This document shows positions 1-64,000 of a stretch of 64,000 nucleotides of DNA, one piece after another. A program made the translations under genes and the position numbers. The notes under the pieces are model-generated. The model saw only the letters and a list, made by a program, of their open reading frames with translations. It was not told the origin of the DNA and made no database searches. This DNA is from Eledone cirrhosa (lineage: Eukaryota). Every line of letters begins with the position of its first letter. The stretch's first letter is position 1. The stretch lies in the NCBI GenBank assembly GCA_964016885.1, contig OZ024740.1, positions 95,666,001 to 95,730,000 of the forward strand. The letters run 5' to 3'.

Positions 1-3000
1 GTCATTGTACGCACCGGTTCAGCGGAAACGATAAAAACAAATAACGAAACGAAATTAAATTTCTTTTCGCTTCTAACTCACTTTTGTATGACTGACGCTT
101 AAACAATTAAGTTAATGTGTACATCTACATATGTATACGGAAGTACTAGTATGCATATAAATACACACATGTATACATATGTACATGTACTGAGTTTTTC
201 ACTAGACACTTTACAGTGAGTGTCCAGCTAGTCTGTATGTAACCAAACAGACGAACCGGGTTTTAGAGTCATACGAGTTTTCAAGGAAACAGACTTCCTC
301 TATTCTCCAGAGAGCCAGACAGGAATATTGGACTAGTTTCGATGTTATTACATCTCATCATCAATAATAACCCATCTTCAGGCTTCTCTAGAGAATTGTA
401 AAAGCACTTATCGTTATATGCTTTTTCTATGAAAATTAGTAGTGGGCAGACTAATTTGCATAGAACGTGAGTCATTGTGCGCACTGGTTCAGCGGAAACG
501 ATAAAAACAAATAACGAAACGAAACTAAATTTCGTTTCGCTTCTAACTCACTTTTGTATGACTGACGCTTAAACAATTAAGTTAAAGTGTACATCTACAT
601 ATGTATACGGAAGTACTAGTATGCATATAAATACACACATGTATACATATGTACATGTACTGAGTTTTTCACTAGACACTTTACAGTGAGTGTCCAGCTA
701 GTCTGTATGTAACCAAACAGACGAACCGGGTTTTAGAGTCATACAAGTTTTCAAGGAAACACACTTCCTCTATTCTCCAGAGAGCCAGACAGGTATATTG
801 GACTAGTTTCGATGTTATTACATCTCATCAGCAATATAACCCATCTTCCGGCTTCTCTAGCGAATTGTAAAAGCACATATCGTTATATGCTTTTTCTATG
901 AAAATTAGTAGTGGGCAGACTAATTTGCATAGGACGTGAGTCATTGTACGCACCGGTTCAGCGGAAACGATAAAAACAAATAACGAAACGAAATTAAATT
1001 TCGTTTCGCTTCTAACTCACTTTTGTATGACTGACGCTTAAACAATTAAGTTAAAGTGTACATCTACATATGTATACGGAAGTACTAGTATGCATATAAA
1101 TACACACATGTATACATATGTACATGTACTGTGTTTTTCACTAGACACTTTACAGTGAGTGTCCAGCTAGTCTGTATGTAACCAAACAGACGAACCGGGT
1201 TTTAGAGTCATACGAGTTTTCAAGGAAACACACTTCCTCTATTCTCCAGAGAGCCAGACAGGTATATTGGACAAGTTTCGATGTTATTACATCTCATCAG
1301 CAATATAACCCATCTTCCGGCTTCTCTAGAGAATTGTAAAAGCACATATCGTTATATGCTTTTTCTATGAAAATTAGTAGTGGGCAGACTAATTTGCATA
1401 GAACGTGAGTCATTGTACGCACCGGTTCAGCGGAAACGATAAAAACAAATAACGAAACGAAATTAAATTTCGTTTCTTTTCTAACTCACTTTTGTATGAC
1501 TGACGCTTAAACAATTAAGTTAAAGTGTACCTCTACATATGTATACGGAAGTACTAGTAGGCATATAAATACACACATGTATACATATGTACATGTACTG
1601 AGTTTTTCACTAGACACTTTACAGTGAGTGTCCAGCTAGTCTGTATGTAACCAAACAGACGAACCGGGTTTTAGAGTCATACGAGTTTTCAAGGAAAAAC
1701 ACTTCCTCTATTCTCCAGAGAGCCAGACAGGAATATTGGACTAGTTTCGATGTTATTACATCTCATCAGCAATATAACCCATCTTCCGGCTTCTCTAGAG
1801 AATTGTAAAAGCACATATCGTTATATGCTTTTTCTATGAAAATTAGTAGTGGGCAGACTAATTTGCATAGAACGTGAGTCATTGTACGCACCGGTTCAGC
1901 GGAAACGATAAAAACAAATAACGAAACGAAATTAAATTTCGTTTCGCTTCTAACTCACTTTTGTATGACTGATGCTTAAACAATTAAGTTAAAGTGTACA
2001 TCTACATATGTATACGGAAGTACTAGTATGCATATAAATACACACATGTATACATATGTACATGTACTGAGTTTTTCACTAGACACTTTACAGTAAGTGT
2101 CCAGCTAGACTGTATGTAACCAAACAGACGAACCGGGTTTTAGAGTCATACGAGTTTTCAAGGAAACAGACTTCCTCTATTCTCCAGAGAGCCAGACAGG
2201 AATATTGGACTAGTTTCGATGTTATTACATCTCATCAGCAATAATAACCCATCTTCCGGCTTCTCTAGAGAATTGTAAAAGCACATATCGTTATATGCTT
2301 TTTCTATGAAAATTAGTAGTGGGCAGACTAATTTGCATAGAACGTGAGTCATTGTACGCACCGGTTCAGCGGAAACGATAAAAACAAATAACGAAACGAA
2401 ATTAAATTTCGTTTCGCTTCTAACTCACTTTTGTATGACTGATGCTTAAACAATTAAGTTAAAGTGTACATCTACATATGTATACGGAAGTACTAGTATG
2501 CATATAAATACACACATGTATACATATGTACATGTACTGAGTTTTTCACTAGACTCTTTACAGTGAGTGTCCAGCTAGTCTGTATGTAACCAAGCAGACG
2601 AACCGGGTTTTAGAGTCATACGAGTTTTCAATGAAAAACACTTCCTCTATTCTCCAGAGAGCCAGACATGAATATTGGACTAGTTTCGATGTTATTACAT
2701 TTAATCAGCAATATAATCCCATCTTCCGGCTTCTCTAGAGAATTGTAAAAGCACATATCGTTATATGCTTTTCCTATGAAAATTAGTAGTGGGCAGACTA
2801 ATTTGCATAGAACGTGAGTCATTGTACGCACCGGTTCAGCGGAAACGATAAAAACAAATAACGAAACGAAATTAAATTTCTTTTCGCTTCTAACTCACTT
2901 TTGTATGACTGACGCTTAAACAATTAAGTTAATGTGTACATCTACATATGTATACGGAAGTACTAGTATGCATATAAATACACACATGTATACATATGTA

Positions 3001-6000
3001 CATGTACTGAGTTTTTCACTAGACACTTTACAGTGAGTGTCCAGCTAGTCTGTATGTAACCAAACAGACGAACCGGGTTTTAGAGTCATACGAGTTTTCA
3101 AGGAAACAGACTTCCTCTATTCTCCAGAGAGCCAGACAGGAATATTGGACTAGTTTCGATGTTATTACATCTCATCATCAATAATAACCCATCTTCAGGC
3201 TTCTCTAGAGAATTGTAAAAGCACTTATCGTTATATGCTTTTTCTATGAAAATTAGTAGTGGGCAGACTAATTTGCATAGAACGTGAGTCATTGTGCGCA
3301 CTGGTTCAGCGGAAACGATAAAAACAAATAACGAAACGAAACTAAATTTCGTTTCGCTTCTAACTCACTTTTGTATGACTGACGCTTAAACAATTAAGTT
3401 AAAGTGTACATCTACATATGTATACGGACGTACTAGTATGCATATAAATACACACATGTATACATATGTACATGTACTGAGTTTTTCACTAGACACTTTA
3501 CAGTGAGTGTCCAGCTAGTCGGTATGTAACCAAACAGACGAACCGGGTTTTAGAGTCATACAAGTTTTCAAGGAAACACACTTCCTCTATTCTCCAGAGA
3601 GCCAGACAGGTATATTGGACTAGTTTCGATGTTATTACATCTCATCAGCAATATAACCCATCTTCCGGCTTCTCTAGCGAATTGTAAATGCACATATCGT
3701 TATATGCTTTTTCTATGAAAATTAGTAGTGGGCAGACTAATTTACATAGGACGTGAGTCATTGTACGCACCGGTTCAGCGGAAACGATAAAAACAAATAA
3801 CGAAACGAAATTAAATTTCGTTTCGCTTCTAACTCACTTTTGTATGACTGACGCTTAAACAATTAAGTTAAAGTGTACATCTACATATGTATACGGAAGT
3901 ACTAGTATGCATATAAATACACACATGTATACATATGTACATGTACTGTGTTTTTCACTAGACACTTTACAGTGAGTGTCCAGCTAGTCTGTATGTAACC
4001 AAACAGACGAACCGGGTTTTAGAGTCATACGAGTTTTCAAGGAAACACACTTCCTCTATTCTCCAGAGAGCCAGACAGGTATATTGGACAAGTTTCGATG
4101 TTATTACATCTCATCAGCAATATAACCCATCTTCCGGCTTCTCTAGAGAATTGTAAAAGCACATATCGTTATATGCTTTTTCTATGAAAATTAGTAGTGG
4201 GCAGACTAATTTGCATAGAACGTGAGTCATTGTACGCACCGGTTCAGCGGAAACGATAAAAACAAATAACGAAACGAAATTAAATTTCGTTTCTTTTCTA
4301 ACTCACTTTTGTATGACTGACGCTTAAACAATTAAGTTAAAGTGTACCTCTACATATGTATACGGAAGTACTAGTAGGCATATAAATACACACATGTATA
4401 CATATGTACATGTACTGAGTTTTTCACTAGACACTTTACAGTGAGTGTCCAGCTAGTCTGTATGTAACCAAACAGACGAACCGGGTTTTAGAGTCATACG
4501 AGTTTTCAAGGAAAAACACTTCCTCTATTCTCCAGAGAGCCAGACAGGAATATTGGACTAGTTTCGATGTTATTACATCTCATCAGCAATATAACCCATC
4601 TTCCGGCTTCTCTAGAGAATTGTAAAAGCACATATCGTTATATGCTTTTTCTATGAAAATTAGTAGTGGGCAGACTAATTTGCATAGAACGTGAGTCATT
4701 GTACGCACCGGTTCAGCGGAAACGATAAAAACAAATAACGAAACGAAATTAAATTTCGTTTCGCTTCTAACTCACTTTTGTATGACTGATGCTTAAACAA
4801 TTAAGTTAAAGTGTACATCTACATATGTATACGGAAGTACTAGTATGCATATAAATACACACATGTATACATATGTACATGTACTGAGTTTTTCACTAGA
4901 CACTTTACAGTGAGTGTCCCGCTAGTCTGTATGTAACCAAACAGACGAAGCGGGTTTTAGATTCTTACGAGTTTTCAAGGAAACACACTTCCTCTATTCT
5001 CCATAGAGCCAGACAGGAATATTGGACTAGTTTCGATGTCATTACATCTCATCAGCAATATAAACCCATCTTCCGGCTTCTCTAGAGAATTGTAAAAGCA
5101 CATATCGTTATATGCTTTTTCTATGAAAATTAGTAGTGGGCAGACTAATTTGCATAGAACGTGAGTCATTGTACGCACCGGTTCAGCGGAAACGATAAAA
5201 ACAAATAACGAAACGAAATTAAATTTCGTTTCGCTTCTAACTCACTTTTGTATGACTGATGCTTAAACAATTAAGTTAAAGTGTACATCTACATATGTAT
5301 ACGGAAGTACTAGTATGCATATAAATACACACATGTATACATATGTACATGTACTGAGTTTTTCACTAGACACTTTACAGTAAGTGTCCATCTAGACTGT
5401 ATGTAACCAAACAGACGAACCGGGTTTTAGAGTCATACGAGTTTTCAAGGAAACAGACTTCCTCTATTCTCCAGAGAGCCAGACAGGAATATTGGACTAG
5501 TTTCGATGTTATTACATCTCATCAGCAATAATAACCCATCTTCCGGCTTCTCTAGAGAATTGTAAAAGCACATATCGTTATATGCTTTTCCTATGAAAAT
5601 TAGTAGTGGGCAGACTAATTTGCATAGAACGTGAGTCATTGTACGCACCGGTTCAGCGGAAACGATAAAAACAAATAACGAAACGAAATTAAATTTCTTT
5701 TCGCTTCTAACTCACTTTTGTATGACTGACGCTTAAACAATTAAGTTAATGTGTACATCTACATATGTATACGGAAGTACTAGTATGCATATAAATACAC
5801 ACATGTATACATATGTACATGTACTGAGTTTTTCACTAGACACTTTACAGTGAGTGTCCAGCTAGTCTGTATGTAACCAAACAGACGAACCGGGTTTTAG
5901 AGTCATACGAGTTTTCAAGGAAACAGACTTCCTCTATTCTCCAGAGAGCCAGACAGGAATATTGGACTAGTTTCGATGTTATTACATCTCATCATCAATA

Positions 6001-9000
6001 ATAACCCATCTTCAGGCTTCTCTAGAGAATTGTAAAAGCACTTATCGTTATATGCTTTTTCTATGAAAATTAGTAGTGGGCAGACTAATTTGCATAGAAC
6101 GTGAGTCATTGTGCGCACTGGTTCAGCGGAAACGATAAAAACAAATAACGAAACGAAACTAAATTTCGTTTCGCTTCTAACTCACTTTTGTATGACTGAC
6201 GCTTAAACAATTAAGTTAAAGTGTACATCTACATATGTATACGGAAGTACTAGTATGCATATAAATACACACATGTATACATATGTACATGTACTGAGTT
6301 TTTCACTAGACACTTTACAGTGAGTGTCCAGCTAGTCTGTATGTAACCAAACAGACGAACCGGGTTTTAGAGTCATACAAGTTTTCAAGGAAACACACTT
6401 CCTCTATTCTCCAGAGAGCCAGACAGGTATATTGGACTAGTTTCGATGTTATTACATCTCATCAGCAATATAACCCATCTTCCGGCTTCTCTAGCGAATT
6501 GTAAAAGCACATATCGTTATATGCTTTTTCTATGAAAATTAGTAGTGGGCAGACTAATTTGCATAGGACGTGAGTCATTGTACGCACCGGTTCAGCGGAA
6601 ACGATAAAAACAAATAACGAAACGAAATTAAATTTCGTTTCGCTTCTAACTCACTTTTGTATGACTGACGCTTAAACAATTAAGTTAAAGTGTACATCTA
6701 CATATGTATACGGAAGTACTAGTATGCATATAAATACACACATGTATACATATGTACATGTACTGTGTTTTTCACTAGACACTTTACAGTGAGTGTCCAG
6801 CTAGTCTGTATGTAACCAAACAGACGAACCGGGTTTTAGAGTCATACGAGTTTTCAAGGAAACACACTTCCTCTATTCTCCAGAGAGCCAGACAGGTATA
6901 TTGGACAAGTTTCGATGTTATTACATCTCATCAGCAATATAACCCATCTTCCGGCTTCTCTAGAGAATTGTAAAAGCACATATCGTTATATGCTTTTTCT
7001 ATGAAAATTAGTAGTGGGCAGACTAATTTGCATAGAACGTGAGTCATTGTACGCACCGGTTCAGCGGAAACGATAAAAACAAATAACGAAACGAAATTAA
7101 ATTTCGTTTCTTTTCTAACTCACTTTTGTATGACTGACGCTTAAACAATTAAGTTAAAGTGTACCTCTACATATGTATACGGAAGTACTAGTAGGCATAT
7201 AAATACACACATGTATACATATGTACATGTACTGAGTTTTTCACTAGACACTTTACAGTGAGTGTCCAGCTAGTCTGTATGTAACCAAACAGACGAACCG
7301 GGTTTTAGAGTCATACGAGTTTTCAAGGAAAAACACTTCCTCTATTCTCCAGAGAGCCAGACAGGAATATTGGACTAGTTTCGATGTTATTACATCTCAT
7401 CAGCAATATAACCCATCTTCCGGCTTCTCTAGAGAATTGTAAAAGCACATATCGTTATATGCTTTTTCTATGAAAATTAGTAGTGGGCAGACTAATTTGC
7501 ATAGAACGTGAGTCATTGTACGCACCGGTTCAGCGGAAACGATAAAAACAAATAACGAAACGAAATTAAATTTCGTTTCGCTTCTAACTCACTTTTGTAT
7601 GACTGATGCTTAAACAATTAAGTTAAAGTGTACATCTACATATGTATACGGAAGTACTAGTATGCATATAAATACACACATGTATACATATGTACATGTA
7701 CTGAGTTTTTCACTAGACACTTTACAGTAAGTGTCCAGCTAGACTGTATGTAACCAAACAGACGAACCGGGTTTTAGAGTCATACGAGTTTTCAAGGAAA
7801 CAGACTTCCTCTATTCTCCAGAGAGCCAGACAGGAATATTGGACTAGTTTCGATGTTATTACATCTCATCAGCAATAATAACCCATCTTCCGGCTTCTCT
7901 AGAGAATTGTAAAAGCACATATCGTTATATGCTTTTTCTATGAAAATTAGTAGTGGGCAGACTAATTTGCATAGAACGTGAGTCATTGTACGCACCGGTT
8001 CAGCGGAAACGATAAAAACAAATAACGAAACGAAATTAAATTTCGTTTCGCTTCTAACTCACTTTTGTATGACTGATGCTTAAACAATTAAGTTAAAGTG
8101 TACATCTACATATGTATACGGAAGTACTAGTATGCATATAAATACACACATGTATACATATGTACATGTACTGAGTTTTTCACTAGACTCTTTACAGTGA
8201 GTGTCCAGCTAGTCTGTATGTAACCAAGCAGACGAACCGGGTTTTAGAGTCATACGAGTTTTCAATGAAAAACACTTCCTCTATTCTCCAGAGAGCCAGA
8301 CATGAATATTGGACTAGTTTCGATGTTATTACATTTAATCAGCAATATAATCCCATCTTCCGGCTTCTCTAGAGAATTGTAAAAGCACATATCGTTATAT
8401 GCTTTTCCTATGAAAATTAGTAGTGGGCAGACTAATTTGCATAGAACGTGAGTCATTGTACGCACCGGTTCAGCGGAAACGATAAAAACAAATAACGAAA
8501 CGAAATTAAATTTCTTTTCGCTTCTAACTCACTTTTGTATGACTGACGCTTAAACAATTAAGTTAATGTGTACATCTACATATGTATACGGAAGTACTAG
8601 TATGCATATAAATACACACATGTATACATATGTACATGTACTGAGTTTTTCACTAGACACTTTACAGTGAGTGTCCAGCTAGTCTGTATGTAACCAAACA
8701 GACGAACCGGGTTTTAGAGTCATACGAGTTTTCAAGGAAACAGACTTCCTCTATTCTCCAGAGAGCCAGACAGGAATATTGGACTAGTTTCGATGTTATT
8801 ACATCTCATCATCAATAATAACCCATCTTCAGGCTTCTCTAGAGAATTGTAAAAGCACTTATCGTTATATGCTTTTTCTATGAAAATTAGTAGTGGGCAG
8901 ACTAATTTGCATAGAACGTGAGTCATTGTGCGCACTGGTTCAGCGGAAACGATAAAAACAAATAACGAAACGAAACTAAATTTCGTTTCGCTTCTAACTC

Positions 9001-12000
9001 ACTTTTGTATGACTGACGCTTAAACAATTAAGTTAAAGTGTACATCTACATATGTATACGGACGTACTAGTATGCATATAAATACACACATGTATACATA
9101 TGTACATGTACTGAGTTTTTCACTAGACACTTTACAGTGAGTGTCCAGCTAGTCGGTATGTAACCAAACAGACGAACCGGGTTTTAGAGTCATACAAGTT
9201 TTCAAGGAAACACACTTCCTCTATTCTCCAGAGAGCCAGACAGGTATATTGGACTAGTTTCGATGTTATTACATCTCATCAGCAATATAACCCATCTTCC
9301 GGCTTCTCTAGCGAATTGTAAATGCACATATCGTTATATGCTTTTTCTATGAAAATTAGTAGTGGGCAGACTAATTTACATAGGACGTGAGTCATTGTAC
9401 GCACCGGTTCAGCGGAAACGATAAAAACAAATAACGAAACGAAATTAAATTTCGTTTCGCTTCTAACTCACTTTTGTATGACTGACGCTTAAACAATTAA
9501 GTTAAAGTGTACATCTACATATGTATACGGAAGTACTAGTATGCATATAAATACACACATGTATACATATGTACATGTACTGTGTTTTTCACTAGACACT
9601 TTACAGTGAGTGTCCAGCTAGTCTGTATGTAACCAAACAGACGAACCGGGTTTTAGAGTCATACGAGTTTTCAAGGAAACACACTTCCTCTATTCTCCAG
9701 AGAGCCAGACAGGTATATTGGACAAGTTTCGATGTTATTACATCTCATCAGCAATATAACCCATCTTCCGGCTTCTCTAGAGAATTGTAAAAGCACATAT
9801 CGTTATATGCTTTTTCTATGAAAATTAGTAGTGGGCAGACTAATTTGCATAGAACGTGAGTCATTGTACGCACCGGTTCAGCGGAAACGATAAAAACAAA
9901 TAACGAAACGAAATTAAATTTCGTTTCTTTTCTAACTCACTTTTGTATGACTGACGCTTAAACAATTAAGTTAAAGTGTACCTCTACATATGTATACGGA
10001 AGTACTAGTAGGCATATAAATACACACATGTATACATATGTACATGTACTGAGTTTTTCACTAGACACTTTACAGTGAGTGTCCAGCTAGTCTGTATGTA
10101 ACCAAACAGACGAACCGGGTTTTAGAGTCATACGAGTTTTCAAGGAAAAACACTTCCTCTATTCTCCAGAGAGCCAGACAGGAATATTGGACTAGTTTCG
10201 ATGTTATTACATCTCATCAGCAATATAACCCATCTTCCGGCTTCTCTAGAGAATTGTAAAAGCACATATCGTTATATGCTTTTTCTATGAAAATTAGTAG
10301 TGGGCAGACTAATTTGCATAGAACGTGAGTCATTGTACGCACCGGTTCAGCGGAAACGATAAAAACAAATAACGAAACGAAATTAAATTTCGTTTCGCTT
10401 CTAACTCACTTTTGTATGACTGATGCTTAAACAATTAAGTTAAAGTGTACATCTACATATGTATACGGAAGTACTAGTATGCATATAAATACACACATGT
10501 ATACATATGTACATGTACTGAGTTTTTCACTAGACACTTTACAGTAAGTGTCCAGCTAGACTGTATGTAACCAAACAGACGAACCGGGTTTTAGAGTCAT
10601 ACGAGTTTTCAAGGAAACAGACTTCCTCTATTCTCCAGAGAGCCAGACAGGAATATTGGACTAGTTTCGATGTTAATACATCTCATCAGCAATATAAACC
10701 CATCTTCCGGCTTCTCTAGAGAATTGTAAAAGCACATATCGTTATATGCTTTTTCTATGAAAATTAGTAGTGGGCAGACTAATTTGCATAGAACGTGAGT
10801 CATTGTACGCACCGGTTCAGCGGAAACGATAAAAACAAATAACGAAACGAAATTAAATTTCGTTTCGCTTCTAACTCACTTTTGTATGACTGATGCTTAA
10901 ACAATTAAGTTAAAGTGTACATCTACATATGTATACGGAAGTACTAGTATGCATATAAATACACACATGTATACATATGTACATGTACTGAGTTTTTCAC
11001 TAGACTCTTTACAGTGAGTGTCCAGCTAGTCTGTATGTAACCAAGCAGACGAACCGGGTTTTAGAGTCATACGAGTTTTCAATGAAAAACACTTCCTCTA
11101 TTCTCCAGAGGGCCAGACATGAATATTGGACTAGTTTCGATGTTATTACATTTAATCAGCAATATAAACCCATCTTCCGGCTTCTCTAGAGAATTGTAAA
11201 AGCACATATCGTTATATGCTTTTCCTATGAAAATTAGTAGTGGGCAGACTAATTTGCATAGAACGTGAGTCATTGTACGCACCGGTTCAGCGGAAACGAT
11301 AAAAACAAATAACGAAACGAAATTAAATTTCTTTTCGCTTCTAACTCACTTTTGTATGACTGACGCTTAAACAATTAAGTTAATGTGTACATCTACATAT
11401 GTATACGGAAGTACTAGTATGCATATAAATACACACATGTATACATATGTACATGTAATGAGTTTTTCACTAGACACTTTACAGTGAGTGTCCAGCTAGT
11501 CTGTATGTAACCAAACAGACGAACCGGGTTTTAGAGTCATACGAGTTTTCAAGGAAACAGACTTCCTCTATTCTCCAGAGAGCCAGACAGGAATATTGGA
11601 CTAGTTTCGATGTTATTACATCTCATCATCAATAATAACCCATCTTCAGGCTTCTCTAGAGAATTGTAAAAGCACTTATCGTTATATGCTTTTTCTATGA
11701 AAATTAGTAGTGGGCAGACTAATTTGCATAGAACGTGAGTCATTGTGCGCACTGGTTCAGCGGAAACGATAAAAACAAATAACGAAACGAAACTAAATTT
11801 CGTTTCGCTTCTAACTCACTTTTGTATGACTGACGCTTAAACAATTAAGTTAAAGTGTACATCTACATATGTATACGGAAGTACTAGTATGCATATAAAT
11901 ACACACATGTATACATATGTACATGTACTGAGTTTTTCACTAGACACTTTACAGTGAGTGTCCAGCTAGTCTGTATGTAACCAAACAGACGAACCGGGTT

Positions 12001-15000
12001 TTAGAGTCATACAAGTTTTCAAGGAAACACACTTCCTCTATTCTCCAGAGAGCCAGACAGGTATATTGGACTAGTTTCGATGTTATTACATCTCATCAGC
12101 AATATAACCCATCTTCCGGCTTCTCTAGCGAATTGTAAAAGCACATATCGTTATATGCTTTTTCTATGAAAATTAGTAGTGGGCAGACTAATTTGCATAG
12201 GACGTGAGTCATTGTACGCACCGGTTCAGCGGAAACGATAAAAACAAATAACGAAACGAAATTAAATTTCGTTTCGCTTCTAACTCACTTTTGTATGACT
12301 GACGCTTAAACAATTAAGTTAAAGTGTACATCTACATATGTATACGGAAGTACTAGTATGCATATAAATACACACATGTATACATATGTACATGTACTGT
12401 GTTTTTCACTACACACTTTACAGTGAGTGTCCAGCTAGTCTGTATGTAACCAAACAGACGAACCGGGTTTTAGAGTCATACGAGTTTTCAAGGAAACACA
12501 CTTCCTCTATTCTCCAGAGAGCCAGACAGGTATATTGGACAAGTTTCGATGTTATTACATCTCATCAGCAATATAACCCATCTTCCGGCTTCTCTAGAGA
12601 ATTGTAAAAGCACATATCGTTATATGCTTTTTCTATGAAAATTAGTAGTGGGCAGACTAATTTGCATAGAACGTGAGTCATTGTACGCACCGGTTGAGCG
12701 GAAACGATAAAAACAAATAACGAAACGAAATTAAATTTCGTTTCTTTTCTAACTCACTTTTGTATGACTGACGCTTAAACAATTAAGTTAAAGTGTACCT
12801 CTACATATGTATACGGAAGTACTCGTAGGCATATAAATACACACATGTATACATATGTACATGTACTAAGTTTTTCACTAGACACTTTACAGTGAGTGTC
12901 CAGCTAGTCTGTATGTAACCAAACAGACGAACCGGGTTTTAGAGTCATACGAGTTTTCAAGGAAAAACACTTCCTCTATTCTCCAGAGAGCCAGACAGGA
13001 ATATTGGACTAGTTTCGATGTTATTACATCTCATCAGCAATATAACCCATCTTCCGGCTTCTCTAGAGAATTGTAAAAGCACATATCGTTATATGCTTTT
13101 TCTATGAAAATTAGTAGTGGGCAGACTAATTTGCATAGAACGTGAGTCATTGTACGCACCGGTTCAGCGGAAACGATAAAAACAAATAACGAAACGAAAT
13201 TAAATTTCGTTTCGCTTCTAACTCACTTTTGTATGACTGATGCTTAAACAATTAAGTTAAAGTGTACATCTACATATGTATACGGAAGTACTAGTATGCA
13301 TATAAATACACACATGTATACATATGTACATGTACTGAGTTTTTCACTAGACACTTTACAGTAAGTGTCCAGCTAGACTGTATGTAACCAAACAGACGAA
13401 CCGGGTTTTAGAGTCATACGAGTTTTCAAGGAAACAGACTTCCTCTATTCTCCAGAGAGCCAGACAGGAATATTGGACTAGTTTCGATGTTATTACATCT
13501 CATCAGCAATAATAACCCATCTTCCGGCTTCTCTAGAGAATTGTAAAAGCACATATCGTTATATGCTTTTTCTATGAAAATTAGTAGTGGGCAGACTAAT
13601 TTGCATAGAACGTGAGTCATTGTACGCACCGGTTCAGCGGAAACGATAAAAACAAATAACGAAACGAAATTAAATTTCGTTTCGCTTCTAACTCACTTTT
13701 GTATGACTGATGCTTAAACAATTAAGTTAAAGTGTACATCTACATATGTATACGGAAGTACTAGTATGCATATAAATACACACATGTATACATATGTACA
13801 TGTACTGAGTTTTTCACTAGACTCTTTACAGTGAGTGTCCAGCTAGTCTGTATGTAACCAAGCAGACGAACCGGGTTTTAGAGTCATACGAGTTTTCAAT
13901 GAAAAACACTTCCTCTATTCTCCAGAGAGCCAGACATGAATATTGGACTAGTTTCGATGTTATTACATTTAATCAGCAATATAATCCCATATTCCGGCTT
14001 CTCTAGAGAATTGTAAAAGCACATATCGTTATATGCTTTTCCTATGAAAATTAGTAGTGGGCAGACTAATTTGCATAGAACGTGAGTCATTGTACGCACC
14101 GGTTCAGCGGAAACGATAAAAACAAATAACGAAACGAAATTAAATTTCTTTTCGCTTCTAACTCACTTTTGTATGACTGACGCTTAAACAATTAAGTTAA
14201 TGTGTACATCTACATATGTATACGGAAGTACTAGTATGCATATAAATACACACATGTATACATATGTACATGTACTGAGTTTTTCACTAGACACTTTACA
14301 GTGAGTGTCCAGCTAGTCTGTATGTAACCAAACAGACGAACCGGGTTTTAGAGTCATACGAGTTTTCAAGGAAACAGACTTCCTCTATTCTCTAGAGAGC
14401 CAGACAGGAATATTGGACTAGTTTCGATGTTATTACATCTCATCATCAATAATAACCCATCTTCAGGCTTCTCTAGCGAATTGTAAAAGCACATATCGTT
14501 ATATGCTTTTTCTATGAAAATTAGTAGTGGGCAGACTAATTTGCATAGGACGTGAGTCATTGTACGCACCGGTTCAGCGGAAACGATAAAAACAAATAAC
14601 GAAACGAAATTAAATTTCGTTTCGCTTCTAACTCACTTTTGTATGACTGACGCTTAAACAATTAAGTTAAAGTGTACATCTACATATGTATACGGAAGTA
14701 CTAGTATGCATATAAATACACACATGTATACATATGTACATGTACTGTGTTTTTCACTAGACACTTTACAGTGAGTGTCCAGCTAGTCTGTATGTAACCA
14801 AACAGACGAACCGGGTTTTAGAGTCATACGAGTTTTCAAGGAAACACACTTCCTCTATTCTCCAGAGAGCCAGACAGGTATATTGGACAAGTTTCGATGT
14901 TATTACATCTCATCAGCAATATAACCCATCTTCCGGCTTCTCTAGAGAATTGTAAAAGCACATATCGTTATATGCTTTTTCTATGAAAATTAGTAGTGGG

Positions 15001-18000
15001 CAGACTAATTTGCATAGAACGTGAGTCATTGTACGCACCGGTTCAGCGGAAACGATAAAAACAAATAACGAAACGAAATTAAATTTCGTTTCTTTTCTAA
15101 CTCACTTTTGTATGACTGACGCTTAAACAATTAAGTTAAAGTGTACCTCTACATATGTATACGGAAGTACTTGTAGGCATATAAATACACACATGTATAC
15201 ATATGTACATGTACTGAGTTTTTCACTAGACACTTTACAGTGAGTGTCCAGCTAGTCTGTATGTAACCAAACAGACGAACCGGGTTTTAGAGTCATACGA
15301 GTTTTCAAGGAAAAACACTTCCTCTATTCTCCAGAGAGCCAGACAGGAATATTGGACTAGTTTCGATGTTATTACATCTCATCAGCAATATAACCCATCT
15401 TCCGGCTTCTCTAGAGAATTGTAAAAGCACATATCGTTATATGCTTTTTCTATGAAAATTAGTAGTGGGCAGACTAATTTGCATAGAACGTGAGTCATTG
15501 TACGCACCGGTTCAGCGGAAACGATAAAAACAAATAACGAAACGAAATTAAATTTCGTTTCGCTTCTAACTCACTTTTGTATGACTGACGCTTAAAAAAT
15601 TAAGTTAAAGTGTACATCTACATATGTATACGGAAGTACTAGTATGCATATAAATACACACATGTATACATATGTACATGTACTGAGTTTTTCACTAGAC
15701 ACTTTACAGTGAGTGTCCAGCTAGTCTGTATTTAACCAAACAGACGAACCGGGTTTTAGATTCTTACGAGTTTTCAAGGAAACACACTTCCTCTATTCTC
15801 CATAGAGCCAGACAGGAATATTGGACTAGTTTCGATGTCATTACATCTCATCAGCAATATAAACCCATCTTCCGGCTTCTCTAGAGAATTGTAAAAGCAC
15901 ATATCGTTATATGCTTTTTCTATGAAAATTAGTAGTGGGCAGACTAATTTGGATAGAACGTGAGTCATTGTACGCACCGGTTCAGCGGAAACGATAAAAA
16001 CAAATAACGAAACGAAATTAAATTTCTTATCGCTTCTAACTCACTTTTGTATGACTGACGCTTAAACAATTAAGTTAATGTGTACATCTACATATGTATA
16101 CGGAAGTACTAGTATGCATATAAATACAGACATGTATACATATGTACATGTAATGAGTTTTTCACTAGACACTTTACAGTGAGTGTCCAGCTAGTCTGTA
16201 TGTAACCAAACAGACGAACCGGGTTTTAGAGTCATACGAGTTTTCAAGGAAAAACACTTCCTCTATTCTCCAGAGAGCCAGACAGGAATATTGGACTAGT
16301 TTCGATGTTATTACATCTCATCAGCAAATAACCCATCTTCCGGCTTCTCTAGAGAATTGTAAAAGCACATATCGTTATATGCTTTTTCTATGAAAATTAG
16401 TAGTGGGCAGACTAATTTGCATAGAACGTGAGTCATTGTGCGCACTGGTTCAGCGGAAACGATAAAAACAAATAACGAAACGAAACTAAATTTCGTTTCG
16501 CTTCTAACTCACTTTTGTATGACTGACGCTTAAACAATTAAGTTAAAGTGTACATCTACATATGTATACGGAAGTACTAGTATGCATATAAATACACACA
16601 TGTATACATATGTACATGTACTGAGTTTTTCACTAGACACTTTACAGTGAGTGTCCAGCTAGTCTGTATGTAACCAAACAGACGAACCGGGTTTTAGAGT
16701 CATACAAGTTTTCAAGGAAACACACTTCCTCTATTCTCCAGAGAGCCAGACAGGTATATTGGACTAGTTTCGATGTTATTACATCTCATCAGCAATATAA
16801 CCCATCTTCCGGCTTCTCTAGCGAATTGTAAAAGCACATATCGTTATATGCTTTTTCTATGAAAATTAGTAGTGGGCAGACTAATTTGCATAGGACGTGA
16901 GTCATTGTACGCACCGGTTCAGCGGAAACGATAAAAACAAATAACGAAACGAAATTAAATTTCGTTTCGCTTCTAACTCACTTTTGTATGACTGACGCTT
17001 AAACAATTAAGTTAAAGTGTACATCTACATATGTATACGGAAGTACTAGTATGCATATAAATACACACATGTATACATATGTACATGTACTGTGTTTTTC
17101 ACTAGACACTTTACAGTGAGTGTCCAGCTAGTCTGTATGTAACCAAACAGACGAACCGGGTTTTAGAGTCATACGAGTTTTCAAGGAAACACACTTCCTC
17201 TATTCTCCAGAGAGCCAGACAGGTATATTGGACAAGTTTCGATGTTATTACATCTTATCAGCAATATAACCCATCTTCCGGCTTCTCTAGAGAATTGTAA
17301 AAGCACATATCGTTATATGCTTTTTCTATGAAAATTAGTAGTGGGCAGACTAATTTGCATAGAACGTGAGTCATTGTACGCACCGGTTCAGCGGAAACGA
17401 TAAAAACAAATAACGAAACGAAATTAAATTTCGTTTCTTTTCTAACTCACTTTTGTATGACTGACGCTTAAACAATTAAGTTAAAGTGTACCTCTACATA
17501 TGTATACGGAAGTACTAGTAGGCATATAAATACACACATGTATACATATGTACATGTACTGAGTTTTTCACTAGACACTTTACAGTGAGTGTCCAGCTAG
17601 TCTGTATGTAACCAAACAGACGAACCGGGTTTTAGAGTCATACGAGTTTTCAAGGAAAAACACTTCCTCTATTCTCCAGAGAGCCAGACAGGAATATTGG
17701 ACTAGTTTCGATGTTATTACATCTCATCAGCAATATAACCCATCTTCCGGTTTCTCTAGAGAATTGTAAAAGCACATATCGTTATATGCTTTTTCTATGA
17801 AAATTAGTAGTGGGCAGACTAATTTGCATAGAACGTGAGTCATTGTACGCACCGGTTCAGCGGAAACGATAAAAACAAATAACGAAACGAAATTAAATTT
17901 CGTTTCGCTTCTAACTCACTTTTGTATGACTGACACTTAAACAATTAAGTTAAAGTGTACATCTACATATGTATACGGAAGTACTAGTATGCATATAAAT

Positions 18001-20192
18001 ACACACATGTATACATATGTACATGTACTGTGTTTTTCACTAGACACTTTACAGTGAGTGTCCAGCTAGTCTGTATGTAACCAAACAGACGAACCGGGTT
18101 TTAGAGTCAAACGAGTTTTCAAGGAAACACACTTCCTCTATTCTCCAGAGAGCCAGACAGGAATATTGGACTAGTTTCGATGTTATTACATCTCATCAGC
18201 AATATAAACCCATCTTCCGGCTTCTCTAGAGAATTGTAAAAGCACATATCGTTATATGCTTTTTCTATGAAAATTAGTAGTGGGCAGACTAATTTGCATA
18301 GAACGTGAGTCATTGTACGCACCGGTTCAGCGGAAACGATAAAAACAGATAACGAAACGAAATTAAATATCGTTTCGCTTCCAACTCACTTTTGTATGAC
18401 TGACGCTTAAACAATTAAGTTCAAGTGTACATCTACATATGTATACGGAAGTACTAGTAGGCATATAAATACACACATGTATACATATGTACATGTACTG
18501 AGTTTTTCACTAGACACTTTACACTGAGTGTCCAGCTAGTCTGTATGTAACCAAACAGACGAACCGGGTTTTAGAGTCATACGAGTTTTCAAGGTAAAAC
18601 ACTTCCTCTATTCTGCAGAGAGCCAGACAGGAATATTGGACTAGTTTCGATGTTATTACATCTCATCAGCAAATAACCCATCTTCCGGCTTCTCTAGAGA
18701 ATTGTAAAAGCACATATCGTTATATGCTTTTTCTATGAAAATTAGTAGTGGGCAGACTAATTTGCATAGAACGTGAGTCATTGTACGCACCGGTTCAGCG
18801 GAAACGATAAAAACAAATAACGAAACGAAATTAAATTTCGTTTCGCTTCTAACTCACTTTTGTATGACTGACGCTTAAACAATTAAGTTAAAGTGTACAT
18901 CTACATATGTATACGGAAGTACTAGTATGCATATAAATACACACATGTATACATATGTACATGTACTGTGTTTTTCACTAGACACTTTACAGTGAGTGTC
19001 CAGCTAGTCTGTATGTAACCAAACAGACGAACCGGGTTTTAGAGTCAAACGAGTTTTCAAGGAAACACACTTCCTCTATTCTCCATAGAGCCAGACAGGA
19101 ATATTGGACTAGTTTCGATGTTATTACATCTCATCAGCAATATAAACCCATCTTCCGGCTTCTCTAGAGAATTGTAAAAGCACATATCGTTATATGCTTT
19201 TTCTATGAAAATTAGTAGTGGGCAGACTAATTTGCATAGAACGTGAGTCATTGTACGCACCGGTTCAGCGGAAACGATAAAAACAAATAACGAAACGAAA
19301 TTAAATTTCGTTTCGCTTCTAACTCACTTTTGTATGACTGACGCTTAAACAATTAAGTTAAAGTGTACATCTACATATGTATACGGAAGTACTAGTAGGC
19401 ATATAAATACACACATGTATACATATGTATATGTACTGTGTTTTTCACTAGACACTTTACAGTGAGTGTCCAGCTAGTCTGTATGTAACCAAACAGACGA
19501 ACCGGGTTTTAGAGTCATACTAGTTTTCAAGGAAACACACTTCCTCTATTCTCCAGAGAGCCAGACAGGAATGTTGGACTAGTTTCGATGTTATTACATC
19601 TCATCAGCAATATAAACCCATCTTCCGGCTTCTCTAGAGAATTGTAAAAGCACATATCGTTATATGCTTTTTCTATGAAAATTAGTAGTGGGCAGACTAA
19701 TTTGGATAGAACGTGAGTCATTGTACGCACCGGTTCAGCGGAAACGATAAAAACAAATAACGAAACGAAATTAAATTTCTTATCGCTTCTAACTCACTTT
19801 TGTATGACTGACGCTTAAACAATTAAGTTAATGTGTACATCTACATATGTATACGGAAGTACTAGTATGCATATAAATACAGACATGTATACATATGTAC
19901 ATGTAATGAGTTTTTCACTAGACACTTTACAGTGAGTGTCCAGCTAGTCTGTATGTAACCAAACAGACGAACCGGGTTTTAGAGTCATACGAGTTTTCAA
20001 GGAAAAACACTTCCTCTATTCTCCAGAGAGCCAGACATGAATATTGGACTAGTTTCGATGTTATTACATTTAATCAGCAATATAAGCCCATCTTCCGGCT
20101 TCTCTAGAGAATTGTAAAAGCACATATCGTTATATGTTTTTTCTATGAAAATTAGTAGTGGGCAGACTAATTTGCATAGAACCTGAGTCATT
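1..20192 (-). repeat. 469/470-bp tandem satellite (~43 monomers) with 2817-bp 6-mer higher-order repeat; each monomer carries a hammerhead ribozyme motif on the minus strand (retrozyme-like)
   Basis: GTCATTGT monomer starts at 1, 471, 940, 1409, 1878, 2348, 2818. Diagnostic variants recur every 2817 bp (same ORF variant at 281, 3098, 5915, 8732, 11549). The array runs off the left edge of the window. Confidence 0.97.
794..838 (-). ncRNA. Minimal type I hammerhead ribozyme (representative intact satellite copy)
   Basis: Minus strand reads TATATTG-CTGATGA-GATGT aata ACATC-GAAAC ta GTC-CAATATA: 7-bp stem I, canonical core, 5-bp stem II, 2-bp stem III inside palindrome ACTAGT, GUC triplet (predicted cut between 801 and 800). 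Confidence 0.9.
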
Positions 20193-21153
20193 TAATTTCG
20201 TTTCGTTATTTGTTTTTATCGCTTCCGCTGAACCGGTGCGTACAATGACTCACGTTCTATGCAAATTAGTCTGCCCACTACTAATTTTCATAGAAAAAGC
20301 ATATAACGATATGTGCTTTTACAATTCTCTAGAGAAGCCGGAAGATGGGTTATATTGCTGATGAGATGTAATAACATCGAAACTAGTCCAATATTCCTGT
20401 CTGGCTCTCTGGAGAACAGAGGAAGTGTGTTTCCTTGAAAACTAGTATGACTCTAAAACCCGGTAAAACCCGGTTCGTCTGTTTGGTTACATACAGACTA
20501 GCTGGACACTCACTGTAAAGTGTCTAGTGAAAAACTCAGTACATGTACATATGTATACATGTGTGTATTTATATGCATGCTAGTACTTCCGTATACCTAT
20601 GTAGATGTACACTTTAACTTAATTGTTTAAGCGTCAGTCATACAAAAGTGAGTTAGAAGCGAAACGAAATTTAATTTCGTTTCGTTATTTGTTTTTATCG
20701 TTTCCGCTGAACCGGTGCGTACAATGACTCACGTTCTATGCAAATTAGTCTGCCCACTACTAATTTTCATAGAAAAAGCATATAACGATATGTGCTTTTA
20801 CAATTCTCTAGAGAAGCCGGAAGATGGGTTATATTGCTGATGAGATGTAATATCATCGAAACTAGTCCAATATTCCTGTCTGGCTCTCTGGAGAATAGAG
20901 GAAGTGTGTTTCCTTGAAAACTCGTATGACTCTAAAACCCGGTTCGTCTGTTTGGTTACATACAGACTAGCTGGACACTCACTGTAAAGTGTCTAGTGAA
21001 AAACTCAGTACATGTACATATGTATACATGTGTGTATTTATATGCATACTAGTACTTCCGTATACATATGTAGATGTACACTTTAACATAATTGTTTAAG
21101 CGTCAGTCATACAAAAGTGAGTTAGAAGCGAAACGAAATTTAATTTCGTTTAG

Positions 21154-21160
<7 letters not shown>
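20191..21160 (+). repeat. Inverted block of ~2 satellite monomers terminating the array
   Basis: Reverse complement of the monomer starts at TTTAATTTCGTTTCG and ends at the same motif before (TA)n; contains a 10-bp duplication TAAAACCCGG at ~20454-20473. Confidence 0.95.
20352..20394 (+). ncRNA. Type I hammerhead ribozyme in inverted satellite monomer (second copy at 20831-20873)
   Basis: ATATTG-CTGATGA-GATGTAATAACATC-GAAACTAGTC-CAATAT is readable directly on the + strand. Confidence 0.9.
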
Positions 21161-21232
<72 letters not shown>

Positions 21233-21265
21233 GAGATCAAAAGATGGTTAAAGGAGTTCCATGTA

Positions 21266-21332
21266 TTTTATTATGCGCATTTCAAAAACAAACATCATCA
21301 TGCAATAATATTTGTGTTTTCATCAGATAAAA
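21266..21332 (-). ncRNA. Type I hammerhead in inverted tail of PLE A
   Basis: Reverse complement: TTTTAT-CTGATGA-(AU/GU-rich stem II)-GAAATGCGCATA-ATAAAA. Confidence 0.75.
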
Positions 21333-21724
21333 CAGGAGCACATGATATGAAGGCTAAAAAACACTTAAGGATAGTGCAGTTTATGAAAAGTAATTTTAGA
21401 TTGATGTGTAATATTGGGAAAATATTTTGTTTAGAGAGGGGGGCGTGGAAAGGATGAAAAAAAGGGGAGGTGATGAGAGTGAAGGTGGAGAGGGAGAGAC
21501 GGGTGATAGAGAGAAAGAGATAGTTTTTATAACTGAGAAAAGATATATGTTTTACATAGAGAGGTTGAAAACCGTTGGAAGATAATGTATAAATTAAAAG
21601 AATTTGAAAATTAACGAAGGGAAAAAATATGTACGAAGAAGGAGAGGGGGTTAATATGTATTGAGATTAAAAAGTTTGATGATAGAGAGAAAAGAATAAT
21701 GTATGGCGAAAAGAATAATGTATA

Positions 21725-23960
21725 CCAAAGAACATAACTTCCTCGATCATCTATATAATTCTAGAAGAAATCCTCCTTCGAACAAAAATCTAGTGCAATT
21801 CGAGGAACAGTTAACTACAATAATAAAAAATCTTAAATTCAAGAGATACCCTTACAAAGGACAAGAGCACCTTGTAAATCTCAAGAACACAATTTCTAAA
21901 CTAAATTCCTCAAAAAATGTTTTAGTCCACTCTGACAAAACCAATGACTTATATGGTATTTCCAAGGATAATTATAACAACCTTATCCTAAAGGAACTTA
22001 GGAAAAAGTATCGTAAAACCAGCCATGAAAATTTAGAATACATAAACCTTGAAGCCTCTGAGATTATGTCAAAACTTGGCATTGAAAAAAACACCGAACC
22101 ATTCCTCCCAAGAACTCCGAGGATAAATCTCAAGGATCACAAAAACAATTTTCGCACTGAACTACCTGTTAGATTAATCGCCCCCTCTAAATCTGATCTG
22201 GGGGTTGTTAGTAAAGCCATCTTGGATAGAATTATCCCACAGGTTAGTTCTAATTGCTCTTCTTTGAACCTAAATTTATGGTTTGGTTCTTATGAAGTGA
22301 TTGGCTGGTTCAACAAATTGAATAATAAAAACAAACTAAAATTTATTCAATTTGATATTGCCAGCTACTATTCCTCCATTTCGCCTTCACTTCTCAATAA
22401 TGCACTATCTTTCGCACTTAAATATTCTGACATCACCACAGATGAACTTCACATCATCCTCACCGCACGTAAAACCATCCTAGAGATCAACAACGAATAT
22501 TGGACCAGAGCCGATACCTCTAACAACTTCGACATCACAATGGGAGCATCCGATTCATCCCAATTGACTCATTTAATTCGTATCTTTATTTTGAACTCTT
22601 TGAGTCGGAAATTTCCTCAACTTCGCGGTGGAATTTATCGTTACGATGGACTCTTTACTATCTTAAATTGCAATATAGTTAACCTTAATATTATTAAGAA
22701 CAATATACGTAATCTCTTTAACCAACATAACCTAAAAATTGAATTTGATAACAGTATCAAACTAGCTTATTTCTTGGATGTATGTCTTAATCTTGACACT
22801 GGCCTATATTACCCTTACCATAAAAACAATGAGAACCTAAATTATGTTAACTTTAGATCTAACCATCCTACCAATATCAAGAATGCTATAGTTAGTAATA
22901 TTGGAAAAAAAATATCTAACATATCTTTTAATAAAAACATCTTTGATGCTAATGCCAATTACTATAATAACGCACTTTCTAAAGCCGGCTATCCTGATAA
23001 AATCAAATATAGTAAAGAAACAAATTCTAGAAAAACTTACAGTAGAATAATTAATCATGATCATTCCAATAACTTTAATAAAAGACCTAGATACAAAAAC
23101 ATAATCTGGTATAATGATCCTTTCTCCATCTCTATTAATAACAATATTCCTAAATTATTCTTTAGTGCCTTAAATAAATGCTTCCCTCCCTCACATATCT
23201 ATAGTCAAATATTTAACAAAAACACCATAACATTTTCTTATTCTACAACCTCCAATATTTCCAACATTATCTCTAAACACAACAATAAAATACTAAATAC
23301 TAAATCTCTTCCTTCCAACACTGAATTTCATAATAACAGTAATAGTACTCCCGACGTCATTCTAAACCCTAGGCTAATTTCTGTAAACCCAAATACAACG
23401 TCAATCACAACTTCGCTAAATGTTCATAATCCAACTCTAAATCAAGAAACTATTATTCCTATCGCAAACAACTTCTCCAATCCAATTCCTTCTATAGATA
23501 ACACTAGGTCACTCATTAATAATCTCTCTAATTGCAACTGCCGCATTAAAAATAAATGTCCTCTCAACAACCATTGTCTTGATAAAAACTTAATTTATGA
23601 ATGTAAAGTTATAACTAGCACAATTCCTTCACCTATTTTGGCTCCACTTCCACCTCTTTTAAAGCTCGTCTCTATAATCATGATTCATCTTTTAAATACA
23701 AACTTAAAAGAACCAACACGGCTCTCTCAGAACTCATATGGTCCTTGAAAGACAAAAACATTAAATATACCATCTTTTGGAAGAAGGTTTCTTCTGCGTC
23801 TCCATACTTGATCAGCTCTCTATCTAAAATCTGTAATCTCTGCCTAAATGAAAAATTTACCATTATCTCTAATCTAGATTCTATAATAAATAGACGTACA
23901 GATTTGTTTTCTATCTGCTTGCATAAATTCCATAAGACTTTTCACAAAGTATACAGCTAA
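21725..23960 (+). pseudogene. PLE A RT-GIY-YIG ORF, defective
   Basis: DKT motif, LKDHK..F, RLIAPSKS, FDIASYYSSI, ITMGASDS; catalytic YRDD mutated to YRYD; frameshift near 23625 before TYFGSTSTSFKARLYNH; C-terminus has CNLC and CLH. Confidence 0.9.
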
Positions 23961-24765
23961 TATTCAATTCTTTATCAATTTAGAATCTTTTCTCAAAGGC
24001 ACATATACATACACCTCTTTTAAAATATACCCATCTTCCTACCTTACTTCAAAGGTCTATAATACTTGTTTACGCATTACCCTCACTCTATCTTCAACTT
24101 GTAAAATCCTTCGTAACATATACATTTGTTTTTGACGCTAGATTATTCATCCTTAATTTATTATATTTTCTCCCCATCATCTAACTCATTCTTAATACAT
24201 ATTAACTCTTTCTTCGCACATATTATCAATTCCTTCAATATACAAACCTTAACTTCACATTATTTTTCTCAAATCCTTCAATACGCAAACCTTAATAATT
24301 TTTTTCTCCTCGTTAATTTTCAAATTTCTATAATACTTGTAAACATACACACAATTTTTTTTGACGTTAGAATATTCATCCGCAATACATTATTCTTTTC
24401 TCTCTATCATCAAACTTTTTAATCTCAATACATTTTAACTCCCTCTCCTTCTTCGTACATATTTTTTCCCTTCGTTAATTTTCAAATTCTTTTAATTTAT
24501 ACATTATCTTCCAACGGTTTTCAACCTCTCTGTTGAAACAATATATCTTTTCTCAGTTATAAAAACATTCTCTTTCTCTCTATCAACCATCTCTCCCTCT
24601 CCACCTTCACTCTCATCTCCTCCCCTTTTTTCATCCTTTCCACACCCCCTCTCTAAACAAAATATTTTCCCAATATCATACATCAATCTAAAATTACTTT
24701 TCATATGTTGATTTAAAACTGCACTATCCACAAGTGTTTTTTAGCCTTCATATCATGTCCTCCTG

Positions 24766-24832
24766 TTTTATCTGATGAACACGCAAATATTATTGCATGA
24801 TGATGTTTGTTTTTGAAATGCGCATAATAAAA
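24766..24832 (+). ncRNA. Type I hammerhead in 3' tail of PLE A
   Basis: TTTTAT/ATAAAA stem I, CTGATGA, GAAA, palindromic stem III ATGCGCAT, AUA triplet. Confidence 0.78.
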
Positions 24833-24955
24833 TACATGGAACTCCTTTAACCATCTTTTGATCTTATATATTATGTATACTCCAGTTCTACAAACTGTAG
24901 AGTGCTTCTTATCCGATATCTGCATCGCTTTATTGTACTACAATAAAACTCACCT

Positions 24956-25437
<482 letters not shown>

Positions 25438-26173
25438 ATTTTTTATATGTGTCTCTATATGTTTTTGTGTATGTATGTGGATGTATTTGTACATGGGTCT
25501 GTGATTGATGGTGTGTGCCTATATATTCCTACATATGCCCGTGTGTGTATGTACGTATGTGCGCACATATGTGTGTGTTGAACAAAGGACTAACTTTGGG
25601 ATGGACGTAGAAAAATTCTTCAGGAAAAAAATAAAAAAAAATTATTCACAAACTTGACAGGTGCGATTTGCCTGTGACCATTCTCAACACAAAAGCAATG
25701 CTAAAAGCTTTTCCCCCTGAATAAAGGAATTTTTCGAGAATGACCGGGACAGGCCGCACTTGCTACATTTCTCCCCACCCAACCCTACTCACCGTCTCAA
25801 CTCATTACTGCTATGAACACTTTTTCAACACACCTACACCCATGCACTTATTAAAGGGGGAGAAAAGAAACCCCCACCACACCACAGACATGTTAAATCC
25901 CTATATATAGAACAACACACCACATACATATCAGTTTGACAAGCGCACCTCAGCGTGAAAGGTCTTTCTAAAAACGAAACAATACCTCCTACGTAAACCA
26001 AGAACTCCTAAGACCTAACCAACAACAAACAACTTAATTTATAAAATAATATTTTTTAAGAAACATTCTTTTTGGATTATGTGAAGAAAATAAATTTGTT
26101 GAAAGCACAAGTGAAGCCATTTTTTCTTCCCCCTGTCTTAATATACCTAACTGTACCAAGGATTACACACATT

Positions 26174-26179
<6 letters not shown>

Positions 26180-26254
<75 letters not shown>

Positions 26255-26355
26255 GTATATATATATATTTATATATATATGTATATATATATTTATATAT
26301 ATGTATATATAAATATATTTATATATATATGTATGTACATATATATATTTATATA

Positions 26356-26418
<63 letters not shown>

Positions 26419-26475
26419 GTATATATATATATTTATATATATATGTATATATATATATTTATATATATATGTATA

Positions 26476-26514
<39 letters not shown>

Positions 26515-26564
26515 TGATATATATATATGTATATGTATATATATATACATATTTATATATATAT

Positions 26565-26659
<95 letters not shown>

Positions 26660-26660
26660 T
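26180..26660. repeat. (TA)n microsatellite with TG/TTTA interruptions
   Basis: Long TA run. Confidence 0.97.
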
Positions 26661-26925
26661 GTTAAATGGAAAAGAAAATGCTGACAAATTGTTTTAATCA
26701 GATTAGAGCAAATATCACGGGCGCTCTATCTCAAAATTATTTTGAAAACCATTAGAAATGCGCAACCGGTAAAACTCAAAACCTAAACTGAATACTAACC
26801 AATACTGTTACTAATTTTTACTTATTCCTAATTAAACTATTTTTCACTGGGAACAATTTGTCAGCATTTTCTTTTCCATTTACCAATACATCATAACTCG
26901 TGTGTTTCACCTCTATTCTTTAAAA
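26660..26925 (+). mobile_element. Short PLE-tail-like repeat with 30-bp inverted duplication; same family as 41305-41600
   Basis: AAATGGAAAAGAAAATGCTGACAAATTGTT at 26664-26693 is inverted at 26852-26881; body similar to the reverse complement of 41305-41520; TA-flanked. Confidence 0.65.
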
Positions 26926-27642
26926 TATATATATATATATATATATTTATCAGGGTTGAAATGTGCGTGCATGCGTTATAGAATCTTGAGTTGATCAATT
27001 GCATCGGTTGAAGCAAGCATAATTTTGGCTGCTTACTATATCATAGACACATAACATTTAACCCCCCCCCCCCCCCCCGCCACACACACATGCACACACA
27101 CTCGCACCCACATACACACGCATACACACACAGACGTACACAGAAACAAACGACAGCGTCGGATGAAGCAAGCAGAAATGTGGCTGCTTACTAAATTCAA
27201 ATGTCCTTCATTTTAGTACTCAACACCCAATTTATAACTTGATAGAGCATCTAGCCCCATACTTACACCCCCTCCCACACACACGCATACGCACACACCC
27301 ACGCACACACACACACACCACACGCTTACACCTCCACTTATTCTCTCTCTCACACACACACATACACACACAAAGGCCAGTTCTGAGACGACAGAACATC
27401 TATCCTCCACACTTACGTATAGACATATCTTCTCACACTCACACAAACAGACATACTTACACCTTCACGTATTCTCCCACACACTTAAACATACATGTAT
27501 AAAACCTCTTTTAAAGGGAGTCTACTCTTTATCCACCTAACCTTAACTCTTTGACATTAGAGATAAAACAGATTTTCTATACCATTATCTGTCAGCATGA
27601 CTTGGCAAGCTATTTAGAACACTGGTTTAACAGCTTTATTTC

Positions 27643-27677
27643 CCTCCGAAGGAGAGATATTATCTCGAAAATTAAGG
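27643..27677 (+). ncRNA. Variant or degenerate minimal hammerhead in a probable orphan PLE tail ending at the TA tract at 27789
   Basis: CCT-CCGAAGGA-GAGAT att ATCTC-GAAAATTA-AGG; the core is non-canonical. Confidence 0.45.
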
Positions 27678-27785
27678 ACATTTTACTAAATGTAATGTCA
27701 AAGACTAATTGTCAACAATAACCTTTGCATTTGCATTTTTATTCTATGTCCATACCTGCATTGTTTTGTCTTTATAAATACAAAC

Positions 27786-27860
<75 letters not shown>

Positions 27861-27861
<1 letters not shown>

Positions 27862-28735
27862 CGGCGATGAATCAGTTTTGCGAGGTTTTTTTATATGAAA
27901 TCATGTGTCGAAACAAATATTGTTATACTTAGGGAGGGTCATATTTGTGTAATATTGCCAGAATTAATAACAGAACACACTCACTGTTTGGTTGGTTTTC
28001 GCTTCTTGCCTCTGTGTCTTTTATATCGGTAATCTAACTTACTCGGTCCTCAATGTTGCCATTGACTGACCAACGGTCAACAATAATACAGATACAATAT
28101 AGACACAAACACATATATATAGTTTATCATAAATCTTTCGTTGCACATCTGCAACATCGTTAGTGGTGCTATATTTTCCTCCTGTTTTATTGTATGTCTA
28201 CGCCATTTTTATTCAGTCTGTCTATATATTTATTTATTTATTTGCTTGTTTGTTTATTTTGTTTTGTCTTCTTTGCGCATGCGTTTGCGTGTGTGTATAG
28301 TGTTTTGTTTGCTGTGTGATGGGTGACTAGTGTGTGTTTATGTGCTTGTTGTTATTGTGCTTGTGTATGTATTTATTTATTTATTTATTTTATGTTATTT
28401 ACTTATTTATACTTCTCTTAGGTCAGTGTTGTTTGTTTGGGTGTTGTTGTTATTCCATTCATTCTTTCTATTTAATCTTGGTCTTCTAATTTCTATTTCA
28501 CTGGCCTCTCTGATTTGCCTATCTGCTGGGTCATTCCTATGTTTAGATATTATTCTAATTTCTATGTTGTCTATGTTACCGTCATAAGATGTACAGAGGG
28601 TACTTGCAGAAACATGACAACAACATACGTATGTGAGATAGCTCGTAGCATAGGTGAAAGGATAGACCAACACTGGGGGGAACTAAAAGGACGAAAAAAC
28701 GGGTCAGTACTATACGAACATGCTAGACAACAACA
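27861..28735 (-). mobile_element. Truncated copy of PLE E family with 5' inversion
   Basis: 27861-28585 matches 61743-62507; 28583-28735 is the reverse complement of 62507-62659 (GIY-YIG segment). Confidence 0.9.
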
Positions 28736-28989
28736 GCCTGCGCATGATGCAGGTTTCCTGACTTGTTGTTAGATGTGGGCAGTGCCTGTGTGCACAAACA
28801 AGTTAAATATTTTGTGGTTATGTGTAACATCCATTTCATAAAAGTATATATGTGATGTGCATGGGTTTGATGTATACATGGAATATAAAGGATATGTGTT
28901 TCATAAAAATATATATATGGAATGCCCGTGAAGTGTATGTATGAGTGTAATGTGCCAGTAGGGTGCGTTGTGTGCGTATATATATATAT

Positions 28990-30300
28990 CAGCGGCATGG
29001 AACGACAACATTAAAACTAGAATTAAAATTAAAAGTAAAATTAACATCAACATTACAATTAACTGCGACATTAACCCTAAGACCAGCATCATGTCTATCA
29101 TCCAAGTGGCAAATTAAACACCACGAATCGAATATCGGAAATCAACAATTTAAAATTTTAAAATTTCAAAATTTAGAAATTTCAAAATTTAAAATCTCAC
29201 ATATGGTTGTAGACCCAATCATACTTGTAATGAGTCGGCGTCCGCAAATTGGTGTGGTGGTGCTATTAAGGTGTTCTACGAGGTAGGCAACCTTTGATCT
29301 GTCTTTGCTATCGACTTTTGCTGTCATGCATTCATAGTTATGCTGTGTGCTATCGTGGTCCGATGCATGCGCTCCATCTGGTGTCGTGGTGCCGGTGTTG
29401 CGCTACGTAGATCAATTCGGTATCCCTAGGGCGGAGAGCGAGCATTTACATTGGTGTCTGCATTCCATGATGATTTATGACTTGAGGTTGGCTGCGTTGC
29501 CCTTAAGTGATATTATCTCCATAGCCTCGGACAGGCATAACTTGCACTTCCTTTCTGCAGCCTAGTACGCATTTGCATCTGTACATTACTCCAGCTGATG
29601 TCCAATTATATATGCCACTCTCTTTGAGTCTCCATACTAAGTCCTCCAACATGGTGGAGTGTCTCTTGTTCCTGTCCTTGAACCAGCTCTTGTGGTTGTA
29701 CATCCTCGACTTAAAAGACATGGATGTAGTTCCGATGTATGAGTGCCTATCGCTGTGCGTGATTAACCACACATATGTAGACAACGCCCTTAGTCAGGCA
29801 CTTTTCCTGCAGGTGGCACTCCTCAAGGGCACGGTATTTACATGTCCAAGCATCATTTTTGTAAATCCCGTCCATGGTCCTGGCGTCTTATTTGGGTTCT
29901 CAAAGGTCCTCGAGTGGTGCTCCGGCGGAGTGGTCGACTCAGTGTTCACCACCAGCTGGTCCCTGCTGGCAGGTATAGGGCCCTTCGCGGCCGCGGCTTT
30001 GCCCCCAGGCACATCCCCAGAACCATCAGCCTCCTCCGCGTGCCACCTCGCAGACCCAAAACCCCCCGCCCACGGTGGTGCCTGATCGTCGTGCCCGTTG
30101 GATGTCATCAATTTCAACGATTTGGTCCTGGCTATGTAGTTTGCCATGTTGGGTGCCATGGAAAATGAGAACTTCACGGTGTATCGGTTGAAAATGTTGT
30201 GGTACCTGTGTGAAGCCGGGAAACTCTCGTCCAATGCCCTGAAGAAGAGACCTGGCACGTTAGTGCGTCCATGCTTCGAGTAGGCGTCATTAAACCATAT
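28990..30300 (-). mobile_element. Degenerate 3' fragment of a Hydra-type-like PLE
   Basis: FFRALDESFPASHRYHNIFNRYTVKFSFS; SYIGTTSMSFKSRMYNHKSWF; LVWRLKE, homologous to PLE A/B. Frameshifted; left boundary approximate. Confidence 0.82.
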
Positions 30301-30323
30301 TACGTTTCTAGATCTATTCGTCG

Positions 30324-30366
<43 letters not shown>

Positions 30367-30415
30367 TTATCCTTATCGAGCCCTCTTTGGAATTTAGTCT
30401 TCACATTTATTATTA

Positions 30416-30446
<31 letters not shown>

Positions 30447-33299
30447 TACGTTGTATAGGGCGCAAAACCTTTACTGTTATGTTTACAGAACAACACTATA
30501 ACGTCATTTATATAGTAATCATACCTGCCTCAAAAATATTTCTAAAATCGTTTTACTTGGACATTTAATGACGAATTTTTATAATGATAAGTAGCTAAAT
30601 AATGGTATATAAATTAAATAATTTATCATAGAATGAAGATGTTACATAACGTTGATTTGATTTTCAGTAATATGCTACACCTATATGCAGACGTATTATA
30701 TACAACAATAACTGGACTACGGAGTAATATATATATATTGTTATTATCTGAAATGCCATATAGTCAATTTTCTTTTTCAACCCACTATATTTGTCTGACT
30801 GCATGTCTTCCTTTTTATTATATAGTATAGTATACACGGTTTCCTTTTCCTCTAGCATTATTACACTGAGATTAATTTGAAATGTTCATCTCTGAGAGTT
30901 ACTTTGGATAACACCTTGTTATAGTAATTTTCGACATATTAAGGTATCAAAATTAAGATATCATATCAACTAAAATATAGTGGGATATTTATAGAAATAA
31001 ACTAAATCATACTATACATGTGTACGCATGTTAGAGTAGTGTAGTATGCTTGCATTGTATTTGTATACCCTCATAGCATATCTGATTTAGAAGTTCTATT
31101 AAACATAGTAGAAACTTAACCGACCCTTTTAAGCACAGACTACATTTCTCGACGATGTATCACTTCTTTTTTCCCAGAGAACAACTATATAATATATGTG
31201 GGCCATAGGGGCCTTTATAATAACACAATATATTGATAGTGTATATGCATACGAGAGACTAGCTATCATTTTCTATAACTCGGACATCATGTGACATATT
31301 CGCAGTAGCTATTTAAGGAAATGTATCCGTAATTAGTGACAATCAATCACACATCACTGATGATAGATAAACACCCAGAAAAAGCTAGCATTCTCACCAC
31401 TATTGTTATAGCTGTGACATATTCACAGCTTTAAAATATAGCGCGACTCATGAATGTTTATTACGCATACACTTTGGTATTGATTAGGAGATTTGTAATG
31501 GAGTTCTCATAAATATATATTTAATATTGTTATCAAAGTTCTCCCAATATTTAGTTTCTTAAATGATATATTGAAAGTATTTTGGTAACATTCATAAAGG
31601 CCTTTTAAGAAACAATCCAATAAAAATCATCTGAAATTATAGAAAATAGAATATAAAAGGAAAGTAAGACTTTATTATGGTGCGAAATAGAATAAAAAAT
31701 ATATATTTGTACATTTGCTGAATGGTACTTTGAAGTAATTGTTATTTAATTACCCAAATTACAAAATAGCTTCATATATAACATTTCAGATGCAATATTT
31801 TAAACCTACTTCGATTATTTTTAATAATTACCTGCATGTAATAATTTAAGTAAGCACTATATTTTGCATTAACCATTTCTATTTTCATAAACCAAATGTA
31901 AGCATATTGCCAAATATATATTTCTTTTTTTCACGTAAATATACCAATATGTATGAGTAGCTATTCAAAGAGAATAAAATTACCGCTTCTTAGAAGTAAT
32001 TTTGATTTCTTCTCAAGTACTGTATAGCAATTTTTCACAAAAATAGATTTAATGAAAAGAAATATCAATCAGATTTTTCATCTCATCGTGTTTTTCTTTC
32101 TTTTTGTTTTATAGATATAATTTCTACCATCGACAGAATGCAACGCAACAAATAGAGACTGTAAACAATTATATCATTGCAAATAAAAGATTCATACGAA
32201 TATTGGGAATAATGGAAAATAAAGTAATCTGGACATAATTCGAACCTAGAAACATAAGGCATCTTGCAGGGCCTGTTAATTTGCCAATCTGATATTTATG
32301 TCAATACACTTTTCGTGTAAAGTCTCTCTTGAATAATTCAGATTAAACATGAAAGAAATTGAGGGTCACGTAAAGATTTGCAGGGCTCTCGCTATGTAAT
32401 GTGACTCCTACATAGTATTAAATCTAAAGCACCATCGAAATAACTGCAAAAGTATGTCCAGTGCCAATGTCTGCCAAACCAAGATAAAAGAAAGCAACTA
32501 TTCAGGCAAGATAGACATTATAGAAATATATCTCTAAATTTTGAGTTACAACATTTCATGAATCATACATTTCTAGACAGAGATTTAACACAAAATGATA
32601 TACGGGCTGTATTTATTTAAACAACCTGAATAAATATAAAATGTACCCTATACAATTTAATGTATTTCCGATTATGAGAAGAATGTTATATGGAACTGTT
32701 TATTTGCTGGTTTTAGACTTTTCATGTTTGAAAATTGTTATAAAAAGTGAATATGATAAATTCCCCTTCACAAAAATCGAAATAGGTTCAATGATAATGA
32801 ATCTATCAGATTATTGATACAATTATGTCAACATGTTTGTCAAAATATCACTCATTATTTTGTGTATGACTTAACTTAATGATATTTTACATTCGTTGGA
32901 TTGGCGTTGGAAAACTGTAGACAATGGAATCCTTATGACATCTGATGTTTTGATTGATTCTAGGATTAAATCAGATGCAATCAAATATATTTCCAAGAAA
33001 TATAACAATTTATAATTTGATTCTTTCTCATAGAAGTTAGATTCTTTCTCGTGTAATATGGTCTGAACTAGAACATACTTACAGCAACCTTCATTTTAAA
33101 GCTTTTCAGTACAATCGTAAGTAGCACAGTCTGTAAGATTTCACTACAATTATTCTCTAGTTCTTCGTCTTTCTCTTGCTTGATGAGGCCGGGGTCGTAC
33201 TTAAGCGTGCATAGAACGAACCAGGACCACCAACGCCCTATATCGCGGCATCTTCCAGGTCGACCCTCAGAGATCTTCCCTGAGGAGATCAAGCCATTT

Positions 33300-33540
33300 G
33301 GTGCAGAAAAGTATAGGACATGACCGTACAAGCGCATGCGGTGGATAGCTATGAATCGGGGAGCTGTAGGCTGATGCTTGCGCGCACGCAACAGTTCCTT
33401 GCAAACATGATGGTGCCATCTGATGTGTTTGATGGTCTTCAAAGCTCTGATATCGAATTTGTCAATCCTCGTTGCTGAAGTATTTGTGAGGGACCATGTA
33501 CATGCTGATAACGTTGCCATTGATATCCTTCACCAGATAT
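33300..33540 (-). pseudogene. RTE-type LINE ORF2 C-terminal remnant
   Basis: TWSLT..TRIDKFDIRALKTIKHIRWHHHV...RMRLYGHVL matches the RTE post-RT consensus pattern (ETWTL..RLDAF..RCLRRIL.I.W..RRLRW.GHV). Confidence 0.65.
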
Positions 33541-34329
33541 GTCTTGATTAAAAGACTGGACGATCTCTACGCATGTTTTGAATACTTGGTTGAGGTTGTT
33601 TTCCGTGCTGCTGTCACCAGGTGCTTGACTTCTCCCGGTCTTTCATGATGGCCTTGTTACATATCCGGTTCAGCCAGTAGTATTAAGTCATGTCATCGCG
33701 CATGCGAATCTTGCAACGAAATTTAATTATCTCCAATTTCCGCGGTGAAATACAGGGCCGTTTGGAAAGAGGCCTTGCGTTTACCAGGACTTGGTGCTCT
33801 GACTGGGTAACGGTTCATTTAAATATTTCATTAGCATTCACATACTAAAATATCATAGATTTCAGTTGTAGCCTATAGCTAGGCAACTCAACATAGATAA
33901 ATTGAGAAATCCCTCAGTTAAAATAAATTTAATATGTTATATTCATCCACTTAAAACATACTGATATAATGTAGATATAAATTAGAAGGAATGTTATGGA
34001 CAGAAAACTGGTTTAGAAATGCAACATTTCGTGATCATTCAAGCATATCTATTTTTTATATGCAACAGAATATTACAGAATTACCAGAATTACCATAGGT
34101 CAAATATTCTATGGTTTTTGGTGCGTTCTTATATCAGATAAATCCGGATCAAATTTGTAATTTCCTTTTCTGTTCCAGAGAAAGATATATCTGTGAGATA
34201 CTGTGGTGCTAGCAATCACACCCCACATCTTTTATTTTTGGTCGTGTCTTAATGTTAGTAAGAATTTAAATTTTACTTATTTACTTACGATATTTACGAA
34301 CATATATTTAGAAGAATACACAACCAGGC

Positions 34330-35560
34330 ATAATAGCACTTCCAGCACGACTGCGTATATCAATGTTGTTGATGAAGATTATAAAGAGGAGATGTGGCTG
34401 TACGCACACTTGCCGGAGTACTTATCCTACACTTAATGGTTGCGATTTAGCGCCATTTCTCTGAATAGAAATATACAAGCATCCGCATCGAAACACAAGT
34501 GCAATAAGAAGCTCTTTATCGAGCCAATATATCTGAAGAACCTTACTCAGCAGGTACCGATCGTTAACCATTTTGACATCTACAAAGCAAGAATAAACCT
34601 CCTGGTAATACTTCCACAATCTCTGAAATAATGAATAGGGCCGGCTATAATGAGTCTGGGGCGAAAAACACTGTTCATATGCTAACGTGGACACACTTAT
34701 ATCCCTTCATCCCTTTGCCTGACACTCATAATAGATTTTACCCAGGCGGCTTAAGAATGCAATAGCTTTATATTTGGGTCAATCTCTGTTCCTCCCTTTT
34801 TCAAAATTGCCCCTGCGTAAGTTCCTTTCCGGAAATCCAGACCAGACTCGAGATACGAGTCAACCAAGAAATAACTTCATTATTTAAGGATTTTCAAATC
34901 TTAGGCCGAACTTCATCTTCCCCAGTGACCTTGCAGAATTGAATTATTTAATTGCTCTCATGACTGCAACTTCCGAGAGATATTCCATTCCACCCCTCTC
35001 GGTTGTACCATGTGTACATTCGAATATGCTGTTGTGATCGGATTTAAGAGAGAAAAGCTGTATTCTCTCTACATTGTAAGGATGCATATCTCTGAAATGA
35101 GAACTAGATATGCGTTCCGGATAATAGGTGGGAGGGAGAACTTCTTATAATGTATCAGTTGCTGGATTGTCAAAAATATTTATTTCCTGATTATTCCCAT
35201 GTCTTAATGTTGGACGCTGCCACTGTCTTTTCTCCGCTCTTTCGCGCCTGCTTTTAACACAAGAGCAAGAAAGAGGAGTTATTCCGAAGACAAGGTTCGA
35301 AGGCCAGATTTTTTTTATCAAACGACATTATTTATCTCTTGATTTAACCAACGTGTCCTGACATTCGAGGCCACACCAACCCGCTTTCGCCTGCAGCATT
35401 TAACAGCGGGAGAATATACCGCTGTGCTGAACAATTTCAACTCCGCTTCAACTTCATCAGTTTTCTACTGGACTGCTGCGGATAGTATCGGCACATCTCG
35501 TTCTGACTTCTTAACTTGTCAGTTTTCTTGGCTTCTTTGGCTTTGACTCCTCTCAATTTT
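34330..35560 (-). pseudogene. Highly decayed RTE-type LINE RT fragment
   Basis: EQC.F.P, Y.Q.VY.CFVD, R.NG.KS.P..VG, LRQ.C....LLFIIFI and upstream GK..GEDEVRP; many stops and frameshifts; upstream boundary approximate. Confidence 0.65.
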
Positions 35561-37659
35561 CAGATATCTAGAGGTGATCAGATGATAGCTTAGTCCGTCT
35601 CTTAACACAAACACCCATAAAAAGTGAAAGCGATCAAAGAAAATAGTTTAAATCAATTAATGATTTCTGTCCCCGATTCCCTTTCAAATCATGCTTTTTT
35701 GTGTGCTGGGGGAATGTGCGTGTATTAGATTAGAGATTCCATTGCTAGAACAGAAGACTTATTAGGCCTCTACATTTCTATTTAGATCTGGATCGGCTTT
35801 CATTCTAGTCAGCGATTTCTCTGTTAGGAGGGCAGTCACATTACGATATATGACTAAGTCTTAACTACTGCAGTGACTTCATGGAGGAAGGATCTGCATT
35901 CACACACATTGTCTGGTGCTTAAACGTACTCCTTACCTGCAAATGTCGAGACTTTCTAGGTTCCAATGTGTATGGTTTGCTTCATTTCAAGGCGTATTTT
36001 GGGTTACATGCCACACGATCTTAATGAGTCCATCCCATGCCATTTAAGGCAGTTCACAGACACTCACCAGATTTTACAGCATCGAGTAGATATTTGTTGC
36101 ACACTCTCCTCTACTCATGTCCTGAGCGCTTCCCTTAATAACATTTACGGATAACAATGCGTTGTGATCATATGTGATACCTTTTAATATATTGTAGTTT
36201 AGGTTGTCTTATTCGCGCCAGTCACCAATTTAGTAATTTTTTCAGAAACTCGAAATCTAGGATGTGTGATTTTTTAAAAACTAAATGTGCTACCCCTTCC
36301 TCTATCTTACATAGTAGTAGTTTACCGCTGTTGTTCTGGAGTTGGACCATTAGACTGGCGATTGCCCGCTTATGTTACAAATGACCATGTTACCATGTGG
36401 CCATATCACTATCCGCCACTTGCGAAAGAATAGCTCCACCAAGACGTCTACTAGCTTTATGCTAGAATGTTGCTGGTATTCGAAACTATGGCTATCATGA
36501 TTAATCATATGAGTTTTTCGTAACTCGTTGTATTAAGACAGATAAAGTTTAATATATATAGGGACATATTAAATTATGTATACTCTGAAATGGCGGTTTT
36601 AGAAGGGTTGGTTGTTATAGGTAACAGGTTAACCGAAAGTGTAGAGTTTTAAATTTGCTGGCATGTGTATGTAGCCTAAATGTCTGGTGATGAGAAATAA
36701 TCCTCTTTTAATAGTTTAACACGTTTTATTGGAATGGAGATTGAGAGAATCCATATTATTACTGTTAGAAATGTTTCAAGAATGTGAAAGCTAGTTGTTC
36801 TCATAAAGTTTACCTGAGCTTGATAATGAGTTCATTGATAGAGAATCAGCTGAATAGATTAGCAGCATAATTAGGTACTAATTATAGAGATGGCCTTAAC
36901 ACCATTTACTGTTCGTGTTAATTACCTATAGATTAAGATATCAAATTATGAAAATTCCGAAGAGCTGAAATTTGAGAAATATTGATTTATTGGTATATTA
37001 CCCGGAAATATTGAGAACAACGGTTTCAATAACACTGCGGACATAACGGACATGTATCAAATTATGACGAATATAAAGCAGTATCATCTACCATACAGGT
37101 AAGGATTTACGTTCCAGTCTGGTTCAAATTTATGGGATAGATTACCATGGAACATAATTTGTTTTAGAGGCTCCGTTACGTATCACTTTAGAGCCAACAT
37201 TAAATAATGCATTACGATGCACATCCCTTCCAGGAATATATACCACCGTCATCAAGGTATATATTTGAATATTACATTCTATTTTATAGTTGATTTAGTT
37301 TTGGAAGTAACATAAAAAGTTCTTAAGAATAACTAATTCAGATAAAACTGTTCAGTTACGCTAATGTGCAAAATTACACTAGTATAACATTGTGAAAGAT
37401 TTGCTACAGAAATAATGTTTAACGCTTGGGTGTCCAAGTAATGTATTTTTATCACAAACATTAATCATAATCAGGCGATTTTCATTGTTATGGCGGTATT
37501 TATTTAGCAGCCCTGTTCTGGAATGCATTTTGTCTTTTGTGGTAACATTTAGGGAATCACGTATTTAATCACATTTTAAGATACATTTCAAAATCATTTA
37601 TCTATTATTTTCTATTTTTCTTTCCCGATTTAAAATAACATTATTTCATTTCCAGCAAG

Positions 37660-37740
37660 ATTACAAACTGTATGTCTATTTATTACTCGTTTGCTATTTT
37701 TAATAGCAAACGAGTAATAAATAGACATACAGTTTGTAAT
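37660..37740. repeat. Perfect 39-bp inverted repeat with 3-nt loop
   Basis: ATTACAAACTGTATGTCTATTTATTACTCGTTTGCTATT-ttt-followed by its exact reverse complement. Confidence 0.95.
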
Positions 37741-40024
37741 ATTAGGAACAATACACCTACAGAAGTGAACATTTATGTTAATTAACAGTTCAGCCCCAGA
37801 GACGACTGTATCTTATTTTGTATATATAGTTTGCCATATCATTGTTTAAATCAAATAAATATTCGCGAACAGATAATTAACATGGGCATAGTAATTAACA
37901 AGTTAACAAAGATGTACTGTTTAATGCAGTAAATTCCATAGAACAATCAAATGTGATTACGATTTCTCTTCAGAGTCCGCTAATATATATTCCATCAATA
38001 TATTTTAATCTAGTATAGAGATAGAATAATCCATTTTTGCAAAAGCAACATGGTAATACTTTTCAAAATTACAAACGGATTTTAAAATTTGTATTAAAAC
38101 TATCTGCTTGTAGTATAGCAAAATTGCATTATAGAAAAATAGCAGTTATTAAAAGTAACTCCATGGAGCATTTATTCGTTTGCATCTGATTTTCCCGTTT
38201 ACATATAATAATTGAGCTGATGTAAATCTAAACTAGCTGATGAAATTTGTTCCTGAATTTTAATTTCTGTTAAATCAATTTTGCTATAATTGATTTCATG
38301 TTTGAGATAGACAATTATAATGCATTGGCTGTGTGTCAATCGTTATACTGCAGCACTACCAATACAAATAACCTATACACTATTGCAAATTAATATATAT
38401 ATGAAAATACTATGGGATATTATGACTGCAACATTTCAAATAATGTATATAGTTCAAACGCGATAAAGCGATCCTTTTCATAGAAGATTTCCCAAACGTA
38501 CATTTGATTCTATGAATTATGAAAGAAAGTCAAAATTGGAAAAAAATATCAGTTGTATGGAATTTGCGTAACTAACAATTTAATTCAATTAGAAGCAATT
38601 CAGTTTATTATAAAAAATAAATATATAATGAGAAATCGAAATTAGAATGTTATTTAAGTTATAGTTTTCTCATAGATGAGTAGTACATTATGCAATCTTA
38701 AAATAAAAGAAGTATCTGATATATGCGTTATAATTGAAATATATTTACAGAATAGTTATGTCTCCTTCAGAAGTCTATGACATCCAGCAAAGTAAATTAA
38801 CTTTTTAAATATTGCAATTGGATGTTTAAATTTTTTGTCGATACCTAATATTGGATTTTGCTTGTTGATATAGTAACTATATTGTTTAATCGTATAAACA
38901 CTTCAACAAGAGGAAATGCAACTTATTTTGCTTTCAGAGAGCTAAGATCATTTCTATGAATTCTATATTTTTCATGTTTTCATGCATTTCTATATTCTAA
39001 TATAAGAATTATACCGATATAAGCAGCTCATTTGTTAAGGTTATGTAAGTGATATTACAAAGCTTTACCACAAATCTGTACCACGAATGAAAAACAAAAA
39101 CTATGGATTAGATAATGATTATGGACAATTGAATGGTTATTGAGGAAATGTTCGTAATATGTTTGATAAATCGAATTATTTAATGCAATCTTATTTAGAA
39201 ATATTCAATGGAACTAATATGTTAATTACAGCCTCATAAGGTTGATATAAACTATGTTAAATATTTAATTAGGAGATATGATTCGCATCTCATGTAAATC
39301 GCACAAACTCATAACCATGAAATTTACTCGTGCAAATTAGCAAGTAAAATATTATAAGAGTAGTGGTAAGTTTGATTTGCTAATGCTATGAAGCTAAACA
39401 TCTTGATGGGGACATGTCCCAGCAATTTAGCCAATATAATACATGCACAAGATGTTAGAACTGAAATGGTATGCTTCAAGTTAAAATGAATTAATGCGAA
39501 ATCAAGATCAGTCAGTTTATAGTTACAGTGTAATAAACGTGTTTTTTTCCCATAAGCGTAAGAATAATGACGTGAATGTTCTTTTGTTTGAGAATTATCT
39601 GTATTATAAGGGTATAATATCTTACATTACATCCTTCAAAATTAAAAAAATATTGGATATCTTGCATACGTAGACATAGGCCGTTTCATATACAAGCATG
39701 TATATTATTATATTTGGCTATACTGCGTTGAGATATTAGACTATTACCCCACTATGTCATATTCCTTATATGTGTTTGTTGGATGAGTACGTTCAATAAA
39801 CAATAAAAAAAACCCTTTCGAAATTCTAATAGCAATATATTTTACAAAAGATCCTTGAACATTGAAAGAGACAGAAATGTCAACGCCACAGTGGTGTTCA
39901 GTAAAATAATTGATATCATTATTCTAAAGTTGTGTAAGAACATACGATGCCTATGAATGTCTGCGTCTCTTGTGATCATGAATGCAATAATTGTTTCTAC
40001 TTTTGGCACAAGGCCAGCAATTAT

Positions 40025-40135
40025 CCAGTACATTACTGGTACTTTATTTTATCGACCCCATAAGGATGAAAGGCAAAGTTAACCTCGGCGGGATTTGAAC
40101 TCAGAATGGCAAGGGCCGTAACTCTATGCGTCAAA
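40025..40135 (-). mobile_element. SINE-like fragment resembling abundant Octopus/cephalopod repeats
   Basis: GGTACTTTATTTTATCGACCCC..AAGGATGAAAGGCAAAGT..ACCTCGGCGGGATTTGAACTCAG; the reverse complement has a B-box-like GAGTTCAAATCC. Family assignment is from recall. Confidence 0.6.
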
Positions 40136-40288
40136 GCATGAATGCAATAATGTAACAATAATAGGCGATAACACGATGGTCAATCAGTATGACGTCAGAT
40201 TTCTAAATTCAAATGCCACGCAACAATTTCTGTCTGTTAATCGCCAGAATGCTAGAGCATTCATCATTACGTTTTTCGTTAAATATAC

Positions 40289-40372
<84 letters not shown>

Positions 40373-40409
40373 TATGTTACCAATAAAATATCACGCATCT
40401 GATAATTGT

Positions 40410-40812
40410 TTCAATTCAATGTATTACAAAATTCCGGTTCGTTTGGTTTCCTTTCTTTCGAAAACCGGAAGGTGGCTTATATATATTGCCAAATCTTTCT
40501 CGTCACACATTCTGTAACCTCTTCAGTGTCAAGGTTGTTTTTTTTTATTTTGTTTGAGTGTCTCTTTTTTGTTCTGTAGTACACCATCTTGTATTTGTGT
40601 GCTGTGCGTTGTGTGCTTAGTTTCCGCCTATGTTACATCCGGGTGTTTGAGTGTGTGTTTTAAGAATTAAAATAAAAAAGTAGAAATGGAAATTAAAAGT
40701 CTAGTCACTGAGGAGGTCACAGAATGTGTGACCAAAGAGCTTTGAGAATATATAAACAACCTACCGGTTATCGAACTAACCAACAAACCAACCGAAAATG
40801 TACAATAAATTG
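40410..40812. mobile_element. Diverged inverted pair of PLE-tail-like segments with hammerhead remnants
   Basis: The reverse complement of 40410-40530 resembles 40705-40812; CTGAGGA-GGTCACA gaatg TGTGACC and CTGAAGA-GGTTACA gaatg TGTGAC-GAGAAA. Confidence 0.5.
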
Positions 40813-40814
40813 AG

Positions 40815-41285
40815 GGAATGAACTCTTTACCAAAGCTTGTGAGGAGTCACCTCAAAACCTTCAAACTCTTAATCCGTACGACATGGGAGGAGAACATTGA
40901 TGAGGAATTCATTAATAAAGCTTGTGGTACAGTCAGAAAGAGGGTTGAAGAAGTAATCTCCAAAAGAGGAGGACCGCTCTATCCCTAACAGGTTGGAATC
41001 AGGATTGTTTCAGGCACTCCAGAAGAATACTTTAAGCTTCCATTGACCTCCCAATACGGAGCTATGGGGAATTATTATGAAAATGTCATTTTTGTCCATG
41101 ATGAAAGTAATCACAATTTCTCATGGTGAGCTTGGAGATTATTCAACAATTCCCTAACTCAAAGTAAAATCCAATATCTTTAGAAAACGCCCAGTGAAAA
41201 TTCCGTTAAGTCAATGTACGCAACTCTGAGATACAGAGGTTCGCATTTGAATTTCAAATATGAACAATTTTGCTGGAACAATCGT
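40815..41285 (+). mobile_element. Tc1/mariner-superfamily transposon 3' remnant
   Basis: Decayed C-terminus KACE.S..NL.....IRTTWEENIDEEFINKACGTVRKRVEEVISKRGG*; ends at TA. Right boundary inferred. Confidence 0.55.
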
Positions 41286-41304
41286 TATATATATATATAT
41301 ATAG

Positions 41305-41592
41305 TTAAAAGAATAGAGGTGTAACACACAAGTTATTATATATTGGTAAACGGAATAGAAAATGCTGACAAATTGTTCACAGTTGAAAAAGGGTTTAATT
41401 AGGAATAAAAGAGTATTAGTGATTGTATGGGTTAGTATTCAGTTGTGGTTTTAAGTTTTTAAGTTTTTACCGGTTGCGCATTTCTAAATGCTTTTCAAAA
41501 ATAATTTTGAGATAGAGTGTACGTACTCTTTTATTCCTAATTAAACCATTTTTCAACTGTGAACAATTTGTCAGCATTTTCTATTCCGTTTA

Positions 41593-41600
<8 letters not shown>
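41305..41600 (-). mobile_element. Short PLE-tail-like repeat with ~76-bp inverted duplication
   Basis: 41339-41414 is inverted at 41524-41600; homologous to 26660-26925; TA-flanked. Confidence 0.65.
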
Positions 41601-41653
<53 letters not shown>

Positions 41654-41737
41654 AACGAAGGAAATGTGGTAAGGAACCAGGTGGACCATAACGCACCAAA
41701 GTACTCAATACTTGGGGTAGTAGAGTGGGTAATAGGA

Positions 41738-41897
<160 letters not shown>

Positions 41898-41951
41898 TTA
41901 AAAAATAATGAATAAAACAATGAAACAGTTCCTTATATTAAACAAAAAAAG

Positions 41952-42105
41952 TTCATTATTTAACGATCGTTTCTAGGATATATATGTGTTAGAATTGGCA
42001 TGCATATTCAACAGATCTATGTACAAAATTATACAAAATTATACAAACTATCAAAATTAAATATACATACCAACACATATATATGCCGTCTTCAGAAATA
42101 ATGAA
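41952..42105 (-). ncRNA. Type I hammerhead with very long stem II (PLE C tail)
   Basis: Reverse complement of the copy at 53112-53264. Confidence 0.75.
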
Positions 42106-42930
42106 ATATATTTATTGATAATAACAACAATTCAAAATTACAGGTCTGTTTGGGAACAGAGTTCAAATTGACCAATGAAAACACAAAAAGTTTATACAGT
42201 TAGGTGTGTGTATATATGTAAGTAACTTCGTTCACAGATATGCATAAAAATATATATGTTCACATGCATACGCATGCCGAAATGATGTATGTAAATACAA
42301 AAATTCAAGGCTAATGTCTCTGTATGTTTATAATCTACAGATAAAATACGTATACGCATATAAACATATAAATATAAAAATAAATATATACACACATTCA
42401 TATACTCACACATATACGTACATTCACACACACTCGCGCGCATACGCATAAACATACACACAACCACGAACATACATACACACACACACCCCCACACACA
42501 TATATGTGTATATACTATTATCATAAGCATATGGACATTAATGCGCGCACATAAACACTGCCACACATATTTAGATCCAGATACAGAAAGTAGGTTAGGG
42601 GGGGGGGAGAAGAGGTCAGTATTTAGCGGTGTCAGCAAACTGCCTATTTATAAATGTATCTATAAATTTAGAAATAAAAAGAAAAAGAAAAAAGAAATAT
42701 ATTAAGAAAATATATATATATATATAGTATTAGTTATACTATTTATGGTTATGTAAACACAAAACCTTAAGCAGTTGTAAGTATTTTACACACACCCTAA
42801 ATAGTGGTAGGCAGTAAGGTATTACTACCTTATTACCAGTAAGTTAAGTAGCTCAATGTAAAAACATCAGATGATTTACAGAGCAGTTATATGAAATATA
42901 AGAATCAAAGAACTGTTCAAAACATTATTG

Positions 42931-42977
42931 TGCTTACAGCTGTTTCCTCCAAACCGAGGTTTGGATTCTTCGGAGCA
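42931..42977 (-). ncRNA. Type I hammerhead, U4C core variant (PLE B tail); the copy at 46944-46990 (+) has GAAA>GAAC
   Basis: TGCT-CCGAAGA-aTCCAAACCtcGGTTTGGAg-GAAACAGCTGTA-AGCA; palindromic stem III ACAGCTGT, GUA triplet. Confidence 0.7.
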
Positions 42978-44413
42978 ATTTATTAATGCATGGACAGTTA
43001 TATGACCTCCTTTTCAGCCGAGAGACATACCAAATACATATTCAAACATTGATACATATTCAAACATTGTGGGTCAACATTCATTACAGAATTTAGAGTG
43101 GCAGTACACACTTCGAGATTACATTTATATTACAATCAAAAATCAAAGATATAGGTTAAAGTACAACATGAAGATAAGTGGTTATATAGTGCAAATGTTA
43201 TATGTGTGGCACGCATGTGCGTCTTGTTTATATAGTGTGGCAGAGAGATATGTGTGGTAGAGGCACTTAGGTAGGTAAATAAGAGTGTTAGGTTGGTAGG
43301 TCTGGTGGCAAAGTCTTTATATGATTGATATAGTCTGTGTGTGGAGAAATATTATAAGCATTAAAGATAGTGCAAGCATTAAAAGTGTTATAAGTATTGG
43401 AGATGCACAGCGCAGGGATGTCAAGTAATTCATGTACTTCGGCATTTTCATGGTCAAGGGAGTGTATATTTCGATTATATGCCTTTCACATAATCCACGA
43501 CAATCCAGTTAGAGATCGTAGTCTGGTGTTCTTTAGTTCGATACAGGAGGTTGTTACGTTTCGAGAAACGCCATTGAATACCGGAAGTGTGTGTGTGGCT
43601 AAGGGGAGTTAATGCATGCGGGGAGGTAACTCTGGGGTTTCTATATCTAGCCATTAAAATGTGTCCCAATATAGACCCTAAATTCTATGGTGAGGTGCAC
43701 CTTCCAAGAGAGACTTTTAAAGCATAAAGTGTACTAACTATAGAGTAGTTTAACTAAATTATGCTGAAGGTGATCATATTATTATTAAGGTGGATTAACC
43801 CATCTTAAGGTGCTACAAATGGAAATTATAGATGATGAGCGAGGATTCTAAATTAATGATCTCTGTGGTTGTAGTCTGCTCATATGACCAGGCGCGGTGA
43901 TTGCAGGATTGCTTCAGGACCCAATGATCTGTGGTAAGATCTGGGTCATCGCTTGCTACATTGGATGTCGAAAGATAATCGTCCCCAGGCAGGCCAAAGG
44001 TCAATCCGCAGTCCTCGCGACCCCTCTCTGACCGTCAGATCATCCATATACGTACAACCCGCACGGCAGTTGCATTGCATTCACTCACTGCGCTCAGCAG
44101 CCCGGTCCTACTGGTCAACAGCGCTACTCGATTAAATCATTTTACATCTGTCTAAGGAAGGTGTTTCCTCTGCCCAACACCATCCAACCGATCAATTCAT
44201 GCTCAAATTACCCTTAGAGCGGTGTAGTGCCATCAAGTGGGTGGATGTTGTCACACCTGCCGTAGAGGTATAAATGGGTATTTTCCCTGCGAAGGGTTCC
44301 AGAGGGATGTCGTTGTTTGTGTTATAATGGATCAGCTAGTGTTGGGTATGTAGTATAGGGTGTGTTTCTGGTGTTTGATGCTAGATGTGGTGTTAGGTTC
44401 CAGTCCGACATTG

Positions 44414-46258
44414 CTATATATAGGGCTTAAAGTTTTGGAAGGAATGTCTGAGGCGGTGCGGGCAAGTTGCAAACACCTCAGATTTTTTGTTAAGTAGGTT
44501 ACGGTTGGAGAAGATAATATTGTGTGTCTCTAGTATACAGAGGTTACAGAATTTATTAGGTGGTTTGTACGAGGTCGCGCTGCCTATCACTTCCCATTTG
44601 AGTGTGTATGGTTTATTTTTAGATTTTAGATAGTGTATGTAGCTAGAAAGTGAGGTGGAGTTGGCTAGGCTGTGCTTTTTGAACGAGTGGATGTGCGAGT
44701 TATATCTGATTTTGAAGCAGTTAGAAGTGGAGCCTACATAGGTTTCTGAAGAGTTATTAGTCGTGACTGTGCATGAGTATATGACATCCTTGGTTAGGCA
44801 TTTTTTATCTAAAGGGCAGGTTCTATTAGCTCTACAGTTACAATTATTCTGTGCGTTAGTCCGCTGGTTATAATGCAATGCGGAAGTCTGTGTGGTGGAT
44901 ATAGGATTTTGGGTGTTCGGGTTGGCAACCCTGGTGTTATTACTTATACTAGTGTTATTTCTATTGTTACTGCCGTTGCTATTGTTGCTTGCTACAGTGG
45001 TATTTAGAGGGTTTGCATCCTGTTGTGATTTTGTTTGTTGGAAGTAAGAACTAATTTTACTATTATTGCTGCTAGCTATGTGGTATGCTAAGTTAGGCGT
45101 CGTAGAGTATGAGATTTTAATGGTGTTTTTGTTTAAGAGGTTGTGGTACTTGTGTCCTAGAGGGAAGTTTTTATCTAGTAGTGAGAAGAAAGCCCTAGGT
45201 ATGTTGGTGGAGACATTTAGGTTGAAAGGAGGGTTGAAAAATGTATTATTTCTTCTTCTATTTTTGCTTTTAGTGTTTGGTGTGTTGCTTCCTCCTAAGG
45301 CCTCACAGTAGTTTCCATGGTAATGGTTACTTCCTGTGGCACCCTCCGCTTTGGTGTACTTGTGGTTGCTATTCCTATTATTAGATTTCCTCATGGACAT
45401 GTTGTGCGAGATTATGTTGTAGCTATGTGTTTTCTTAGGTAGGAACTCAATTTCTATATTATGGCCGGAGCTAGCTAATGCTTGATTGTAATATTGTGAG
45501 TTTTTGCTAAATATGTTTGCGTCATAGGACAGACTAGAGATTCTATTGGACACCCCCTTAGAGATAGAGTTTAATATTGATCTAGGGTGATTAGACTTGG
45601 TATCTACGTAAATAAGTTTCTCATTAGGCTTATGGAAAGGTGTATATATTTTTGAGTCTAGGTATAGTGTGGCGTCTAGGAAGTTAACATTTTTAGTGTT
45701 TTTGTCCATGGTGATACTAAGGTTAAAGTTTTTGAATGTCTTATGCAGTTGTTTTCTAGTTCTTTCTATATTAAATTGTTTATATTCTATGAGTAGAAGT
45801 GCATCATCGCGGTACAAACCACCGTTGAGGTAAGGGAGGTCTTTATGGATTTCATTGAGGAGGTATAGGCCGACCAAATCAGTGACCTGCGCCGAGTCAC
45901 TAGATCCCATGGTTATGTCGAAGTTGTTGTGCGTATCCTTGCGTGTCCATAGTTGGTCCTCGAAGGTGATTATGGTTTTACGGGCCGCAAGGATGACATC
46001 AACCTGGGCTCTAGTCAGGTCGCTATTGGTCGTGGCCATGATAAGTGCCTTATTTAATAGGATAGGGGAAATAGAGGTGTAGTATGAATTGATATCAAAT
46101 TGAATAAATTTTTTGTTCTTATTATTCTTGATATCCTTAAACCATTCAATTACTTCACCCGTATTTCCCCATTGTTTAAGGTGTATCTTGTGTTTAATTT
46201 GTGGGATGATTTTATCCAAAATCTTCTTGCTGATAATACCAATGTCGGACTTGGAAGG
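44414..46258 (-). CDS. PLE B reverse transcriptase + GIY-YIG endonuclease, uninterrupted but N-terminally truncated
   Basis: FDINSYYTSI, ITMGSSDSAQVTDLVG, YRDD, NFLD, SNHP, CNCRANRTCP, VIY..TYVGSTSNCFKIRYNSH, CNLC..E, LLNK..E..CPH. Confidence 0.92.
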   Translation of the reverse strand, partial: PSKSDIGIISKKILDKIIPQIKHKIHLKQWGNTGEVIEWFKDIKNNKNKKFIQFDINSYYTSISPILLNKALIMATTNSDLTRAQVDVILAARKTIITFEDQLWTRKDTHNNFDITMGSSDSAQVTDLVGLYLLNEIHKDLPYLNGGLYRDDALLLIEYKQFNIERTRKQLHKTFKNFNLSITMDKNTKNVNFLDATLYLDSKIYTPFHKPNEKLIYVDTKSNHPRSILNSISKGVSNRISSLSYDANIFSKNSQYYNQALASSGHNIEIEFLPKKTHSYNIISHNMSMRKSNNRNSNHKYTKAEGATGSNHYHGNYCEALGGSNTPNTKSKNRRRNNTFFNPPFNLNVSTNIPRAFFSLLDKNFPLGHKYHNLLNKNTIKISYSTTPNLAYHIASSNNSKISSYFQQTKSQQDANPLNTTVASNNSNGSNNRNNTSISNNTRVANPNTQNPISTTQTSALHYNQRTNAQNNCNCRANRTCPLDKKCLTKDVIYSCTVTTNNSSETYVGSTSNCFKIRYNSHIHSFKKHSLANSTSLSSYIHYLKSKNKPYTLKWEVIGSATSYKPPNKFCNLCILETHNIIFSNRNLLNKKSEVFATCPHRLRHSFQNFKPYI

Positions 46259-47029
46259 CCATTTTAATGGCTAGATATAGAAACCCCAGAGTTACCTCCC
46301 CGCATGCATTAACTCCCCTTAGCCACACACACACTTCCGGTATTCAATGGCGTTTCTCGAAACGTAACAACCTCCTGTATCGAACTAAAGAACACCAGAC
46401 TACGATCTCTAACTGGATTGTCGTGGATTATGTGAAAGGCATATAATCGAAATATACACTCCCTTGACCATGAAAATGCCGAAGTACATGAATTACTTGA
46501 CATCCCTGCGCTGTGCATCTCCAATACTTATAACACTTTTAATGCTTGCACTATCTTTAATGCTTATAATATTTCTCCACACACAGACTATATCAATCAT
46601 ATAAAGACTTTGCCACCAGACCTACCAACCTAACACTCTTATTTACCTACCTAAGTGCCTCTACCACACATATCTCTCTGCCACACTATATAAACAAGAC
46701 GCACATGCGTGCCACACATATAACATTTGCACTATATAACCACTTATCTTCATGTTGTACTTTAACCTATATCTTTGATTTTTGATTGTAATATAAATGT
46801 AATCTCGAAGTGTGTACTGCCACTCTAAATTCTGTAATGAATGTTGACCCACAATGTTTGAATATGTATCAATGTTTGAATATGTATTTGGTATGTCTCT
46901 CGGCTGAAAAGGCGGTCATATACCTGTCCATGCATTAATAAATTGCTCCGAAGAATCCAAACCTCGGTTTGGAGGAACCAGCTGTAAGCACAATAATGTT
47001 TTGAACAGTTCTTTGATTCTTATATTTCA

Positions 47030-47350
47030 TATATATATATATATATATATACATACATATATATATATATATAAACAAGTAAAATATAAAATATACATCG
47101 ATATACATACATATACATATATATATATATATATACATATATATACACATACATATACATACACATATACATAAACACATACATACACATACATATACAT
47201 ACACACACCATATAAATACACATACACATACACGCACGCATACATATAGAGACACATACATATACACATATAAATACATAGACATATACACATATACACA
47301 CATATATATATAAACATACACACATACATATATATATATATACATTCACA

Positions 47351-47400
<50 letters not shown>

Positions 47401-47486
47401 CTACACACATATATAAACACACTCATGTATATACACACATACACATACATACCCACACATATATATATATATATATATATACATAT

Positions 47487-47561
<75 letters not shown>

Positions 47562-47623
47562 CATACACACATATACACATACACGTATACAAACATATAT
47601 ATACACATACACACACACATATA

Positions 47624-47670
<47 letters not shown>

Positions 47671-47938
47671 TATACATACATACACACACATACATACTCA
47701 TACATAGACATACATATATACACACATACATATACGCATATATACACATACATATCCATGTATGCGTATATACATACAAACACCACCACACGCTCACACA
47801 ACTCAGACATACATAAATAAAGGGATATACATACACATATATACATATATAAATAGAGATACATATACACATATAAATATATACACACGTACACACACAC
47901 ACACACATACACATACATACACACATACATATATATAT

Positions 47939-48001
<63 letters not shown>

Positions 48002-48099
48002 CATATATATAAAAAAATAAAGAAATAAAAGAAATAAATAAATAAATAAATTAATACACACAGTCAGACAAATATGCCCACACATACATATACACATAT

Positions 48100-48142
<43 letters not shown>

Positions 48143-48182
48143 CATATACATACATATATATATACACATAGGCACATCAACT

Positions 48183-48222
<40 letters not shown>

Positions 48223-48341
48223 TCACATATACATGCGCACATACGTACATATATACACATACACACATATACACATAGACGTATACATGTGCATACATAT
48301 ACATACTCACATATACCCACATAAATACATAGATACATATA

Positions 48342-48386
<45 letters not shown>

Positions 48387-48420
48387 ATAAATATATATAT
48401 ACACACAATCATACACCCTT
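47030..48420. repeat. Complex TA/CA low-complexity region within the PLE C tail (47030-48055 mirrored at 51445-52510)
   Basis: Mixed TA/CA/TACA runs with shared unique anchors such as CACCACCACACGCTCACACAACTCAGAC. Confidence 0.9.
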
Positions 48421-49055
48421 ATTTACATGCGCACATTTGTATTTTTATACCCACATACAAACACCCAAACATACATACCTACCTACATATACATACATAC
48501 ATCCACGCTTACAAATACAAATAATAATAGGGGGGAGGGGGGAGGGGATTATAGTAAATATAGGTTTCAAGAAACATAGAATATTAATCTGCATTTAGAT
48601 CATAATATGTGTTTACATAGTAGTTTCAGTATTAGGAAATGTAAGAAAGAAGGCAAAATTATGCATTTTAATATAAGTAGACTATTAATTATAGGTTAAC
48701 TAAATTAAAGATAGTTAATATATTGTTTTCTAAGGTGTATACTACTTAGGTTTATAATATTTGAAGCGGAATTTTGAAGTTAAATAGTAGTAGAGTATTA
48801 ATTATAGTATAACTAAATTAAAATTATCAACGTTATGGTATCAATATTAGGAAATGAATTTAGTAATAGGGAAAAAAACAAATAAAGTATTACATCGGTA
48901 GTAGAATATAAATTATAGGTTAACTAAATTAAATATGATATATTAATTTCTATAGTATATGTTAACTAGGTTTATAATAACTAAAACAGATATTGTATTT
49001 TATCTATAGTAGAATATAATTATAGGTAAACAGAAATTAAAATTAATACATACAC

Positions 49056-49158
<103 letters not shown>

Positions 49159-49652
49159 TATACATACATATACATATTTTTTCAAAACTTGCAAAGAATA
49201 TATTAACTAGGTATGCATCCAAAACCTATCTCAGTCTATGATTACATGACACTCTGCAATCCATCTGTATTAGGATATTAATTTTAAGCCAATTAAATTA
49301 AATTTTTAGGTTAACCAAATTTAAAACCAAATTATAAATATATTTCTAAAATGTACATTAATTAGGTCTATAATATTAAAAATTATTTCTCTGTCATTGA
49401 ATACACGATATTTTGTTATATTTTATCTGTAAAGGAATTTTAATAAAAATATTTTAATAAAAGGTTAAATAAATTAAAATTAATCTATAAATTAATTTAC
49501 GAAGTATATATTAGTAATATTTAAAAGTTTTTCACAATTTATGATTACACAATATTTTATAATCTCATCTGTAGTAGAATTTTAATTAAATTAAATTTAT
49601 AGGTTAACTAACATTTAAATTAAATTATATATTAATTTCTAAAATAATGTTA

Positions 49653-51445
49653 TTAATTAGGTTTATAATATTTAAATGTTTTTCTAAGTTTATGATTACA
49701 CGATATAATTAATTCCTGTCGTTTATTTAATAGGATATCCTTAGATTTCATTATTTCAAATAGTTCTTGGGAACATAATCTACATTCATTTCTATTATTT
49801 TGATAAGGGGTGGCTCTTTTGAGCACACTCCAGGTCATATCATATTCTATATTCTTATTTTTATAACTATTGATTTTTTCTGCTAGAGATGTTGTATTAG
49901 CCAGTGCGACATTTTTAAAACTATGTTTGTGGGTATTAAACCTTACCTTAAAATTGTTAGAAGTAGCTCCTATATATGAGCAAATATAATCTTTAGTTTT
50001 AACATTACATTTATAAACTATGTTGTTAACAAGACAATTTCCTTTTAATGGGCAGTTTGCTTTGTTTCTACAGTTACAACCTTTCGTTAATTCTGTATTT
50101 GAGGAGATATTATGGTTAGTTTGGTGGTATACTTATGGTATTCTTACATTTATATGCATTATAGGCACTTATATTTTGTTTTATGTTATTTGTTGTTGAG
50201 TATGAGAATTTAACTGTAGACCTATTTAAGATTTGATGGTATTTGTGGTTTGGCGGGAAGTTTTTCTCTAGGATATAAACAAATTTTTTAGCAATATTAT
50301 CCTTAATTTGTAAATTAAATGGAGCATTATACCAAGTAACTCGTCTATTACGGTTTCTATGTTGTTTATTATTTTTATAGGTTGTATCGTGATGTTTACT
50401 AGGAGGATTAATGTTAATGATCTCACCACGCACATTTTTAGTTAGATTTGTAGATTTAGATGTTTTATCTTGTTTATTAGGAGTTTTATTATTAACATTT
50501 ATTAGAGTTGTATGATGAGTAGTTTTTTGAAAGTTACTATACTTTATATTAGAAGAGTTGTTGGTATTTTGGGGTATAGTGTGGGTGGCATTTAGGTGTG
50601 TACTTTTCATTTGGTGTTTGGTGGTAATATTAGGTTGTATGTTTATAGTATTTTTAGTAGAAGGTATATATTCTAATCTATTTTTGTGGCCACTTCTATC
50701 TAGAGCTTCGTTATAGAAGGTCGCATTTTTATCAAATACATCTTGGTTAGAAGAAAGGTTAGAAATTCTAAGTGATATATTATATGCAAGGTTTTTAAGG
50801 ATAGATTTAGGGTGATTAGATTGTGAGTGTATGTAGTGTAAGTTTTGGTTGGGTTTATGGTAAGGTTGGTAGATACCCGTAGCTAAGTCTAAAGTTATAT
50901 CTAGGAAATTTACTACTTTACTTGTTTTTTCAAAAGTAATATGAAAACTATAATAGTCTTTAAGGAAAGTTCTAATATGCTTTTTTTTTTTTTATATTTC
51001 TGAAAGGCTAAGGTTGTTGGAAAGAAGAAGACAGTCATCACGATATAAACCACCTTTAAGGTGGGGGAAGGAGGCATTTATGTTGAAAAGGAGAAAGAGG
51101 CCCACAAGATCAGTAATTTGGGCGGAATCGCTTGAACCCATAGTAATATCAAATAGATTACTATATGTGTTTCTGGTCCAGTATTCATTCTGAAATTCAA
51201 TAAGTGTTAGTCTAGCATGTGTAATAATATTAATGTCATCCAAAGTTAAGTTAGATCTATTTTTAGCAAATATCAATGCTTTGTTCAAGAGTATAGGTGA
51301 TATAGAAGAATAGTAATTATCTATATCAAATTGTAGAAATGAAGCAGAAGATTTACATCTAATATTTTTAAACCAGTTAATTACCTGGGAAGTGTTTTCC
51401 CAGAGTGGTAAAATAACGTGTTTTCTTATTTGTGGGATGACTCTA
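49653..51445 (-). pseudogene. PLE C RT-GIY-YIG ORF, disrupted and 5'-truncated
   Basis: RVIPQI, ITMGSSDSAQITDLVG, YRDD, NFLD, SNHP, CNCRNKANCP, SYIGATSNNFKVRFNTH, CRLC; frame breaks at ~50992 and ~50116. Confidence 0.9.
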
Positions 51446-51498
51446 TTAATTTATTTATTTCTTTATTTATTTTATTTCTTTATTTTTTTATATATATG

Positions 51499-51589
<91 letters not shown>

Positions 51590-51879
51590 ATATATATATG
51601 TATGTGTGTATGTATGTGTATGTATGTGTGTGTGTGTGTGTACGTGTGTATATATTTATATGTGTATATGTATCTCTATTTATATATGTATATATGTGTA
51701 TGTATATCCCTTTATTTATGTATGTCTGAGTTGTGTGAGCGTGTGGTGGTGTTTGTATGTATATACGCATACATGGATGTGTATGTATGTGTATATATGC
51801 GTATATGTATGTGTGTATGTATGTGTGTATATATGTATGTCTATGTATGAGTATGTATGTGTGTGTATGTATGTGTATA

Positions 51880-51914
<35 letters not shown>

Positions 51915-51979
51915 TTATTATATGTGTGAGTGTATGTGTATATATATCTTTGTATATGTGTATGTGTATATGTGTGTAT

Positions 51980-52029
<50 letters not shown>

Positions 52030-52111
52030 ATATGTATATATATATATATATGTGTGTGGGTATGTATGTGTATGTGTGTATATACATGAGTGTGTTTATA
52101 TATGTGTGCAG

Positions 52112-52165
<54 letters not shown>

Positions 52166-52370
52166 TGTGAATGTATATATATATATGTATGTGTGTATGT
52201 TTATATATATATGTGTGTATATGTGTATATGTCTATGTATTTATATGTGTATATGTATGTGTCTCTATATGTATGCGTGCGTGTATGTGTACGTGTATGT
52301 ATATGGTGTGTGTATGTATATGTATGTGTATGTATGTGTTTATGTATATGTGTATGTATATGTATGTATA

Positions 52371-52423
<53 letters not shown>

Positions 52424-52474
52424 GTATGTATATCGATGTATATTTTATATTTTACTTGTTTATATATATATATA

Positions 52475-52514
<40 letters not shown>

Positions 52515-53111
52515 CTTAATATATTTCTTTTTTCTTTTTCTTTTTATTTCTAAATTTATAGATACATTTATAAATAGGCAGTTTACTGACACCGCTAAAT
52601 ACTGACCTCTTCCCCCCCCCCACCTACTTTCTGTATCTGGATCTAAATATGTGTGGCAGTGTTTATGTGCGCGCATTAATGTCCATATTCTTATGATAAT
52701 AGTATATACACATATATGTGTGTGGGGGTGTGTGTGTGTATGTATGTTCGTGGGTGTGTGTATGTTTATGCGTATGCGCGCGTGTGTGTGTGAATGTACG
52801 TATATGTGTGAGTATATGAATGTGTGTATATATTTATTTTTATATTTATATGTTTATATGCGTATACGTATTTTATCTGTAGATTATAAACATAAAGAGA
52901 CATTAGCCTTGAATTTTTGTATTTACATACATCTTTTCGGCATGCGTATGCATGTGAACATATATATTTTTATGCATATCTGTGAACGAAGTTACTTACA
53001 TATATACACACACCTAACTGTATAAACTTTTTGTGTTTTCATTGGTCAATTTGAACTCTGTTCCCAAACAGACCTGTAATTTTGAATTGTTGTTATTATC
53101 AATAAATATAT

Positions 53112-53264
53112 TTCATTATTTCTGAAGACGGCATATATATGTGTTGGTATGTATATTTAATTTTGATAGTTTGTATAATTTTGTATAATTTTGTACATAG
53201 ATCTGTGAATATGCATGCCAATTCTAACACATATATATCCTAGAAACGATCGTTAAATAATGAA
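53112..53264 (+). ncRNA. Type I hammerhead with very long stem II (inverted tail of PLE C)
   Basis: TTCATTATTT/AAATAATGAA 10-bp stem I; CTGAAGA; ATATATATGTGTT/AACACATATATAT and GGTATGTATATT/AATATGCATGCC in stem II; GAAACGATCGTT. Confidence 0.78.
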
Positions 53265-53460
53265 CTTTTTTTGTTTAATATAAGGAACTGTTTCATTGTT
53301 TTATTCATTATTTTTTTAATATATTATCTTGACTCTGTATTCCGTTTATCTTTCACCGAAAGTGATTTTTCATTGCATCTCTTCTTTCCATGATGTCCGG
53401 ATTACATTGAGTTCTTCATACGGATTGGACACTACCGTAAACTCTTGGTAGATTTATCTA

Positions 53461-53461
53461 C

Positions 53462-53492
<31 letters not shown>

Positions 53493-53502
53493 CATATATA
53501 TA

Positions 53503-53596
<94 letters not shown>

Positions 53597-53720
53597 TATA
53601 TATATATATATATATATATATTCATATATATATATATATATATTCATATATATTCATATATATATATTCATATATATATATTCATATATATATATATATA
53701 TATATATATTCATATATACA
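53461..53720. repeat. (TA)n with TTCA interruptions
   Basis: Direct reading. Confidence 0.95.
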
Positions 53721-55307
53721 CATATCACATTTATCTGTACTCTGTTCAAACCTGATTCATGTCATCGAAAATACAAACATAATTTATGCCGTACACAATA
53801 ATTAACGGTCTTGTGAACTTTTGCAATCAAGCCAGTACATTTAGGATAACTGTTCTTTCAATATCAACACATCTATAGGTAAATAGCATTGTATGGTGAT
53901 TATTTAATCGTGAGTACTCCCCTTTGACAGTAATATACATCTAGCGGAAAGCTTGGTGTACATGAGAGCTACATGAATATTAATGTGAAATATTTTTTTC
54001 CATTGTGGTCTTTCAGCAAACATTGCAGCATGGATCCAATCGCTCTTCTGTATTCATGTGTATATGTAAATGCGCATGTGTGTCCACATTGCTTGCTCAC
54101 ACTCTCGTCTAGTGCGATATATTATACATTAATAGAGCTACTATATGTCTATCAGTTATTGCTGTATAAAGATGTACATCTTCACCTACTCAGTCAGGAG
54201 CTGATGTAAACCTGCATCTTAACGTATTATTTTATATATGTGCTCTTTCGATATTACACTACTGTTTTTCTTTACCAGAATAACATTTTCACTTTGAGTG
54301 TATTTATGGTTTCCTAGTGACATTGATTGACAGTGCTAGCATGCTGATATAATCGGCTTTTAAAAGATATTTTATCAATACATTTAAAAACCACATCGTA
54401 AAAATATATTCTCCTTAATAACGGAACAATTTTAGAAGTCATTTAATGCATAATACATTATTAACAATATAAATGTCAGTATTGAGGAAAACAATAGTTA
54501 TTATGTTACATAACACAAACATCCCTCAATTAAATACTACCTGACGAAGATTCATGTAGTTTCCATGTAAAGTCCTGTAATTTGTAAGATTGGCTTATCG
54601 AACAATATGTGGTACAGTACCAGGAAGCCTAATTAAATGTCGATTAAAGTATTATGCGGGCGTTTTAGAGCATTTTCACAATGAATATGCTATATCACAC
54701 TCAAATGTTATTCGTCGAACCAAATAAGGAGTATAGTTTATCCACATCACATGACTTGGTCCTTTCTGAGTAGCCATAGGCCAACCATGTTGAACTTACT
54801 CCAGGAAAGACATCCAGTAATGTGGAAAACAAATTTAATTAGCTGAGAACAATATATTCAGTGACATTTCAAATTGAGAATATAAATCATGCGTGACACA
54901 CATTATTATAAGATACGCCACTTTGTTGTATATTGTGTTCAAAGATTCTAACAATTCCCAATAAAATTGAAATGACGTATTTCCTGAATAAGCGCTTGAA
55001 TCAACCGAATAAAAATAGATACTAACATAGAAAGTTCAATTCTGTTGTATACTACCACCAACATATTTAAGAGACCTCAACCCGAAATAAGTATATATAG
55101 GTTTTCTTTGGAAGACGCCTATTGGGGATGTGTAAGTAATAATGTATCATGTGCATACATATATTGATTTTATCCATTTGCTTAATCGCATTTACTGCAT
55201 TACGGAGTTTGTCTATCCTGTCATTTTCAGTATCATAACGATACTACTGAAGTTCACGATCTTTGTTTGGTAACACTTATTCGCCTGTCACTATATATAT
55301 ATATATA

Positions 55308-56195
55308 TGGTGATAGAACAATGGAAGGTAATATCTGTAGTGGTAGAGCAATCAGTCCATGGGACGAGTTTGGTAGAAGTTGTTACACAACAGTTAGTTC
55401 ACCATATCGAGAGCAATTGTTTCACCTTAGCTGATACTCAGCTCGTAATTGACATGGTTCTATGGAACAGGAAGGAAAACCGTACGAACGCGCCTGCGCA
55501 GAAGCGGTCACTTCCCTCGGGCAATACTTAATTGCGTGCGAGATGTGTAAGGGAGATAACTGCGAAAGTCCGAAAGTTTCTAGTTGATAAAAAAATTAAG
55601 ATGTTGTAATTCAATGCGGACTTGTGTGGCTATGTAAGAGGTGTTTCCAGACGTGTGGACAACGTGTGAATAATTCATAACTTGAGTTTAGGGAATGGCT
55701 ATTGCGTAATCTCTTTAGAATATTTATTCGATCATCAATACATTGTCCACACGACTGATTGCCCCTTGCGTTTGGCTTGGAGTTAGTGATGGATTTCCAA
55801 TGAATGGAGTAGTCTATACTTGAGTCCTTGAGGGACCATACGTGGCTCTCGAGTTTCGTGTTTGAACATCTGTCCGGGTACCTAAAGGTCGACTAGTTGT
55901 TCAGGAAGCGTTGCTTAAATAGGCCCTCCGCCATACCCACATAGGAATTCACCTCCTGTGGTTGATTTGCTCGGTTGGAAGTGACCACAGCTTCAGAAAT
56001 TACAACGGGTGTGTTGCATTGCTGTTGAAGGGGACAAGCTTCGGGCTTACGGCAAAAGCACCCTGGTGGCTGTTGCTCTTAGGGTTGTTCGTTATGTGGG
56101 CCTTCATGTTCTTAGCGCAGGAGTATACTAGTTTTACTTTGTGTCGGTTAAAGATGGAGCGGTATTTATGTTGAAATAACTGTTGTGTAACCACT
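55308..56195 (-). mobile_element. Decayed 3' fragment of a Hydra-type-like PLE with hammerhead remnant at 55408-55445
   Basis: HKYRSIFNRHKVKLVYSC; YVGMAEGLFKQRF; HVWSLKD..IDYSIHW; reverse complement CGAG-CTGAGTA-...-GAAACAATTGCT-CTCG; TA-flanked. Confidence 0.75.
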
Positions 56196-56212
56196 TCTAT
56201 ATACATATATAT

Positions 56213-57078
56213 ATGTCCAGGTCAGTAAAAAATCTTTACCTGGGTCCTGTATTTTCGTTGCCCTGGTGATGCGGTCGGACTGCCGACTGCTATATCTAAT
56301 TTGCTAAGCTGTCTGAACAAAATGTTATACTCTGGGGTCTTACCTCATATGAGTGCTAAAGCTACAAACCGAATAAGCATACACGCTAGCTTGGCAGTAT
56401 ACTAGAGCTTCGTCTATGCTGTACTAAAATGTATATTTACTCCTAGAAATAACGATTAACTGATTAATTTTATTTGATGATTCTATTGATTCATTAATTG
56501 TTTAAGTTTGTTTGATAATTTCTAGTCGAGTGCTTTATTCGGTTTGAATAAAGGGATTAATTCCTTTATCTCAAATTAGAATACACCGCCTAAGCGGGGG
56601 TTACCTCCCTTCGGACAAAACCATGTGTCTGTGGCGACCTTTAAAGTCACAGCATATCCGCTTTGGCTAAGAACGAAAGACTTGCTGAAGAAGTAAATCC
56701 TATGTTCTGTCGTCAAAAACCATTATATTGCAGACTCCTGCAATAGGAATTTGAAGATCATGGATTTGCAGAAACATAGCGCTGTCGCTCCGTGCGATTA
56801 TGCGATCAATATTGTGGAAACACCATGAGGATTCTATATTTTACACCCAGCCTCAGCGTTATGTCCAGGTCAGAAAAAAATCTTTACCTGGGTCCTGTAT
56901 TTTCATTGCTCTGGTGATGCGGTCGGACTGCCGACTGCTATATCTAATTTGCTAAGATGTCTGAACATAATGTTATAATCTGGGGTCCTACCTCATATGA
57001 GTGCTAAAGCTACAAACCGAATAAGCATACACGCTAGCTTGGCCGTATACTAGAGCTTCGTCTATGCTGTACTAAAAT
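56213..57078 (+). repeat. ~218-bp direct repeats (56213-56430, 56861-57078) enclosing ~430 bp; small non-coding element
   Basis: ATGTCCAGGTCAG...GCTGTACTAAAAT occurs twice with few mismatches; TA-like flanks. Confidence 0.85.
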
Positions 57079-57134
57079 TTATATATTTTTATATATATAT
57101 ATATTTATATATGAGTGTGTGTGTGTGTGTATGC

Positions 57135-60608
<3,474 letters not shown>

Positions 60609-61330
60609 GCCTCTTTCTTCGGGGCTTTGGGTGAACACTTCCATACGCGGCAACGGCAATACGCCATTTTCAACAGGCACACTATTAAATTGTCCTATTT
60701 AACAACTAGAAACCTACCCCAAAATATATAAGCCTTAAACCGAAGTAGATAGAAAAACGTCCGCGATTCCGCTGAAACAGCAAGCACGAGGAGGCGCGCT
60801 ACACAAATGCCTCTTCCACCGATAGTAACATCATGAACTGTGAATGACCAAGGAATCATAAAGCGCGATCCGGTGATCCTGGCAGCAAAACCCCTCCGAG
60901 TTGTAACTGTAGAAACCCCAGTAACTGTCCCCTGGAAGGCAAGTGCCTTAGCTGTGGTTTAGTCTATGAATGTAGGGTGAGTGCCAATAACCAAACCTTC
61001 ACCTATATCGGAGCCACGGCTAATACATTTAAGGAACGCCGCTACAATCACTACCGCATCTTTAGGACAGTTGAAAAGAAAAATAGCACCTCCCTGTCAG
61101 AACTGGTGTGGCGTCTCAAACAGATTAACTTGGAATACATCTTGTTGTGGTCGAAAGTAGCCTCAGTCCAAACCTACAGAGGGGTGGACATGATTCAAAC
61201 GATCTGTGTGTCACCGGGATTATGGAGATAATCGAGTGGGGAGCTCGAGTTATCAATAAAAGGAGTATCGTCTTCAGTAACAGCCACCACAGATTACCTG
61301 GAAACTTCCTCAAACTGTACGGACTAACTA
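60609..61330 (+). mobile_element. Decayed Hydra-type-like PLE 3' fragment (linker + GIY-YIG)
   Basis: [12 protein letters not shown]; CNCRNPSNCPLEGKCL..LVYECRV..TYIGATANTFKERRYNH..TSLSELVWRLK. Confidence 0.85.
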
Positions 61331-61567
61331 CATAGTTGTACTGTTTGAGGACTAGTGCAAGCATGTTTGGGTTGCTGAGGTTGCTACACAACAACCCCAT
61401 CGACAGGCGTACGCAATCGTTGTTGTTGTCAGAAGGGTAGCAATATCAATACGACTGATGCGGCCAGTGTGGACGACATTTGGTCGGTGTTTTGCTGTTA
61501 TTGTCGTTGTTGTTGTTGCTATTGTTGTTGTTTTTGTAGCTGTCGTCGTTAGGTGGCTGTCAACAAC

Positions 61568-61602
<35 letters not shown>

Positions 61603-61626
61603 CGTGTATAAAAATAACAAAGTAAG

Positions 61627-61680
<54 letters not shown>

Positions 61681-61697
61681 AAAATAACAAAATGAGA

Positions 61698-61742
<45 letters not shown>

Positions 61743-61743
<1 letters not shown>

Positions 61744-64000
61744 CGGCGATGAATTAGTTTAGCGAGGTTTTTTATATGAAATCGTGTGTCGAAACAGATA
61801 TTGTTATACTTGGGGAGGGTCATATTTGCGTAATATTGGCAGAATTAATAACAGAACACACTCACTGTTTGGTTGGTTTTCGCTTCTCGCTGTCTTTTAT
61901 ATCTGCGATCTAACTCACTCGGTCCTCAATGTTGCCATTGACTGACCGACGGTCAGAAATAATACAGATACAATATAGTCACAAACACATATATATAGTT
62001 TACATAATTTACATAAATCTTTCGTTGCACATCTGCAACATCGTCAGTGGTGTTATATTCTTTGTTCCTCCTGTTGTGTTGTATGTCTACGCCATATTTT
62101 TATTCAGTCTGTCTATATATTTATTTATTTATTTGCTTGTTTGTTTATCTTATTTTATTTTGTCTTCTTTGCGCATGCGTTTGCGTGTGTGTATAGTGTT
62201 ATGTTTGCTCTTGACTAGTGTGTATAGTGTTGTGTCTGCTGGGTGACTAGTGTCTGTTTATGTGCTTGTTGTTATTGTGCTTGTGTATGTATTTATTTAT
62301 CTTATTTTATTTTATTTTATTTACTTATTTATACTTCTCTTAGGTCAGTGTTGTTTGTTTGGGTGTTGTTGTTGTTCCACTCATTCTTTCTGTTTAGCTT
62401 TGGTCTTCTAATTTCTATTTCACTGGCCTATCTGATTTGCCTATCTGCTGGGTCATTCCTATGTTTAGATATTATTCTAATTTCTATGTTGTCTATGTTA
62501 CCGTCATGTTGTTGTCTAGCATGTTCGTATAGTACTGACCCGTTTTTTCCTCCTTTTAGTTCCCCCCAGTGTTGGTCTATCCTTTCACCTATGCTACGAG
62601 CTGTCTCACCTATGTATGTTGTTGTCATGTTTCTGCAATTACCCTCTGTACATCTTATGCTATAGACTACGTTTCTAGTTTTACAGTTTATCCGTGGGTT
62701 CACCTTCATATGATACATTTCCTATTGGTTCAGTGGGTTTTCTTAAAAGGGTAGGTTTTGCTGATCAGTGATTTTTTAGTGGTTCCTGGCTTTTCTACCA
62801 CCTTTATTTTTAAGTGGGTCTTTCTCAGGGCCTTTCTACACTGGTTAGCTAATTTCCCTCCAGGGGTGGCGTCCACAAACATGACACTCTGATATCTCTG
62901 GTTGTCGTACCATGATGTGGCCTTCCCTATGTTATGTCTAGACCTATCTAAGCTATTCCATGATATGCTCCTGTATAGTGGGCAAATTCCTTTCATGTCC
63001 AGTTCTATGAGGATCTTATACTTTTCCATGGCTCCTTCGTATACTCTGACTCTGTCTCTTTGGTTGTAGCCAGATAACTGCATGCGGTTGATGATGTGTT
63101 GGATGTGTCTTTCCATTTCTGTTGGGTCGCACATGCTGGACACATTCTTCATCACTCGTACCAAATCTGCGATCAGAATATTAAACTTAGCACTACTGGA
63201 CATTGCTGAGTTTTGAGTACCAGGTATTTGTAGGCCATGGGTTTAGCATAGTGTGAGTGGAGAATTTGGGCTCTCTCGTCTATAGTGTTAATCCAGAGTT
63301 ATGTGTCTAATACAGGTAGTCTATAGTTAGGGTGTTTGGAAGGGAAGTCGATAGTTACAGTTATACTCTGGTGTATGGAATTAGCTATCTGCTGGATGCT
63401 TTCCATCGTGCTACGTTCTAAATCAAACTTGTTAGTGCTCTCTAGTGGGGGTGTTCTTATAACTATATTGATATCGTCTACATAACGAGAGTACATGATG
63501 AGGTCTATGGAGCTTTCATTAAGGAGATCTTTAAGTCTCCTTTCCCACCAAACCATGAAAAGGTTGGCAACATCACCAGCTTTGCTGACGCTGATGGCTG
63601 CTCCCTCATTTTGGGTGTAGATTTTCTCATTGAACTTAAATATGTGGCCCTTTAGGGTAGTTTTGATACTAGCCGCTATTGCATGTGCGACCATTTTTCT
63701 TACCTGATCAGTGTTTTGGGGGGTCCGTATAGCTTTGGTCCACCCAATCCACCTTCCTATTGGAGTATTTCTTGCCATTGAGGTTATGGTGGGGGGTCTA
63801 CCTCTTATAGGTCTACAAGGGCAGAAACATCTAAGGTCATGGCTGTCTAGGTTGTCAGTGTCGTAGGTAAGTCTAAGTAGGAGGCCCAGTTCGTCTGTGT
63901 CGACGTCGCAGAACTCCACCTCACTCTCAATGATCATCTCCACACGTCTTTTCACAGCAAAATCAATGTTAATGGATAGGTACAGTGACACCACATCCAT
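61743..64000 (-). mobile_element. Penelope-like element E (distinct clade, possibly Nematis-like), frameshifted; continues beyond the window
   Basis: DVVSLY, long insert, HIFKFNEKIYTQNEG...VANLFMVWW, RYVDD, LPVLD; NVVYSIRC...YIGETARSIGERIDQH; 3' end abuts (TA)n at 61742. Confidence 0.88.

Follow-up and report, generated by a model that had tools for sequence, protein, structure and literature searches.

A 65-kb hammerhead-repeat satellite of Eledone cirrhosa probably founded by a two-armed Penelope-type insertion

A stretch of 64,000 nucleotides of the Eledone cirrhosa genome (assembly GCA_964016885.1, contig OZ024740.1, positions 95,666,001 to 95,730,000; hereafter the window, with positions counted from its first base) begins with a satellite that ends in an inverted block on a (TA)n tract, next to Penelope-like elements (PLEs) with the same architecture. 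The question raised by this locus is how such an array was founded. A preliminary description, made from the letters alone, had proposed seeding by PLE-mediated retrotransposition into a TA tract, possibly with rolling-circle copying of a circular RNA, and had suggested that the far end of the array and the other genomic loci of the monomer be inspected.

The repeat unit is 469-470 bp long, with 43 tandem copies inside the 64-kb window, and its numbering starts at the base after the predicted hammerhead cleavage site (unit position 1). A type I hammerhead motif is located on the plus strand at 20351-20395, with a stem I of 6-7 bp, a stem II of 5 bp and a minimal palindromic stem III, and its cleavage is predicted after 20388. 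Plus-strand copies are found in the inverted block at 20358 and 20837 (second core at 20837-20867) and those of the main array lie on the minus strand, in agreement with the leftward ribozyme sense described previously. The core is intact in 118 of the 139 array units and has 3,237 exact matches genome-wide, one paired double change in stem II was detected among haplotypes, and the unit fold is far more stable than that of shuffled sequences (z -8.6). The unit matched the Rfam model Hammerhead_HH9 below the gathering threshold (E 2.6e-5), with no hit in the Rfam search at gathering level. No protein frames of at least 150 aa are present in 1-21200, and the layout is purely tandem, without LTRs. 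The repeat is, from its sequence, a non-coding hammerhead repeat of the non-LTR retrozyme class, with predicted cleavage, transcription and circle formation. A 12-nt motif at unit position 339 (20258-20269 and again 20737-20748, plus strand) is a candidate promoter element, as it matches an element located at about -79 to -67 in three distinct U6 promoters of the genome, among 20 U6 loci compared. The chance of this match in simulated units was 0.00065 for a motif picked after viewing the data, and local alignment of the U6 upstream regions with the unit was weak alone (best p 0.01-0.04, uncorrected). A tandem cluster of about 30 U6 genes with a spacing of about 1.8 kb was observed at G000:C19:31.78-31.84 Mb (L203-L213, L216-L220).

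The array consists of two arms joined head to head. The long arm occupies 1-20192 of the window on the minus strand (43 of its 139 units), starts at about unit position 325 at the junction and, with 60 kb fetched to the left of the window, reaches 65,207 bp. Its far end is located at G000:C1:95,620,986, 45 kb left of the window, also on (TA)n, at unit position 231, which corresponds to the short end defined below. The inverted arm (20190/20193-21167, plus strand, 975-978 bp) includes unit positions 271/274-470, a 479-bp unit and unit positions 1-300 (196+479+300), and its outer end at 21167, unit position 300, is the long, tailed end, also on (TA)n. It is the outward-pointing block of about two monomers described earlier, and the (TA)n target tract on which it ends (21168-21232) is common to the inverted arm of the neighbouring element PLE A. 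Both arms meet at a microhomology of 3 nt (ATT, 20190-20192), followed on the plus strand by an unpaired spacer of 51 bp (20193-20243, unit 274-324), and the paired segments 20244-21167 and 19277-20192 are 97.2% identical (888/914). The arms of about 0.9 kb, the spacer and a 10-bp duplication, which is held by the 479-bp unit, were thus all found as previously reported. The 0.9-kb palindrome and its spacer simply result from two arms made of the same tandem unit having been joined. A 69-nt tail (21099-21167, plus strand, unit 232-300) lies between both fixed ends and contains a 25-nt hairpin (21129-21153, unit 262-286). Both ends of the inverted block had been placed in this hairpin; this holds for the inner end (unit 271-274, at the hairpin top) and fails for the outer one (unit 300, 14 nt beyond). 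What defines the array ends is a pair of fixed sites on either side of the hairpin region, and not the hairpin itself.

Array units differ by 1.4% from the array majority and by 2.6% pairwise. Nearest-neighbour units recur at lags including 5, 6, 7, 9, 12 and 28, which reveals higher-order blocks that were therefore duplicated after the insertion, and much of the 65 kb is likely to have arisen through later local block duplication. The array majority differs from two dispersed loci at 2-3 sites and the top derived allele reaches at most 48 of 138 units, which suggests several founder units or an early expansion; founder clusters number 21-54 depending on the threshold. The far end of the array is also flanked by the end of a Neptune-like PLE type.

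A census of the family has been carried out to place these ends in context. A genome search with a single unit yielded 867 first-look candidates, 34 of which were scored. The exact pattern of the long end followed by TA had 1,983 matches genome-wide (0 for the control pattern) and a narrow short-end pattern had 159, a count not comparable with that of the long end; the repeat occurs at about two thousand genomic places. In addition to the 34 scored loci, 60 regions from the first 62 long-end matches (one already in the sample and two sharing a region) and 40 from the first 50 short-end matches were sampled. Segmental duplicates (L100 of L099, L144 of L143), the second copy in L162 and chains shorter than 60 bp were left out of the counts. 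In total, 136 insertions including that of the window were parsed, at 132 distinct loci. Two arms were present in 89 of them, always head to head (89/89), with both ends typed in 76, one odd end in 9 and 4 running off the stretch. The 47 one-armed insertions comprise 36 with a single arm only, 4 that run off the fetched DNA and 7 with a further mini-arm, complementary in 7/7.

Long ends (n=110) are located at 297-300, 108 of them at 300, and short ends (n=100) at 225-232, so that the two fixed 3' ends lie 69-75 nt apart and the tail is on one side. The doubly typed insertions paired a short with a long end in 75 of 76 cases, with no long/long pair and one short/short pair (L155), the odd end of which is not on TA; among loci not chosen by end type the pairing was short/long in 19/19. 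The array here obeys this rule, with the 231 end on the long arm and the 300 end on the inverted arm. At least two unit subfamilies share the same two ends, one with about 95% identity to the copy in the window (51 two-armed loci) and the other with about 86% (20 two-armed loci); the subfamily survey spans L031-L170. The proposed seeding of the array by a PLE-type insertion into a TA tract is backed here by the far end, which lies on (TA)n at the other fixed site, and family-wide by the 200 of 210 typed ends on TA and by the uniform head-to-head orientation. Other configurations were observed at single loci. In L101 and L149 the second arm is replaced by an inverted duplication of about 30-36 bp of flank that brackets the TA tract, and the one-armed L111 has a direct repeat of about 27 bp of non-TA flank at its two sides, resembling a long target-site duplication. 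In L048, L170 and L121 a retrozyme arm lies head to head with one from a different PLE family, which is the Neptune-like E2 in L048, E in L170 and that of PLE A in L121, where an unrelated piece of 143 bp intervenes; the outer ends of these mixed insertions are of complementary type in 3/3, which fits both co-insertion and deletion between neighbours. The mixed loci were rejected as an identification of the partner PLE, because three different families are joined and deletions between neighbours are possible.

The two arms of an insertion share one haplotype. At informative sites, defined as positions polymorphic among loci, the arms of one locus differ by 0.21%, compared with 2.7% when other loci of their subfamily are the reference, and the within-locus difference was the lower one in 52/52. 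Divergence within arms is similar to that between arms in most of 14 long loci, and multi-unit arms therefore mostly date from the insertion. The cleavage site was passed at least once by 174 of 205 arms, which excludes a cut linear monomer as the template. One edit recurring in every unit is the expected outcome of copying a monomer circle, and the variant spectrum has been analyzed in this respect, leaving out alignment-unstable unit positions (about 18-27, 141-180, 319-332 and 429-434). Rare variants fixed in all units (at least 3) numbered only 23, a small number, and included 12 A-to-G in the ribozyme sense and 3 T-to-C, versus 22 A-to-G and 32 T-to-C among 300 singleton variants (Fisher p 1.6e-7). 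The 12 fixed A-to-G came from 10 of 21 loci and 6 of them were present in both arms; under looser filters A-to-G accounted for 23/60 fixed variants and 42/462 singletons. The 5' neighbour of the fixed A-to-G was U in 9/12 and G in 0/12, a pattern that matches the ADAR preference. Since the arms have opposite orientations in the genome, homogenisation at the DNA level would not be expected to produce a bias tied to ribozyme sense. The rolling-circle copying that had been offered as a possibility thus gains indirect support from the A-to-G variants fixed in all units. These variants may also have been inherited from a uniform source array; the argument needs no more than a one-unit bottleneck at some generation.

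The alternative that survives best, considered unlikely, is that the same PLE two-site priming acted on a linear multimer, uncut or cut in part, that had been transcribed from uniform arrays, with no circle copied. Five rare variants are common to both arms in some units only, and four of these keep the same register when counted from the 3' ends; a linear multimer, or later conversion, would explain this more readily than a monomer circle. Also in its favour, 5' ends are about twice as frequent as expected at unit 1-25, on the first, second and third passage; stops immediately past the cleavage site are compatible with some of the templates having been cut and linear. In the portions of the published work covered, the PLE protein PAc uses unprocessed RNA in vitro (PMC11167929) and minimal metazoan hammerheads are reported to cleave poorly (PMC4209133). 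However, edits of a multimer should sit in single units, and it is the locus-fixed variants and not the singletons that show the A-to-G excess; furthermore, the internal difference is 0.00% in loci with 8 and 11 units (L098 and L087). Period-2 and period-7 variant patterns were observed in one arm of L045, L131, L132 and L051, and may correspond to dimer templates or later duplications.

The inner ends and junctions bear on how the second arm was made. Among 75 junctions, 39 have a microhomology of at least 2 nt, 17 are blunt or share 1 nt and 19 contain insertions. Inner ends, plotted against a doubled unit reference, are scattered, with an excess at unit 251-275 (20 vs 8.2 expected) and 1-25 (22 vs 11.1) among 19 bins; with only a 2.4-fold excess at 251-275, a family-wide rule that the hairpin sets both ends was discarded. 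The inner ends of the two arms are separated by at most 25 nt in 14/75 loci (8.1 expected, p 0.03). This proximity would favour a self-primed fold-back copy of the first cDNA as the source of the inverted arm, with the tail left by endonuclease resolution, an origin proposed for rotifer Penelope (Arkhipova 2013, PMC3846280, portion covered) that also accounts for the shared haplotype and has a counterpart in the flank fold-backs of L101 and L149. Such a copy would be contained in the first arm, and only 3 of 75 loci (L076, L086 and L089) have arms neither of which contains the other, so that most tests are hidden by the tandem unit. Those three loci, together with PLE C, in which the tail is borne by the short arm and absent from the long body, stand against the fold-back. 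Containment was moreover found both ways (28 loci with the short-end arm only within the long-end one and 13 with the reverse), so that the copy would need to stop at the end left unused by the first arm, whichever that was, and the fold-back is regarded as very unlikely. The view that this is an ordinary satellite in which the DNA was inverted or the assembly folded back, its PLE likeness being due to chance, deserves almost no credence, since, although higher-order blocks are typical of unequal exchange and the junction is known from the assembly alone, both array ends fall on the two fixed sites of the family, the inverted units carry private variants and 88 other fetched two-armed insertions with the same layout refute it, along with the read chimera that the preliminary description had considered.

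Three neighbouring PLE insertions, assumed to be those named A, B and C in that description, do share a body, an upstream inverted 3' copy and TA flanks. The Hydra-type PLE A (21219-24957, plus strand) has the DKT and CxCX5C motifs, an inverted arm at 21219-21708 without tail, a body at 21700-24957 with a tail of about 80 nt and a hammerhead-like motif at 24772-24826. PLE B (42727-47033, minus strand, CxCX5C) has a body at 46270-42727 with a tail of about 160 nt and an inverted arm at 46260-47033, 99.6% identical and without tail, and is nested in a TA tract within the long 3' region of PLE C. PLE C (41889-53461, minus strand, CxCX5C) has a body at 51450-41889, interrupted by PLE B and without tail, and an inverted arm at 51427-53461 with a tail of about 135 nt. 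One arm only is tailed in each of them, as in the retrozyme. DKT was seen in PLE A, and in PLEs B and C this region is lost by truncation; the three elements are assigned to the Hydra clade by motifs and (TA)n insertion. Pfam gave no match to six PLE frames apart from one RVT_1 below threshold, in the frame at 57 kb.

Comparison of the unit with the window PLEs and 30 family-C loci gave only TA-rich matches and one neighbouring retrozyme copy, and no partner PLE with a shared pLTR or 3' end was found among these elements. A further family (61641-64000, minus strand, and 27773-28735), with a C-terminal endonuclease and a CX4CxxC linker on which our putative Neptune-like assignment is based, is two-armed in both copies. 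Its hammerhead motif occupies 62016-62047, and its two fixed ends, 58 nt apart, follow this motif at about 215 and 273 nt, a spacing nearer to the 231/300 of the retrozyme than that of PLE A, which is only a pointer to the partner. The layout shared with PLEs A, B and C does not by itself name them as the partner, because no sequence is shared and the Neptune-like neighbour has the same two-end layout. Other observations on the PLEs concern microsatellites in the 3' region of PLE C, common to other family-C copies; open frames reaching 828 aa in copies of family C; a GC-rich broken PLE-like element of another type at 57174-58865 (plus strand) with a weak RVT_1 and a GIY-YIG-like frame; a further Hydra-like fragment at 29794-30366 (minus strand); a short frame at 33068-33529 (minus strand) that resembles by eye the end of a LINE protein; and locus L183, in which the family-C 3' region is followed by a TA tract and directly by what is presumably the 5' end of 18S rRNA.

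The family resembles the metazoan non-LTR retrozymes described in the covered portions of Cervera and de la Pena 2020 (PMC7229834) and the preprint of Li, Clavereau and Pollet (10.64898/2026.07.22.740005), with non-coding, low-GC tandem units of a few hundred bp, a type I hammerhead with a short palindromic helix III in each unit, and both dispersed and arrayed copies. PLEs are proposed there as the mobiliser, on the basis of a shared ribozyme, co-occurrence and pLTR similarity. The two-armed insertions, paired fixed ends and edit marks found here do not appear in the portions covered of those papers; the pLTR relative, in turn, was not found here among the window PLEs and 30 family-C copies, and a search of sequencing runs listed no RNA run containing the present repeat. 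A literature search by titles and abstract openings, with subscription papers thinly covered, retrieved no PLE footprints or edit marks for animal retrozymes; supplementary figures of PMC7229834 (S9) and PMC8557442 are possibly relevant to novelty.

Endonuclease-bearing PLEs are described, in the portion covered of Craig 2021 (PMC8557442), as having an inverted 5' copy, a one-sided tail and (TA)n targeting, with DKT, a CxCX5C linker, a C-terminal endonuclease and (TA)n insertion in the Hydra clade. According to the part covered of Frangieh 2024 (PMC11167929), a PLE protein cuts and extends both strands, starting at two internal sites between which the tail lies, and a dimer is predicted. As in those insertions, a 5'-truncated body adjoins an inverted 5'-truncated copy here and two start sites are used; in contrast, there is no ORF here, the tail is 69-75 nt and not 30-40, the arms run through many units and the one-tail rule has been counted (75/76). 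The non-autonomous Chlamys PLEs such as MRC1, in the same portion of PMC8557442, are likewise non-autonomous, PLE-moved and present as multicopy head-to-tail insertions, but lack canonical hammerheads and are similar to their partners at the 3' end, neither of which is true here.

Twin priming of L1 also yields a head-to-head joint, as here, from primers on both target strands, with the second primer at a chance internal site and two parts that do not overlap. Both arms here start at fixed sites of one 3' region and copy the same sequence, and classical L1-type twin priming was rejected for that reason.

Taken together, the head-to-head arms, paired fixed ends, TA flanks, shared haplotype, cleavage-site read-through, fixed A-to-G variants and later blocks are read from the sequence, and the array is probably one two-armed hammerhead-repeat insertion, primed by a PLE at two fixed sites, probably on a circular template, and grown later by block duplication. 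Movement of the retrozyme by a PLE-type mechanism appears almost certain, use of the two fixed start sites on one template very likely, and a circle the most likely template with good confidence. The unit RNA would be transcribed, self-cleaved, circularised and edited by ADAR. The PLE endonuclease would nick both strands of a (TA)n tract, and one 3' end would prime at 300 and the other at 225-232, each start site being used by one of two active sites. Both cDNAs would run round the circle, truncate and join head to head at a microhomology, and the array would afterwards have grown through local block duplication. Against this scheme stand the lack of a sequence-sharing partner among the PLEs compared, the nine two-armed loci with one non-standard end and the 36 single-armed insertions. 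A bolder version, entertained tentatively and at slightly less than even confidence, is that in a concerted reaction a Penelope-type enzyme pair grips one ADAR-edited circle at the tail, starts at the two fixed sites, rolls from both ends of the TA break and seeds satellites of tens of kb; the mixed insertions would then mean that one pair can also carry two different RNAs.

The element class is already known, and this family is a further member with mechanistic evidence. The portions of the literature covered leave open how animal retrozymes move and why PLE insertions have inverted copies with a tail on one side. The family offers countable genomic footprints for both retrozyme movement and the one-sided tails of PLEs, and names an RNA, two start positions and a target for in vitro work. 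It also illustrates how one retrotransposition event can grow into a satellite of 65 kb that contains higher-order blocks.
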